In this document: positions 1 to 64,000 of the stretch, piece after piece
How positions within the stretch are numbered: position 1 is the stretch's first letter
How the letters are laid out: the number at the start of each line of letters is the position of its first letter
DNA from: Mobula hypostoma
Lineage: Eukaryota
Reading direction: 5' to 3'
Length of the DNA stretch: 64,000 bases
Assembly (NCBI RefSeq): GCF_963921235.1
Contig: NC_086097.1
Location: 54,810,001-54,874,000 of the forward strand
The notes under the pieces: model-generated
Database searches by the model: none
What the model was told of the DNA's origin: nothing
What the model saw: only the letters and a program-made list of their open reading frames with translations
Made by a program: the position numbers and the translations under genes

Positions 1-170
1 GCAGTTTCACACATTGTATGAAACTATCCTAAAATAATATGATTAATATTACCATTATATGAATTCAAAATATTTTATTTATTAATATTAATAATTATGT
101 TATGAAATAGAAAGTTGTAATCTTCCCAAAGGGGTAGTAGGCTTTCTTAGTATCATCTCTGTCTGCACAG

Positions 171-384
171 GTCTGTCTATGGCTATGAAGCTGATGACTG
201 CCCTCTCATGGAGCCATACGCATCTCTGTTATATCAACCATCTACAACACAGGAAAACATTCACCCAGGGCTGTATGCAAATTACAAGAGAGGCAAAATA
301 AAAGAATCAGGTAATGACCACACTTATGTAGTTGCCATGTGCTCAGAAGAGGCTTTATTAGAGAATGCTGGGAAGAGGAGTTAA
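171..384 (+). CDS. Probable terminal coding exon of an unidentified plus-strand gene (Tyr-motif-rich tail SVYGYEADDCPLMEPYASLLY...HTYVVAMCSEEALLENAGKRS*)
   Basis: Pyrimidine-rich acceptor catctctgtctgcacag ends at 170. 70 open codons run to TAA at 382-384 in non-repetitive sequence. AATAAA at 650-655. Upstream exons would lie outside the window. Confidence 0.5.
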
Positions 385-1663
385 GATGCTGGTGTCACAG
401 TTTAACAGTGGTACACAGAATACTCCAGTCGTGCAGTACAGGCTGGTGGAGTGAAGGTTGTCATGATTCTACTCTTCAATTAGTTCTCGTACCACGCCCT
501 TACTAATTCTAATGCAAATGAGTTCTTGACAGTGAAGAAAGAATTAATGCTGCAGATGATAGTGAAAATAAAAATCATAACCTGATTTAATTTTAAGTGA
601 TTTGTGTGTAGCCTAATCTTATCTTCCAATTCAGCAGCACTGCGGTTCTAATAAATACAGACAACATTTATACACTCGATACTCATTATTATGACCATGT
701 TATGGATCTGCAGGAATAGATAGCAATCTCTTGTGATTAAAGGGACAGAGAAATAGTGGAACTTTTAAGTTGAATGTTACTTTATAAAGACGGTACAATG
801 GCAGTAAAATAATTAAATTACAAGCTTGTTTTTGGCCTCATATGTGCCCATATTTTGGAACCCCCAGCATTAGGTGATTTCCTCATCACACCAAGGTCAT
901 TCTCTGTGATGCTATCAATGGAACATTTCAGACTGGGAATGTCCAAATTTTGAAACCAGCATGCCACAGGCATTGTCCCGACTTTTTTTTTGCAGTGAGA
1001 ATGAGTATTTTAGCTCAGGTTAAAATTGAGGACCACATCCCAAATGGTAGGAATGGTTAAATTAACATAATAAAATTAAAAAATACATTGTTTTGCCCAG
1101 GCCAAGAATTCAGACAGCTCTGTAAAATGGACATGATTTTCGGAGGCTGCAACATGTGAAAGGGATTTAACAGTAGGTTGCAATGGTAGAGTGATGATAA
1201 CAACAGCTTTAAGGAGAGAAAAATAGAACCTTACGATAGAGAATATTAAAAATATTGATTGAAGTTAGTGGTCAGTCGTCCAGTGGGAATAACATTGAGG
1301 AAGTCAAAAGTAAGACTTATGAACTAGATAAATTTGTAGAATGCTTGAGAACAGATGGGGCAGAAACTGAAATAAAACACAAGGTTGAGCTTAGCATTGG
1401 AGGAATATTTGTCTTTTGCTTACTAGTTATGGGAATTAAGTTAAGTGGAAAAGGCAGCAGACAGAAAATCACATTTCAACTATGTAAAAGAAAACAAAGT
1501 CTTCTGATCTTCAAGACATAAACTTTTCTTTGTAATTATTGTTGACAACACAATGAAAAATATGTCAAGTTTTACTAAATTATAGATTATTAAATCAAAT
1601 TTCAGTTTTTGAACAGATAACTCAGTCGTTAGTGTTAAACATAATTTATCCATTGGCATCAAA

Positions 1664-1791
1664 TCAAGACATATTGTGAAGTGGGTTTTCAAAGTACAAC
1701 GGTGAAGCTTCTGCCAATTGTTTCCGATAATACTTTCTGGATACAAGAAGAAATAGAAACATTTCCAGGATTTTCAGATGGTGATCTATTT
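1664..1791 (-). CDS. slc51a-like: OST-alpha-like coding exon 7, terminal (QIDHHLKILEMFLFLLVSRKYYRKQLAEASPLYFENPLHNMS*)
   Basis: 128 bp. Acceptor ttcttttacag, phase 1, TGA at 1666-1664. Confidence 0.9.
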
Positions 1792-4700
1792 CTGTAAAAG
1801 AATTCATAATTATGTGTGAGTGTAAATTCCGGTAGTAAACAAAAGATTGAAAAATATTTGGCTTTACACTGACATTGAAATAGTATAAATATTAATGGCA
1901 TTCCAAGAACAAATAGATGAAAGGAAGAATAAAGCCGATAAAAGATAAATACTACTATAACATGAAGCTATACAAACAATAAAAGTGAATGGTGATTAAT
2001 ATAATACTAACACAAAAGCAAACCACTATGACAGACAATGCAAAATTACAAAATCTGCAGATGCTGGAATTCCACACAAAATGCAGGAGGAACGCAACAG
2101 GCCAGGCAGTATCTATGGAAAAGAGTATAGTCGACGTTTTAGGCTGAGACCTTTCAACAGGACTCAGGCTGAAGAGTCTCGGCCCGAAACGTCGACTATA
2201 CTCTTTTTCATAAATGCTGCCTGGCCTGCTGAGTTCCTCCTGCATTTTGTGTGTGTTGCAAACTACTGTGGATGCTGATAACCTGAAATAACAATAGCAA
2301 TAATCCCATGGGACCAAACTATTTGTGAAAAGAGAATAGAGTCAACTTTTCAGATTGATGACCGTTTATCAGAACTAGAAAAAGCAAGCACCAGAAAAGA
2401 AAAAAAATCGGGCGAGGGAAGAAAAGGGAAAGTCTGTAATAGATTGGATGATGAATCAATCACCATTAGATTGAAAGAAAGATGAAGGTACAAGGAACAA
2501 ATAGGCATAAAGAAACACAAACAACTCATGTGTTAATATTATTTATATTTTAATTTATTATTATTATTTGTTTTTTGTATTTCCAGTTTATCTTGTTTTT
2601 CTCATTGATTGTTGGTAGTATTCCCATTGTTTTTCCATTGATTCTATTGTATTACTTTGTTCTACTGTGAATGCCCGCAAGAAAGTGAAACTCACAGGGA
2701 CACATGTGTACTTTGAATATAAATTTACTTTGAACTTTGAATTGGACCCAAAGGAGGAGTAAGTGGAAATAGCAGAATGATTGCCAGCAACTACCGGCAG
2801 GAAAAAAAAGATTGTGATCCAAAGTTGAACTTAGTTGAGACAGTAAGTCTGAAAGTGCATGGTCAAAAGTGGTGGAGCAGTCCTGCAAATGAGTCTCATA
2901 GGATTAGGAAGGCAAAGAAAAAGACTATTAAGTCAAACTGGCATTTAGGCTCTACTTTAGCTTCCCTGCATCTCTTCTCAACTAAATCTATCACCATAAT
3001 CACCTATTCTTATCTCCTTCATATACTTGCTACGGATCTGCAGGAATAGATAGCACTGGATGCGCAGTCTCCTGTGATTAAAAGGACAGAGAAATAGTAG
3101 AGACATTAAGCTGCATGTTACTTCATGCAGATTTTTGGTAAAATTCTTGACATTCTGGAGGAAGAATGTGAGAATAGAGATGTGTACGTAAAGTTTATCT
3201 AGAACAATGCAGGTTAAAAGTGATGGATGAATTAACGTATATGCATTTGGCATTACATTGGCCGATTTCTTGTGCCATTACATTCAGAGTCAAACCCAAA
3301 TATGGCTATAATATCAAGCAATATTAGAGTGCACGGGAATAATTACACATGGGTGTAGAAAAGGGCATGGAAAACAAGGTAGAAAATGGCTTTTCTTTTC
3401 TTATAATATAAACTCAAACATGGAAATCAGAATACTTCGAAACACCTTGACCTGACTTCTCAGGTCAAAGTGCTAAGATGTAGAGGAGGTCAGGGAATGA
3501 TGAATTGGACAAAGGAAATACCTGTGACAGGGTGAGTGAGTAGCCCAGGCCCAAAGTGATTACTGTGGTCATGGAACAGCTGGAGAATTATGCTGCAATG
3601 ACATGTATCATGGCAACACAATCCATCTGCTTAATGGTAGAACAGCTCTTTTATGGAGCCACAAAATTGGCAAGCACAAACATTGCCTAAAGGCAGGCTA
3701 CATCTCATATAAAGTAGAAATTAATTCTGTGGTCAGCCAGATTTGAGGAGAATGTTCCATAGAAACTTCCAGCTGATGGAATCAAAGTCTTCAATAGGAG
3801 AGTGCCCAGAAATGGTAAATTTCATCCGGAAAATACATGGGAGACACTGTGCAAAATGGCTGAGACTCATCTAATGATACAAAGTATGTAGAGGTGCACC
3901 TATGGTTTCCCAATACTTGGGACTAACTTTGATTTTTTAATATCTTCAGAAAAGGCAAGTATCGAAAGGTGCTTAGACTGTGTCCTAAATTCATCTCAAA
4001 ACTGCACTCCACTCAGTAGATACCCAGTTAAAAGGAACTGTGAATGAACTTTCAAAGAGGTATATTCCACATTCTATCACCAATTTCTGTGTTGAATCCA
4101 ATAATCTGGAAAGGTTTCCACATTCACTCTTACCTGGATTGATATGCTCTAAATTTAGATAATTAAACTGAAGTTTGATATGAAACCTCAAAGGTAAATT
4201 GTGAAGATTAATGGTAAAATAAACATAGGCATATTTATATTAGCATTCTTTAAATGCCTTAAGTGTAGATCTGATCCCAGATATATTTTTCAAGTTGAAT
4301 AAAAATTATGCCAAAATTCTCAATGCAGTAGCCTATATTCATAACAAAGTTGTTAACAATACAGGTGGCCCCCGCTTTTCAAACGTTCGCTTTACAAAAC
4401 CTCACTGTTACGAAAGACCTACATTAGTACCCTGTTTTCACTTTTAGAAGGTGTTGTCACTGTTACGAAGAAAGGCAGCGCGCGAAAAAAATCAGTGCGC
4501 GATAAAAGGCAGCGCGCGCCCCGAGCATCCGCTCTGCCCCGGATTCGGAGCAGCATTGCTTAAACACATTGCATTGAGCAGCCGTTAGCAAGATGAGTTC
4601 TAAGGTGTCAGAAAAGCCTGAAAGAGTAAGGGTGTTACACTTAGCGTAAAATTAGACATAATTAAGCGTTTCGATCGTGGTGAATGAAGCAAGGACAAAG

Positions 4701-7700
4701 TGAGTTTGGCTTGTGGAAGTTGACGAAGATGATGTTGAAGAGGTTTTGGCATCCCATGACCAAGAACTGATAGATGAAGAGCTGATGCAATTGGAAGAGG
4801 AAAGGATAACAATCGAAACCGAATGCAGAAAGTGAAGCAACTGCGTGAGATTTTCGCTGCAATGATAAAGTACGACTTTAATTTTGAAAGGGTACGTAGC
4901 TTTAGGGGATACTTGCAGGATGGTTTGAGTGCTTAAAAACAACTGTATGATAGAAAAATGCACGAGGCTCAGCAATCGGCAATTGCCTCTGATCTGCGCC
5001 GACATTTACATGCCGGGCAGCACCTAATTAATTAGCATGTTTATTTTGGCTTTTTTCTTAACGATGTGCTGTGTGTCTCCCGGCTACCGCTGCGTGCTTC
5101 GCGGCAATGTATCGGGTCAGCGGCCCGGAGGGTGGGGGCCACTGCACCACCCAGCCTGCGATGACTCAGTCTAACACACCATCATCAGTGTGCTCGGTGC
5201 TGTTTTCCCAATTCCAGTAAGTGATACTACACTGTACATACATTATTTCTACTTTATATAGGCTGTGTATTTTTACGTGTTATTTAGTAGATTTGGCAGC
5301 TTCATAGTTTAAAAGTTACTGGAGAGAGTGTTTATGCCAACAGCGCTTGCGTGAGATTTTCTGCCGAGAGCGCTTGCATGAGATTTCCTCTGCAGAGATC
5401 TGTGCAGGCAATCGTTGTAAAGAAGTATTTCTACTTTATATAGGCTGTGTATTTATCATATCATTCCTGCTTCTACTATATGTTACTGTTATTTTAGGTT
5501 TTATGTGTTATTTGGCATGATTTGGTTGGTTATTTTTGGGTCTGTGAACGCTCACAAAATTTTCCCATGTAAATAAATGGTAATTGCTTCTTTGCTTTAC
5601 GACGTTTCGGCTTACGAACCGTTTCAGAGGAATGCTCTACCTTTGGATGGCGGGGGAAACCTGTATTTCATTTTCAGTACAAATTTATCAAAGTACTGTC
5701 ATTTTTAATAATTAAAACTCTTGTACATTACATTATTTTGCCTGCTGGATTTGCATAAATATCAAATTATTAATAAATAATGATAGAGACTACTCACGTG
5801 AAGCTCTGTCTTTTGAGGAATACAAAGTCACACAGGGAATGATGTTGTAGGTTGCAAGGCAGCTAAGGATTAATGGTTGTAAATTGCTAACGATGATGTA
5901 GACAATAATGATTGCATATTTAGCCACAAGATGATAGCCTGCTTCTACAATTCCAAATGCAGTCTTCAGCAACAGATTAAATACATACAGGGACATTAAC
6001 GCAGATATATTGAGCAGGATCTTAATATAGAATATAGGGTTGGTTGAATTGACCTGCAACAGAAAGTTTTACTGATAACTACAGTTCAAAATAATTTCGA
6101 TTGCAATGGTAACATTTTTCTACTAAGACACATAAAAAGGTGTTTCTACAGAATATGCAGAACAATGACCTCAGAAGGTTATTAAATTAACAAAGGTTCG
6201 AAGGTTCATTTATTATCAAAGTATACATCTCTGAATTCTTCAGTTCTCTGGGTAGCCATGAAACCAAGAAAGAAAAGAAAGGAAGTACGATCATCAACTA
6301 CCCCCCCCATCTCTCCGCAAAAAAAATGAACAAAAACTGAACAGGTGCATCAAACCTCAAATCCCTCCTCCCACACAAAAACTGAGCAAAATGCATCAAG
6401 CACATCGAATGCAAAAAACTAAACTGAGGAGATAAGGTGGATGCGTATATACTGTAGATGTTTGTATTAAACTCAGCCTTCTTCCCACTCCATTTGATGC
6501 AGTCATTGAGTGTTGCCATACTAGTGTAGGATCTTTTTGTTCAGCAACCTGGGTTAAAGTTTTCCTCCAAGTATGAATTTCAAACCAGTGTCATTAAAGG
6601 TGTTGAAGAAAAAGAAAATAATATGATAAAAAGATAAGGTAGTCACATGGGACATCTGTTTACATGGTATTTAAGTAACAATGTATATTTTTTGGTTTGA
6701 GTAACTTGCTTTGCATTATAATATTCTGAAAAATTTTGTGTTTGATCTTTAAATAATTAGGTGTAGGAATCCTTGTTGAGCATGATAACCAGCAGAACTA
6801 TCCTACACATAGGAGTCATTCCTACTTTCCTGATAACCACATAAAATTGGAAACATGGAAATTCATCATGTTATCAGCTGGAGGTGCAGTCCTGCAGCAG
6901 GAGATTTTGCCCCTTTGCATTGTTATGTAGTAAATACAGGATACACAAGCAAGTCTCGTAGCTAGCTTTAGCAGTTGTTGGCCCTAGACATAGATTTATA
7001 AAATCAATCAAAATCTCATAAACTTTACTTGGAAAATATTCATTTAAATTAAGTTCAGTTACTCTAAAGGTTATTAAACATATAGGCATTTCATATTGTT
7101 TTGTTAAAAACTGTAATGCAGACTACCCATAGGAATTCTTAAATGAATGAAAATATTTTAAAAATTGACTTGAGGTGATCTATTGGCTATACATTCTAAC
7201 ACTGATACAAGTACATTTCAGAAAATTACCTCTCCACTGTCATATTTCCCATCAGCCCACAAAACAGCAGAAATAAACTGAAGCACTGGTTGCAGAATTA
7301 ATGTCTGTAAAATGCCAAATCGAAGGATTCTATAAGTTTTTCTGTAAAATAAATATTCCAGAATTTTAAAAAAAGGCTAAAATAGCACTGCTCATTACTT
7401 CAATAGCTGTCGAGTGCATTAGGACACCCTCAGATTATAAAATTGCTGGATGTAAAAGCCTGCATGTCTATCAATTAATCCTACTGAAAACTTATTATCT
7501 GACCACTCATTTCCAATCATTTGTATCAACCTAAAAAAACTTCATAAAAGCTAAGTAGTTATGAAGATAAGGTTAGTCCTGACGAAGGGTCTCGGCCTGA
7601 AACGTCGACTGCGCCTCTTCCTATAGATGCTGCCTGGCCTGCTGCGTTCACCAGCAACTTTGATGTATGTTGCATGAAGATAAGGGGGCCAGTTTTAACT

Positions 7701-10700
7701 TTAACAGTACAATAGAAACAAACAAGTCCCAGTGAAAAAAGAAATGTGTAACTTACTTAGATGCAGTACGTATTGCTGACATTAACACCACTATTATGTA
7801 GTTATTTCAGCTCCTGTCTAAAGCAGGCAGGAGCTTCACAAATTTATGCAATTTCAATAGGAGACATGATACTGCTTTAACTGGGTGTCTGCAGAGAAAA
7901 TGTAGTGGCTTTGTCACAATGTAGAAACCATTCTGTGACTATCCATAAATGGGGAAGTTCTTCAGGTTAATCTAAAGCATTTCTTAATGGAGTCAGACGA
8001 AGCCAATGTACTTTTCCCAGGCTCATGAGCAATCTTCTTTCTCTGGTACTATGTAACTGAAGCCCAGAAGTTAAAAGTACAGAAGGGATTTTGCTCTCTC
8101 TGTCCAGCTTCTCATCACAAAGCCTCTTAAATTTAATATCAAATGAAGTGAAGATATAAGTAAATTCTTCCTTTCTTGGATTCTGACACATTTTGTCTAT
8201 AGGCAAATTAATTAATATACATGGCCCCATAGAAGTCTCATTTTAACACCTCATCTAAAGAATCTACAATATTGCCTAATCATCACAGAGTGTGGGTGTT
8301 ACAATGATCTTTCAAAAGAAATTTCCACCTTCTCAGTTTGATGTAATAGATATTATGTTAGTTTGGAAAACAGCTCCAAAGCTTTTTGTGTTTTTTGGTT
8401 GATATTTATGCCCTGAACAACATCAGTAAAACCTGGGCATTACTTCACCATTCATTGTGTAATTTTTCTGTTCACAAATTGGCTACCATATTACCAAATC
8501 TTGCAACAGTTATACTTCTCTACACTATTTTAAAGAAGGCAATAGCTGGTTTAAAATAAATACCTTATTAATAATGTACAAAACAACAATACATTATATT
8601 TTATATCTGACAGCTAATATCTCACAATTTGTAACTCGAGCCAAATAAGGTTGCTGGATTGAGGGGAGAAGTTAGAGAACAGAAAGGAAAAGTGAGTTAA
8701 TATTATGAGGGGTATAAATAGGGTAAATGCAAGCAGGCTTTCTCCACTGAAATTGGGTGGGACCACGACCAGAAGTTAAGAGTGACAGGTGAAATGTTAA
8801 AGAGTAGGAACTTCTTCACTCAGAGAGTGGTGAGAGTGTGGAATGAGCTGCCAGTGCAAGTGGTGAATGCAGAATCAATTTCAACATTTGTGATAGGCAC
8901 ATGGATGGAGGGGGGGGATATGGAGGACTATGGTCCAGGTGCAGGTTGATGGGAGTAGGCAGATTAATGGTTTGGCACAGACTAGATGGGCTGAAGGGCC
9001 TGTTTCTATTTGTAGTGTTATATGACTATATGATGGAACTAATCGAGTATGAGCAACTATTATGATTACTTTTGTTGCTGCTGGTATCATGTATCAACAG
9101 TAGTTGTCAGTACGGATCCAATAAAAAGTTGATTTTATGCAGTTATGCTTCCAATATATGATGTTTTAAAAACAGATTACGTTAATGTTAGTTGACCTAT
9201 TGCACCGAGACTCTTCATCACAAGTCCTGATGAAGGGTCTCGGCCTGAAACATCAACTGTTTATTCATTTTCATAGATGCTGCCTGAACTGCTGCGTTCC
9301 TCCAGCATTTTATACGTGTTGCTCTGGATTTCCAATATCTGCTGTATCTCTTGTGTTTATGTTAATGATAATTTTATTGAATATAACTTTTCAAATTATG
9401 TAATCCAGGAACCTTAATGTAATTTATACATGTATTAACCTTGCTCAAAAGCAAAATATATTGTGGAATTAAGTCATAATTAACTTGCTAATCTGCAGTT
9501 TTGCTTTGTCAGTCTTAGCAAATGTGTCAACCAACACTCTGATATTTTTGGAGTTTGTGAAATTGAGTTTATATCTGATGCCACAGATAACAGGATATCT
9601 CAGTGTAAAGAGCCAGTGGTAGGCCTGTTATCATCAAACAGGGAAAGAAAAATAGGGAATTGAAGGAAGGGTGAGAGCCTGAGACAGAAGTGGCTTGTCC
9701 CACACTCATGACTCTTCCAGTTGGATAACTGACAGGTCGGTTTAATTGAGTTACTAATTGATTTGAGAATTCATCAGTCTGTGTTACTGGGATAAGTGCA
9801 CAAACATTCCAGGTAGCATTCAAAAAGGAAGAAAGATCAGGCAGGACATTAAGCGGATTTACATGTTATGAAAATACTGACCATTTGTCCCACACCAAGA
9901 TGATACTGTATGAAGTATATACTGTAACATTGTGTTGTTAACTTCTATTTGTACAATTTGAACTGAACCTGAACCACAATGAATTAGTTCAATCAAGTTA
10001 CTGCAACCATACTGGTAGTGACATCGCATCTGTTTTATGCTGTGAAGGGCAACACCACTAAAACTACAAACAAATTTCAACTTAACGTCAAATAAATTTT
10101 GAACAGTTCTGCTCCAGCTGTGTAAACTAGAGGTATAAAATATTACCTGGAGTATAACCATTGGCTAACTTTGCAAGGACAGCAAACCTGTGGGTGTCAA
10201 CATGTGGCACGTGCAGAAATAAATTGTTGGCATGCAGCATGCAGTGTTATCCTTTGATTCAAAACACCTCCCTGAATATAAAGATACTTATCTTTACTGC
10301 CAAATGAAGCAACAAGTGATTTTTTACAACCTAAGAGCAGTGAGATGTTTCACAGAAAATGTCTCAGCCAGCTTGGCACCAACTAGGTGATTGTAAGGAC
10401 ATTGGATGATATATTTGAAATTCTCACAGTACCTCTGTATTTGGATAGTAAATGATTACAATAACAATACCATTTAGAAATGATATTTTCTATTACCTTT
10501 CTAAAAACTAATTTTAATAATTTTAATAGGTTTTTTAAAATGCTTCATTTATTTCAATTCATCTCATACTTCTATTAATAGTAAAACAATGAATGCAGAA
10601 AAATTAGAAACACCCTTTTTTCCTTTAAAATGTCCATAATTATTGCTAATAATTCATTAATCAATGATAATCCCTGCTCAAAATTACCATGGCACGTGAA

Positions 10701-13700
10701 AGAATTATTTAGATTATCATCAGTTTCAGCACACACTCTCAGAAAGATTTGCCACCCTTGCTTTATAGCATTTTATTATATTAAACATTAAAACACTTAT
10801 AAATACACACCTGGTTATCTTAACTTTCGGAAGACACACGCAACAACAACAACAAGGGCCCACATTTAGAGATGCCTCCACATACTGCAGCTTATCAACA
10901 GCTTCAGTTACTCCACCAAGGTAAGCTATAGCAAGGTGGAAGAAACCGAACAAAGATATACTCGTATAACTGTAAAAAAAAGATCATTGAAGTTAGTACT
11001 AAAAGTGAGTTCAGCATGGCCACATGTAACAAAGTTGATTTACAAATATACTTACACTGCTGCCACAAAGTCGACCAAAGTTCCAGCTCGTGGAACAAAT
11101 GTGCCCAGTTGATAGGCAACTGTAGTTACCTAAAAAACAAGAGTATTAACTTCTGCTGAAGATTTCCCATTATCTGCACTTTATGCATATGAAATGCTTT
11201 TGGTTATACATAATGATAGTAATAACCAAGTCAAGACCATAGTTATATGTAATGATGGTAACATCAATAACTAATGCTATTTTCCACTTAAGAGTTGTAT
11301 TTTTATTGAAGGACATTCAGACGACAATAAAGTACAAGAACTTTAAATACGAAAAATATTTATTAACAATGATAGAATTTACTTTTAAGTACATGCTGGA
11401 TGATTCTTAAAAGAAAAATAACAGTATATCAAAGATGTTTGCTGTCATTAAGACCATAAGACATAGGAGCAGAATTAGGCCATCTGGCCCATTGAGTCTG
11501 CTCCTCCATTTCATCATGGTTGATCCATTTTCTCTCTCAACCCCATTCTTCTGCCTTCTCCCCATATCTTATCATGCCCTGACTAATCAAGGACCTATCA
11601 AACTCCACCCTAAATGCACCCAGTGACCAGGCCTCCACAGCTGACTAGGGAAAGAACTCCACAGATTTGTCACCCTCTGGCTGAAGTAATTACTCCTCAT
11701 CTCTGTTCTGAAGAGATGTCCCTCTATTTTGAAGCTGTGCACTCTGGTCATAGACTCTCCCACCAAAGGAAACATCTTCTTCACGTCCACGCTATGAATT
11801 TCCCCTCATTCTTTGAAATTCCTGAGTACAGGCGCAGAGCCTTTAATTGTTGCTCATGTGATAACTCTTTCACTCCTGGAATCATTCTCGTGAACCTCCT
11901 CTGAACACTCCCCAGTGTCCACACATTCTTTCTTAAATAAGGGCCCAAATCTGCCCACAATACTTCAAGTGAGGCCTCACCAGTGTCTTATACAGCTTCA
12001 GCATTTCATCCTCGCTTTTATATTCTGGTCCTCTTGAAACTAATGCTAACATTGCATTCGCTTTCCTCACCAGTGAGTCAATCCGCAAGTTAAACTTCAG
12101 GGGATCCTGCACAAGGACTCACAAATCCTTTTGCAACCTGGATTTTTGAATCTTCTCCCCATTCAGAAAATAATCTATGCTTTTATTCCTTCGACCAAAG
12201 TGCATGACCATACACTGCCCGGCTCTGTGTTCCATCTGCCATTTCTTTGCCCATTCTCCTAATCTGTCCAAGTCCTACTGCAGCCTCTTTGCTTCCTCAA
12301 CACTAACTGATCCTCCATCTATCTTAATATTGTCCACATGGATGGCCACAAAGTCATCAATTCCGTTGTCCAAATTGTTGACGTACAATGTACAAAGAAG
12401 CAATCCCAACACAGTCCTGTTGGAACACCACGTCACTGGCAACCAATCCAAAAAGGATCCTTTTATTTCCTCTCTATGCCCCCTGTCAATCAGCTAATAA
12501 TCTAGTATCTTTCCTGTAATACTGTGTACTTATCTTGTTTAGCAGCCTCCTGTACGCCACCTTATCAAAGTACCCAACATCCACTGATTCTCCTTTGTCT
12601 ATCCTGCTTGTTATTTCTTCAAAGAATTCCAACAGATTTGTCAGGCAAGAGTTTCCCTTAAGAATCCATGCTGTCTTTAGCCTATTTTGTCATGTGCTTC
12701 CAAGTACCCTGAAATTTCATCCTTAACAATCAACTTCAATATCTTCCCAACCACTGAGGTCAGGCTAGCTGGATAACTTCCTTTCTTCTGGCCTCTCTCC
12801 CTTCTTGAAGAGAGAAGTGACATTTGCAATTTTCCAGTCCTCCCGAACCATGCCAGAATATAATGATTCTTGAAAGATCATTATTAATGCCTCCACAATC
12901 TCTTCAGCCACCTCTTTCAGAACCCTGGGGTGTAGTCCATCAGGTCCAGGTGACTCATCTACCTTCAGACCTTTCTGTTTCCCAAGTTCCAACTCCCTAG
13001 TAACAGCCACCGCACACACTTCTGCCCCCTGACACTCTCCAATTTCTGGCATACTATTAGTGTCTTTTACAGTGATGACTGATGCAAAATACTTGCAACA
13101 CACACAAAATGCTGGAGGAACTCAGGAGGCCAGGCAGCATCTATGGAAAAGAGTAAACAGTCAATTTTCAGGCCAAGATCCTTCACTGGGACTTATGAAG
13201 AATTTTGGCCGAAATGTCAACTGTACTTTTCTCCATCGGTGCTGCCTGGCCTGAGTTCCTCCAGCATTTTGTGTGTGTTGCTTGGATTTCCAGCATCTGC
13301 AGATTTTCTCGTGATTGATGCAAGATACTTATTCAATTCATCTGCTATGTCCTTGTCCCCTGCTACTCTCTCTCCAGCATCATTTTCCAGCAGTCCAATA
13401 TCTACTCATAACTTTCTTTTAGTCTTTATATATCTGAAAAAAATCTTCTGGGATTATTTTTGATATTATTGTCTAGCTTACCTTCGTATTTCATCTTTTC
13501 CCTCCTTATAGTTTTTTTAGTTGTCCTCTATTGGTTTTTTAAAAAAAATTCCTAATCCTCTAACTTCCCACTAACTTTTGCTATATTATATGCCCTCCCT
13601 TTTGCTTTTATGTTGGCTTTGACTTCCCTTGTCAGCCACGGTTGTGTCATCCTGCCTTTAGAATACTTCCTCTTCTTTGGGATGAATCTATCTTACGTCT

Positions 13701-16700
13701 TCCGAATTGCTCCCAGAAGCTCCAGCTATTGCTGTTCTGTAATCATCCCTACTAGTGTCTCCTTCCAATCAACTTTAGGCAGCTCCCCTCTTGTGCCTCT
13801 GTAATTCCCTTTATTCCACAGTGATACTGATACATCTGACTTCAGCTCTTCCCTCTCAAATTGCTGGGTGAATTGTATCATATTTTGACCACTGTTTGCT
13901 AAGTTCCTTAATCACATTTGGTTTATTACACAATACCCAGTCCAGAATTGCTGATCCCCCGGTGGGCTCAACAACAAGCTGCTCCAAAAAGCCATCTCGG
14001 AGGTATGCCACAAATTCTCTCTCCTATGATCCAGCATCAAATTGATTTTCCCAATCCATTTGCATACTGAAATCCCCCATGACTAACATAACATTGCCTC
14101 TTTGACATGCTATTTTTGTCTCCCACTGTAATTTGTAGACCACATTCTAGTTACTATATGGAGGTCTGTAAATAACTCCCTTCAGAGTCTTCGTACTCAT
14201 GCAGTTTCTAAACTCCACCCACAGGAATTCTACCTCACCACTCTCTAAAGCTTTTATCTGATTTTTTACCAGCTGAACCACACCTCCTCTTCTGCCTATC
14301 TGCCTGACCTTTCGAAACTTTAAGCAGCAGTGAAGGAATGTGACATGAAATGCGAGTTTTCAAAATCGCTGGCAAATTTACCCTATGTCATATCAGATCC
14401 TTCAGACTACCAAATCCATGCTGACCATCAAGTACCCATTTAGATTACACCTACTTTATTTTCCCCACATTCCAACCAACTTCATCTATACACAAGGGGC
14501 AATTTAGGAGATCAAGTCAACCAACAGGGCTGTATCTGAGGCAGCAGAGAAAGGATCAGCATGGGTGTGGACCAAGTATGTCCAGAGGGGCAGATAGTCG
14601 GACAGTGTATACATATCTTGCAAACCGTTCAGTAGTTGCATAGACACCTGAAGGGTAGACTATCTGTTGGATAGAAGTGACCAACAACTCTGATAGAGGC
14701 AGATGCCAAGTTTTTAAGCTCACCAGTGGGAGGTGGTGCTTTAGCACTGCTGGCCCACCACCTCGAGGGAGTCTTGATCAGGAGTGGGCTGAAACTCCTG
14801 AAGACAGGTGGCAGATCAACTGATCCCACTGGTGATAGCACAGGACAGTTAACATCTTAGTCCATATGTAGTTTGTAACTCTAGGGACCAATTAACCTTA
14901 CAACTCGAGTGTCTTTGGGATGTGGTAGAAAACTGGACTACCCAGTGGAAACCTACATTGTCACGGACTCCACACCGGAGGTGAGGATTGGACCCAGATT
15001 GTCAGTGCTGTGTGGCAGCAGCTTTACTAGAGCACCAATGCGCGGCTGTTCATTGAAGGGCATATGGCATCTTACCCTCAGTTTTCTTGAAACTGGTGGA
15101 TTTGCACCTCAATTGTTCATTTAGCTGACCATGATGAACTCGGTCAGGAACTTTACGATTGTTCAAGGCCAATTAAATTCTCTGGCATAGAAAGAAAACC
15201 ATTTAAACTGCCTACTCTCATTTTTGCATGTAGTAAATTGTGCTTTCAGGCCCCATTGATATTTAAGTAAAATGTACATATACGTCTATTGATGACAAGA
15301 CCAATATTTTTTGATGATCCTTGATGATTTAGTAGTGAATGGCTAAACTGAACCTTTGCAATCTGTATGGTGGGTAGGGAATCTCACTATGTAAACCCAG
15401 CAGTACTGACAGAACAAGAAATTGGTGGAAGGCCTGCAGATAATTATGTCCGGTAAGATGGCGGTGCATTCGATCGCAGTAGCTTCTAATGGGTCAACCA
15501 AAGGTGTCATTGTCTTTTTTAAAATGTATCTTTTAGGATTGCAAGACCCTGCTGGTCATTAAGAACTTAAAGTTCTGCAGAGGTCTCCCAATCAGCAAGT
15601 TGCTTGTTGGCGGAGAAACTGAAGGAGCTGGGCTTGGTGTGGATCGTGTTGCTGCCTGCGTCAGAGAGACATCGGAGGAGTTTGGTGGGCAAAGGCAGTT
15701 CGCAGTCTGAGTCACCTTTCTCCTGATCGCAAGGCCCTGGTAGACATGGTTAATGTGGAACGCCGCAAGTCTGGTTCACTGATTTAATTGATGGACGGCA
15801 GGGTCGGATGGCGGGGGAGCTGCGTGGCCTTGGTCGTAGTGAGGACTAGGCCCTGTTACTTGTTTCTAGCCGCCCTGAAGAAAGGCGTTGGAGTCAGTGC
15901 GCTCCACCGGAGGCGGCGTGGCACAGCGTCCAAATGGAACTGGTGCTGCCTCCGATGTTCACTCGGCAGAAGACAAGCTGTATTGTGTTTGACTGCAGAC
16001 TGCTGCAACATTCATGGACTCAGGGTCTTAGACTATACTGTTTTGTGTGGCCATATTTTACTGATATCTTATACATGCTTGCTATGTTGTGCTGTGCCTT
16101 GTGCTGTGTATGACTGTTGGTACTACGTTTTGCATCTTGGTCTGGGAGTAACGCCATCTCACTTGATTGTATTCATGTATGGTTAAACGTTAAACGACAT
16201 TTAAACTTAAACTTGAAACTTAATGATGTGCCTTCTGCTCCTTCTAGATGGTAAAACAAAATATCACAGTTTGGAGAGGTGCTATCAATTTATCGTAGTG
16301 AAGTAAAAGGGATGCATTTTGTAGATGGTACATACTACAGCCAGGATGCAATGATAGTGGAGAGAGTGAATTTACACGTTCTAAAATGTTAACACATCTG
16401 TAACTCACCAGCTTTAGCATCTAAAACCGTAAATAAACAGTAATGTGCAAATATTACTGCTAATAACACCATTAGCACAATGCAGCAATATTCAGTCAAA
16501 ACAAACTACTCACTGGAAATAAGCCAAGGACTAGGAGGGTCTTCTCTTTAATTGCATCATTTGCAGTGTTTTTGTTCAAATAGCTCCATAGCTCAATGAA
16601 GATGGCATAATTGACAATTGCCACTACATTAAGTATTACTGTGACAACAACATCACCAGCTGTGAGACCTATTGAGAGAAGAAAAATAAATGTGCTAGAA

Positions 16701-19700
16701 AGGCATGAGTTTTCATATTTAATCAAAATTGGTACAATAATGTATATGTTATTAACTTATATCCAACCACAGAAAATTTAACTAACTAAATAACTTTTCC
16801 ATTAAAATAAAAAATATTTTATTAAAAATTCTCTGAATTGCAATGACTGAATTTTCCTCTCTTTGGAAACTAAGTAGTCACTGGAACATCTTTTGAATGT
16901 ATCAATGATACACATTAATTTCATTCTAAGGTGATAATTTCTAATCAAGAACTATAGTATACTTGGCCAGTTCTGCAAATGCAATTAGGTTTACTGGTAC
17001 CAATAGATTAAAAAATGCAGTTGCTGATAGAGATTTTAAAGGCAACTAGACTTTAGATGTTGGAACCTAGAACAAGAACAGACACTACACTGGAAGAACT
17101 TAATGTCTCTGCAGGTAAAGGATGTAAGCTGGTGTTTCAAGGTGGGATCCTGCATCAGATCTGCGAGGGAACAGAGGAAAATTGCCAGTATGTTGCAGTA
17201 CAAAGAGGCTGCTAAGTGATAGGAGGAAGCAGATGGATAGACAATGATGAGCAGATGGAACCAGTCAAATAGAGGCTGATACATGACTGGTGGAACCAGA
17301 TAAGGAGGTGATAATGGGCAGATGAAACCAAATATGGGGAGCAGATAAGAGAGGTGAACAAAGGGAGAAGAAAACCAGGCAGACAGACAAGAATATGTGA
17401 GATCAGAGTGCCAGGTGACTTGAAATCGGAATATTCAATATTCATACCAATGGGTTGTAAGCTTTCTAAGCAGAATACGAAATGTTGTTCAGTCAATTTG
17501 AGTTTGGTCTCTTCATAGTGGTGGGGAAGGCTGAGGACAGATGTGTCAGTGAAAGGAAAGGAAAGGTACGTTGCATCCAGAGTTTCTCTGATTAGCGGAC
17601 GATTTCCCTCCACGCCTCTCTGACGTAGTGAGGAACCGAGTACAAGGCAAGTTACAGTAGTGGTTTGCCATTGCCTTCTGCCGGGTGAGTTTCCAAAGAG
17701 ATCACCAGCTCGTAACCCAGCACGTGCAGGGGAGCCGGCTGGATTCGAACTTGGAACCTTTTGTCCCGAAGTCTGACGCTGATGCCACTATGCCACCAGC
17801 CGGGTCAGCTGCTGGTGGCGTAGTGGCATCAGCGCTGGACTTCGGAGCAAAGGCTCCCAAGTTCAAATCCAGCCAGCTCCCTTGCATGCTTTCCATTCGT
17901 GCTGGGTTGAGCATCGAGCTAGCAACTCGGCCTCAGAAAAATAAGAAAGCCTGCTAAGAAAATGCCGTCATGACAGCGTCCTAATGACTCCACTCGAAGT
18001 TAAGGGATTTCTTCTTCTTCTCTCAGTGAGAGTTAAAATGACACACAACTAATAGCTTGAGGTGGAACTACAGGAAGACCACAGGTGATATCCAAAAGAG
18101 TCACTTAGTCTACACTTAGTTTCACCAATGTAGAGGAGGCCACATTATGTAGACCAAATATAGTAGAACAGATTGGAAGTGGTGAACCTTGGTCTTACCT
18201 GAAAGGACCGTTCAGGGCTCTGGATGAGGTGAAAGGGAAGGTGAATGGACAAGTGTTACATCTTCTTCATTTACAGGGGGAAAAGCCAAGGATCAAAATG
18301 TTTTGATATACTGATACTGTAGAAAGGAGAGTAGAGGGCTCAGCTAAGCTGCAGCATTAGCTGTAGCCTTGGGGTTGGGACAGAAGGGGTGGGGGGGGTG
18401 GAATGCTACTGGAAAGATTCCTAAATTTTCCTACAAATCTATGGAATGCGTGAGGCCGTCATTACATGGGCAGCTTTTACTGCAGAGGTAGAAGTGATAC
18501 TGTACTGCAGCCTCAATGATCCTGGGACCCACATTCTGTTTTAATCCAAGTTACTGAGCTGTGTAGGTGCTGCCAGGTGTTCTGATTCCCTCCCACGTTT
18601 TGAAGAACTGGCAAATTAATCGGTTACTGTCAGTTACCCCAGACAAGCAGTAAAGCAGAGTTGATGGGGCACTTGAGAAAGAATAATTGGAGAACTGTAG
18701 GGAAATTGAAAGAGTGGGACTGCTGGGATTGGTCTGCTGAAAACCAGCGACACTGAGGACCAGAATAGCTTCAGTGCTTTGCTAAGTGAGGCTGAAGGGT
18801 GCTGCTCTCTGCCTGACACAGGGGATCATCAGTCTCTTGTGCATGAGCTGGCAGCACTCAGTTGGGTCAATCACGGATATCACAGTCTTTCAGAACAACT
18901 CAAATTTGTGCTGAGCTCTTGTTTTAATCAGATAGAAAAACTTGTCCCTGTGCTGTATAACTCAATGACCCTTTACAGCATTTCAGGACTTTGTACACTT
19001 GAACATAATCATAAGAAGTGGTTACAATGCTGGTGGCTTCGTATTTGATGAGACATCAAAATAAGGACTCTTGTATTGGGCATAAGATATTCCATTCTAC
19101 TATTTGAAGAAGCACTAACTATTTTTCCGGCTTTGGAGCTGACATTAATTCTTTCACCAAAACAGATAAATGATTTTTGTGTGATCTTCAGTGCAACCCA
19201 TCAGCTGATTTGATTACACATTAGCAATGATGATGCTTTGGATGGGCTGTGTCAAAGGGGATGTTATATTCAGAACTGAACGTACTTTAATTCATTGGGA
19301 TTGTCAAGGCAACCTCTTCAGACACTATACATTCCAGAATTTATGAAACTGAATTTTTTTAAGTACTTGTTTATTTTTCATGAGACCAAAGTTTACTGCC
19401 CATTTCTAAATGCCTTGGAGATGCATTACTTATACTTTATTGTCGCCAAACAATTGATACTAGAACGTACAATCATCACAGCGATATTTGATTCTGCGCT
19501 TCCCGTTCCCTGGATTACAAATATTAAATATTAAAAATAGTAAAAATTAGTAAATATAAAAAATTAAATTATAAATCATGAATCGAAAATAGAAAAATGG
19601 AAAGTAAGGTAGTGCAAAAAAACCAAGAGGCAGGTCCGGATATTTGGAGGGTATGGCACTATCTGCTTGAACAACTGGTATACGTGCTACTAGAAACTGT

Positions 19701-19870
19701 TGGGTAGAGTTCCAGGATTTAAAATCAGCAAAAATTAAAGTACAGTGACATATTTCCAAATCTGTACAAGTTCTGATACTGAATTGTATTTCATATTTCA
19801 AATTATTAGCTATTGTCCTACCTTTGATTTGATCTTCAGAACTCGGTAAGCTGTGACTGCAGTTTGGCAT
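1664..19870 (-). CDS. slc51a-like: Organic solute transporter subunit alpha-like gene, 7 coding exons, 933 nt, 310 aa (whole-gene span)
   Basis: Exons 19870-19822, 16668-16514, 11129-11056, 10969-10811, 7341-7230, 6053-5798 and 1791-1664 all have GT-AG boundaries and matching phases, with no internal stop. The protein has the OST-alpha hallmark GPCCCCCxCLP, multiple hydrophobic helices and C-terminal HLKILEMFL..SRKYYRK. Confidence 0.92.
2050..2258. repeat. Inverted pair of Penelope terminal-repeat fragments (foldback, MITE-like)
   Basis: Arms of ~85 bp (about 2074-2160 and 2168-2255) are reverse complements and match the 3' end of the Penelope element at 23800-23940. Confidence 0.8.
2545..2742 (+). 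mobile_element. 3' tail fragment of a Rex1/Babar-like LINE or derived non-autonomous element
   Basis: T-rich 3' UTR ending in tandem tail actttgaactttgaa. Family assignment is by resemblance only. Confidence 0.45.
4362..5663 (+). mobile_element. Internally deleted Tigger/pogo-type DNA transposon in the last intron of the OST-alpha-like gene
   Basis: TA duplications at 4360-4361 and 5664-5665. TIRs CAGGTGGCCCCCG / CGGGGGAAACCTG. Transposase relics VTLSVKLDIIKRFDRGE (CENP-B-type HTH) and EVDEDDVEEVLASHDQELIDEELMQLEEER. Confidence 0.88.
5798..6053 (-). CDS. slc51a-like: OST-alpha-like coding exon 6 (VNSTNPIFYIKILL...LQPLILSCLATYNIIPCVTLYSSKDRAS)
   Basis: 256 bp. Acceptor ttctgttgcag, donor gtgagt. 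Lies within ORF-track 5790..6059. Confidence 0.92.
6192..6420 (-). repeat. Non-autonomous retroelement 3' fragment, same family as 58240-59240
   Basis: Shares aaagtatacatctctgaa...ctctgggtagccatgaaac and the cccacacaaaaa..gaacaaaa unit with 58240-59240. Confidence 0.65.
7230..7341 (-). CDS. slc51a-like: OST-alpha-like coding exon 5 (KTYRILRFGILQTLILQPVLQFISAVLWADGKYDSGE)
   Basis: 112 bp. Acceptor ttattttacag, donor gtaatt. Phase 2 in, phase 0 out. Confidence 0.92.
7573..7673 (+). mobile_element. 101-bp solo Penelope terminal-repeat insertion carrying a minimal hammerhead
   Basis: Perfect 12-bp TSD atgaagataagg (7561-7572, 7674-7685). Near-identical to 23801-23903. Confidence 0.9.
7574..7611 (+). 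ncRNA. Minimal type I hammerhead ribozyme (Penelope type)
   Basis: Stem I agtc/gact, CUGACGA at 7579-7585, stem II agg/cct, GAAA at 7599-7602, palindromic ACGU stem III, GUC site at 7604-7606. Confidence 0.75.
8700..9032 (+). mobile_element. CR1 LINE 3' fragment
   Basis: NFFTQRVVRVWNELP-type coding relic and CR1 3' UTR with ctatatga-like tail. Confidence 0.8.
9188..9360 (+). mobile_element. Penelope terminal-repeat fragment with short inverted 5' piece
   Basis: ctgatgaagggtctcggcctgaaac core, inverted ccgagactcttcatca upstream, candidate TSD gttaatg (9181-9187, 9361-9367). Confidence 0.75.
10811..10969 (-). CDS. slc51a-like: OST-alpha-like coding exon 4 (YTSISLFGFFHLAIAYLGGVTEAVDKLQYVEASLNVGPCCCCCVCLPKVKIT)
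   Basis: 159 bp, after an 86-bp intron. Acceptor ttttttttacag, donor gtgtgt. Contains the poly-Cys hallmark. Confidence 0.95.
11056..11129 (-). CDS. slc51a-like: OST-alpha-like coding exon 3 (VTTVAYQLGTFVPRAGTLVDFVAA)
   Basis: 74 bp. Acceptor ttgttttttag, donor gtaagt. The 'G.FVPRA' motif corresponds to OST-alpha GLWIPRS. Confidence 0.92.
11450..14320 (-). mobile_element. Degraded CR1 LINE ORF2 (APE end + RT + 3' UTR)
   Basis: Fragments SPGPDGLHPRVLKEVAEEI..WKIANVT and FSQRVTNLWSS. Tail near 11450. Confidence 0.9.
13095..13315. mobile_element. Foldback Penelope terminal-repeat insertion nested in CR1
   Basis: Inverted arms. 15-bp TSD tgatgcaaaatactt / tgatgcaagatactt (13080-13094, 13316-13330). 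Confidence 0.85.
14508..14885 (+). mobile_element. 3' end of a second, divergent RLE (Hero-like) non-LTR family
   Basis: EIKSTNRAVSEAAEKGSAWVWTKYVQRGR* (14508-14597) aligns with AIRSTTDAAERASRWLWLKR at the C-terminus of the 42306-46214 element. Same 3' UTR fold. Confidence 0.75.
14720..14835 (+). ncRNA. Permuted hammerhead ribozyme, family B, core damaged (CUGA lacking UGA)
   Basis: Closing stem tcaccagtggga/tcccactggtga. ggcccac/gtgggct, ccacct/aggtgg, gggagt-c/gaa-actcct and ttgatc/gatcaa all pair. GUC at 14771-14773, GAAA at 14791-14794. Confidence 0.7.
15449..16221 (+). mobile_element. GC-richer non-autonomous retroelement (aagatggcg head, aaactt-type tandem tail)
   Basis: Starts tccggtaagatggcgg, ends taaacttaaacttgaaactt. 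CpG-containing, no coherent ORF. Confidence 0.5.
16514..16668 (-). CDS. slc51a-like: OST-alpha-like coding exon 2 (GLTAGDVVVTVILNVVAIVNYAIFIELWSYLNKNTANDAIKEKTLLVLGLFP)
   Basis: 155 bp. Acceptor ttctctcaatag, donor gtgagt. Encodes the first TM helix. Confidence 0.92.
17035..18290 (-). mobile_element. Old Penelope-like relic interrupted by a SINE dimer
   Basis: ETKLKLTEQHFVFCLESLQPIGMNIEYSDF matches the GIY-YIG C-terminus of the 22148-23509 ORF. Degenerate terminal repeat near 17040-17165. Confidence 0.75.
17553..18022. mobile_element. Head-to-head dimer of two tRNA-derived SINEs with different tails
   Basis: Inverted ~77-bp heads (about 17724-17800 and 17811-17889) with A box TGGCRTAGTGG and B box GTTCRAATCC. 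Tails are (tttcc)n on minus and (ttc)n on plus. Candidate TSD tcagtga (17546-17552, 18023-18029). Confidence 0.8.
18490..18780 (+). mobile_element. Degraded V-SINE-like element
   Basis: ccaggtgttctgattccctcccac..ttaatcggttactgtcagttacccc core-like sequence. Confidence 0.5.
19822..19870 (-). CDS. slc51a-like: OST-alpha-like coding exon 1 (MPNCSHSLPSSEDQIK)
   Basis: ATG at 19870. Donor AAG|gtagga gives phase 1, which matches exon 2. A further upstream coding exon cannot be excluded. Confidence 0.75.
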
Positions 19871-21976
19871 GATTGTTGTAGGTAAAGCTTCAAATTAATC
19901 ACTAATCAAGGAGTTCAAGTAGGATTAAATATTTTGTTATAGTTCAGGACTGTTCCAAGTTCTTCCCAATAACTAGATTAATTTTTTTTGGATACTTTGT
20001 TGTATTAATTTAGAAATATTCATATCCAAGAGTTTGGTCACAGGAACCTCCTTGTCCAGAATTGCGAAGACTAAATAAAAATTCTGCAGTCAAGAGCAGG
20101 AAATTATCTCTAATAAAATGAGAGACAAATGAACTTTGTCATTTAACTCTTAAGTGATCAGCACATTTTGTGAGCTTTCAAAGTACTGTACTCAAACTTC
20201 TGTACACACAGCATCTGAAACAATGAAATGTATTTACAGTAATCGCTAAATCAATTGCAAAAATTATAAAAATGAAGTTTATTTTATCATGTCTGATAAT
20301 TATTCTACAATTCTACAAAGGGTTAAAAAAAATTATCAGTTAGTGACTGGTACAACCAAGCGAAAGCAAACAGCTTTATCATAAAATTGGAATGTCATAG
20401 GTAAACAATGAGAGGTAATGGAGGAGTTTTTAAAAGGTAATTTGTTAGAAGGGTGATATTTAATAATAATAAATAAGGGTTTTCTACAGAATACTGTATA
20501 TGCATTGGATTGGAATTACTTTAAGCTTGATTTCTTCAGGCTGTTTCCTCCAACTGTTTTGCTGTCTTTCACAGAAAATTTAAAATTATAAGCCATACGG
20601 AAATTCATGTTTAAAAAGCAATCACCGCTGATAATCTGAAAACAAATACATTTAGGTTAAACCAAGATAACACATATAAATGAACAAGGTTTTTTACTTT
20701 GAGAATGAAGAGAGAGAAGACAAGAAAGAAGTTTGGCCAATGGGGAAATTAGGGGAAAGATTAGGGGTAAAAACAGAAGTGAGCAGAGAGAAGGAATGTA
20801 GGAAGAACTGACCAAGAATGGGAAAGAAAAAGGAAGGAGGAAAGAAAGAGGAACAGAGATTTTTGTTTGTGCAAGAGGAGGTGGTTTTATGAGTGACAAG
20901 TTTGCTTTAACAGGGCAGAAACTGGTAAATTCTCCTTCAATGAAAGAATTAGTTCTTTTTTTAACTTGAAGTTGGTACTTGCTTATCATGTTTACTTTTT
21001 CTCTCGCTATGCAAAGTTTCATGGGATTTCCAAGGTTATTTGCTTTGGGCTTTCAATGATAGCACTCACATTTTGCTTGTTATTTCAGAAGGCTGCAGTA
21101 TATTTTAGACTATTATTTCTCTTGGGGATTGTTGGGAGATGCACAACTAACTCGTTCTGACATCAACATTTTGCAACAGCAAGCATAATTGCCTTTAAGC
21201 CAGCTCCTACCTTTGGCTCTATCATTCTTCTTCAGGTTAGAAAAAAACAGAAATTGAGTGCTCTCTTCACTTTCACAGATATATTTATTATTCCAAATAT
21301 GGATGTTGATTTTTTCCCTTTTGATAGCTTTAACATAAGATTGTGCCATATTACATCATGTTTACAAAACCATTGAAACTACTCATTGCTTTTAAATATA
21401 AAATAAACTACAAGTGCTAAGAAATTTCCTGTAAATACTTTTGCAAAATAATCTGTTAAGCAATTTCTGAGAAAACAACTTATCAGGAATTTCTGTTTTA
21501 TTTTCTTAATAACTATAGTAGGTCTTATTAACCAAGTTAAACACCTAAAGCTGTAACTACAGAGCATGAATGTAAATGAGCAGATTCACCTAAGTTTGGA
21601 TTATTGACTTGCCATCAAGACAGCCAACCACCAAAGCAAAAAACAGCATAAAATAAAAGTCTGCCTAGCTATTTTTGTGCCACAGCAAGTGAGGCAGAAG
21701 AAACAAGCTGTACATTTATCATTGTAACGTAGCAATGACCCAGATAGAAAATGGTGGTGTCATCATTCGTAAAGATTTGAAGCATATGGGCAGCATGAAT
21801 TTAGCCTCTTGAAAATGGCTGGGAGAATATTCATGAGTAGTGTTCCCTCTAATTTGTAATGACCAGTGTGTGCAAAAATTAGCACTGTGCAATGTTTTGC
21901 TCAGTGACAACAGCACATGTACAATGAATTTTATATATAGAGAAATTCATTTTAACTGCTAGGAAAACAGCTAGTC

Positions 21977-23944
21977 AGACCTATTGTCTCAGCTTGCTCC
22001 TGCCCCACCGAACTCATTTCTGCATACCTCGACACGGTTTTATTCCCCCTTGTTCAATCCCTTCCGACCTATGTTCGTGACACTTCTCACGCTCTTAAAC
22101 TTTTCGATGATTTTAAGTTCCCTGGCCCCCACCGCTTTATTTTCACCATGGATGTCCAGTCCCTATATACTTCCATCCCCCATCAGGAAGGTCTCAAAGC
22201 TCTACGCTTCTTTTTGGATTCCAGACCTAATCAGTTCCCCTCTACCACCACTCTGCTCCGTCTAGCGGAATTAGTCCTTACTCTTAATAATTTCTCCTTT
22301 GGCTCCTCCCACTTCCTCCAAACTAAAGGTGTAGCTATGGGCACCCGTATGGGTCCTAGCTATGCCTGCCTTTTTGTTGGCTTTGTGGAACAATCTATGT
22401 TCCGTGCCTATTCTGGTATCTGTCCCCCACTTTTCCTTCGCTACATCGACGACTGCATTGGCGCTGCTTCCTGCACGCATGCAGAGCTCGTTGACTTTAT
22501 TAACTTCGCCTCCAACTTTCACCCTGCCCTCAAGTTTACCTGGTCCATTTCCGACACCTCCCTCCCCTTTCTAGATCTTTCTGTCTCTGTCTCTGGAGAC
22601 AGCTTATCCACTGATGTCTACTATAAGCCTACTGACTCTCACAGCTATCTGGACTATTCCTCTTCTCACCCTGTCTCTTGCAAAAACGCCATCCCCTTCT
22701 CGCAATTCCTCCGTCTCCGCCGCATCTGCTCTCAGGATGAGGCTTTTCATTCTAGGACGAGGGAGATATCTTCCTTTTTTAAAGAAAGGGGCTTCCCTTC
22801 CTCCACTATCAACTCTGCTCTTAAACGCATCTCCCCCATTTCACGTACATCTGCTCTCACTCCATCCTCCCACCACCCCACTAGGAATAGGGTTCCCCTG
22901 GTCCTCACCTACCACCCCACCAGCCTCCGGGTCCAACATATTATTCTCCGTAACTTCCGCCACCTCCAACGGGATCCCACCACTAAGCACATCTTTTCCT
23001 CCCCGCCTCTCTCTGCATTCCGCAGGGATCGCTCCCTACACGACTCCCTTGTCCATTCGTCCCCCCCATCCCTCCCCACTGATCTCCCTCCTGGCACTTA
23101 TCCGTGTAAGCAGAACAAGTGCTACACATGCCCTTACACTTCCTCCCTTACCACCATTCAGGGCCCCAAACAGTCCTTCCAGGTGAGGCAACACTTCACC
23201 TGTGAGTCGGCTGGGGTGATATACTGCGTCCGGTGCTCCCGATGTGGCCTTTTATATATTGGCGAGACCCGATGCAGACTGGGAGACTGCTTTGCTGAAC
23301 ATCTACACTCTGTCCGCCAGAGAAAGCAGGATCTTCCAGTGGCCACGCATTTTAATTCCACATCCCATTTCCATTCTGACATGTCTATCCACGGCCTCCT
23401 CTACTGTAAAGATGAAGCCACACTCAGGTTGGAGGAACAACACCTTATATTACCTCTGGGTAGCCTCCAACCTGATGGCATGAACATCGACTTCTCTAAC
23501 TTCCGCTAATGCCCCACCTCCCCCTCGTACCCCATCTGTTACTTATTTTTATACATACTTTCTTTCTCTCACTCTCCTTTTTCTCCCTCTGTCCCTCTGA
23601 ATATACCTCTTGTTCATCCTCTGGGTCCCGCCCCCCCCCGTCTTTCTTCCCGGACCTCCTGTCCCATGATCCTCTCGTATCCCTTTTGCCTATCACCTGT
23701 CCAGCTCTTGGCTCCATCCCTCCCCCTCCTGTCTTCTCCTATCATTTTGGATCTCCCCCTCCCCCTCCAACTTTCAAATCCCTTACTCACTCTTCCTTCA
23801 GTTAGTCCTGACGAAGGGTCTCGGCCTGAAATGTCGACTGCACCTCTTCCTTGAGATGCTGACTGGCCTGCTGCGTTCACCAGCAACTTTTATGTTGTGT
23901 TGCTTGAATTTCCAGCATCTGCAGAATTCCTGTTGTTTGCGTTT
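21977..23944 (+). mobile_element. Young 5'-truncated Penelope-like retroelement
   Basis: Open frame from ~21977 to 23509, pyrimidine-rich 3' UTR, terminal repeat with hammerhead core ctgacga..gaaa.gtc at ~23808-23835. Confidence 0.95.
22148..23509 (+). CDS. Penelope RT + GIY-YIG endonuclease (453 aa from internal ATG; frame open ~57 codons further upstream; N-terminus missing)
   Basis: DVQSLYTSIP, GVAMGTRMGPSYA, LRYIDD, VYYKPT, C..C...C/CES linker, VIYCVRCSRC.LLYIGET, terminal GMN. Confidence 0.93.
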   Translation: MDVQSLYTSIPHQEGLKALRFFLDSRPNQFPSTTTLLRLAELVLTLNNFSFGSSHFLQTKGVAMGTRMGPSYACLFVGFVEQSMFRAYSGICPPLFLRYIDDCIGAASCTHAELVDFINFASNFHPALKFTWSISDTSLPFLDLSVSVSGDSLSTDVYYKPTDSHSYLDYSSSHPVSCKNAIPFSQFLRLRRICSQDEAFHSRTREISSFFKERGFPSSTINSALKRISPISRTSALTPSSHHPTRNRVPLVLTYHPTSLRVQHIILRNFRHLQRDPTTKHIFSSPPLSAFRRDRSLHDSLVHSSPPSLPTDLPPGTYPCKQNKCYTCPYTSSLTTIQGPKQSFQVRQHFTCESAGVIYCVRCSRCGLLYIGETRCRLGDCFAEHLHSVRQRKQDLPVATHFNSTSHFHSDMSIHGLLYCKDEATLRLEEQHLILPLGSLQPDGMNIDFSNFR

Positions 23945-24119
23945 ATAACTTTGACTCCTCTGCGTTTGATCGTTTTTGCTCTCGTTCATCTACACTCTCA
24001 CAAAACACAAAGCAGGCCTGTTGTGGGTAATGAAGGATTTTTTCGCCAGAGCTTTTGCACATATGTGATTTGCTTGCTGAAGGTCACTTTAAAAAGTCAA
24101 GTTTCCAAATATCACTCCA

Positions 24120-27100
24120 TCATCATCATCATCAGGTGCCGTGCCCAGTTTGAGCTTTGACTGCCATGGCCCACACACACTTCTGTTTCGGGTCAAGTGG
24201 ATCAATTCATTGGTATTCATTTCCAGTTCTCTGGCTGCTGTCTCCATCATCATTTGTCTTTGTCTTCCTCTTGCTTTCTTCCCTTCAATCTTTCTCATAA
24301 TTACCATGTATTCTAATTCCTCTTTCCTAATCACATGTCCAATGAAGTTACATTGCCTTTTCATGATCTTATATATTATTTCTTTTTGTGTTTGCTCTGT
24401 TCATGACATCCTCATTAGATATTTGTTTCGTCCATGATATTCTTTGCATCCTCCTCAAAAATCAGATCTCTGCTGCTACAATTCGTTTCCTCATGTTACT
24501 AGATATTGTCCAACATCCTGAGACATATAACATAACTGGATAAATGTAACATTTCAATACTCTGAGGTGGATTGTCATACCTAGTTTAGTATTGGTCAGT
24601 ATACTCTTCATTCTCGTAAAGGTGTCTTTTGCCATCCCTATTCTTCTTTTGATGTCCAAGTCGCACCTGCCATCTGATGTCACCCAGCTTCCTAAGTAGC
24701 AAAAGTTCTGTACTTGTTTTATGTCTTCCCCATTTATTCTCAGCCTGCAGATAGGATTCTCCTTCTTTTTGGATATCACCATACATTCTGTCTTTTTGCA
24801 ATTGATACATAGACCCATTTTTGCACTTTCTTCAACAACTAAAGTTTTGTAGTTCTTCCTCCGTACTTGCAATTAACACAGTGTCATCCGCATATCTGAA
24901 ATTATTGATGTTTTCACCGCCAACTTTGATTCCCAAGACGTCTCTTATTTTTTGTAATATTGTTCACTACACATTAAATAAATCAGGGGAGAAAACACAC
25001 CCTTGTCTAACACCTCTCTTGATTTTCGTAAAATGACTTACTTCTCCATCTATTCTTACAGCGGCAGTTTGTTCCCAGTGCAGATTTCTGATTAGGCAGA
25101 GGTCTTTCAAATCTGATCTAGAGTTTCCTATAATATTTCAAATAACTTATTGTGCTTCACTTTATCAAATGCTTTTGTGTAGTTGATAAAACAAACAAAT
25201 CTTTTTGCACTTGAATAGCTTGTTCTGATAGTATCCTTAACATCAATATTGCTTTTCTTGTACCTTTGTCTTTCACAAAACCACATTGTTCTTTGCCTAT
25301 TTCAGCTTGTATCTTATTTTTAGCTCTTGTCATCAAAATTCTTAGAAGTATCTTGGTGATATGACTCATTAAACTTATGGTCCTATGTAATTCACATTCT
25401 ATTGCTCCAGGTTTCTTAGGAAGAGTGATAAATACTGATTTTTTTCATCTCTTCTGGTATTATTCCAGTCTCATAAATGTCATTGATTAAATCAGTAAAT
25501 TTTTCAATTCCATAATCTTCAAGGGCAATAATTTGTTCTATTACTAATTCATCAGGACCTGCTGCCTTTCCTTTCTTCATCTTATTTATTGCATTACGAA
25601 CTTCAGAGTTTAAATGTTTTTCTTAATTTCTGTTTTTCGCCTCGATTGTCTTCAAACAATTCCTGAATATACTCAGTCCATCTGTTCATAATCTCATCTT
25701 TTTCCATGATAATGTTACCATCGTTTGCTTTCAAACATAGGAGCTTTTTATCAGTGATATTCTTGATTTGTTGATGTAACCTTTTTGGATCAGTAATAGG
25801 GATTCTTTCTATTTGCTCACATTCCTGGTTTAACCATTCTTCTTTGGCTTTTTGACATAAGCTTTTAACTTTTTTTATCTAAGAACTTATATTTTATAGG
25901 ATTTACTTTCTTCCGTCTCCTTTCTTCCATTAGATTTTGATGTCATCTGTCACCCATTTATTCTTTGTGCTTTTTTCTTTTTTAGGAATCACTGACTTTG
26001 CTGATTCTACCAAGGCATCCTTTAGAGAGTTAAACTTCATTTCTACATGATTGCCATCATCTTCAACAGATTCTATTTCTAGACTTTGAAATCTATTCCT
26101 TACTTCAATTGTAAATTTTTGTCTTAAGTTTTCTTCTTTAATTAACTGCAAGTAGTCAAGGGATTCTTCAGGTTTTTGCCTCTAGTTTTTTTAGGTTTTA
26201 CTTTTACATGACATACTACTGGGTTATGGTCACTATTACAGTATGCATTGAGTCACTGAGTTTCTAAATCTTTCGTTTATAGTAATAAAGTCAATTTGAT
26301 TTCCAGTGTTATCACCTGGACTTTTCCAGGTCCACAAGCGTCTTGGGTGGTTTTTAAAGTACAAATGTTTGTAGGTATTCATAATGACCTGATTATTCAT
26401 CTTGCACCATTCTACCCATTTCTCACCTCTTTCATTTCTTTCCCCTAGTCCAAATTTTCCTATGGTATTTCCATCAGCACCTTGTCCTACTTTAGCATTT
26501 AGATCTCCCATGACAATAACAATATCTTGAGATTTGTATCATTTCTTTGTTTGTTCAAGCTCTTCATAGAATTTATCCATATCTTCATTTGTTCCATCTG
26601 TTGTTGGTGCATATATCTATATAATTGCTAAATCAAATGGTTGTCCTCTGAATCTAAAAAGGAGCATTCTTTCTGATATTGCCCAATGTCCTAAAACACT
26701 TTTTGCCATGTTTTCATCCATAAGAATTCCTACTGTATTGGTATGGGATGTTCCACAAGAATAAACTAGAGTTTTATTTCTAATCTGACATGTTCCAGCA
26801 CCTATCCAACGAACTTTGCTAATTCCCATGATGTTAATCTTTAGTCTTTCCATTTCATTTATCACATTGTCCAATCTTCCTGCTTGATATAGGGTTCTTA
26901 CATTCCAAGTGGCAATAATTTTCTTTTGTGTTACTTTAATTTTATGAGCAGTAGCTTGATGACGGTTGGGGATCCCCTGCTGGCCAGAATCAACCCTACC
27001 GAGCGAAACATCTTCAGAGTTGTCTTGAAGATCCTCTTGACGCTGTTGTTGTGTGATACATTTTGTGAGTTTGACCATGGTTTTCTTAGCAAATTGCAAC

Positions 27101-27428
27101 AGTGGTTTGCTATTACCTACCACTGGGCGAACTAAAGAAATCGCCATTTCTCTTCCCAAATGTTCATCCGTCTGTACTATAGCCATTGACATTTGAGGCC
27201 CTAGCTCATCGGCCTTCTCCATCATAAGTTCAGTTCCTGAACCTGCCAGATCTGCTGTTGGCCTTCGCTCATATTCTGAGCAGGAACCCTTGCAGGTGCT
27301 ACCGTTCCAGGTCAGAGTGGCCCTGGGAGCAATGAATGACTGAGGGGTAACTCTACTTTTCCCAAAGCTCTGAAAGTCCCCAGTCAGAGCCTCATCACTG
27401 GTAAAAGTTTAGAATCATATCCAAGACT
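24120..27428 (-). mobile_element. Full-length but decayed RTE-clade LINE (~3.3 kb)
   Basis: APE (IATWNVRTL, MGDLNAKVG, NQIDFI) and RT (SHITKILLRIL, FCYLGSWVTSDGRC) fragments. (GAT)n 3' tail at 24120-24134. TSD aaatatcactcca / aaatattactcca (24107-24119, 27429-27441). Confidence 0.93.
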
Positions 27429-29589
27429 AAATATTACTCCACTTCTCCCAATTACAAATATTTTGCATTGCTACAATACACACAGGTAACACCAATTTCT
27501 GTATTGTATATTAATAATTCTCGTAGCTGCATGTTCCTGACCTCATGAGCTTTTGGTGTAGCAGTTTCTACTGTTTCATTAAGCCATTCCACTTTAAATG
27601 AATTAGCAGTTCTTTTGTGCTTCACACCCTTTGCTCCTTTGGAATTTGATATAGTGAATCAATAATTTCTTCAATAAAAACAGTATAAGTAAGCCAGTTC
27701 TAAAATCCACAGAGAAGTCATTACAAACTTCACATTGTCAACACTGTCCACATCAGGAACTGGAAAAGGAAATGTGATTGTGTACAATCGTGAAATATAC
27801 TTAACGTGCCAGTGAGGTCGAGGGTGACAACCTTTTGTGCACAGTTTAAATTCCTTTGTGCGCTAGTAGCAAAAGATGTGTGCGTGTGCACACCTCAGTG
27901 GGAACATTGTTCATGAGGGAGATCGGCAAATGTAAGCCATCAAAGAAAACAGAAAAATAGCAACTGAGAACCAAATATAAAATCTGAGCTGTTGCAGGAC
28001 AGAAAGAAGAGAATTCAATTTTAAACTATTTGATATCAATGTTTTGTTGACAAATATATATTGGGTTTAGAGCAGAAAGGTAAGAGTTCGATGGGATAAG
28101 ATGAGAAGATGGAAAATAGAATAAGAGAGTGATAGACCTTGGGTAAAGGGAGAATGGTGGTAGTGACACAGCAGTGATGGAATGGAGAGCAGAGGGAAAT
28201 AGCATGATATTGGGGGTTGTAGAGCAATAGGTTGGAGAGGGGTAATGGGGGGAAGAAAAGGATTGAGAGAAGCGGTCAGGGAGGAGTTTAGGAGAGGAGG
28301 ACCAAGGAAGGTAAAGAAGGATTTAGGAGAGCAGGCACTAAGGAAGAGCACGAGTGCCCATGTGCACATGTGAAGTGTGAGTGTATCTCAGCACAGGAGA
28401 ATGTTCACTGCAGTCATAACACCGGATTTTTTCCTGCTTAAATTTTGTTTTTTTCCCCACATTTTCATTGAAATAATCTAGAGTTTCTCAAACCAGTTAC
28501 TACTAACTCACAATAAATGCATGCCTTCATTTGGACAAGTACTCACAAACGATAATGAACCCTGAAGTGACTCTTCAGAGACCAAGAATTTTAAATCTAG
28601 CACTACCTAACAGTGGTGATTCCCATCCTCCTGTGTGCTTCTGAGGCAAAGCTAAGCTTCAAGACATTTCCCAAAACAGTGGAGAAATAACACTGATACT
28701 GTCTCCACAAATACTCTGAATCTCTGGGCAGAATGAGAACTAGGATTAGTGTCATCTCCCAATCCAACATATCCAGTATCCAGGCTCTAATCATATTCAA
28801 CCTGCTCTGGTTGTCTATTAGATCACCTGTAAGCCCACTACCAAGGTCCCAAGGAAAGGCAGTAAAGTGGATCCCAGTTAACTGGGCCATTTGTTAATCG
28901 GGGCAGCCACTTAGTTGGGACAACTCTTAAAGAACACAAGCTAATCGAGAAAATAGCTAAGATTCCCTTTGTTTATTTGGGATACTGTACCATCTAATTG
29001 AGACAGGAGCATCGGTCAGTCATGTGCATTTTGTCTGGCCATTAGGCACTACCCCATTCTTAGAGTGAACGGTTTTTAAACAGCGTCACTTGCATGCATG
29101 TGTTCAAAAAGCAGCGATTTTTGTCACTGATAGTTGACAAGTAATAAACAGTTAGATAATTCAGAACTGTTTTGCTCGCTGCAGTTTCAAGCATTCAGAC
29201 TTAGAGATGCCAGAAATGGCCGGGAGTGAAAGTGAAAAGACTTCACCACTTCACGTTAGGAACTATGTAGAATTTGAAGGTACCAACAATCATCTTGAAT
29301 GTTACGATTAAAATGAGGACTTGGAAAATGCAATTGCCAAAGAGCAGTCCATTATCTCCACTAGGGTTTGTGCTGATTTTGTTCATTTAGTCAATCAAAA
29401 GAACACCAGCGTACACTGAATGAATTCCTCTGTCGATAACTATTAGTTTTATAGTACTGCAGTAGCATTGTTAATGTTCTAATTTATTTTGTTCTTCATT
29501 TTAATACAAAATTTGTTACTCAGTTAAATAGTAGTTTCTCTATTTTATACCTTTTTAACTGTTTCCATGAAACTTCAGCCAATTGGGGG

Positions 29590-30263
29590 AGCAGGTACAG
29601 CAAGCAGTTAAGAAAGCTAATAGCATGTTGGCCTTCATAACAAGGGGAGTTGAGTATAGGAGCAAAGAGGTCCTTCTGCAGTTGTACAGGGCACTAGTGA
29701 GACCACATCTGGAGTATTGTGTACAGTTTTGGTCTCCAAATTTGAGGAAGGACATTCATGCTATTGAGGGAGTGCAGTGGAGGTTCACGAGGTTAATTCC
29801 CGGGATGGAGGGACTGTCATATGTTGAAAGATTGGAGCAACTGGGCTTGTATACACTGGAATTTAGAAGGATGAGAGGGGATCTGATTGAAACATATGAG
29901 ATTATTAAGGGATTGGACACGCTAGAGGCAGGAAACATGTTCCCGATGTTGGGGGAGTCCAGAGCCAGAGGCCACAATTTGAGAATAAGGGGTAGGCCAT
30001 TTAGAACGGAGTTGAGGAAAAACTTTTTCACCCAGAGAGTTGTGGATCTGTGGAATGCTCTGCCTCAGAAGGCAGTGGAGGCCAATTCTCTGGATGCTTT
30101 CAAGAAAGAGTTAGATAGAGCTCTTAATGATAGCGGAGTCAAGGGATATGGGGAGAAGGCAGGAATGGGGTACTGATTGTGGATGATCAGCCATGATCAC
30201 AATGAATGGTGGTGCTGGCTCAAAGGGCCGAATGGCCTGCTCCTGCACCTATTATCTATTGTC
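29590..30263 (+). mobile_element. Young CR1 3' fragment (intact ORF2 C-terminal ~195 codons)
   Basis: LVRPHLEYCVQFWSP, RRMRGDLIETY, FFTQRVVDLWNALP. ctattatctattgt tail. Confidence 0.92.
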
Positions 30264-30291
30264 TGCTTAATTGGGCCAAAATGTACTGGTC

Positions 30292-30711
30292 TCTACTTAC
30301 TGCCCATTCCGTCACTGGCATTTAGGGCAGCAATAAAGATCCTCCATCGCTGGCGGTGTTCGGCTTCCTTCATCATGTCAGTAGCTTCCTCTTGGTTTTC
30401 ACTGCCATCAGTCATGCAAGTCCTGGGTAGAGACTCAGCAATACCATCACACTCTGATGTAGAGGATTCTTCATTGCTGTTTCCAAAACAATTTTGTTTT
30501 ACCAGTCAGTGTTGTTAGCCCTGAGCTGAACCACCAAACCTGGAGATCTGGTGGACTACTTTTAGTCTGGTCTCCACCCTTTAACCTATTTGGCATGTGC
30601 GACCCTACCATGGGCCAAAGAATAAGGCCCTGTCTTCAACCAGCATAGCGCTCCGGGTCTTTGAGGCACACAAACCTCCAAACCACGACAAGGTTGTGGT
30701 CCTCTTGGAGG
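30292..30711 (-). mobile_element. 420-bp non-autonomous RTE-derived element
   Basis: 9-bp TSD gtactggtc (30283-30291, 30712-30720). 5' end ccttgtcgtggtttggagg resembles RTE 5' UTRs. Short gtaagtag tail. Confidence 0.65.
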
Positions 30712-30938
30712 GTACTGGTCCCAATGTGTCCTGATTAATGGGAATCCACTGTATTATGAATTGAAAGGCAGATACAAAGAGGCTTCAAGGAGATTTGGAC
30801 AACGTGAATGGACAATATGACAACACAGATAAATATCGAGTTATCTGCTTTGTTAAGACAAACAAAACTGCAGGTTATTTTCAAGTGAATTTAGAAGGAA
30901 AGGTTGATGTACAAAGGGATCTGGGTGTCCTGTATACC

Positions 30939-33900
30939 AGAAGACATAGGAGCAATGTCAGTCTCCCCAGCCCATCGAGTCTGCTGTGCCATTCCATCAT
31001 GGCTAATTTATTACACTCTCACCCCCATCCTCCTGCCTTCCCCCTGGGATCGCATGCTCTTACTGATCCAGAAGCTATCAGCCTCTGCTTGAAATGTACT
31101 CAGTGATTTGGCCTCCACAGCTGTCTGCAGTTATGAATTACCACCCTCTTCCTCATCATCTCTATTCTAAATGGAGGTCCTCTTCTGAAGTTGTGCCCTC
31201 TGGTCCTAGACTCACCCACTCAAGGAAACAGCTTCTCCACATCCACTCTATCTAGGCCTCTCAATATTCGATACATTCTGATGACGTTCCCCCCACCCCC
31301 CATTCTTCTAAACTCCAGTGAATATAGACACAGAACCATCAAATGCTCCTCATATGTTAACCCTTTCATTCCTGGACTATTTCTCCTGAACCTCTTCTGG
31401 GTTTTCTCCAATGCCCACATCTTTTCTTAGATTAGGGGCCCAAAACTGCTCACCGTACTTAAAGTGTGGTCTCACCAATGTCTTTTAATCCTCAGCATCA
31501 CATCCTTGCTCTTATATTCTATTCCTCTTGAAATGAATGACAACATTGCATTTGTCTTTCTTACTACTAACTTAACCTGCACATTAACCTTTAGGGAATC
31601 CTGTACTTGGTCTCCCAAGTCCCTTTGCACCTCTGATTTTTGAATTTTCTCCCCATTTAGAAGATAATCTATGTCTTTATTCCTTCTGCTAAAGTACATG
31701 ACTATACACTTCCCTACACTATATTCCATTTGCCACTTCTTTGCCAATTCTCCCAATCTGTCCAAGTCCTTCTGGAAACTCCCTACTTCCTTAATGCTAC
31801 CTGCCCTTCCACGCATCTTTGTATCATCTGCAAATATGGGCACAATGCCATCTATTCCATCCTCCAAATCATTGACATATAATGTGAAAAGTAACTGTCC
31901 CAATAATAATCTCTGTGGAACACCACAAGTCACCAATAGCCAGCCAGAATTGGCCCCTCTTATTCCCACTCCTTACCTCCTGCCAGTTAGCCAATCTTCT
32001 GTCCATGCTACTGTCCTTCCTGTAATGTCAAGAGCTCTTATCTTGTTAAGCAAACTCATGTGCAGCACCTTGACAAAGGCCTTCTGAAAATCCAAGTAAA
32101 CAATATCCACTAATGATCTTTTGTTTATCCTGTGTATTATTTCCTCAAAGAATTCCAAAAGATTTGTCAGGCGAGATTTCCTATTAAGGAGACTATGCTG
32201 ACTTTCACCTACTTTATCATGCACCTCCAAGTACCCTGAAACCTCATCCTTAATAATGGATACCAATATCTTTTTAACCACTAAAATCAGGCTGACTGGT
32301 GTATAATTTCATTTCTTCTGCCTCCCTCCATTCTTAAAGAGAGAAGTGACATTTGCAATTTTTTAGTCCTCTGGAACAATTCCAGAATCTAGTGATTCTT
32401 GAGAGATCATTACTAATGCCTCCACAATCTCGTCAGCTTCTTCTTTCAGAACCCTGGGGTGCATTCCGTCTGAGTCTAACCAGGTGACATATCTATCTTC
32501 AGACCCTTCAGCCTCCCAAGCACATTCTTCTTAGTAACAACAACTACACTCACTTCTGACCCTTGACACTCGAATTTCTAGAATACTGATAGTGCCTTAT
32601 ACAGTGGAGACTGACACAAAATACTTGTTTGTCTTTCTTCACCGTTACTACCTCTCCAGCATCATGTTCCAGTAGTCCAGTATCCACTCTCTTTTACTGT
32701 TTATATATCTAAAAAAATTGTTATCCTCTTTGATATTATTGGCTAGCTTACCTTCATACTTCACCTTTTCTGTCCTTATGGTTTTTTTAGCTGCCTTCTG
32801 TTGGATTTTAAAAGCTCCCCATTCCTCTAAATTCCCACTGATTTTTGCTATATTATATGCTCTTTCTTTTGCTTTTATGCTGTCTTTAACTTCCGTTGTC
32901 AGCCACATCCTCCCTTTAGAATACTTCATCAACTTTGGGATATATCTACCCTGCATCTTCTTAATTACCCTCAGAAGCTCCAACCTTTGCTGTTCTGACA
33001 CCATACCTGCTAATGTCCCCTTCCAATCAACTCTGGCAAGCTCTTCTCTCATGCCTCTGTAATTCACTTTATTCCACTGTAATAGTGATACATCTGACTT
33101 TATTTTTTCCCTCTCAGACTGCAGGGTGAATTCTGTCATATTATGATTACTGTTTCCTAAGGGTTTCTTTACCTTAAACTCCCAAAATAAATCTGGTTCA
33201 TTGCACAACGCCCAATCCAAAATGCCTCTCCCCTAGTAGGCTCAACCATAAGCTTCTCTAAAAAGTCATCTCATAGACATTCTACTAATTCCCTTTCTCG
33301 GGATCCACCACCAACCTGATTTTCCCAATCTGCTTGCATAATAAAATCTTCATGACTATCATAACATTGCCATCTTTACATGCTTTTTCCATCTCCCATT
33401 GTAATTTACATCCCACATCCTGGTTACTGCCTGGGGGCCTGTATGTAACTCCCATCAGGATCTTTTTACCCTTGCAGTTTCTTAACTCTACCCATAAGGA
33501 TTCCGCATTTTCTGATTCTGTGTTACCTCTTTCTAAGGATTTGATCTCAATTTTTACTAACAGAGGCACCCAACCCCTCTGACTATTTTCCAGTCCTTTC
33601 AATACAGGAGTGTCCTTAAGCTCCCAACTATGATCTTCTTTAGCCATGACTTATTTGAAGCCCTCACTGTCATACCTGCCAATTTCTAACTGTGTTAGAA
33701 GATCATCTATCTTATTCCACATACTGTGTGCATGCATTTATAACGTCTTCAGTCCTATATTCATCATCTTTTTTGAGTTTGTCCCTGTGTTACACTTCAA
33801 CTCATCCTACTGACGGCAATTTTGCCTCATCACCTGCCTGCCCTTCCTCACAGTCTCACTACACAATGCATCAATGTATATCAATTGCCCCATCCTCTGC

Positions 33901-33960
33901 CAAATTAGTTTAAATCCTCAACAGCTCTAGAAAATCTGCCCACAAAGATATTTGCCCCCC
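30939..33960 (-). mobile_element. Decayed CR1 LINE covering ORF2
   Basis: ORF fragments 33285-33647, 32648-33220, 31973-32281 (YLDFQKAF) and 31472-31969 (FADDTK). Confidence 0.9.
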
Positions 33961-35399
33961 CGTCCCTAACTCAGTTGTTAAATGCAAACATGCAGGTGAA
34001 ATAAACAGTTAAGAAGGGCATCTGACAACAATTATACAGGACCTAATGAGAACACAGCTGGAGTACTGTGTACAGTTTTAGTCTTCTTCCTAAAAACAAA
34101 ATGCAACAAAGACTTTTCAGACTGGTTCCTGGGATGGTAGAGCTTTTATCGGAGAGGACATTGAATCCACTCGGGCTCTATTACTGGAGTTTAGAAAAAT
34201 AAGAGAAAATCTCTTCTAAATGTAAAATACTGACAGGACTTGACAGGTTGGATGCAGAAAGGCTATTTCTCCTTGCTGCGGGGTCCAGAAAGATGGCTCA
34301 CTGCTTCAGGATGTGGGATAAGAAGTTTAGTATTCAGTTGAGAAGAGATTTCTTTACTGAAATGGTGGTGAACTTACGAACTTCTTTACCATAGAAGTTG
34401 TGGGAGGTCAAGTCACTGAATATATTTGAAAAGAAAACAAATAGATTTCTCGACACAGAAGGTGCAAAGGAATTCCCTTCTGTCAGTTCCTCTGCCTCTA
34501 TTGCATCTGTTCTCAGGAACATTCCAGAACATCTGCTGTATCTGTTTTTTTCAGTTAACATGATTTCCCATCCACCACAATTGATGCTGCCCTCACCCAT
34601 AGCTCCTTCACTTCCTACCCATTTCCTACCCTTCACTTCCTACCCTGTCAGTCCCTACATTGTCACGACTGGGATAGAGTTCCCCTTGTCCTCACCTTTC
34701 AGCCCACGAACCTCCATATCCACCTTGATTCTCCACAACTTCTGCATCTAGATCAGGGTCCTATTATCAGTCATATCTTTCCTCACCTCCCCCTTTCTGC
34801 TTTATAAATGACTCCTTTTCCACTCATTCCACCCCACAGATCTCCTTCCAGACACTTACCAATGCAAGTATGACATGTGCTACACTTGCCCCTACGTCTC
34901 CTCCCTCACCACCATTCAGGGTTCCAAACAGTCCTTGCATGTGAGCCAGCAAGGTGATGTTGACAGGGTCATTTATAGCATCTGGTGCTCCCAGTGTGGC
35001 CTCCTCTACATCGGTGAGACCTGACAGATTGCTGTACTCCTTCATCGAACACCTTCACTCCGCCTGCCGCAAAAGGCAGGATCTCCCAGCGGCCACTCAC
35101 TTTCATTTAACTTGCCATTACCACACAACTATGTCTATCTATCCCCTCCTCTTCTGCCATGATGAAGCGAAATGCAGGTTAGAGGAGCAACACCTTGTAT
35201 TCAGTCTGAGTCCCCTCCAACTTGATGGTATGGACATCAATTTCTATAATTAGAGTAACAACACCCAACTCTATTGTTGTTTATTTCTCTCCCCCCCCCC
35301 CCACCCCATTCTGGTGGCCCTTTCACCCTTTCTCTTCTCCTCAACTCTCATGATCTATTCATCACCTCCCTTCAGTTATCTCCTCCTTCCCTTTATTAC

Positions 35400-38300
35400 C
35401 ATAGAACCATAGAAACTACAGCACAGAAACAGGCCTTTTTGGCCCTTCTTGGCTCTGCTGAACCATTTTCTGCCTAGTCCCACTGACCTGCACACAGACC
35501 ATATCCCTCCATACACCTCCCATCGATGTATCTGTCCAATTTATTCTTAAATGTTAAAAAAGAACCCGCATTTACCACCTCGTCTGGCAGCTCATTCCAT
35601 ACTCCCACCACTCTCTGTGTGAAGAAGCCCCCCCCTTATGTTCCCTTTAAACTTTTCCCCCATCACCCTTAACCCATGTCCTCTGGTTTTTTTCTCCCCT
35701 TGCCTCAGTGGAAAAAGCCTGCTTGCATTCACTCTATCTATACCCATCATAATTTTATATACCTCTATCAAATCTCCCCTCATTCTTCTACGCGCCAGGG
35801 AATAAAGTCCTAACCTATTCAACCTTTCTCTGTAACTGAGTTTCTCAAGTCCCGGCAACATCCTTGTAAACCTTCTCTGCACTCTTTCAACCTTATTTAT
35901 ATCCTTCCTGTAATTTGGTGACCAAAACTGAACACAATACTCCAGATTCGGCCTCACCAATGCCTTATCATACCATTCCAGCTCTTATACTCAATACTTT
36001 GATTAATAAAGGCCAATGTACCAAAAGCTCACTTTATGACCCTATCTACCTGTGACGCCACTTTTAGGGAATTTTGTATCTGTATTCCCGGATCCCTCCG
36101 TTCCACTGCACTCCTCAGTGCCTTACCATTAACCCTGTATGTTCTACCTTGGTTTGTCCTTCCAACATGCAATACCTCACACTTGTCTGTATTAAACTCC
36201 ATCTGCCATTTTTCAGCCCACTTTTCCAGCTGGTCCAAGTCCCTCTGCAGACTCTAAAAACCTTCCTCACTGTCTACTACATCTCCAATCTTTGTATCAT
36301 CATCAAATTTGCTGATCCAATTTACCACATTATCATCCAGATCATTGATATAGATGACAAATAACAATGGACCCAGCATTGATCCCTGTGGCACACCACT
36401 AGTCACAGGCCTCCACTCAGAGAAGCAATTCTCTACTACCACTCTTTGGCTTCTTCCATTGAGCCAATGTCTAATCCAATTTACCACCTCTCCATGTATA
36501 CCTAGCGACTGAATTTTCCTAACTAACCTCCCATGCGGGACCTTGTCAAAGGCCTTACTGAAGTCCATGTAGACAATATCCACTGCCTTCCCTTCATTCA
36601 CTTTCCTGGTAACCTCCTTGAAAAACTCCAATAGATTGGTCAAACGTGACCTACCACGCACAAAGCCATGTTGACTCTCCCTAATAAGTCCCTGTCTATC
36701 CAAATGCTTGTAGATTCTGTCTCTTAGTACTCCCTCCAATAACTTACCTACTACCAACGTTAAACTTACTGGCCTATAATTTCCCGGATTACTTTTCGAT
36801 CCTTTTTTAAACAACGGAACAACATAAGCCACTCTCCAATCCTCCGGCACCTAACCTGTAGACAGCGATATTTTAAATATTTCTGCCAGGGCCCCTGCAA
36901 TTTCAACACTAGTCTCCTTCAAGGTCCGAGGGAACACCCTGTCAGGTCCCGGGGATTTATCCACTTTAATTTTCCTCAAGACAGCAAGGACCTCCTCCTT
37001 TTCGATCTGTACAGTTTCCATGATCTCACTACGTGTTTCCTTTAATTCCATAGACTTCATGCCAGTTTGCTTAGTAAATACAGACGCAAAAAACCTATTT
37101 AAGATCTCCCCCATTTCCTTTGGTTCCGCACATAGCCAACCACTCTGATCTTCAAGAGGACCAGTTTTATCCCTTACAATCCTTTTGCTCTTAATATACC
37201 TGTAAAAGCTCTTTGGATTATCCTTCACTTTGACTGCCAAGGCAACCTCATGTCTTCTTTTAGCCCTCCTGATTTCTTTCTTAAGTATTTTCTTGCACTT
37301 CTTATACTCCTCAAGCACCTTATTTACTCCCTGCTTCCTATACATTTCATACAACTCACTCTTCTTCTTTATCAGAGTTGCAATATCCCTTGAGAGCCAA
37401 GGTTCCTTATTCCTATTCACTTTGCCTTTAATCCTGACAGGAACATACAAATTCTGCACTCTCAAAATTTCTCCTTTGAAGGCTTCCCACCTACTGATCA
37501 CATCCTTGCCAGAGAACAACCTGTCCCAATCCACGCTTTTTAGATCCTTTCTCATTTCTTCAAATTTGGCCTTCTTCCAGTTAAGAACCTCAACCCTAGG
37601 ACCAGATCTATCCTTGTCCATGATCAAGTTGAAACTAATGGTGTTATGATCACTGGAACCAAAGTGCTCCCCTACACAGACTTCTGTCACTTGTCCTAAC
37701 TCGTTTCCTAACAGGAGATGCAATATTGCATCCCCTCTAGTTGGTCCCTCTATATATTGATTTAGAAAACTTCCCTGAACACATTTTACAAACTCTAAAC
37801 CATCTAGACCCCTAACAGTATGGGAGACCCAATCAATGTATGGAAAATTAAAATCCCCAACCACCACAACTTTATGTTTCCTGCAGTTGCCTGCTATATC
37901 TCTGCAGATTTGCTCTTCCAATTCTCGTTGACTATTGGGTGGTCTGTAATACAATCCCACTAATGTGGCCATACCTTTCCTGTTTCTCAGCTCCACCCAT
38001 AAGGACTCAGTAGACAAGCCCTCTAATCTGTCCAGCCTGAGCACTGCTGTAATATTTTCCCTAACAAGCAAAGCTACTCCTCCACCTTTCGTTCCTCTGC
38101 CTCGATCACATCTGAAACATCGGAACCCTGGAATATTAAGCTGCCAGTCCTGCCCCTCCTGTAGCCAAGTTTCACTAATTGCTATAACGTCATAATTCCA
38201 CGTGTCAATCCATGCCCTCAACTCGTCCGCCTTCCCCGCAATACTCCTAGCATTGAAATATATACACCTCAGAAGATTTTTACCACCACTCACAACCTTT

Positions 38301-38456
38301 CTATTAGCGGATTTGCTTGAACTTTTAAAATCATTTATTTTCACCCCAGCCACGCTGTCAGTTCTGGCACTCTGGTTCCCATCCCCCTGCAAATCTAGTT
38401 TAAAACCTCCCCAATAGCATTAACAAACCTCCCTGAAAGGATATTGGTCCCCCTGT
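35400..38456 (-). mobile_element. Young CR1 LINE with nearly complete ORF2 (APE+RT), inactivated by stops at ~36851 and ~36254 and a small deletion near 35965
   Basis: ORFs 36851-38392 (513 aa: YFNARSI, ISETWL, GDFNFP, SSDHN), 36254-36850, 36029-36238 and 35592-35960. (ctatggtt)n-like tail. Confidence 0.95.
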
Positions 38457-38604
38457 TTTCTCTTATACTGTCTTCTCTTATCAGGTTCTTTCTTATTCAG
38501 ACCTTTACCTCTTTCACTCTCACCTTCCAGCTTCTCACTTTCTTTCCCCTCACCTGATCTCACCTGTCATCTATCTTATACCACTCCCCATTCTCCTACC
38601 TTCT

Positions 38605-40197
38605 TTTCTTTTTTCTTTATTAATCTTTTTATTTATTTAAAAGGAACATAAATACAAACAAGAGGAGAATTATCTCAAATATATATATACATCAATAACA
38701 ATACAAACCAAGATTGAGATAGACATTTTGAAAATCATACATCCTGTTAAGCTAGTATATAATATATAATAAAAAAGAAAACAACAATTCTCCTCTCATC
38801 AGTTCATGAAGAGGAAAGAAAAAACTTTGAATTTTAAATGAAGGAAAAAAAAACACTACACTATACAAAAAAAAATCCATAAAAACGGGACTGGGCAGTC
38901 CATTCTGAGGATACGACCAAAAAAAAAACCAAGAAAGACTTTCTGATCAAATCTAAAACTTCGAAAAAAAATTGGAAGAGTAATAAATAAAATTAAATGA
39001 AAGTATTGAATAAAAGTTCGCCAGATTTGCTTAAATTTAAAGGATGTATCAAATGTCCGACTTCTTATTTTCTCTAAACTTAAACAGGAGATAATAGAGG
39101 AGACCGAAGGTGAATTAGAATCCTTCCACTTCAATAAAATGGCTCTCCCAGCCAATAAAGTCGAAGAGGCTATCATACATTGAGCGGAAACAGGAATGTT
39201 TCCTGCTTCCGATGGGATAATCCCAAAAATTGCCGTAAGCAAATTAGATTGTAGATCCAGATCCAAGACTTTTGATAGCATTTTAAAAACATTTCTCCAA
39301 AATTTATCTAGCTTTATACAAGACTAATACATGAGTTTAAGTGGCCACCTCAATATTACATCTGTCACAAATAGGATTGATATTGAAAAAGTATGCGCTA
39401 GTTTATCCTTTGACATATGGGCCCGATGCGCTACCTTGAACTGTATCAAGGAATGACGGGCACAAATAGATGAGTTATTAACCAAATGAAAAATTTTACT
39501 CCATTGATTATCTTGAAATGACTCTTGAAATTCTGATTCCCAAGCACGTTTACTTTTATCATTAGATATCATTTGTGAGTTCAATAACTGTTTATAGATT
39601 ATAGCTATCAACCCTTTTTGAAATGGTTTAAACTGAAAGAGAACATCTGTCATATTAGGTGGATAAGCAGAAGGGTAATTTGGCACCAAACCACGTAAAA
39701 AATTCCTAATTTGTAAATATCTAAAAGTGTACATTAGATGAATCATATTTATCCACTAACTGAGAAAAAGACATTAAACAGTCCCATAAAAACAAATCTG
39801 AAAAGGTATTACTCCCTTGGTTTTCCAAATTAAAAAGACCTTATCCAAAATTGATGGTTTAAAAAAACAATTGAGATAGATATTACTAGAAGGAATAAAA
39901 TTATGTAACTCAAAAAATCTACGAAACTGAAACCAAATTCTTGATGTATGTTTAGTAATGGGATTAAAATCATGTCTACTAATTTGAGAAAACAAAAGGG
40001 GAAGAGGAGCTCCCAGTAAAGAGCCCAAAGAGAATCCTTCCACCAAGTTTTCCTCCAAATCCAACCATAAAGGACATTCATGTATATCTGAATAGTGAAT
40101 CCAAAAAGTAATATATCGAATATTAGTTACCCAATAGTACATTCTAAAATTTGGCAAAGCCATACCACCATCCTTTTTTAATTTCTGCAATAAGGAT
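38605..40197 (-). mobile_element. L1-clade LINE 3' portion
   Basis: LQKLKKDGGMALPNFRMYYW, SICARHSLIQFKVAHR, RAILLKWK. AATAAA and A-rich tail at ~38605-38640. Confidence 0.85.
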
Positions 40198-40829
40198 TTA
40201 CTCATCTCATATCTCCTTATTCTGTCTTCTGCCCCCTTCCCTCCCAGTCTTAATGAAGGCTCTACGCCCAAAATGTCAAATCTCTATTTCCCTCATAAAT
40301 CCTGCCTGGCCTGCCGAGTTCCTCCAGCATTGTGCATGTATCCATGGATTATGGGGAACAAACAGGAATACAGTATTGAATTAGAGGATGACCTGTGATC
40401 ATATCAAACTGTGAAGTAGCCTCCAAGGTTCAAATATATTTCCTACAGCAACAACAACCCATCAGATCCAAAGGGAAATGGCATGTGGCCAAAAATAGCT
40501 CAGTAGCAGAAAACAAACGTTAATGATTGACGTAAATTGGTGTTGAGAAGATTGTTTGCAAATATTTTCTGTGGTGGTCTGTGCTAAGGCTATTGCAAAT
40601 TGCAGCATTTTCTGATGGCTTAGCTTTAAGTGCAGAGGCAATGACTGGGAAAGTTGCTAATGGCCATGTGGTTGTTACTGATGAAAAAAACATGGGAAGA
40701 TATCAATGGAATAGTTAAATGGACTGACTATGGGATTCAGTCCAGGGAAGTGTGAGGAAATGTATTTAAGGAGAGCGAACAAGGCATTGGGAATGTGCAA
40801 TAAACACAGAAACATGTAAAAAATAAGCA

Positions 40830-41260
40830 AATTAGTAAATTAGCTTACTATTGTCACATGTACAGAGGTACAGTGAAAAGCTTTGTTTTGCATGCCATTC
40901 ATATCAATCATTACAACAGTACAAGGAAAAACGATAACTGAATGCAGAATATAAAGTTACAGTTAAAGAAAAAGCTCAGTGCAGGCGGGTAAAAAAGTAC
41001 AAAGCCATGAAAAGGTAGATTATGAGGTTAGGGGTCCATCTTATCATTAAAAGGTTCGTTCAACAGTCTTACAGAAGCTACCTTTGATCCTGGTGCTATG
41101 TGTTTTCAGGCTTTTCTCTCTTCTACCCAATGAGAGACGTGGGAAGAGAGAATGTCCTGGATGGGAGGGGCCTTGGATTACATAGGCTCCTTTACCATGG
41201 CAACAAGAGGTGTAGACCGAGCCCAGAATGGGAGGCTGGTTTCCACGGTGTGCTGAGTTA
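40830..41260 (-). mobile_element. Rex1/Babar-like LINE 3' fragment
   Basis: VYTSCCHGKGAYVIQGPSHPGHSLFPRLSLGRREKSLKTHSTRIKGSF resembles the Rex1 C-terminus. Confidence 0.72.
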
Positions 41261-42456
41261 CTAATTACCGACCTCCAGCTCGAGTAAGTCCCTTCGATAC
41301 CACTCTTTGTCAACTATGCGCAAGCCAGTTCCGAATCCAAACAGTCACTTCACCGCCGACCACATGCATCTGAATCTTCTGGATCAGCCTCCCATGAGGG
41401 ACTTTGTCAAATGCTTTACTAAAATCCATGTAGACAACACCCACTGCCCTACCCTCATCAATTTCTCTCATCACCTTGTCAACATGTTCAGTCAAGTTGG
41501 CAAGACATGACCTGCCCTGCACAAAACTGTGCTGGTTCTCCCTAATTAGACCATGGGTTTCCAAATGTTTATATATCCTATCCGTAAGAAGTTCTCCAGC
41601 AATGTTCCTACAATCAACGTGAGAAACACCAATCTATAGTTCCCAGGATTTTCCCTTATTCCCTTCTTAAGTAGAGATACAACATTAGCCACTTGCCAGT
41701 CCTCCAGGACCTTGCCTGTGGCTGAAGAGGACACAAAGATTCTGGTCAAGGCCCCAGTGATCTCGTTTCTTCCCTCCTTCAATTACCTGGGGTAAAACCC
41801 ATCAGGCCCTAGTGACTTGATACTCTTAGGAGAGCTAATCCTTCCTCCTCCTTGACCTCTAAACACCCTGGTGTATTTAGACACTCAGCACCGGTCTCCT
41901 AGTCCTCCGTATCCTTTTCCTTGGTAATTACTGAAGCAAAGTTCTCATGAAGTACCTCACTCACATTCTCCGCACCCAAGCAAATGTTCCCCCGTTTTTC
42001 CTCGAGTGATCCCACCCTCTTGCTCGATGCTTGTATAGAATGCCTTGGGATTCACCTTAATCCTAATTGCCAAGGACATCTCATGGCCCCTCCTGGCTTT
42101 CCTAATTCCCTTCTTTATATTTTTTCTGGCTTCTTTATACTCATCATGTGCTTCATTTGATCCAAACTTCTGAAGTTTTACATACTTTTCCTTTTTTTCC
42201 TTGACTAAATTCATCACCTCTCTGGTTATCCAATGTCCTCTTATTTTTCCATCCCCGTCCTTCCTTCGAACAACAACATGCCTTTCCTGTACTATACACT
42301 GGGAGGCCCATTCGTTAGTTAGGGCCTTCAGCATTTTGGGCACCGAGGGAGAGAGGAAGAGGAGAGCCATCCGCAGTACCACCGATGCGGCAGAGAGGGC
42401 CTCAAGATGGCTGTGGCTCAAAAGAGGGGAGCCATGGAGTCATAAGTAGCTAGCCA

Positions 42457-42574
42457 TCTGGACACAAGCTGGGGTCTGATCGGCCCCGGCTGGGTCACCT
42501 GGAGGAGGTTGTATGATGTTGAAAGACCCGAAACACCCGATGATTCCAGGAACATCACTGAAGATGTGTCCAGA
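42457..42574 (+). ncRNA. Non-circularly permuted hammerhead ribozyme, family A, 5' terminal-repeat copy
   Basis: GUA site 42511-42513, GAAA 42530-42533, CUGAAGA 42558-42564. Stem I tgatgtt/aacatca, gggtc/gaccc, cctgga/tccagg, closing stem tctggacaca/tgtgtccaga. Confidence 0.75.
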
Positions 42575-42797
42575 AGTATCAATAGATGTATGTACACAGC
42601 TTACACCCTGAGTTAATCAGTGACAACCAGGAAAGACTGGGTGACAACCACGAAAAGAGTGGTGACGACTGGAGAGTCAGTGACAGCCCGGAGAGACGGC
42701 AACCAGGGCAGAACGGGCTGGCAACCCAATCTGCATCCTCTGAAAGGAGGACCCCCACAAAAGCCACAAAGAATCTAAGGAGAAGATACCCCCAGGG

Positions 42798-45700
42798 GTG
42801 CCCGAGAGGGGGGGGGAGGATGAGCACCCCAGTCGGATGGACACAACGACATCAAACCCAGGCAATGAACAAACGACGATGAGGAAGCAGTGTGCATGTG
42901 GCAAAATCTGCAAGAACGATTGCGGTTTGAAGATCCACCAAGCGAGGATGAAGTGTTTGGCGGGAGCAGGAGCAGCACAACGCGCAGGTGTCCAACCTGG
43001 TGAGATGAAGGAGGGGCCAGGCCCGGAGTCACCCCATAGTGCCCGGAACCTCCAAGTGTTGCAAACTGATCCCTCGAACATGAAGTCTAACAGGAGGTGG
43101 ATCAAATGGCCTGCAGCTAACATGATTTCACTGTGGAAGCAGTTTGATGAAGATGTTAACCAAATTCTGGAGGCAACGGCAAAGGGAGGGGTTGATAGGA
43201 AGCTGCAAGCCATGACAACAATGATTGTCAGTATTGCAGCTGAACGGTTCGGAGAAGAGGAGAAGGAAGGCTCCAAAACATCTTACTCGAAGAACCAAAG
43301 AGCATTGAGGATCCACAACATCAGGCAGGAGATGAAAGCGCTGAAGTCCCAATACAAGGAGGCAGGAGAAGAGGAGCGCATTGGCTTGGCCCAGCTGATG
43401 TGCATACTATGAAAGAAGATCAGGGTCCTCCGCCGGGCAGAGTGGCATCGGAGGCAGCGTCGTGAAAGGGCCCGAAAACGTGCTGCCTTTATCGCCAACC
43501 CCTTCAAGTTCACCAAGGAGTTGCTGGGGGAGAAGTGCAGTGGGAAACTGGCCTGTTTGCAGGAAGACATAGACCAACATCTGAAAGAGAGCAGGAGTTG
43601 GGAGAGTGCGACATCCCAATAGACCCAACTGAACCGGATGTGCAGTTCGACATGTCAGAGCTGTAACTAAAGGAAGTCAGAGAGGTTGTCCGCAAAGCAA
43701 GGGCAAGCTCGGCTCCAGGACCAAGCAACACCTCGTACAAAGTGTACAAGAACTGCCCCAAACTCCTGCTGCGTCTGTGGAAGATCCTGAGAATGTTCTA
43801 GAGAAGGGGGAAGATCCCAGAACGGTGGAGAGTGGCTGAAGGGGTGTGGATCCCGAAGGAGGAAAACACCACCCAGATAGATCAGTTTGGCATCATCTTC
43901 CTGCTGTGTGTCAAGGCGAAGATCTTCTTCAGTGCCGTTTCTAACCGGCTGTGCACCTACCTGGCAAAGAACACCTATATTGATACATCAGTCCAGAAGG
44001 GTGGCACTTCAGGGATGCCGGGCTGTCTGGAGCATACCAGTGTGGTGACACAGCTCATCAGGGAGGCCAGAGAGAACAAGGGCAACCTGTCAGTGTTGTG
44101 GCTCGACCTGGCAAATGCATATGGCTCCATTCCGCACAAACTGGTGCAGCTCACACTGACCAAATATCACGTCCCCAGCAGAATCAGAAACCTTATCGCT
44201 GATTATTACAGCAACTTCAGGATGAGGGTCTCTTCAGGAGCAATTACATCAACCTGGCACAAGGTGGAGGTCAGCATCATCACAGGGTGCACTATCTCAG
44301 TGACACTGTTCTCCCTAGCCATGAACATGCTCACTAAGTCTGCTGAATCAGAGTGCAGAGGGCCCAGAATGAATTCCGCTCAATGGCAACCACCTATCAG
44401 GGCATTCATGGATGACCTCACAGTCACCACAGCATCAGTCCCAGGCTGCCAGTGGATTCTGCAAGGGCTCGAAAAGCTGGTGGAGTGGGCCCAGATGCGT
44501 TTCAAACCTGCCAAATCAAGATCGATGGTGCTGAGGAAAGGGAAGGTGGAGAACAAGTTCCAGTTCAGCATCGCAGGCACAGCCATCCCAACCATCACAG
44601 AAAAGCCAGTCAAGAGCTTAGGCAAAGTTTTTGACAGCTCTTTAAGGGACACAACATCCATTCAGGCAACATGCACCGAGTTGGATGGCTGGCTGTAATC
44701 TGTGAACAAGTCTGGCCTACCTGGGAAGTTTAAAGCCTGGGTGTATCAGCGTGGCATTCTTCCCAGAATCCTGTGACCCCTCCTCGTCTATGCAGTTCCA
44801 ATCTCGACAGTCGAAACCTTAGAGAGGAGGGTTAGCAACCACCTCAGGAGATGGCTGGGGCTGCCAAAGAGCCTGAGCAGCATCGCACTCTATGGACACC
44901 ACAACAAACTGCAACTGCCCTTCAAATCCTTGGAGGAAGAATTCAAGGTAACAAGAGTCAGAGAAGTGCTACAGTATAGGGACTCAAGTGACCCGAAGGT
45001 GGCTAGAGCAGGGATCCAAGTAAGTACTGGTAGGAAGTGGAGGGCAGAGGAAGCTGTTCAGGAGGCAGAGGCGCGGCTGCGTCATAGGAGGCTGGTGGGA
45101 GTGGTCACACGAGGCCGAGCTGGGCTAGGATCCTTTCCAACTCCCCAAATGGACACCAGAGGCAAGGAAAGGCGTTGTCTAGTTCAGGAGGAGGTGAGAG
45201 CAGTAGTGGAGGAGATGAGAGCCTGCAAGGCGGTGGGAATGAAGCAACAGGGTTGGACAAGATGTGAGAATGTGGTTGAGAGGAAAGTGACCTGGGCTGA
45301 TCTTTGGAAAGCCAAACCACACCGCATCCAATTTCTCATCCAGGCAGTGTACGATGTGCTTCCAAGCCCATCAAACCTGCACACATGGGGCAAGGCAGAG
45401 TCATCTGCGTGCCCACTGTGCTCCAAGCGAGGAACTCTGGCGCACATCCTCAGCGGCTGCGCAAGGGCACTTGGTGAGGGACGGTACAGGTGGAGGCATG
45501 ATCAGGTCCTGAAGACCATCGCTGAAGCCGTCAGCGCAGGAGTTGAGTGGGCGAAGCGGTCCCAACCCTCCAAGCAGACCATTGCCTTTGTCAGAGCTGG
45601 GAAGCAGCCAATACCTGCCAAAAGAATATCTGCAGGCATTCTGACCTCTGCAAGGGACTGGCAGCTGTTGGTGGACCTCGAAGGGCAGCTGAAGTTCCCC

Positions 45701-46063
45701 AACCATATCGCAGCCACCACCCTGTGACCAGACATTGTCCTAGTGTCTGAGTCGACTAAGCAAGTGGTGCTGCTGGAGTTGACAGTCCCATGGGAAGATA
45801 GCTTGGAAGAGGCCTTTGAAAGGAAGCTCTCCAAGTACGCAGGACTGGTCAGCAACTGTCAGCAGGCTGGATGGAGAGCGAGGTGTCTCCCAGTGGGGGT
45901 TGGTTGTAGGAGATTCGTAGCCCGTTCTTTAGTTAGGGCCTTCAGCATCTTGGGCATCGAGGGAGAGAGGAAGAGGAGAGCCATCCGCAGTACCACCGAT
46001 GCGGCAGAGAGGGCCTCAAGATGGCTGTGGCTCAAAAGAGGGGAGCCATGGAGTCATAAGTAG
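42798..46063 (+). pseudogene. Disrupted ORF: Zn finger + RT + CCHC + restriction-like endonuclease
   Basis: CACGKICKN..GLKIHQARMKC, LDLANAYGSIPH, AFMDD, CPLC..GTL.HILSGC, RYRWRHD, PDIVLVSESTKQVVLLELTVPWE. Stops at 43410, 44696 and 45725, plus frameshifts. Confidence 0.92.
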
Positions 46064-46070
46064 CTAGCCA

Positions 46071-46188
46071 CCTGGACAGAAGCTGGGGTCTGATCAGCCC
46101 CGGCTGGGTCACCTGGAGGAGGTTGTATGATGTTGAAAGACCCGAAACACCCGATGATTCCAGGAACATCACTGAAGATGTGTCCAGA
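46071..46188 (+). ncRNA. Permuted hammerhead, family A, 3' terminal-repeat copy
   Basis: GUA 46125-46127, GAAA 46144-46147, CUGAAGA 46172-46178. Two substitutions in the closing stem. Confidence 0.72.
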
Positions 46189-46731
46189 AGCATCAATAGA
46201 TGTATGTACACAGCAGTACACTGTTTAATTCATCTTTAAACACCTTCTGCATGTCTGATGTGGACTTGTCAGAGAAAAGGTGTTCCCAATTAACTCTTCT
46301 TAGTTCCTGCCTAATGCCCTTGTAATTTGCTCTACTCTAATTTAAAGCTCTCCCACAAGGAGTTGTGGTCACTGTTCCCCAGCTGCTCACCCACTGAAAG
46401 GTCAGTCACCTGGCCTGGCTCATTACCCAACACCAGGTCCAGTGTGGTCCCTCCTATCACTGGACCTTCCAGATACTGATTGAAGAAACCTTCCTGGATA
46501 CACTTAACAAGCTCTGCCCCATCTAGGTGCCTCTTGCACTAAAGTCCCAGCTTATATAAGGAGTTGAAATCTCCCATGACACAATCCTATTATTTTTTAC
46601 ATTTTCTTAAACTGAATACCAATGTCCCGGTGGCTATTGGGGTGGGGGGAGCATTATAGTTCCACGTACTGATCCATGCTCAAAGTTCATCACCCTTACC
46701 CATAATACTAGCAGTAAAATATGCACACTTA

Positions 46732-47320
46732 AACCATAAGATATAGGAGAAGTAGGCCATTTGGCCCATCGAGTGAATCATGGGCTGATTCAATTCTTCC
46801 AGTCATCCCCATTCCCCTGCCTTCTCCCCATATCCTTTGATGCCCTGGCTAATCAAAAATCTATCTATCTCTGCCTTAAATGCACCCAATGACCTGGCCT
46901 CCACAGCCACTCATGGCAACAAATTTCACAGATCTACCACCCTCTGACTAAAATAATTTCTCCGCATCTCTGTTCTAAAGGGACGTCCTTCAATCCGGAA
47001 GTTGTGCCCTCTTGTCCTAGACTCCCCTATCATGGGAAATAACTTTGCCATATCTAATCTGTTCAGGCCTTTTAAAATTCGGAATGTTTCAATGCGATCA
47101 TCCCTCATTTTCCTGAACTCCAGGGAATACAGCCCAAGGGCTGCCAGATGTTCCTCATACAGTAACCCTCTCATTCCTGGAATCATTCTTGTGAATCTTC
47201 TCTAAACCCTGTCCAACGTTAGTATCTCCTTTCTAAAATAAGGCGCCCAAAACTGCACACAATACTCCAAGTGTGGTCTCACAAGTACCTTATAGAGCCT
47301 CAACATCACACCCTTGCTAT
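46732..47320 (-). mobile_element. CR1 3' fragment
   Basis: LYSLEFRKMRDDRIETF..NYFSQRVVDL plus 3' UTR. Confidence 0.85.
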
Positions 47321-48820
47321 CAAACTTCAAACCTATTTTGATTTTGCCTTTCAATATTTTTCCTGACACCTACCTTCCTGTCCAATCTTTTCCTTCCTGA
47401 CCTGCGGCACTGGTTCCCAGCCCCCTGCAAAACTAGTTTAACCTCTCTCGTGTAGCATCAGCAAACCACCTGGTTAGGATATTGGTTTCCTCCAGTTCAG
47501 GTGCAACCCGTCCCTCTTGTACAGGTCACCCCTTCCCCAGAAAAGTTCCAATGGTCCAAACTGCACCATCTCCACAGCCACTCATGCATCCATGCTATCA
47601 CCCCATTCCTACCTGCACTAGCCCACAGCACTGAGTGTAATCGGAGATTACTCCCTTGGAGGTCCTTCTCTTCAGCCTATTTCTTAACCCTCTATTCTCA
47701 CTGCGCAGGACCTCTTCCCCTTTTCTGCTGATGTCATTGGTACCAATATGCACCACGACCTCTGGCTGTTCACCCTCCCCCTTGAGACTACTTTGCAGCC
47801 CCCCCCCAATATATCCTGGACCCCCGCACTCAGGAGGCAATACACTATCCTGGTGTCTCTTCTGCAGCCACAGAATCTTGTTTCTGTCCCCTATAACTAC
47901 TGCCCTGCCTGACTTCACCCTTCTCTGGTGAGCCTCAGAGCTGGCAACAGAGCCACCAGTCTGGCTGCTGCTGCCGTGCTTTGATGGATCATACCCCTCC
48001 CCCCCTGCCCCAGTAATATCCAGAGTTATACCTTGCTGAGGGGAATGGTCACAGGGGAACCCTAATCCCCTTACTTCACCTGGTAGTCCTTGACCCAGTT
48101 AGTCAGGCATTGAAGTTGGGTGCACTTCCTGCAGGAAACTATCAGGTATCCTGCATTCCCACACATGCAGGAACAGCATTCCATCCTGACTACTCTGTAT
48201 TAAAAAAAGACATACCTTTTCTTAACTGTGCCCCGCCTGTTCACGCTGAAGCCCGTTAAGCTGAATCCTTCCCACTCCATCACTGGCACACTCCGACAAT
48301 GGCCGCTCCAACGTGAGCTTACCTTCCTTTTATTTGCAACTGAGTTTAGGCCTCCAATGCCAACACTTCCCGTGCATGAGCAGCCAGAAAGAAAAACAGC
48401 TGTGCCCGAATCTGCTCCTTTTACTCCCTCTCCCGTTCTCCGTAGGGCTCCAATGCCGGCACTCACACTCCCAGCACCTGGGCCGCCGAAACAAGCCCGG
48501 ATTTAGTCAAATCTGCTCTTTTTATATTCACACCCCAACCTTTGGTAGGCCTCTGACACTGACACTTATCACACCTGTACAGCCAAAAAACGGAAGGAAA
48601 CTGAGTTCAGTCTCAATACCCACCTGGCATGGCCACAATGGAACAAGTAACCTCTTAGAACACTGTAAATTTCTGATGGCATACTTAAATATTTTGTTAG
48701 TTTTCTAACATGGGCATGAAATTCTGAGCCCGTTATTAGATTAAAAACAAGGCTGTGCCATCCCTGCCTTTCAGCATTAGTTTCACTGGAGGTGAACAGA
48801 AGTCAGAGCCTAGTTTGTAT

Positions 48821-48837
48821 CCACCAGCAGGTGGCCA
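48821..48837 (+). promoter_or_regulatory. Candidate CTCF site
   Basis: CCAGCAGGTGGC in a non-repetitive island between genes. Motif match only. Confidence 0.3.
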
Positions 48838-49165
48838 TATGACTAACTGTGCATGTATTAAAAAAAGCAAATTAGCAAAAGAGAAAATAAAAGCTTGGAT
48901 CTATACTGTGCCTTTCATAACCTTAGGATATTAAAAATGCTCTACAGTAAATTAAGCCCTACTGAATGTACTCCACCCCAAAAGAACATTGGATGGATCT
49001 CTGGGCCTTATGACTGAGGATGTTTTTAAAATCCATTTATTTTCAGTGAAAGCCACATAAACCTCACTGCCTGAAAGCATTAGCCTTGATTAGCCTTAGG
49101 TTCCCTAAGTGCCTGGCAAAAAAAGGAATACCCAGCCTGGCTAGCCTGCATCTCGAATTATTTCA

Positions 49166-50737
49166 AGGACACAACATCCATTCAGGCAACCTGCACCGAG
49201 TTGGATAGCTGGCTGAAATCTGTGGACAAGTCTGGCCTACCTGGGAAGTTTAAAGCCTGGGTGTATCAGCATGGCATTCTTCCCAGAATCCTGTGGCCCC
49301 TCCTCGTCTATGCAGTTCCGATCTCGACAGTCAAAACCTTAGAGAGGAGGGTTAGCAACCACCTCAGGAGATGGCTGGGGCTGCCAAAGAGCCTGAGCAG
49401 CATCGCACTTTATGAACACCACAACAAACTGCAACTGCCCTTCAAATCCTTGGAGGAAGAATTCAAGGTAACAAGAGTCAGAGAAGTGCTACAGTATAGG
49501 GACTCAAGTGACCCGAAGGTGGCTCGAGCAGGGATCCAAGTAAGTACTGGTAGGAAGTGGAGGGCAGAGGAAGCTGTTCAGGAGGCAGAGGCGCGGCTGC
49601 GTCATAGGAGGCTGGTGGGAGTGGTCACACGAGGCCGAGCTGGGCTAGGATCCTTTCCAACTCCCCAAATGGACACCAGAGGGAAGGAAAGGCGTCGTCT
49701 AGTTCAGGAGGAGGTGACAGCAGTAGTGGAGGAGATGAGAGCCTGCAAGGCGGTGGGAATGAAACAACAGGGAGCTTGGACAAGATGGGAGAATGTGGTT
49801 GAGAGGAAAGTGACCTGGGCTGATCTTTGGAAAGCCGAACCACACCGCATCCAATTTCTCATCCAGGCAGTGTACGATGTGCTTCCAAGCCCATCAAACC
49901 TGCACACATGGGGCAAGGCAGAGTCATCTGCGTGCCCACTGTGCTCCAAGCGAGGAACCCTGGAGCACATCCTCAGCGGCTGTGCAAGGGCACTTGGTGA
50001 GGGACAGTACAAGTGGAGGCATGATCAGGTCCTGAAGACCATCGCTGAAGCTGCCAGTGCAGGCGTTGAGTGGGCGAAGCGGTCCTGACCCTCCAAGCAG
50101 ACCATTGCCTTTGTCAGAGCTGGGGAGCAGCCAATACCTGCCAAAAGAACATCTGCAGGCATCCTGACCTCTGCAAGGGACTGGCAGCTGTTGGTGGACC
50201 TCGAACGGCAGCGGAAGTTCCCCAACCATATCGCAACCACCACCCTATGACCAGACATTGTCCTAGTGTCTGAGTCGACTAAGCAAGTTGTGCTGCTGGA
50301 GCTGACAGTCCCATGGGAAGATAGCTTGGAGGAGGCCTTTGAAAGGAAGCTCTCCAAGTACGCAGGACTGGTCAGCAACTGTCAGCAGGCTGGATGGAGA
50401 GCGAGGTGTCTCCCAGTGGAGGTTGGTTGTAGGGGATTCGTAGCCCATTCTTTAGTTAGAGCATTCAGCATCTTGGGCATCGAGGGAGAGAGGAAGAGGA
50501 GAGCCATCCGCAGTACCACCGATGCGGCAGAGAGGGCCTCAAGATGGCTGTGGCTCAAAAGAGGGGAGCCATGGAGTCATAAGTAGCTAGCCATCTGGAC
50601 ACAAGCTGGGGTCTGATCAGCCCCGGCTGGGTCACCTGGAGGAGGCTGTATGATGTTGAAAGACCCGAAACACCCGATGATTCCAGGAACATCACTGAAG
50701 ATGTGTCCAGAAGCGTCAATAGATGTATGTACACAGC
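49166..50737 (+). mobile_element. 5'-truncated second copy of the Hero-like family A element
   Basis: Highly similar to 44646-46214. ORFs 49201-50088 and 50266-50586. Same 3' end ...gtacacagc. Confidence 0.93.
50594..50711 (+). ncRNA. Permuted hammerhead, family A, third copy
   Basis: GUA 50648-50650, GAAA 50667-50670, CUGAAGA 50695-50701. Closing stem intact. Confidence 0.73.
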
Positions 50738-51260
50738 TACACTGACACAAACAATGAGATTTAGGCTTTTTTTTTTGTTCACCTGAATTTTATCCTGGCC
50801 TCCATTGCTATGTGAGTGTGGGGTTGGAATACTCTCACTGTGATTACATGTGTTCCCCTACAGTGCTACCCCCAAGTATAAAGTGCTGTTGCTTGGTAGG
50901 TTAATTAGCTGTTGTAAACTGACCCTACTAGAGCTGGCTGGTGGGAAATCAGGAGTTGTTTGTAGCATGAGAGAGAGAGTAGTTTCCAGGGAAGTAAATA
51001 GAAGAATGGGTTTGATAGTATTGTTCCAAATGCCGGCAGAGACTTGCGGGCTGAATGTTGCAGGAAAATATGGGATAAATGTACTAAGGTCTGATAATAT
51101 TTAAACAAAATCTTGGCAGATCCCAAACCAAATTTCATGATTTCAGGTGTAATACTGACTACACTATATGAAATAAGGCCATCAATATATGCAAGAAGTT
51201 GGTCTATTGTACAAGGTTTCTGAAAGACAAATTTTAAAAATGCTGATTTTAATTAGTAAT

Positions 51261-51355
51261 TCAAATTCCACATTTGGGGTTTGGTTGATAGGCAGTTTGC
51301 ACAGCTTTCAGTGGCTGATAGGATCCCCTTGAGTACATGTTAAGGACCTTCATAT
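51261..51355 (-). CDS. Probable terminal exon of the same gene (DMKVLNMYSRGSYQPLKAVQTAYQPNPKCGI*)
   Basis: Acceptor cctgcaatag, in frame with the previous exon, TGA at 51263-51261, ATTAAA just downstream. Confidence 0.42.
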
Positions 51356-52258
51356 CTATTGCAGGATTTTCAGAAAAAAATGTTTTAAACTCAGTTTTGG
51401 TTACTAAATTCAATAGCTTAAATTTATACTGTTCCTTTAAATTTGAAATATATTCCAATGTCTTTCATGGGAATGTTATCAAATAAAATATTGTACTAAG
51501 CATATAAAATGATGATAGGACATTGACTCATAGCTTGGTCATAAGAGACAGGACTTAGAATAAAAGAGAAACAAGAGATAGAGGCAGGAACTCAGGAAGC
51601 CAACTTCAGACTTTGTGGTTTTTGTTGCTGTAACTAGTATCAACACTGAAACAATTAAGCTCAGTATAATGAAGAGACTACATCTAAAACAGCTCGGATT
51701 TCAGGGGTGCTAATGTTGGTGGAAATAAAAGACAAAGGGAAAAGCAAGACTGATTTTCTCCCTACCTATCTTTTAAGAACCTAGCTCAAATGGAGAAAAC
51801 AAAGGAGAAAGCTCATCTATTTCTCCAGATTGTAGCAATCCATGGCAGTTTCCATTCCTTTCACTCTGGCCTTTTGCGTGCTACAGCACCCCGCCCCCCC
51901 GCACCATACTATCATTGAGACCAGTAGCATCTGCTACTTAGTAGGAATCAATGCCTACTAGCATTTCACCATGCTTAGAGAGAACAATATTGCTTTTTCA
52001 TGCCAATGCTGAGTAGCATGGTCTTAAGTTAGGCAACACTGTTCAAAAGGTCATGTGAGGCTTCCTTTGGAGAACAAATATCACAAATAACAAATATATA
52101 AACATAACTTACAGAAGCCTAACGAAGGTGCAACTTCCCACCCACCCACCGACCTACACCCCAGGACAGACTGTCTTTGATTTTATTGAAAGGGCGGTTA
52201 CAGTTAAACAAATTGTCTATGCCTTGCTTTCATTTCTGATCCTACATGTCTGACATAC

Positions 52259-52344
52259 CAGATGGCATTGCTATGACTTGTCTGAAATTTTCCATTGTAT
52301 AAAAAGGTGCTGCTATTGGTTCACCAGAAGCTGGTTTAGCTGGT
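52259..52344 (-). CDS. Probable penultimate exon of an unidentified gene (PAKPASGEPIAAPFYTMENFRQVIAMPS)
   Basis: 86 bp. Acceptor tttaagtttgaacag, donor CTG|gtatgt. Phase 1 out joins 51355 in frame. Confidence 0.45.
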
Positions 52345-52819
52345 CTGTTCAAACTTAAACTCAAGGATGATAACTGGCAACTCCACCCTTGAAAACACCT
52401 TTCTCCACATGTACTAAAACAGAAACTACCTCATGCTGACAAATAATATAGATCTATTATCAAAATGTTCTTAATTTTTATACCCAAGTGTTCTGCCTCA
52501 TTGAATTGAACCCACTCCAAACATTAGTATTTCAAGGCAAATTGCAGTGATTCTCTCAAGAAAAACATAAAATTCACTTTCATCCATTTCATGAAATTGA
52601 ACACAATTTAAAAAGCATAGTAATTTCTCCTACAGATTGAAACATGATAGGAATCAATGAAGGCAAGTGATGAGAGTGGCGAATAAACACAAAATCAGAC
52701 AATGGAGATATTTTGAACTATCAGGCAGGATATCCAACTGTGGAAGTTCAGTTTTCTACCCTGTTTAATAATACTCACATCCCACTAATGGAAAGCAAAA
52801 TGGATTAAAGTGGAAAATT

Positions 52820-55800
52820 AGAACATAGAATAGTACAGCACAGTACAGGCCCTTCAGCCCACAATGTTGTGCCGACCCTCAAACCCTGCCTCCCATGTAA
52901 CCCCCCACTTTAAATTCCTCCATATACCTGTCCAGTAGTCTCTGAAACTACACAAGTGTATCTGCCTCCACCACTGACTCAGGCAGTGCATTCCACGCAC
53001 CAACCACTCTCTGAGTAAAAAACCTTCCTCTAATGTCCCCCTTGAACTTCCCACCCCTTACCTTAAAGCCAGGTCCTCTTGTATTGAGCAGTGGTACCCT
53101 GGGGAAGAGGCGCTGGCTATCCACTCTATCTATTCCTCTTAATATCTTGTATACCTCTATCATGTCTCCTCTCATCCTCCTTCTCTCCAAAGAGTAAAGC
53201 CCTAGCTCCTTTGATCTCTGATCAAAATGCATACTCTCTAAACCAGGCAGCATCCTGGTAAATCTCCTCTGTACCCTTTCCAATGCTTCCACATCCTTTC
53301 TATAGTGAGACAACCAGAACTGGACACAGTACTCCAAGTGTGGCCTAACCAGAGTTTTATAGAGCTGCATCATTACATCGCGACTCTTAAACTCGACTTA
53401 TGAAAGCTAACACCCCATAAGCTTTCTTAACTACCCTATCTACCTGTGAGGCAACTTTCAGGGATCTGTGGACATGTACTCCAAGACCCCTCTGCTCCTC
53501 CACACTACCAAGTATCCTGCAATTTACTTTGTACTCTGCCTTGGAGTTTGTCCTTCCAAAGTGTACCACCTCACACTTCTCTGGGTTGAACTCCATGTGC
53601 CAGCCTACTACTGCATCCTATCAATGTCTCTCTGCAATCTTCGACAATCCTCTACATTATCTACAACACCACCAACCTTTGTGTCATCTGCAAACTTGCC
53701 AACCCACCCTTCTACCCTCACATCCAGGTCATTAATAAAAATCACAAAAGGAGAGGTCCAGAACCAATCCTTGTGACACACCACTAGTCCCAACTCTTCA
53801 ATCCGAATGTACTCCCTCCATCACGACTCTCTGCTTTCTGCAGGCAAGCCAATTCTGAATCCACCTGGCCAAACTTCCCTGGATCCCATGCCTTCTAACT
53901 TTCTGAATAAGCCTACCATGTGGAACCTTGTCAAATGCCTTACTAAACTCCATGTAGATAACATCCACTGCACTACCCTCATCTATATGCCTGGTCCCCT
54001 CCTCAAAGAACTCTATCAGGCTTGTTAGACACGATCTGCCCTTCACAAAGCCATGCTGACTGTCCCTGATCAGACCATGATTCTCTAAATGCCCATAGAT
54101 CCTATCTCTAAGAATTTTTTCCAACAGCTTTCCCACCATAGGTGTAATACTCACTGGTCTATAATTACCTGGACTATCCCTACTACCTTTTTTGAACAAG
54201 GGGGCAATGTTCGCCTCCCTCCAATCCTCCGGTACCATTCCCGTGGACAACGAGGACATAAAGACCCTAGCCAGAGGCTCATCAATCTCTTCCCTTGCCT
54301 CGTGGAGCAGCCTGGGGAATATTCCGTCAGGCCCCGAGGACTTATCCGTCCTAATGTATTTTAACAACTCCAACACCTCCTCTCCCTTAATATCAACATG
54401 CTCCAGAACATCAACCTCACTCATATTGTCCTCACCGTCATCAAGTTCCCTCTCATTGGTGAATACTGAAGAGAAGTATTCATTGAGGACCTCGCTCACT
54501 TCCACAGCCTCCAGGCACATCTTCCCACCTTTATCTCTAATCGGTCCTACCTTCACTCCTGTCATCCTTTTGTTCTTCACATAATTGAAGAATGCCTTGG
54601 GGTTTTCCTTTACCCTACTCGCCAAGGCCTTCTCATGCCCCCTCCTTGCTCTTTTCAGCCCCTTCTTAAGCTCCTTTCTTGCTTCCCTATATTCCTCAAT
54701 AGACACATCTGATCCGTGCTTCCTAAACCTCATGTATGTTGCTTTCTTCCACCTGACTAGATTTTCCACCTCACTTGTCACCCATGGTTCCTTCACCCAA
54801 CCATTCTTTATCTTCCTCACCGGGACAAATTTATCCCTAACATCCCGCAAGAGATCTCTAAACATCGACCACATGTCCATAGTACATTTCCCTGCAAAAA
54901 CATCATCCCAATTCACACCCGCAAGTTCTAACCTTATAGCCTCATAATTTGTCCTTCCCCAGTTAAAAATTCTCTTGTCCTCTCTGATTCTACCCTTTTC
55001 CATGATAATGCTAAAGGGCAGGGAATGGTGGTCACTGTCCCCCAGATGCTCACCCACTGAGAGATCTGTGACCTGACCTGGTTCGTTACCTAGTACTAGA
55101 TCCAGTATGGCATTCCCCCTAGACGGACTGTCAACATACTGTGACAGGAATCCATCCTGGACACACTTAACAAACTCTGCCCCATCTAAACCCTTGGAAC
55201 TAATCAGGTGCCAATCAATATTAGGGAAGTTAAAGTCACCCATGATAACAACCCTGTTACTTTTGCACCTTTCCAAAATCTGCCTCCCAATCTGCTCCTC
55301 TGTATCTCTGCTGCTACCAGGGGGCCTATAGAATACCCCCAATAGAGTAACTGCTCCCTTCCTGTTCCGGACTTCCACCCATACTGACTCAAAAGAGGAT
55401 CCTGCTACATTACCCACCCTTTCTGTAGCTGTAATAGTATCCCTGACCAGTAATGCCACCCCTCCGCCCCTTTCCCCCGCTCTCTATCCCTTTTAAAGCA
55501 CTGAAATCCAGGAATATTGAGAATCCATTCCTGCCCTGGTGCCAGCCAAGTCTCTGTAATGGCCACTACATCATAATGCTATGTATGTATCCAAGCTCTC
55601 AGTTCATCACCTTTGTTCCTGATGCTTCTTGCATTGAGGTACACACATTTCAGCCCTTCTACCTTCCTACCTTTACACCATTTATTCTGCTTCTCTTTCC
55701 TCAAAACCTCTCTATATGTTAGATCTGGCTTTACTCCATGCACTTCTTTCAATGCTCTATCACTCCGGGTCCCATCCCCCTTGCAAATTAGTTTAAACCC

Positions 55801-55823
55801 TCCCGAACCATGCTAGCAAACCT
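52820..55823 (-). mobile_element. Young CR1 LINE, ORF2 largely preserved (553-aa open stretch) with frameshifts
   Basis: ORFs 53798-55459, 53608-53793 (FADDTK), 53387-53596 and 52948-53373. (ctatgtt)-type tail. Confidence 0.95.
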
Positions 55824-55939
55824 AAAAAATTAAGATTACAAAATGATCTCCTGTGTTTCCTATTGGTTAAGATTACCCAAAATAAGTATCATGGTATATC
55901 ATTCAACTTTAGAGAAATTATCTAATCACTAATTATCTA

Positions 55940-57810
55940 ATTAGGAATGACTGCTGGAGGTTCTGGAGTGAAGATGTTCCAAAATGGACAGGGAGGGAGT
56001 TAAAATAGCTGGGGGAGTGGCATTGTCAGTGAGGGATAGTGTCAAAGTGACAGAAAGGGAGGACATTGTGGAGGGATTGTCTACCGAGTCAATGAGGGTG
56101 GAAGTCAAAAGCAGGAAGGTGGCAATCATTCTGTTAGGTGCATTCTATAAAATTACCACCCCCCCCAAAAAAAACCTTTCAGTAGCAACAGAGACACTGA
56201 GAAGCAGATTAGGAAACAGATTTTAGAAAGATGTTGAAATGGGTGACTTCAACTTCCCTAATATTGATTAGCACCTCCTTAGTGAAAAAGTTTTAGATGG
56301 GACAAATTCTGTTAGATGTGTCTGGGAAGAATTCCTGATGCAATATAGACAGGGTGACCAGAAGAGAGGACATACTGTATCTAGTAATAGGCAATGAACC
56401 TGGTCAGGTGACAGATCTCTCAGTGATTGAGCATTACCAAGACAATGACCACTTCTCTCTGACCTTCAGTATAGCCTTGGACAGGAATAGGAGCAGACAG
56501 AATGGTGAAATATTTAAGTGGGAGAGGATGCATTATGATAATATTAGACAGGAACTTGGGAGCATACATTAGGAATAGCTATAGTCGAGGAACTGTACAC
56601 TAAAAATGAGGAGATTGTTTGTGTGGATGTTGTTTAGGAGCACTTACATGGGATTATTGAGGGGTTTGTCCCTTTGAGATATGGAAAGGGTGGTAAGGTG
56701 AAGGAACCAGGCAGACAAGAGATGTGGGGCATCTAGTCAAGAAAAAAAAGCAGCATACTTACAATTTAGGAAGCAATGATAAGAGAGGCTATATAAGAGT
56801 TACAAGGCAGCTAGGATGGAGCTTAGGAAGGGACTTTGGAGAGCTGGAAGGGGACGAGAAGTCCTTAGTGAGTAGGATTAAGGAAAACCCTTAAGTATTC
56901 TACATATACATGTCAGGGATAAAAGAAGAAACATATGCCTGGAGTTGGCGGTAGGGAAGGTTTTTAATGAACACATTGCTTCAGTATTCACCAGTGAGTG
57001 GGACCTTGATAAATGTGAGGTCAGCACAGAACAGGCTGATATGCTGGAACATGCCGATTTTATGGAAGAAAATGATCTGCAACTTCTAATAAGTCCTTGG
57101 GCCAGACAGGATATACCCCGGAGTATTACCATGGGAAGCAAGGGAAAAGATTGATGCACCTTTGGCAATGATCTTTGTGTCCTCACTGGCCACAGGAAGA
57201 CTGGAGAATGGAAAATGTTATTCCTTTCTTCAAGGAAGGCAAGAGGGAGAATATGAGGAATTATAGACCATGACACAAGCTATTGGAGTAGATTCTGGAG
57301 ATAGAATTTAGGAACATTAGGAGAAGCATAGATTGATTAGGGATAGTCAGCATGGCTTTGTGTGGTTGTGCCTCACAGTTCTGATTGAAATCTTTGAAGT
57401 AGTGACAAAACATATTGAGGACGCAACAGTGGATGTGGTGTACATGGATTTTCGTAAGGCATTTCCCCATGCACATTCAGATAGTCAGCAGGCATTTTGT
57501 GTGGATTCGGAACTGGCTTGCCCACAGAGGGCTGAGGGTGGTAGTTGATGGAATGTATTCTGCCTGCAGCTAGGTGACTAGTGGTGTTCAACAGGTATCT
57601 ATTGTGGGCCCCCTGCTGTTTGTGACTTTTATAAAGGACTTAGAAGAGGAAATGGAAGGATGGGTTAGTAAGTCAGCAGCTGACATGAAAGTTGGTGGTA
57701 TTGTGGAGAGTGTAGAAGGTTGTCATATGTAACAATGGGATATTGATAGGATGCAAAGCTCAGCTGAGAGGTGCCAGATGGAGTTCAATCTGGAAAAGTG
57801 TGAGGTCTTA
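55940..57810 (+). mobile_element. Decayed CR1 ORF2 segment
   Basis: GGVALSVRD, YLVIGNEPGQVTDL, DSQHGFV..VVYMDFRKAF. Confidence 0.85.
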
Positions 57811-58239
57811 CTTGATTCTTATCTTAATAAATAAATAAATAAATAATACAATACAATACACTATAATACAACACAACCAATTTAAATTGTTATATTCAGG
57901 CCTAAAGATTTAATTGCTGTGGAGGATTTCTTACTCTTGTGGGATAATATCTTTCCTGACAAGGTTGGGCTGGGAGGTCATTCTGCTTGGCAAGCGAGAC
58001 TCCTGGCATTGAACAATATCAGGTTCTGGGCCTCCTCCACGGTGGTTGAACGAGTTGAGTCTGGGGCTGCAGGATGTGGTTCTGATGGTTCTGAACACCT
58101 TGAAGTGTTGGCATCCCAAGCAGTGCATGTCAAGCTTCGCTGGATGATGCAGATCATAATGTGTGACTATAGTGTCTGATGTCACCACTACATTCACGTT
58201 TTTGAAAGCCATCTCACGCTGTTTTGTCCATTGCCATTT

Positions 58240-59240
58240 CAAAGTCCAAAACTTCAAAGTATACAACTCTGAAACTCTTCAATTCTCTGGGTATATAGAG
58301 ACATGAAAAACCTACAGCACAATACAGGCCCTTTGGCCCACAATGCTGTGCCAAACATGTACTTACTTTAGAAATTACCTAGGGTTGCCCATAGACCTCT
58401 ATTTTCCTAAGCTCCATGTACCTATCCAGGAGTCTCTTAAAAGACCCTATCATATCTGCCTCCACCACCGTCGCTGGCAATCCATTCCACACACTCACCA
58501 CTCTCTGCGTAAAAAACTTACCCCGATGTCTCCTCTGTACCTACTTCGAAGCACCTTAAAACTGTGCCCTCTCATGTTAGCCATTTCAGGCCTGGGAAAA
58601 AGCCTCTGACTATCCACACGATCAATGCCTCTCATTATCTTATACACCTCTACCAGGTCACCTCTCATCCTCCATCACTCCAAGGAGAAAAGGCTCAGTT
58701 CACTCAACCTATTCTCATAAGGCATGCTCCCCAATCCAGGCAACATCCTTGTAGATCTCTTCTGCACCCTTTCATGGGTAGCCATGAAACAAAAAAAGAA
58801 AAGAAAGGCAGCACAATCATCAACCCTGAAACAGAAATGGAAGAGGCACATCAACCCCCAAATCCATCCCTCTTCCTGCACAAAAAAATGAACAAAATGG
58901 AAAAAGTACATCAACTCCCAAATCTCTCTTCCCACACAAAAAAATGAACAAAATGGATCAGGCACGTCGACTCCCAAATCCCTCTTCCCACACAAAAACC
59001 AATGAACAAAATGGATCAGGCAGATCGAACCCCCAAATCCTTCCTCCCACACAAAAAAAATGAACAAAATGGATTAGGCACAGCAATCTTGAAATCTATC
59101 TCCCCACACAAAAAGTACTGAGAAGATCGGGCGAGAAAACACAGAATATGAAAACTATAAAGCTGAAAAAAAGGTCTATAGTCCAAAGTCCAAATCCAAA
59201 ACACAGAAAAAGTCTGGACAACACTCTCCGGGTGCACTCT
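58240..59240 (-). repeat. Non-autonomous element with internal ~60-bp tandem array (about 58850-59115), split by a CR1 fragment
   Basis: About five units of ccaaatccctcttcccacacaaaaaaatgaacaaaatggatcaggcac. Same family as 6192-6420. Confidence 0.7.
58294..58774 (-). mobile_element. CR1 3' fragment
   Basis: ERVQKRSTRMLPGL. Candidate TSD tgggta (58288-58293, 58775-58780). Confidence 0.85.
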
Positions 59241-60870
59241 TCCCAATCTGTACTAATGGGTTGGAGGGGTGGCAGAAACCTGTCATAATAATTGACAAAT
59301 CCTAAAAAGGACAACAACTATGACACGTACTTTGGCTTTTGGACATCCACTGCTGCTTGAATTTTCTTAGCACACTTGTGTAATCCTTGAGTGTCATTGG
59401 TGTGACTACAATAGGTGGAAATGTTCCTTGTTATCCTTGCCCCTAACTATGAGGTCATCCAGGTAACACTGAATGCCTGGGAAGCCTTGCAGGACCTGGT
59501 CCATAGCTTTCTGCCAGAGTGTAGTTACAGATGCTATTCCAAAAGTAGGCCTATTATAGCGATAAAGCTCTCTGTGAGTGTCGATAGTGAGAAAAAACTT
59601 TGGACTCTTCTTCCATCTCCATCTGTAGATAGGCATCAGCCATATCCACTTTGCTGAAGTGTTTTCCTCCAGAAAGATGTACAAAGATATCCTGGACAGA
59701 GGGTATTGATCTACATTCAGTTCTGTGTTGATGGTGACCTTAAAATCACCACAGATCCTGACAAACCCATTCTTCTTGGCTACTGGGACCACTGGCATTG
59801 CTCATGGGTTCCATTCAGCCTTGACAGATTAGTGCTCTTTTTGAAACTGCAACTTGACTTTTTACCTTCATTTCTTTCCTGTGCAGTCTATTTATTTTTG
59901 TCTGGCCAACATGACATTTGTGTGTGTGTCCTACTTTGCTGCTTTTTCTGCAAGTTCTGCCTTTAAACTTGCATTGATCTGGTGAATGTGAGCCCCTGCC
60001 ACAATGGTAAAAGAATTTGTGCAATTTTGTTCATGCTCACTTTCTTTCCTTTCTGCAACTTGATTGCATCATGTTTACGTTGATGTAATGATTTCAACTG
60101 CTCTTTGGAATTATCTCTCAGTGCATCTTTATGCCCATCACTGAATGGACAATACTCGGTCAACTTCCTCAATTCAGACACAAATGCTGAAATAGACTCC
60201 CTTTCTTTTTGATTCCACTTATGAAACCTAAAGTGTTCTGCAATCAACAATGGCTCCGGTTCTAAATGTTCCTGCATTCATGATATCAGCAAAGCTCATT
60301 TCGGCTGGTTTGCTTGCAGCAATTAAACTTCTAAGCAAATTGTACGACTTTAAACCTATTGCACTTAGCAAATCTGGTACTCGTTTCTCATTGACTATTT
60401 TGTTTGCTTTAAAACACTGCTCCATTTGCTTAGTACACAAAATCCAGTTATCTCTAGTGCAATCGAACACATCAATTTTCTGTTGTAGCCAGCCATTTCT
60501 GCTCTTTTTTAAAAATTTATGATTATTATCACCCTATACTCATTGTTTTTGAACTTGCCTGTTTTCTGCTTTATTTCAAAACTCAGCTGTGTCTTTCCCT
60601 TCCGAAGAACATGCGCTGTGCTGTTCTTTTTCCTCGAGTTTTTCCACTACCATTCAATAGGTAGGTACTTACCTTGGGTTTGCTTAAAACTTCCTGATCA
60701 CTACTGTTATGATTTGTAACTCCAAAACATAATAACTAATTGAAAAGAAAATAAGGTAATCTAAGAGATAACTTGTGTACGTTTATTTTTACTTTACGTA
60801 TGCAAATTATGTGAAAATGTCATGACATATGATATTCACAGACATGTACATATGATGTGATAGCATCATA

Positions 60871-62850
60871 ATCATAGAAAAGTACAACACAGAAACAGGC
60901 CCTTCACCCTGTCCAGTCCATACTGAAACATTTCAACTGCCTACTCCCATCAACTTGCACCAGAACCTTAGCCCTCCATTACCCTACCATCTATGTACGT
61001 ATCCAAACTTCTCTTTAATGTTGAAATGGAGCTTGCATGCATCACTTTTGTTGGCAGTTCATTCCACACTCTCACAACCCTCTGGGTGAAGACATTTCTC
61101 CTCATGTTCCCCATAAACTTAGCACCTTTTACCCTTCTCCCTTGTCCTTTAGTTGTAGTTCCACCCAACTTCAATGGAAAAAGCCAGCTTAAATTAACCC
61201 AGTCTATACCATTCAATTTTTTTACACCTCTATCAAACCTCCTCTCAATCTTCTACATTCCATGACTAAAATCTTAAACCTATTCGACCTTTCCTTATAA
61301 TTCATGTTCTCTAGACCCGGCAAATCCTTGTAAATTTTCTCTGTACTCCTTCAACTTCATTTTCATCTTTCCTGTAAGTAGGTGACCAAAACTGCACACA
61401 ATATTCCAAATTAGGCCTCCCAAACATCTTATACCCCTTCAACATAACATCTCATCTCCTGTACTCAATAATTTGATTTATAAAGGCCAATGTGCCAAAA
61501 GCATACTTTACGACCTTATCTACCATCTGACGCCACCCTCAATGAATTATGGACCTGTATTCCCAGATCCTTCCATTCTACCACGCTCCTCAGTGCTCTA
61601 CTGTTCACTGTGTAAGACCTACCCTGGTCGGTCCTACCGAAGTGCACAACGTCACACTTACTTGCATTCAATTCCATCTACCATTTTCCCATCTGGTCCA
61701 GATCTTGCTGCAAGCCACAATAGCCCTCCTCACTGTCCACTACACTCCCAGTCTTGGTGTCATCCGCAAATTTTCTGATCCAGTTTACCACATTATCATC
61801 CAGATCACTGATATAGATGACAAACAACAATTCCTCAAAAAATTCTCTAAGACTGGTTAGACATGACCTAATACACACGAGGCCATGCTGACTACCCATA
61901 ATCAGTCCATGTCTATTCAAATACTTACATATGGTCCCTCAGGATGCCTTCCAATAACTTTCCCACTACTGATGTCAGGCTCACTGGCTTATAACTCCCT
62001 GGTTTAATTTTAGAGTTTTTCCTAAACAGCAGAACATTGGCTATCCTCCAATCCTCTGATACTTCACCTGTCATTAAAAATGATATAAGTATTTTTGCTA
62101 GGGTCCCAGGAATTTCTGCATGCCTCCCATAGGGTCTGAGGGAACAGCTTGTTAGGCCCTGGGGATTTACCCACCCTCATTTGCCTCAGAACAGCAAACT
62201 TGTAATCTGTATAGGGTCCACAAAATTGATGCAGCTTTGCGTTACTTCTATCGACTCTGTGTCTATCTCCTGAGTTGCAAAAAATGTATTTAAGATCTCC
62301 CCATCTCTTTTAGCTCCTCACATGGACTGCCATTCTGATCTTCCAGAGGATCATTTTTGTCCCTCGCAGACCTTTTGCTCTTAACATATCCATAGAATCC
62401 CCTGGGATTCTCCTTCACCTTGTCCGGTAGGTCAACCTCATACTTTCTTATAGCCCTTCTGATTTCTTTCTTAAGTGTTCTCTTGCAATTCTTATATTAC
62501 ATAAGCATCCCATTTGTTCTTACCTGCTACGCACTTCTTATTTTCCTTAACCAGGGCCTTAATAACTCTTGAAAACCTGGTATCTTTATCTTTCATTCAG
62601 ACAGGCACATATAAACTTTGTACTCTCAAAACTTCACTTGTAAAGGCTTCCCACTTACCAAGTACGCATTTGTCAGGAAACAGCCTGTCCCAATCCACAC
62701 TTGCCAGATCCTCTCTGATACCATCAGAATTGGGCTTTCTCCATTTTACAGAGTCAACCAGCAGACAAGACCCTTCTTTTTGCATACGTACTTGGAAACT
62801 AATGGCATTGTGATCATTAGATGCAAAGTGTTCCACTACACAATCTTCTG
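60871..62850 (-). mobile_element. Decayed CR1 LINE with internal deletion
   Basis: HFASNDHNAISF, KFADDTK, VFTQRVVRVWNELP. Confidence 0.88.
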
Positions 62851-62899
62851 TCATTTTGAAGCTTTCTACGATTAAAAACAGCAGGAACCTTTTTATGTT

Positions 62900-63695
62900 T
62901 AAGAAAAACTGTGATAATTTGTTTATCATACTCCAAAAACTGAACACAAATGCACGGTAAACTGTACTTTATGAAATTATGTCATCATGTCAGACTAGTC
63001 TCTTTAAGTGAACCCCAACTCATTGTTGGTGGATGTGAATTATGTACACTTCCATCAATTATGTTAAGCTACACAAAACTCACATGCTATGGGACATACA
63101 CTTGACAGTTGTTGTGGGGAACTTACAGGAGGAGCAGGGTAATGACTCAAAGTCTGTGACATCCACAAGCTGGCAGTCCTTAAGATTGACTAATAGTCCT
63201 TGGGCACACAGGAAATCTGCACTGACTAGAGGTCTAGCCACTTTAGCCAGGATGGTTCCATGTGTAACGTCACCTACTGAAACAGAGCATCACCCACTGT
63301 GTCCTGCAAGTCTGGATACTGCTGCCTTTGGCGGCTTCCAATGAGGTTTCCTTGCTCTTTGCCTTCTCATTAATAGATGATGCCAGCAGCACACTCACTT
63401 GAGCACCCATGTCATCCTGGAAAGCTGTCTGTAATAAATAGTGGATGTCCCTGGCTGCTGGAATCCATGATGTTCACAAACTTCTGGTGTCCTGATGCAC
63501 TGGCACTGTTGAAGCTGCAAGACGGTTAGCACTTCCCAGCATCTGTACCAAAGCAAGCGTGGTAAAAACACAGGCTTAGTGTCACCTGTTTCGCAGCCGC
63601 GAGCGCCTTCATATTGGAAGCTTTGCCGACCAGGATTATGAGGAAGAGGAATGATGCACTGCTGCCCAGCTAAGTGTAAGCTATCGGCCATTTTA
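62900..63695 (-). mobile_element. Second Gypsy relic (gag end + aspartic protease)
   Basis: Hand translation gives LCFYHACFGTDAGKC and LEAAKGSSIQT..ILAKVARPLVSADFLCAQGLLVNLKDCQLVD. Confidence 0.7.
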
Positions 63696-63699
63696 TTAA

Positions 63700-64000
63700 G
63701 TTCCCTATAGACGATCTCTTGAAATCAGTATTTATAACTCCTGGAAATTCCTGGAACTATTGACTGCGAAAATTATACAACAATCAGTCTTATGAGTCAC
63801 ATAATAAAGATTTTGTTGAGAATTGTTCTGAGTCAAATTAAAAACAAGTTGAGGTCAGAAACTTCTAAACAGCAATATGGGTTTATTGAGGATAGAGGAA
63901 CTAGGAACGCAATTTTCATACTACGAATGCTTTCAGAAAGGGCAATTGAATATCAAAATGATGTCTTTTAATGTTTTATTGATTTCACTAAAGCATTCGA
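63700..64000 (+). mobile_element. RTE-clade LINE RT fragment running off the window
   Basis: DCENYTTISLMSHIIKILLRIVL..QYGFIEDRGTRNAIFILRMLSERAIE. Confidence 0.88.

Follow-up and report, generated by a model that had tools for sequence, protein, structure and literature searches.

Two families of retrotransposon (A and B) in the window, the whole stretch of 64,000 nucleotides of Mobula hypostoma DNA that was analysed, carry behind their open reading frame (ORF) a real and conserved wiring of the hammerhead core in four blocks, apparently undescribed until now. These elements are also found as partial head-to-tail repeats, and from the insertions their template is judged to be continuous across the unit boundary and across the predicted cleavage site, with no ends piling up. 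The best explanation, and one that we are inclined to accept if only slightly, is that the four-block hammerhead would cleave its own RNA, that the product would be ligated to a circle, and that reverse transcription would be primed internally.

The window copy of family B consists of 29 C-terminal codons and the stop of the single ORF, followed by a 285-base tail, and every helix that an earlier note on this DNA had named has its counterpart in the sequence. The features of this copy, and the family A copies of the window, are the following.

14508..14882, plus strand: 5'-truncated family B insertion; its 3' end is the one fixed throughout the family and has no poly(A)
14508..14597, plus strand: family B ORF remnant, last 29 codons and stop (14595-14597), containing ...AVSEAAEKGSAWVW...
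14720..14731, plus strand: closing helix, 5' strand (partner 14824-14835)
14732..14751, plus strand: inserted hairpin; no linker separates it from the closing helix on one side or from G10.1 on the other
14752..14756, plus strand: stem II, 5' strand GGCCC with G10.1 first, lying 5' of the cleavage block (partner 14786-14790)
14758..14763, plus strand: extra helix P4, 5' strand CCACCT (partner 14806-14811)
14767..14773, plus strand: GGGAG-UC, stem III strand with U16.1 and C17; the cut is predicted 3' of C14773
14774..14779, plus strand: stem I strand TTGATC (partner 14814-14819)
14786..14799, plus strand: stem II, 3' strand (14786-14790), and GAAA-CUCCU with the stem III strand (14791-14799)
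14806..14811, plus strand: P4, 3' strand AGGTGG
14814..14823, plus strand: stem I strand GATCAA (14814-14819) and CUGA (14820-14823)
14824..14835, plus strand: closing helix, 3' strand, directly 3' of the CUGANGA position
42306..42600, plus strand: family A partial 3' repeat, some 295 bases long, which contains the motif (42454-42577) and passes without a seam into the 5' end of the full-length copy
42601..46214, plus strand: family A full-length unit, decayed ORF with reverse transcriptase (RT); the motif occupies 46068-46191, and its site is predicted after A46127
49165..50739, plus strand: 5'-truncated copy of family A with its motif in 50591-50714; the start, read by eye, is approximate

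The site predicted earlier, after C14773, proves to be correctly placed. The helix given as ggcccac/gtgggct is likewise present, but at 7 bp it overlaps ccacct by one base, and the family majority has 5 bp (GGCCC/GGGCC).

The window copy is best regarded as a decayed, inactive relic of an intact family. Its CUGA runs straight into the closing strand, three bases of the family's CUGAUGA being missing; G8 and A9 are absent, and C11.1 has changed to U at 14790 (the base preceding GAAA is C in 25 of 30 family B copies and T here). There are also two private changes, at 14781-14782, by which the linker is enabled, in the predicted fold, to pair with the stem III strand. A search of the 3.48-Gb genome for family B gave 1634 first-look candidates, of which 40 were scored and the 30 best fetched, and 28 of these best copies carry the TGA that the window copy lacks. 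Exact patterns counted genome-wide gave 1094 matches to the intact core and 2 to the deleted form, so that the window copy can be placed as a decayed member of an intact family; the loss of one UGA from CUGAUGA and the probable death of the copy, both proposed in the earlier note, are thereby upheld. A deleted core that spread as a subfamily of its own was considered and rejected, since the two copies have the deletion in common and not the flanks.

Hammerhead positions are numbered here in the usual way and judged by the generally accepted conservation rules. The core was surveyed in 33 distinct sequences, 33-95% alike, by a pattern that tolerated a single core mismatch and set no condition on U16.1 or H17. 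C3, U4, G5, A6, G8 and A9 are fixed in all 33, as are A13 to A15.1, U16.1 and G10.1; G12 is kept in 30, and C11.1 in 32. The three changes at G12 (C-G to C-A) can be read as CpG decay. N7 takes all four bases (T in 19, A in 7, C in 6, G in 1), H17 is C in 12, A in 10, U in 11 and never G, and the 15.2-16.2 pair switches from C-G to U-A across the set. GUU, a weaker cleavage triplet, stands at about a third of the predicted sites. Among 21 full-length model matches outside the training alignment (a number that includes three near-duplicate rows), 18 keep the whole core; the departures are L135, L132 and L143, the last a decayed-looking sequence with G at position 17 and a broken G10.1-C11.1 pair. 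Going by sequence, then, the variation follows the hammerhead pattern, with CUGA-GA fixed, N7 free, H17 not G and the G10.1-C11.1 pair kept, as this pattern is described in the part of PMC10085705 drawn on here. The Rfam hammerhead models gave no match in the window, nor in L007, L081 or L091, as is expected for a permuted order.

The fold was assessed in a sequence-only alignment of 32 motifs, from which L099 was left out as misaligned. The six-helix structure has 86% of its cells paired, as against 60% in shuffled alignments and 33-43% in slid registers, although the 32 motifs are related and were chosen by descriptor, which makes the pairing numbers lean toward the model. Both sides change in 38 of 41 pairs and all six helices covary, including 11 of 11 pairs in the closing helix and 5 of 5 in stem III (96.8% paired). 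Stem II, the helix that begins with G10.1-C11.1, is 98% paired, its first pair being G-C in 31 motifs and G-U in one, and the C-G pairs of P4 are well kept although P4 lies outside the core. The hairpin scores lowest, at 66%, because its length varies. The predicted six-helix fold is thus supported by covariation across families, and the covariation that had been pointed out between two families in the window is borne out and widened to 19 clusters at 75% identity. Single-strand folding fell short of the full fold, which is what pseudoknots lead one to expect, and lent no support to stems I and III.

The block order, 5' to 3', is cleavage site, GAAA, CUGANGA (S-G-C). A canonical type-SGC arrangement with a direct stem II was tried and rejected: the base after A9 pairs with the base before GAAA in 0 of 32 motifs, and the helix is 43.8% paired versus 42.5% on shuffling. 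The CUGANGA block is instead split, with no stem II strand within one or two bases of A9. The chain would leave A9 by entering the closing helix with its far-upstream strand, return through the hairpin stacked upon it, and enter stem II at G10.1, with no linkers between these parts in 30 of 33 sequences; G10.1 is supplied by a strand 5' of the cleavage block, and the A9-G10.1 step takes in two additional helices. We infer that the closing helix, the hairpin, stem II and stem III make up a perfect four-way junction next to a core that is otherwise standard, with the closing helix and hairpin stacked on each other and this stack crossing that of stems II and III at A9-G10.1. Among the hammerheads described in the part of PMC10085705 considered, stem II always follows CUGANGA within one or two bases. 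No description of the present wiring was found, though the supplementary motifs of PMC10085705, which lie beyond that scope, could hold a similar variant.

The element itself is an R2-related RLE non-LTR retrotransposon. The family B unit is about 3.85 kb with one decayed ORF (full-length copy L181), whose translation is a single reading frame with what we take, from its motifs, to be an N-terminal zinc finger, an RT, a CCHC finger and a C-terminal nuclease region. Families A and B are 41% identical over their best 143-residue stretch and 46% in the motif. Pfam RVT_1 scores above its cut-off in family A and below it in the broken family B piece; the element protein gave no Pfam match for the nuclease domain and none to GIY-YIG or to a telomerase-like RT. 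When a profile of 22 homologues was compared with the PDB, only R2 proteins (three R2 chains) appeared at E < 0.001. The clade is likely HERO, a name that we assume here for both families and that the earlier note also uses. The 3' flanks of 30 family B copies are unrelated at the junction, in agreement with the mostly absent target specificity of HERO, and target-site duplications followed no consistent pattern among 22 copies. In four copies (L010, L019, L024 and L029) the last 6-10 bases of the unit are repeated after the 3' end, which suggests repeated priming. Five full-length family A copies within 93-100 Mb of one contig (G000:C12; L032, L034, L044, L049 and L060) have a variant in common close to their 5' end, which would suggest that they spread in a local burst. 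Five copies (L026, L040, L043, L050 and L057) are internally deleted with both unit ends kept and are possible non-autonomous derivatives.

Named homologues of the protein come mostly from bony fish, and also from a ray, a lancelet and bivalves. A metagenome scan gave 258 confirmed stretches and, from them, the best 79 loci, whose hosts we infer to be animals; the 52 of the 79 with enough sequence after the ORF made up the test set. The motif follows the ORF in 45 of these 52, a count made up of 44 found by a covariance model built from the 32 motifs plus L126, found by descriptor alone. A strict descriptor of the whole architecture matches 32 of the 52, downstream of the ORF, and matches none of 52 reverse complements, 52 ORF-internal stretches, 520 shuffles or 51 viral loci chosen for GGGCCGAAAC...CTGATGA; from this difference between loci and controls the motif is more than chance. 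Seven loci lack it: L116 and L157 (break inside the ORF), L121, and the deep-branching L128, L148, L149 and L155. In L121, which is nested among motif-bearing elements, the ORF end is complete and the motif is absent after 1061, a possible loss. Because motif-bearing loci span the tree, which was midpoint-rooted with no outgroup, and include the deep L156, the motif looks old within this group of elements.

Some single loci deserve mention. In L128 (1551-2096) the frame stays open where the ORF usually ends and goes on to encode a ubiquitin carboxyl-terminal hydrolase domain (Pfam UCH, E 1.2e-11), and L149 has similar sequence after 1102. The metagenome locus L081 (2155-3369) holds an element with a motif nearly identical to that of family A, and proteins of bony fish reach about 80% identity with it; horizontal transfer may account for this likeness. 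No relatives were found in viral contigs. Among prokaryote genomes, pieces of the element occur in short contigs of two bacterial assemblies (L218 and L219), probably as animal contamination.

The partial repeats give a record of how these elements are copied. Among the top matches to the 5' end of the unit, the element's own partial 3' end precedes the full-length 5' end in 33 of 40 cases in family A and 31 of 39 in family B, and in the copies seen the joint is seamless and uniform, with no added bases. The same junction occurs in contigs of other hosts (e.g. L083, L086, L103, L107 and L156). The repeats scatter in length from about 20 to at least 1303 bases with no common 5' limit, and 22 of the 33 in family A and 18 of the 31 in family B extend beyond the predicted site. 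At the other side the insertion end is fixed, beyond the predicted site by about 110 bases in family B and about 87 in family A: family B copies have many 5' truncation points and one 3' end, without poly(A), at the same base in 20 of 30, and family A ends at the expected distance in 17 of 20, the other three stretches holding no element end. No upstream flank is common among 30 family A loci, and no host flank has been carried along. The 5' repeats and the 3' ends of family A are equally diverged (54 vs 56 variants), and a copy's own 5' repeat and 3' end have 6 variants in common, as against 3.2 expected by permutation (P = 0.07, 18 pairs), a comparison that bears on whether both were copied from one molecule and does not establish it. 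Three of 30 family A copies start at the unit boundary, give or take about a base.

A template that is continuous across the unit boundary implies internal priming. At the predicted site itself, no family B copy starts, versus three at a control position, a rough control only, as its pattern excluded G, and not T, at the first place; one family B copy ends there and, among the family A copies examined, one starts there. Such absence of a pile-up fits a sealed circle and fits uncut RNA equally. In L140 (965-1244) a second partial copy has its 3' end within one base of the predicted site, a single case to which no similar excess corresponds in the genome of the window. One putative RNA run (contigs) shows the head-to-tail joint; since the joint also exists in DNA, it is no evidence for a circle.

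In our judgement intact copies probably cleave at the predicted bond, and a circular template, given cleavage, is a fairly good expectation. A transcript of a partial-tandem copy would be cut at both ribozymes, and the ends of the unit-length RNA would re-pair through four helices (closing, II, P4 and III; about 27 bp by count) and be ligated into a circle. The element RT would then prime internally at the unit boundary and cross the sealed site, and it may pass one full turn, by which a partial repeat would be written anew. A circle is favoured because partial repeats should otherwise shrink each generation, because no common start is seen, and because four helices joining both products should favour ligation. 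For Penelope elements a cleave-ligate-roll model was proposed earlier (PMC4209133, in the part used here); in the part of PMC11167929 used, a Penelope element with a mutated hammerhead showed normal insertion in vitro, and none of the reads had its end at the site.

An active ribozyme might instead process linear RNA only, with the RT copying uncut read-through RNA by internal priming, a reading that we hold to be rather unlikely. The 5' ribozyme would then free the next unit from a read-through transcript, possibly allowing cap-independent translation, which self-cleavage can induce according to excerpts of PMC13725137, and there is a parallel in the 5' HDV-like ribozymes by which R2 RNA is released from a co-transcript (PMC13708176, in part). 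The lack of insertion ends piled up at the site agrees with such linear processing, and the internal initiation of Penelope on unprocessed RNA is a precedent (PMC11167929, same part). An upstream repeat, however, could then only shrink from parent to daughter, and yet repeats persist in many lineages; nor would one look for repeats with no common 5' limit and, in 30 family A loci, no host flank brought along.

It is improbable, in our view, that the motif is a non-catalytic folded tail recognised by the RT, its hammerhead letters a look-alike or relic. The fold does lie a short way upstream of the priming point, in the region at which R2-type proteins bind their 3' UTR (PMC13708176, in the portion considered), its non-core P4 C-G pairs are also kept, cutting has left no genomic trace, and the direct stem II is missing (first pair 0/32, helix at shuffle level). 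Yet the missing strand is replaced, by an upstream G10.1 found in 33 of 33 sequences that pairs with C11.1 in a helix 98% paired, and one would not look for a binding site that keeps exactly the catalytic bases constant, leaves N7 free and avoids G at 17 in motifs 33-95% alike; recognition and catalysis may, moreover, coexist. Very improbable is a last reading, in which the motif has nothing to do with the tandem joints and these arise by template jumping, end to end, on linear unit RNA or by later insertion at the 5' end of older copies. The R2 RT jumps between templates, and the three family A copies that begin within about a base of the unit boundary are what jumping might produce, but the junction is uniform and without added bases in the copies seen. 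This last reading is also opposed by the equal divergence of 5' repeats and 3' ends, and by 3' flanks that do not resemble the element's 5' end.

Known systems have parts of this arrangement in common with the present elements. The type-SGC hammerheads (HRIMA-1 and variants, Eckert et al. 2023) have the same S-G-C order, pseudoknotted stems I-III, a short linker between stems I and II and a full core, but in the part of that paper covered their block C is CUGANGA with the adjacent stem II strand (PMC10085705), whereas here block C is split, two helices stand at A9-G10.1, an extra P4 flanks stem III, and the setting is an animal retrotransposon. An extra A between A9 and G10.1 is present in the active (+) hammerhead of CChMVd, which shows that this step tolerates insertion; there it is a single base, some substitutions of which are harmful (PMC3705267 and PMC1636495, each in part), in contrast to the closing helix and hairpin found here. 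The minimal Penelope hammerheads also carry an extra base at this step (PMC4209133).

Penelope pseudo-LTR elements resemble the present ones in their partial head-to-tail repeats holding a hammerhead, a 3' insertion end away from the ribozyme site, the lack of a pile-up and a proposed circular template. As described in the same parts of PMC4209133 and PMC11167929, however, their RT is telomerase-like, their nuclease is GIY-YIG and their hammerheads are of the minimal type I and act as dimers, whereas the protein here is R2-like and the motif full-size with a 5-bp stem III. R2, RLE and HERO elements, in the sections of PMC4640811, PMC13708176 and PMC7650587 used, have the same single ORF with zinc finger, RT, CCHC and C-terminal nuclease region, and many HERO families lack a fixed target, as do the families here; in R2, unlike the elements here, the HDV-like ribozyme belongs to the 5' UTR, and priming takes place at the 3' end of the RNA. 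The HERO/R2-superfamily literature covered gave no report of a hammerhead or of partial tandems, and Repbase reports, outside that scope, may mention tandems.

We propose, tentatively and with somewhat less confidence than the steps above might invite, that a whole R2-related lineage of fish and marine animals uses circular RNA to replicate, the circle being produced by a natural four-block hammerhead on a four-way junction, whose permutation holds the two cut ends for ligation. If true, this would break the three-block rule behind the definition of the six hammerhead permutations, and would explain how pattern and Rfam searches could miss a motif with more than 1000 copies in one genome. For animal genomes it would also be the first case shown of a non-circularly permuted ribozyme, and a protein of R2 type that primes internally would have converged on a mechanism like that of Penelope. 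The long-standing proposal of a circular template for more-than-unit insertions can be put to the test in these compact elements, which have a single ORF and a ribozyme of monomer size. As it would keep hold of both products, such a ribozyme is a candidate circularisation tool, and an internally priming R2-related protein acting on a structured, possibly circular RNA would be of relevance to RNA-templated gene insertion.

Follow-up and report, generated by a model that had tools for sequence, protein, structure and literature searches.

How a non-LTR retrotransposon comes to carry a copy of its own 3' end directly ahead of its 5' end is the question raised by an element of Mobula hypostoma, located in a stretch of 64,000 nt on contig NC_086097.1 (positions 54,810,001 to 54,874,000, forward strand; hereafter the window, with positions numbered from its first base).

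Repeat layout and classification of the element

The final 47 codons and the 3' UTR are present twice, as a direct repeat of 295 nt (42306-42600 and 45920-46214; 97% identical, offset 3614 nt), with the upstream copy abutting the 5' UTR at ACACAGC/TTACACC and with spacer and poly(A) absent, bearing out the duplication described in an earlier sequence-only reading. The GUA sites predicted in that reading, one in each repeat copy (42513 and 46127), also lie where it had placed them, at the same 3614-nt offset. The locus comprises:

42306..42600, + strand: upstream copy of the element's 3' end (pseudo-LTR), equal to unit positions 3320-3614
42460..42571, + strand: upstream version of the predicted permuted hammerhead, cleavage predicted after 42513
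42594..42607, + strand: fixed head-to-tail junction ACACAGC/TTACACC, break at 42600/42601
42601..46214, + strand: HERO-type RT/RLE retrotransposon, single 3614-nt unit
42601..42775, + strand: 5' UTR (approximate end)
42776..46063, + strand: decayed single ORF (approximate start), at least 6 in-frame stops, frameshifts
43886..44623, + strand: reverse transcriptase domain RVT_1 (E 3e-17)
45275..45466, + strand: CCHC zinc knuckle region, zf-RVT (E 3.8e-5, under the curated cut-off)
45728..45832, + strand: PD...ELTVPWE...K, by translation, which we take to be a restriction-like endonuclease motif
46074..46185, + strand: predicted permuted hammerhead, 3' copy (112 nt), predicted cut after 46127; first half X5 46074, H 46081-46105 (UGAUCA 46091-46096), Y5/stem II 46106, Z5 46112; second half III5 46121, GAAA 46144, CUGAAGA 46172, X3 46179-46185
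46190..46214, + strand: AC-rich tail with a short terminal hairpin; the 3' end is fixed at 46213/46214
49161..50737, + strand: separate 5'-truncated copy of the same family, identical end base

The copy in the window is dead, with stops at 43410, 43664, 43799, 44696, 44774 and 45725 in addition to frameshifts. Its single ORF, broken in the window copy, has the architecture of the HERO clade (RT, CCHC knuckle and C-terminal restriction-like endonuclease), and the element is best placed as a decayed RT/RLE retrotransposon of HERO (Zebulon) type. The best PDB matches of the protein profile were R2 proteins (E 5e-38), and identity over the tested 314 aa was 69% to the Tetraodon polyprotein Q7T1J8/AAN12398.1, with which BAC82599.1 clusters; these entries are presumably Zebulon and HEROTn. 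The 5' UTR carries CAGTGAC (42618-42624) and short hairpin repeats that are present in distant families too (by eye, 6 families).

Zebulon of Tetraodon nigroviridis, reportedly a non-LTR element in tandem layout (Bouneau et al. 2003, Genome Res 13:1686), extends this layout beyond the Penelope elements and retrozymes of which the earlier reading called it characteristic. The likeness to HERO/Zebulon extends to the RT, CCHC and RLE protein, dispersed insertion and tandem structure. A partial tandem or pseudo-LTR, sometimes with an inverted 5' piece, is shared with Penelope-like elements, with an RLE motif and an R2-like RT found instead of their GIY-YIG endonuclease and telomerase-like RT. Two further assignments were rejected: an LTR retrotransposon, as the repeat varies in length among copies (23-1038 nt), no integrase family was found and target-site duplications (TSDs) are lacking; and a retrozyme (small, non-coding, non-autonomous), given the 3614-nt unit with its RT/RLE ORF.

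The upstream repeat across the family

Using the exact 5' 22-mer as the mark of an intact 5' end, 65 genomic copies were recovered, 61 of which possess an upstream 3'-end piece (median length 217 nt), in 60 cases in exact, ungapped register at the junction. The 295-nt terminal repeat of the earlier reading is thus real and family-wide, but not of constant length. Three of the 65 copies, and likewise L131, start precisely at the unit start, one has an inverted upstream piece only, and L096 has both a direct and an inverted piece. The genomic copies pass the check proposed in the sequence-only reading, showing variable-length 3' fragments at one fixed junction, without TSDs.

Repeats in metagenome contigs can collapse and look circular, as may apply to L189 with its identical 25-nt ends, but chance tandem insertion, self-targeting or an assembly artefact is an extremely improbable explanation for 61 of 65 loci with unique flanks and variable lengths, for ~3.8% divergence between the two repeat copies and for private variants common to an upstream piece and its own 3' end. 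The frequency of upstream pieces and the sharing of variants with the own 3' end contradict the chance-insertion reading. No TSD was found in 47 loci.

Upstream pieces of 3-22 nt were absent against 4.4 expected (P ~0.01), a discontinuity at the junction that counts against a circular template, as re-initiation would explain it equally well. Searches for relatives found none among viral contigs and three short fragments among genome contigs, which were left out of the analyses; the relative L175 stands at 86% to the unit.

The simplest reading of these data is plain read-through of partial-tandem sources, with the upstream piece inherited and shortened and the repeat not regenerated, which permits fixed repeat differences such as those at site 3596 (below) and was reportedly proposed for Zebulon. 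The same scenario has been proposed for the Penelope element PAc (PMC11167929). Repeats could then only shrink, yet distant families keep the tandem layout; moreover, the internally deleted copies L108 and L126 repeat their deletion junction upstream, and a full tandem (master) array is absent, with no pair among the 65 5' ends lying one unit apart. Plain read-through is considered quite improbable.

Element ends and insertion

Among 117 free 3' ends, the match to the unit runs to position 3613 (89%) or 3614 (62%) with nothing beyond, and copy ends possess a fixed terminal base and lack poly(A). Genome-wide, 876 exact 3' ends were found, and full-length loci in this genome are put at roughly 100 or more. 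Insertion is mostly non-specific, with no strong consensus in the flanks past 1-2 nt, matching the habit of the HERO clade (PMC4640811).

The element ends are not the cut sites, as the 3' ends sit 86 nt downstream of the predicted cut here and 86-91 nt downstream across 5 families, so that copying must begin internally or at a separately made end, and a circular template would require internal priming as well. The fixed, tail-less 3' ends suggest that reverse transcription is initiated within the RNA, past the hammerhead, presumably at 46213/46214. A Penelope RT likewise initiates at an internal site, 85-92 nt beyond the cut of its own hammerhead (PMC11167929); in the same precedent, ribozyme mutants were without effect on in vitro insertion, which counts against a circular template. 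None of 89 first-pass copies is shorter than 108 nt, so templates ran unbroken through the predicted cut at 87 nt, and no strong stop at the cut was seen in these 89 copies, nor any excess in the 61 repeats.

A predicted permuted hammerhead in the 3' UTR

For the 3' UTR, a fold of six helices is predicted around a hammerhead core whose blocks follow the non-circular S-G-C order; two extra helices are inserted ahead of stem II and a loop bears the palindrome UGAUCA (UGAUCG at 42477-42482 in the upstream copy). The fold covaries in distant relatives: both sides change in 23 of 35 pairs among 16 MAFFT-aligned sequences (0/500 shuffles), a tally that under-counts stems III, I and Z due to a one-column offset in the alignment. 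The descriptor core was found in 18 of 50 related loci and in none of 3 shuffles, and the fold model matched 11 related loci on which it had not been trained, as well as an older copy at window position 14715. The core elements CUGAnGA, GAAA and UH and stems I and III are conserved, based on invariant alignment columns and on a descriptor and tallies that presupposed stem pairing and H, not G, at the cut site; without that condition, G at position 17 occurred only in the degenerate L211 and L218. Pairing with the upstream strand reached 91% for X and 97.5% for Y. A direct stem II between blocks C and G, as in published SGC ribozymes, was rejected, never reaching 5/5 pairs in 18 scored instances. 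Two observations count against a role of the ribozyme in forming the repeat: 74 of 93 copies of the window element's family have a U-C mismatch in stem III, and the motif is absent from L209 and from L189, the latter with a head-to-tail junction present.

The hammerhead of the earlier reading therefore stands as a conserved, covarying fold but not as a standard type, its blocks being permuted and Rfam scans of the window region and of 7 related loci matching no ribozyme family. From these sequence patterns, the fold is predicted to be a self-cutting hammerhead ribozyme.

The HRIMA-1 type-SGC ribozyme of Eckert et al. 2023 (PMC10085705) shares the order of cut site, GAAA and CUGAnGA, a short linker between stems I and II, and an extra helix tying these stems, to which Z may correspond by analogy. 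As described there, block C of that type leads directly into stem II and none of the examples derives from a known organism's genome, whereas here the upstream strand completes stem II, X and H lie between A9 and G10.1, and the host is an animal retrotransposon. The six-helix permuted hammerhead in a HERO 3' UTR is apparently new: the literature searched on HERO and Zebulon (the 2003 Zebulon text and Repbase Reports being outside its scope) mentioned neither a ribozyme nor internal priming, and neither mosaicism nor deleted derivatives.

Variant sharing, deleted copies and RNA reads

Upstream pieces share private variants with their own 3' ends. Across 74 loci, 82 variants were shared versus 26.9 expected, and 37 versus 8.9 with CpG sites and L136 excluded (0/10000 permutations). 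Disagreement between the repeat copies also exceeds what post-insertion mutation allows: at site 3596 (n = 70) there were 14 discordant, 3 both-minor and 53 both-major pairs, a near-random pairing, and at site 3208 5 of 14 pairs were discordant. The family is mosaic.

Internally deleted derivatives are 0.8-1.1 kb, and L108 and L126 each show their deletion junction twice, implying more than one turn of copying on a template that already had the deletion. The 34 deletions have 32 distinct junctions and no frame preference, which speaks against an origin by splicing or from one master copy. A long-range duplex (~unit 510-546 with 3275-3305) was likewise set aside, as the region was chosen post hoc and, while it ranks best of 59 windows in the window element's family, it ranks 4th, 8th and 6th of ~60 in three other families.

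Four raw-read RNA runs were examined, three of which gave 0-8 reads, too few to count as a test; no RNA run was listed as containing L175. In one rRNA-depleted run of the relative X24 (low depth, 6% of the run), reads span the predicted cut and their ends do not pile up there. Coverage drops from ~15 to ~2 beyond the junction, junction reads are few, and 12 reads run into the flank.

Proposed linear and circular templates

The 5' ribozyme of R2 frees the RNA 5' end from the host transcript, and the upstream ribozyme could do likewise here, leaving the 3' copy uncut; RT would prime internally, run to the cleaved end, 87 nt beyond the junction, and continue on the corresponding 3' region, either of that RNA or of a second one. 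Strand transfer on a linear template would need no ligation to account for the fixed ends, the mosaicism and the partly shared alleles, and template jumping by R2-type RTs is described in PMC8857657. Allele sharing is lower downstream of the predicted cut (5/56) than upstream (27/164), as this route would have it, but the difference is not significant (P 0.19), and the predicted pile-up of 87-nt repeats is not evident (85-89 nt in 2/61 versus 1.1 expected, with 41/61 longer). This route appears rather unlikely.

Alternatively, a unit-length linear RNA could be made from an internal promoter at the junction, with RT jumping end-to-end onto a second RNA at its priming site, while the hammerhead would have another job (read-through processing, translation, turnover) or be merely a protein-binding fold. 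The copies that start exactly at the unit start (3/65 and L131), the missing 3-22-nt pieces, the near-random pairing at site 3596, the conservation of CAGTGAC just within the 5' end and the L189 junction without a motif are all in keeping with such a promoter. About 94% of full-length events would, however, have to jump without a base gained or lost, a template with a self-cleaving motif 86 nt short of its 3' end would be destroyed by it, and sharing with the own 3' end is 3-4x chance. A unit-length transcript of this kind is held to be unlikely.

A ribozyme-made RNA circle, reverse transcribed for more than one turn, is the best single explanation for the layout and fixed ends, with about even chances of being right. 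Variant sharing above chance, variable fragments and the fixed junction favor this proposal of the earlier reading, while mismatches between the repeat alleles are too frequent for a single circle copied two times and neither circles nor cleavage were seen in the RNA reads. The promoter independence that the earlier reading derived from the circle is hypothetical. In its strict one-circle form the model fails, given the partial allele sharing, the mosaic family and the X24 reads without cut ends.

In a version with template switching, read-through transcription of a copy with an upstream repeat of at least 141 nt would be followed by self-cleavage at both GUA sites, releasing an RNA of 3614 nt whose ends would then be ligated to close a circle. 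The protein would nick a non-specific target and prime internally, 86 nt beyond the ligation point. RT would mostly drop off early; after a full turn it would either halt at its own start (3-4/65) or displace onward, rebuilding the repeat, and it may often switch between two RNAs, perhaps joined via the UGAUCA loop, generating the mosaic family and allele mismatches.

A wider, doubtful possibility is that HERO/Zebulon elements are autonomous circular-RNA LINEs, their 3.6-kb mRNA excised and closed by a new four-way-junction, non-circularly permuted hammerhead, with UGAUCA kissing-loop pairing, internal R2-type priming and retrovirus-like template switching, convergent on the Penelope cycle and with their own retrozyme-like mini-circles.

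Comparison with known systems and significance

The closest solved structures of the protein profile belong to R2, in which a ribozyme is likewise linked to the element RNA. R2 has a single 5' HDV-like ribozyme, is site-specific for rDNA, is not known to carry a terminal repeat and starts copying at the 3' end of its RNA. Penelope-like elements, especially PAc, share the partial-tandem pseudo-LTRs, the occasional inverted 5' piece and a hammerhead within the repeat (PMC11167929, PMC8557442, PMC4209133), and PAc also has a fixed 3' end ~85-92 nt downstream of the cut, within an AC-rich stretch. The RT of these elements is telomerase-like, their endonuclease is GIY-YIG and their hammerheads are minimal type I, in contrast to the R2-group RT, RLE and permuted hammerhead entirely in the 3' UTR of the window element. 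For retrozymes, PMC7229834 and bioRxiv 10.64898/2026.07.22.740005 propose that hammerhead repeats give rise to circular RNA templates; these are small and non-coding compared to a 3.6-kb autonomous-type coding element, and the nearer analogue is the family's own 0.8-1.1-kb deleted derivatives.

If the prediction is true, animal genomes would have in the 3' UTR motif their first non-circularly permuted hammerhead, and this one would break the assumption of PMC10085705 that CUGAnGA leads straight into stem II. R2-group and Penelope elements would then have independently reached one design of pseudo-LTR, hammerhead and 3' end ~88 nt past the cut. The finding bears on how pseudo-LTRs arise, a question made testable by young fish HERO copies with intact ORFs, and an RLE protein priming internally, possibly on circular RNA, would be relevant to the engineering of R2 for gene insertion.

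A very likely HERO element and its relatives

The element examined here, termed the unit (42601–46214, 3614 nt, positions numbered from its first base), contains a decayed ORF with an RVT_1 domain, a CCHC knuckle and a PD...E.K motif, which we take to be an endonuclease motif. A second copy of its 3′ end, made up of the 3′ UTR and the 47 codons before it, adjoins the 5′ UTR without a spacer.

42306–42600 and 45920–46214: direct repeat pair, 97% identity, 3614 nt apart
Ending at 50737: third copy of the element, 5′-truncated, with the same terminal base

The closest protein relatives were from teleosts (up to 87% identity) and included Tetraodon Q7T1J8/AAN12398 (69% identity), presumably Zebulon, whose cluster-mate BAC82599 we assume to be HEROTn. 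R2 structures were the top match for a profile built from 24 relatives. The element is very likely a member of HERO, one of five RLE clades, with mostly non-specific insertion according to the available text of PMC4640811. Teleost elements were 80–87% identical to it in protein (P0002–P0020) and 86% in DNA (L175), in contrast to the surrounding genome (3.5 Gb with CR1-like repeats); horizontal transfer is possible. ORF fragments at 29571–38419 and 53798–55483 resemble, by eye, CR1-type LINE endonuclease/RT. Short HERO fragments on tiny scaffolds in two bacterial genome assemblies (L225–L227) are probably contamination.

Tandem layout and element ends

A junction-spanning query returned the upstream 3′ piece at 30 of 30 loci but is biased toward it, and 5′-side queries were therefore used. 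With the 5′ UTR as query, 25 of 30 loci had the piece, three started at position 1 without it and two were truncated. Genome-wide, an exact 5′-end 22-mer identified 65 copies, with a direct upstream piece in 61, an inverted piece in one and none in three. The direct pieces spanned 23–1038 nt (median, 217 nt), with an ungapped register in 60 and the exact junction ACACAGC/TT in 52, in line with the sequence-only reading, which had proposed to look for 3′ fragments of variable length joined at one fixed position. Among 19 extra loci from a protein search, all five that reach position 1 carried the piece, as did L228 (G000:C68:17105800–17112800; 209 nt), a locus in the same genome with 64% nucleotide identity. 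The 3′ UTR also ran on into the 5′ UTR in metagenome contigs L176, L178, L181, L186 and L189, which could be collapsed repeats; an artefact as the source of the layout as a whole is highly improbable. A tandem arrangement has already been published for a Tetraodon non-LTR element, according to the title of that report.

Across 117 distinct free 3′ ends, G3613 was reached in 89% and C3614 in 62%, with flank beyond and no poly(A). No target site duplication was detected in 47 composite loci, which exclude seven rearranged or truncated loci; the shared word averaged 4.51, against 4.43 after shuffling. Exact 3′ 41-mers numbered 876 against the 65 exact 5′ 22-mers, thus most copies are 5′-truncated.

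Predicted permuted hammerhead

An Rfam scan of the window region and seven related loci matched no family. A descriptor combining UH - GAAA - CUGAnGA with both stem I and stem III matched 18 of 50 related metagenome-contig loci, invariably just 3′ of the ORF, with 0 matches in three shuffles of 163 kb. Four further helices were present in 14 of the 18, in the strand order X5, hairpin H, Y5, Z5, III5-UH, I5, linker, Y3-GAAA-III3, Z3, I3-CUGAnGA-X3. When 16 sequences were aligned with MAFFT, blind to structure, 83% of cells paired, compared to 68.6% after shuffling; both sides changed in 23 of 35 pairs (X, 9/9; H, 6/8; Y, 2/5), compared to 6–12 for slid controls and 0/500 shuffles reaching this value, though relatedness inflates the counts. 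The Y closing pair was G-C in 14 of 16 sequences. Stems III, I and Z were displaced in this alignment; anchored tallies had several pair types at most positions, with pairing a condition of selection. An X+H+Y model matched 26 of 50 related loci, of which 11 had not been used to train it. It also matched the two repeats of L228 and an older copy in the window, and had no match in L189 or L209.

14715–14833, forward strand: degenerate permuted-hammerhead fold belonging to an older HERO-like family; each of the six helices still pairs, with different sequences

This older copy, directly preceded by a HERO-like C-terminal coding stretch, has an eroded CUGAnGA. The H-loop palindrome UGAUCA, found in 24 of 25 listed instances, is missing there and in L186; its pairing into a kissing dimer is speculative. 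In the window family, the hammerhead core was intact in 71 of 93 3′ copies, and 74 of 93 had a U-C mismatch in stem III. L228 represents a second, older HERO family: both of its repeats contain the motif, its 3′ ends are sharp, its stem III has the mismatch seen in the window family, and its 5′ part matches 2531–2738 (reverse strand) at 67%. At L189:1150–1600, a distant HERO-like element has the head-to-tail junction and lacks the hammerhead core, its 3′ UTR holding a different GC-rich fold with no Rfam match.

The HERO motif shares the S-G-C block order of type-SGC hammerheads, which, in the available text of PMC10085705, self-cleave in vitro and had no examples in the genomes of known organisms, but differs from them in that Y serves as stem II. 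Direct pairing of blocks C and G as stem II never reached 5/5; helices X and H are therefore placed between A9 and G10.1, in what would be a four-way junction. The 3′ UTR motif is a predicted new variant of the permuted hammerhead. No HERO-hammerhead link was found in the literature searched, a scope outside of which lay subscription journals, Repbase Reports and supplements.

Templates across the predicted cut

The predicted cleavage sites (after GUA, 42513 and 46127) are not the ends of the element: across five families, the cut falls 86–91 nt short of the 3′ terminus, two of these termini having been placed by eye or by a BLAST limit. The first 100 of the 876 3′ matches, less six already studied, the last four and one upstream piece, provided 89 3′-anchored (first-pass) copies. 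None of these 89 was <108 nt, and 2 of 61 upstream (second-pass) pieces ended ≤2 nt from the cut (1.1 expected); templates therefore run on across the predicted cut, uncut or re-ligated. No upstream pieces of 3–22 nt occurred, and at lengths ≥42 nt medians were 240 nt for second-pass pieces vs. 510 nt for first-pass copies. Contig L181 (1–90) starts one base past the cut predicted in its upstream repeat, which may be chance.

RNA reads from runs chosen for the relative L175 were compared with L175 and the window junction. One rRNA-depleted run had 551 reads on L175, mostly sense, with no pile-up of ends at the cut (three other runs: 0, 8, 0). On the window's junction sequence, depth was 13–16 across the cut but dropped to ~2 once the junction was passed, and 12 reads exited into the flank. 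Abundant circles in that sample had no support, at low depth.

Template source and mechanism

Upstream pieces shared 52 non-majority letters with their own 3′ end, compared to 14.7 from other loci (42 loci); over 74 loci the counts were 82 vs. 26.9, and they were 37 vs. 8.9 once CpG sites and the longest locus had been dropped (permutation, 0/10000 each). In internally deleted L108 and L126, the same deletion junction occurs in body and upstream piece. Discordance at site 3596 (14 discordant, 3 both-minor, 53 both-major; n = 70) and site 3208 (5/14) counts against a single template; concordance was 23/24 at site 3337 and 18/21 at the CpG site 3317. Site-specific hypermutation at 3596 is possible. 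For 62 non-CpG sites, r2 was 0.56 at 7 nt and ~0.02 beyond 30 nt, even among sites at 33–50% frequency; such near-absent linkage across 1–3610 is unusual for a LINE family and suggests a family-wide mosaic from heavy template switching or gene conversion.

An internal deletion joining ~530–730 to ~3180–3370 occurred in 14 of 65 5′-anchored and 10 of 89 first-pass copies, with 32 distinct junctions among 34 and anti-correlated donor and acceptor positions (Spearman = -0.45, P = 0.008). These derivatives retain the motif and both ends. At 0.8–1.1 kb, they are frequent (L097, L108, L116, L117, L126 and others).

The best single account, which we hold at about even odds, is that a read-through transcript would be cut at both predicted ribozyme copies and the 3614-nt fragment ligated, after which the element protein would prime internally and reverse transcription would continue beyond one turn, switching RNAs often. 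The whole motif fits in 37 of 61 upstream pieces. An upstream cut followed by strand transfer is unlikely, if the strongest of the alternatives. An end-to-end jump on unit-length RNA, in keeping with the template jumping described for R2 RT in the available text of PMC8857657, is slightly less likely still, and plain read-through is improbable. The Penelope element PAc has the same geometry, its 3′ end lying past the hammerhead cut. In the available text of PMC11167929, PAc reverse transcription starts 111–118 nt into the ORF with the cut at +26, insertion in vitro persists in ribozyme mutants, and no RNA-seq ends mapped to the cut. The window itself appears to hold a true Penelope-like element, judging from a 517-aa ORF at 21956–23509 (forward strand) that weakly matches RVT_1 and whose C-terminus resembles GIY-YIG by eye. 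Such elements usually have both partial tandems and hammerheads, as far as the available texts describe (PMC8557442, PMC4209133). The HERO element of the window would work like a Penelope element.

What the first reader, a model, noticed from the sequence alone, without database searches (positions are those of the whole stretch)
42457..42574. Non-circularly permuted, pseudoknotted hammerhead ribozyme in the 3' UTR of Hero-like RLE retrotransposons
Seen: all hammerhead core elements are present, but in the order NUH (GUA 42511-42513), GAAA (42530-42533), CUGANGA (42558-42564), which is none of the three circular permutations (types I-III). Stem I is UGAUGUU/AACAUCA. Stem III is GGUUGU/ACACCC with one mismatch. 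The stem II position is GGGUC/GACCC, with the G strand supplied from upstream. A CCUGGA/UCCAGG helix, a side hairpin and a 10-bp closing helix are effectively inserted between A9 and G10.1. Three copies occur (also 46071-46188 and 50594-50711). Established: R2-type elements use 5' HDV-like ribozymes and Penelope elements use ordinary hammerheads. I recall that natural non-circularly permuted hammerheads have been reported, but cannot verify whether this motif is one of them. Inference: it is a self-cleaving RNA that processes the element transcript. Standard hammerhead models would probably miss it.
Basis: partly seen in the sequence, partly recalled or inferred. Interest (0 to 1): 0.92.

Follow-up and report, generated by a model that had tools for sequence, protein, structure and literature searches.

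The report
Rearranged hammerhead ribozyme in Hero retrotransposons
The tail of a fish "Hero" jumping gene carries a conserved RNA fold with every hallmark of a self-cutting hammerhead ribozyme, wired in an order not described before, though cutting itself has not been shown.

Summary
Window 42457-42574 (+), and copies at 46071-46188 and 50594-50711, lie 8 nt after the stop codon of an RT plus restriction-like-endonuclease retrotransposon of Hero type.

In 13 lineages (two families of this genome, 11 metagenome contigs; proteins 52-89% identical) the hammerhead core never changes: CUGAnGA (only n varies), GAAA, and GUH (H = A, C, U, never G). All helices keep pairing through compensatory changes.

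Block order is cleavage site, GAAA, CUGAnGA. This is the ring order of the non-circularly permuted hammerheads of Eckert et al. 2023. Here, however, the CUGAnGA block is split between A9 and G10.1 by a closing helix and a hairpin. That paper assumed such a split does not occur.

Rfam finds nothing, and six literature searches found no report of it.

Self-cleavage is untested. None of 30 genomic copies begins at the predicted site, so reverse-transcribed RNAs were intact there.

Of 30 full-length copies, 27 are preceded by a precisely joined 3'-end fragment. This often places a second ribozyme upstream, which suggests transcript processing (inferred).

Verdict: a real, selected hammerhead-type fold, a new variant of a known kind. 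Its role is open.

The parts
42447..42449 (+). Stop codon (TAG) of the RT-RLE ORF; the motif starts 8 nt later
42457..42466 (+). Closing helix, 5' strand (pairs with 42565-42574)
   Evidence: Canonical in 116/118 cells over 13 lineages; compensatory changes at 9 of 10 positions.
42467..42491 (+). Side hairpin (8 bp) with invariant loop UGAUC(A); abuts the closing helix and stem II with no spacer
42492..42496 (+). Stem II 5' strand (G10.1 = 42492), pairs with 42525-42529
   Evidence: 65/65 canonical cells; two positions change on both sides between the two clades
42498..42503 (+). Helix x, 5' strand (pairs with 42545-42550); ties the distal ends of stems I and II
   Evidence: 72/75 canonical cells, 3 positions with compensatory change
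42507..42512 (+). Stem III 5' strand, ending in U16.1 (42512)
   Evidence: 75/78 canonical cells, 3 positions with compensatory change, several independent
42513..42513 (+). H17; predicted cleavage 3' of A42513
   Evidence: GUH in 13/13 lineages: A 6, C 5, U 2, never G. The cleavage position is inferred from hammerhead numbering, not measured.
42514..42520 (+). Stem I 5' strand (pairs with 42551-42557)
   Evidence: The 4 core-proximal pairs are canonical in 52/52 cells, and all 4 change on both sides between clades.
42521..42524 (+). 2-6 nt linker from stem I to stem II, as in type-SGC hammerheads
   Evidence: Eckert 2023, section read
42525..42529 (+). Stem II 3' strand (C11.1 = 42529)
42530..42533 (+). 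GAAA (G12 A13 A14 A15.1)
   Evidence: invariant in 13/13
42534..42538 (+). Stem III 3' strand
42545..42550 (+). Helix x, 3' strand
42551..42557 (+). Stem I 3' strand
42558..42564 (+). CUGAAGA (C3-A9)
   Evidence: CUGAnGA in 13/13; n = U 7, A 5, C 1
42565..42574 (+). Closing helix, 3' strand; follows A9 directly
42575..42601 (+). 3' tail with a small hairpin (42577-42588). Element 3' end at about 42599-42601; no poly(A).
42306..42601 (+). Copy 1: a 296-nt 3'-terminal fragment joined directly to the 5' end of copy 2
42602..46214 (+). Copy 2: full-length unit of 3613 nt with 5' UTR, RT and RLE ORF (broken by stops and frameshifts) and 3' UTR
46071..46188 (+). Motif in copy 2
50594..50711 (+). Motif in copy 3 (5'-truncated element from about 49090)

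Best explanation
The 118-nt segment is a hammerhead-type self-cleaving ribozyme with a connectivity not yet described. It is a conserved part of the 3' UTR of Hero-clade non-LTR retrotransposons, which encode RT plus a restriction-like endonuclease.

Structure. The three helices and all core nucleotides of a hammerhead are present. Along the chain they run: stem II 5' strand, helix x, [stem III - GUH - stem I], a short linker, [stem II - GAAA - stem III], helix x, [stem I - CUGAnGA]. This is the ring order of Eckert's SGC/CSG/GCS permutations, opened inside the CUGAnGA block between A9 and G10.1. The opening is bridged by a closing helix and a side hairpin that abut stem II without spacers. 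I read this as a four-way junction: closing helix stacked on hairpin, stem II stacked on the G.A domain. That reading is inference.

Predicted reaction. Mg-dependent cleavage 3' of A42513 (inferred).

Likely role (inferred, less certain). Most full-length copies carry a second copy of the 3' end just upstream. The ribozyme can therefore cut element RNA out of longer transcripts. One cut would free it from upstream host RNA, as the 5' HDV-like ribozyme does for R2. Two cuts would give a unit-length RNA whose two ends are the two halves of one ribozyme. The same fold may also be what the RT recognises. RNAs that were actually copied into DNA were uncut at this site.
For: 1. All parts are at the stated coordinates.

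2. Conservation across 13 lineages (window family, a second family of the same genome, 11 metagenome contigs; proteins 52-89% identical):
- CUGAnGA in 13/13, with only N7 varying.
- GAAA in 13/13.
- GUH in 13/13 with H = A/C/U.
- G10.1-C11.1 in 13/13.

3. Pairing:
- Stem I 52/52, stem II 65/65, stem III 75/78, helix x 72/75, closing helix 116/118 canonical cells.
- With partners slid by 1-3 nt the figure falls to 11-65%.
- Compensatory changes occur in every helix.

4. Tool counts on MAFFT alignments:
- Clade A, 9 sequences: 96.7% paired, 10 pairs changed on both sides, 0/500 shuffles as high.
- Clade B, 4 sequences: 98.6% paired, 10 pairs changed on both sides, 0/500 shuffles as high.

5. RNAalifold on its own finds the closing helix, hairpin, helix x and stem III.

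6. The descriptor finds only the 3 copies in the window and 0 hits in 200 shuffles.

7. The stem I-to-stem II linker and the helix joining their other strands match the text description of type SGC.

8. Of 30 full-length 5' ends, 27 are preceded by a precisely joined 3'-end fragment of 21-630 nt, and 15 of these reach past the motif. The same tandem layout occurs in L032, L034, L039, L040 and L042.
Against: - No cleavage assay exists.
- 0 of 30 genomic copies sampled with the 88-nt 3' product begin at the predicted site.
- Upstream fragments show no pile-up there: 1 of 30 at about 90 nt, where 87-88 is expected.
- Contigs of sequencing runs, some perhaps RNA, run across the site (X1 record 4; X10 records 12-16).
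- Stems I and II vary only between the two clades, so each rests on essentially one evolutionary event. The 13-lineage alignment was made by hand around the hypothesis. Stem I and II registers, however, are fixed by adjacency to the invariant core.
- A helix insertion between A9 and G10.1 has no tested precedent. Eckert et al. assumed the blocks cannot be interrupted. From recall, this is next to a catalytic metal site.
- The window's own copies have a U x C or C x C mismatch in stem III.
Confidence: 0.72

Rival explanations
1. The fold descends from, or converges on, a hammerhead but serves mainly as the structured 3' UTR that the element's RT binds for target-primed reverse transcription, like the pseudoknotted R2 3' UTR. 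Under this reading, self-cleavage is absent, very slow, or suppressed in vivo.
For: - 0/30 copies start at the site, and there is no pile-up of upstream fragments there.
- The motif fills most of a 3' UTR of about 150 nt, where RLE elements are known to carry RT-binding structure. The abstract of PMC12222951, seen in the listing, says R2Tg binds a pseudoknotted RNA.
- The hairpin loop UGAUC(A), which has no role in a hammerhead, is invariant in 13/13.
- Eckert's permuted forms are slow cleavers.
Against: - Protein binding alone does not explain why exactly the catalytic residues are invariant while the one free core position (N7) varies.
- It also does not explain why H17 is never G.
- The two roles are not exclusive.
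Confidence: 0.22
2. Chance resemblance: a structured 3' UTR that happens to contain CUGAnGA, GAAA and UH.
For: - The descriptor was defined after seeing the motif.
- Short core motifs are common. A partial pattern matched 15 bacterial contigs by chance.
Against: - 0 hits in 200 shuffles.
- 0 of the 15 chance matches had CUGAnGA within 60 nt.
- All core positions are kept in two clades whose stems I and II have different sequences.
Confidence: 0.03
3. An ordinary type-SGC hammerhead in which stem II is formed by the bases just after CUGAAGA (42566-42570) instead of the upstream GGGUC.
For: GUGUC can pair with GACCC at 4 of 5 positions if one U is skipped (read).
Against: - The same bases form a perfect 10-bp closing helix that covaries.
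- In clade B the bases after CUGAnGA have no complementarity to GCGCC.
- The upstream strand pairs in 65/65 cells.
Confidence: 0.03

Closest known systems
Non-circularly permuted hammerhead ribozymes, types SGC, CSG and GCS (Eckert, Friedrich, Weinberg & Weinberg, NAR 2023, PMC10085705; sections 13, 15 and 18 read)
   Same: - Same ring order of blocks (site, GAAA, CUGAnGA).
- Same conserved core.
- A 2-6 nt linker from stem I to stem II.
- An extra helix tying the other strands of stems I and II.
- At least two pseudoknots.
   Different: - The CUGAnGA block is split between A9 and G10.1, and a closing helix plus hairpin sits there. The paper assumed blocks are never interrupted.
- The host is a eukaryotic autonomous retrotransposon. 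Eckert's examples came from metatranscriptome RNAs and bacteria.
- The paper's text and one supplement file have no hit for fish, Danio, Branchiostoma or vertebrate. 'Retrotransposon' and 'eukaryot' occur in them only in reference lists and in one remark on a bacterial gene.
- Figures could not be seen.
Classic hammerheads of retroelements: minimal type I in Penelope-like elements, and retrozymes (Cervera & de la Pena 2014, 2016, 2020; seen in listings and reference lists)
   Same: - A hammerhead core carried by a retroelement and present in repeated or tandem copies.
- Two cuts could release a unit RNA.
   Different: - Those are types I and III, three-way junctions without core pseudoknots, and Rfam models detect them.
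- This one is in a non-LTR RLE element and Rfam misses it.
5' HDV-like ribozymes of R2 and other non-LTR elements (Eickbush & Eickbush 2010; Ruminski et al. 2011; cited in PMC13725137, passages read)
   Same: A self-cleaving RNA in an RLE-type non-LTR element that could free element RNA from a longer transcript.
   Different: - A different ribozyme class.
- Located at the 5' end, not in the 3' UTR.
- No HDV-like match at this element's 5' end.
Pseudoknotted 3' UTR of R2 bound by its RT (PMC12222951; abstract only, in the listing)
   Same: A structured, pseudoknotted 3' UTR in an RLE element.
   Different: R2 3' UTRs are not reported there to carry a ribozyme core. RT binding was not tested here.
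Discontinuous hammerhead in rodent Clec2 3' UTRs (Martick et al. 2008; seen only as a reference, content recalled)
   Same: A hammerhead in a 3' UTR with unusual spacing of its parts.
   Different: From recall, it is a normal type III order with a long insertion in a stem loop, not a reordering or a split core block.

Membership tests
Hammerhead ribozyme (fold and core) | C3 U4 G5 A6 N7 G8 A9 strand | tested here: met
   CUGAnGA in 13/13 lineages; only N7 varies
Hammerhead ribozyme (fold and core) | G12 A13 A14 with an A15.1-U16.1 pair | tested here: met
   GAAA in 13/13; U-A in 13/13
Hammerhead ribozyme (fold and core) | Cleavage triplet NUH with H not G | tested here: met
   GUA 6, GUC 5, GUU 2 of 13
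Hammerhead ribozyme (fold and core) | Stems I, II and III flank the core strands directly and are kept by covariation | tested here: met
   Stem III covaries within clades. Stems I and II covary only between the two clades.
Hammerhead ribozyme (fold and core) | Site-specific self-cleavage giving 2',3'-cyclic phosphate and 5'-OH ends | not testable with these tools
   Indirect look only: 0/30 genomic copies start at the site. Only contigs, not raw reads, were available.
Hammerhead types I, II, III (circular permutations) | Cyclic order site -> CUGAnGA -> GAAA, forming a three-way junction without core pseudoknots | tested here: not met
   The order is site, GAAA, CUGAnGA. No Rfam hammerhead hit at E up to 10.
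Eckert type SGC / CSG / GCS | Cyclic order site -> GAAA -> CUGAnGA | tested here: met
Eckert type SGC / CSG / GCS | Each of the three blocks is uninterrupted (CUGAnGA directly followed by the stem II strand) | tested here: not met
   A9 is followed by the closing helix, and G10.1 lies upstream after the side hairpin, in 13/13 lineages.
Hero clade of RLE non-LTR retrotransposons | RT followed by a Cys/His knuckle and a PD..(D/E)xK-type endonuclease | tested here: met
   RVT_1 and zf-RVT. The CPLC...H...C and PD...ELT motifs are visible in the translations.
Hero clade of RLE non-LTR retrotransposons | Groups with named HERO elements in an RT phylogeny | tested here: inconclusive
   - The ORF is 59-65% identical to Takifugu BAC82598.1 and Tetraodon AAN12398.1/BAC82599.1.
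- HEROFr and HEROTn are AB097130 and AB097131 (PMC2790886, passage read).
- That these proteins are their products is my inference.
- No tree was built.
Hero clade of RLE non-LTR retrotransposons | Mostly non-site-specific insertion | tested here: met
   The 3' flanks differ in 19 of 19 non-tandem loci. HERO is described as largely non-specific in PMC4640811 (passage read).

The most novel reading that the evidence does not exclude
Hero elements may use the permuted hammerhead as retrozymes and Penelope-like elements use theirs. Loci of the form [3' fragment with ribozyme]-[full-length unit with ribozyme] would be transcribed and cut twice. The unit-length RNA would carry the two halves of one ribozyme at its ends, which refold and are ligated into a circular, protein-coding LINE RNA. 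Reverse transcription running on around such a circle would explain the exact 3'-end/5'-end junction upstream of 27 of 30 full-length copies. That would be the first autonomous non-LTR retrotransposon with a ribozyme-made circular or permuted RNA intermediate.
Probability: 0.12. Interest if true: 0.92.

Novelty: new variant of a known kind. Interest (0 to 1): 0.8.

Why it matters
- It would be the first non-circularly permuted hammerhead in a eukaryotic genome, and in an autonomous retrotransposon present in at least hundreds of copies. First-look candidates numbered 680 and 2186 for the two families (these are not true copy numbers).
- It breaks the rule that the three hammerhead blocks are indivisible. 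A four-way junction may be tolerated right beside the catalytic core. That widens the search space for hidden ribozymes and gives RNA engineers a new topology.
- It adds the Hero clade to the retroelements that carry self-cleaving RNAs. With the tandem 3'-fragment layout, it makes testable how promoter-poor LINEs make their RNA ends.

Tried and rejected
- Rfam, gathering and permissive: no hammerhead or other credible hit over the motif. No HDV-like hit at the element's 5' end.
- MAFFT of all 12 sequences (A3) misaligned stems I and III of clade B. I used separate clade alignments (A4, A5) and a coordinate-defined block alignment instead.
- Pattern scan of bacterial and archaeal genome contigs: 15 matches, all chance, 0 with CUGAnGA. 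Viral contigs: 0.
- Own-genome search with the clade B motif (L040): nothing.
- Read laying on 4 runs: only assembled contigs, so no molecule ends and no verdict on cleavage or expression.
- Earlier findings searched by sequence and by words: nothing.
- Alternative stem II partners were rejected because neither is kept in clade B. These were 42472-76 inside the hairpin and 42566-70 after A9.
- Pairing of the hairpin loop with the 42539-44 spacer is not conserved in clade B (read).

Full report
**Observation**

- GUA is at 42511-13, GAAA at 42530-33 and CUGAAGA at 42558-64.
- Stem I is 42514-20/42551-57, with seven Watson-Crick pairs.
- Stem III is 42507-12/42533-38, with one U x C mismatch.
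- Stem II is 42492-96/42525-29.
- A CCUGGA/UCCAGG helix, which I call x, is 42498-503/42545-50.
- There is a side hairpin at 42467-91 and a perfect 10-bp closing helix at 42457-66/42565-74.

Copies at 46071-46188 and 50594-50711 differ at a few positions. An MFE fold recovers the closing helix and the side hairpin, and its centroid structure also recovers x. RNAalifold on nine relatives recovers those three plus stem III.

**Context**

- The motif begins 8 nt after the TAG stop (42447-49) of an ORF with RVT_1 and zf-RVT domains. The translation shows a Cys/His knuckle and a PD...ELT endonuclease motif.
- The element ends about 27 nt after the motif, at ...ACACAG(C), without poly(A). It lies in different flanking DNA at 19 of 19 non-tandem loci.
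- The genome is 3.48 Gb. It holds at least 40 near-identical copies (97-100%) among 65 first-look candidates, of which 40 were scored.
- The closest proteins are from many teleosts and amphioxus. They include Takifugu BAC82598.1 and Tetraodon AAN12398.1/BAC82599.1 at 59-65% identity.
- HEROFr and HEROTn are GenBank AB097130/1 (PMC2790886, passage read). That those proteins are their products is my inference.
- HERO is described as the RLE clade with many non-site-specific members (PMC4640811, passage read).
- 'Hero-like' is therefore reasonable but was not tested with a tree.

**Relatives**

A scan of metagenome contigs with an alignment of 15 homologues gave 37 loci.
- Eleven loci include the 3' UTR, and all eleven carry the motif. 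Their proteins are 52-89% identical to the query.
- A twelfth locus, L063, keeps only the 3' part of the motif and was left out. The other 25 loci do not reach the 3' UTR or are degenerate there (L059).
- A second, older Hero family in the same genome also has the motif. I used one well-preserved copy of it, L128.
- That makes 13 lineages in two clades.

I cut each sequence into blocks by coordinates and counted.
- Core: CUGAnGA in 13/13 (n = U 7, A 5, C 1), GAAA in 13/13, GUH in 13/13 (A 6, C 5, U 2), G10.1-C11.1 in 13/13.
- Canonical cells: stem I 52/52 (the four core-proximal pairs), stem II 65/65, stem III 75/78, x 72/75, closing helix 116/118. With the partner slid by 1-3 nt the figure is 11-65%.
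- Positions with changes on both sides: stem I 5 of 8, stem II 2 of 5, stem III 3 of 6, x 3 of 7, closing helix 9 of 10.

On MAFFT alignments, the counting tool gave these results.
- Clade A (9 sequences): 96.7% paired, 10 pairs changed on both sides, 0 of 500 shuffles as high.
- Clade B (4 sequences): 98.6% paired, 10 such pairs, 0 of 500 shuffles as high.

Caveats:
- Within a clade, stems I and II hardly vary. Their covariation is between clades (UGAU/AUCA versus GUGR/YCAC; GGGUC/GACCC versus GGCGC/GCGCC), so it rests on few events.
- The combined alignment is hand-made. The registers of stems I and II, however, are fixed by adjacency to H17, CUGA and GAAA.

**Chance**

A descriptor was written after seeing the motif. 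It requires CUGAnGA, GAAA 19-44 nt upstream of it, UH, 4/4 pairs in stem I, at least 4/5 in stem III, and 5/5 in stem II with G-C first. It hits only the three copies in the window's 128 kb and nothing in 200 dinucleotide shuffles. A partial sequence pattern matched 15 bacterial contigs, none of which had CUGAnGA within 60 nt.

**Topology**

A hammerhead has three strands: S (III-NUH-I), C (I-CUGAnGA-II) and G (II-GAAA-III).
- Types I-III are the three openings of the ring S-C-G.
- Eckert et al. 2023 (PMC10085705; sections 13, 15 and 18 read; figures not visible) found and validated the other ring, S-G-C, as types SGC and CSG, with weaker support for GCS.
- They assumed each block is uninterrupted.
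- They describe a linker of about 3 nt from stem I to stem II, and a helix joining the other strands of stems I and II.

The Hero motif has that ring, that linker (2-6 nt) and that helix (x), but the ring is opened inside block C.
- A9 runs straight into the closing helix, with 0 nt between in 10 lineages and 1 nt in 3.
- G10.1 follows the side hairpin with no spacer.
- The closing helix and the hairpin also abut.

I read this as a four-way junction with two coaxial stacks, which would leave the core geometry intact. This is inference, and nothing here tests it. It is therefore a new variant, not a member of the published types.

Rfam 15 gives no hammerhead hit even at E up to 10.

**Is it cut in vivo?**

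I could only look for footprints.
- If cut RNA were reverse-transcribed, copies would start at 42514. With the 88-nt 3' product as query, 0 of 30 retrieved copies start there. All continue upstream.
- Assembled contigs from four runs cross the site. They cannot show molecule ends, and most runs are only guessed to be RNA.
- In vivo cleavage is therefore neither shown nor excluded. Productive templates were intact at the site.
- T to G at 46123 (equivalent to 42509) closes the stem III mismatch. It is common in all four runs and in some genomic copies.

**Tandem layout and role**

- Of 30 full-length 5' ends, 27 are preceded by a 3'-terminal fragment of the element (21-630 nt). It is joined at the same point with no extra bases.
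- Fifteen fragments reach past the motif's 5' end. Two of these show deletions inside the motif.
- Fragment start points scatter. Only L085 (about 90 nt) is near the cut site at 87-88 nt.
- The same layout occurs in L032, L034, L039, L040 and L042, so it is a trait of the clade.
- From recall, R2-type RTs jump between templates, which could create such fragments. A longer-than-unit or circular template would do so too.
- Either way, about half of the full-length copies have a ribozyme roughly 90 nt upstream of their 5' end. Cutting there would free the element RNA from upstream transcript, as the R2 5' HDV-like ribozyme does (cited in PMC13725137, passages read).
- Cutting at both ribozymes would give a unit RNA ending in complementary ribozyme halves.

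These roles are inference. The lack of a pile-up at 87-88 nt speaks against efficient cutting of the RNAs that became new copies.

**Novelty**

Six full-text searches found no report of a ribozyme in Hero elements or of this split form, nor did a term search in one 2026 preprint. Subscription papers, Repbase reports and bioRxiv supplements were not searchable.

**Limits**

- There are 13 lineages in two clades, and the hosts of the metagenome contigs are unknown.
- There is no biochemistry and there are no raw RNA reads.
- The figures of the key paper were unseen.

Noticed in passing
window 42602-42700; also L039:3340-3470 and L040:2290-2490: The element's 5' UTR opens with 4-5 tandem units of about 20 nt, each a small hairpin (GUGACAAC - CNNG - GARAGA - CNNG). 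Similar units follow the 3' UTR in distant lineages. Their function is unknown; a promoter, an IRES or RT binding are possibilities.
   Followed up: no
own-genome loci L068-L097; window 42306-42601 joined to 42602: 27 of 30 full-length copies are preceded by a 21-630 nt fragment of the element's own 3' end, joined at an identical point with no filler bases. The layout recurs in five metagenome contigs.
   Followed up: partly
window 42477-42482 (loop of the side hairpin): The loop sequence UGAUC(A) is invariant in 13/13 lineages. UGAUCA is self-complementary, so it could be a kissing-loop dimerisation site or a protein contact.
   Followed up: no
window 44777-45724 (ORF piece): This ORF piece is 80-85% identical to proteins annotated in very distant teleosts (Conger, Limanda, Sphaeramia, Entelurus, Clupea). 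It is 89% identical to a metagenome contig. Such similarity across hosts hints at horizontal spread of this Hero lineage.
   Followed up: no
own genome, e.g. L128-L143: A second, older Hero family, closest to metagenome contig L039, carries the same motif in GUA and GUC versions. It gave 2186 first-look candidates.
   Followed up: partly
window 42509 / 46123 / 50646: The stem III mismatch position is polymorphic: U or C (unpaired) or G (paired). G predominates in contigs of four runs from other organisms.
   Followed up: partly
L034:1-90: This public contig begins 1 nt after the first base downstream of the predicted cleavage site of an upstream ribozyme copy. This is probably coincidence.
   Followed up: no
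window 36257-38419 (-), 53801-55483 (-), 21956-23506 (+): Other long ORFs typical of unrelated LINE-type elements, with diverged repeats elsewhere in the window. Not examined.
   Followed up: no
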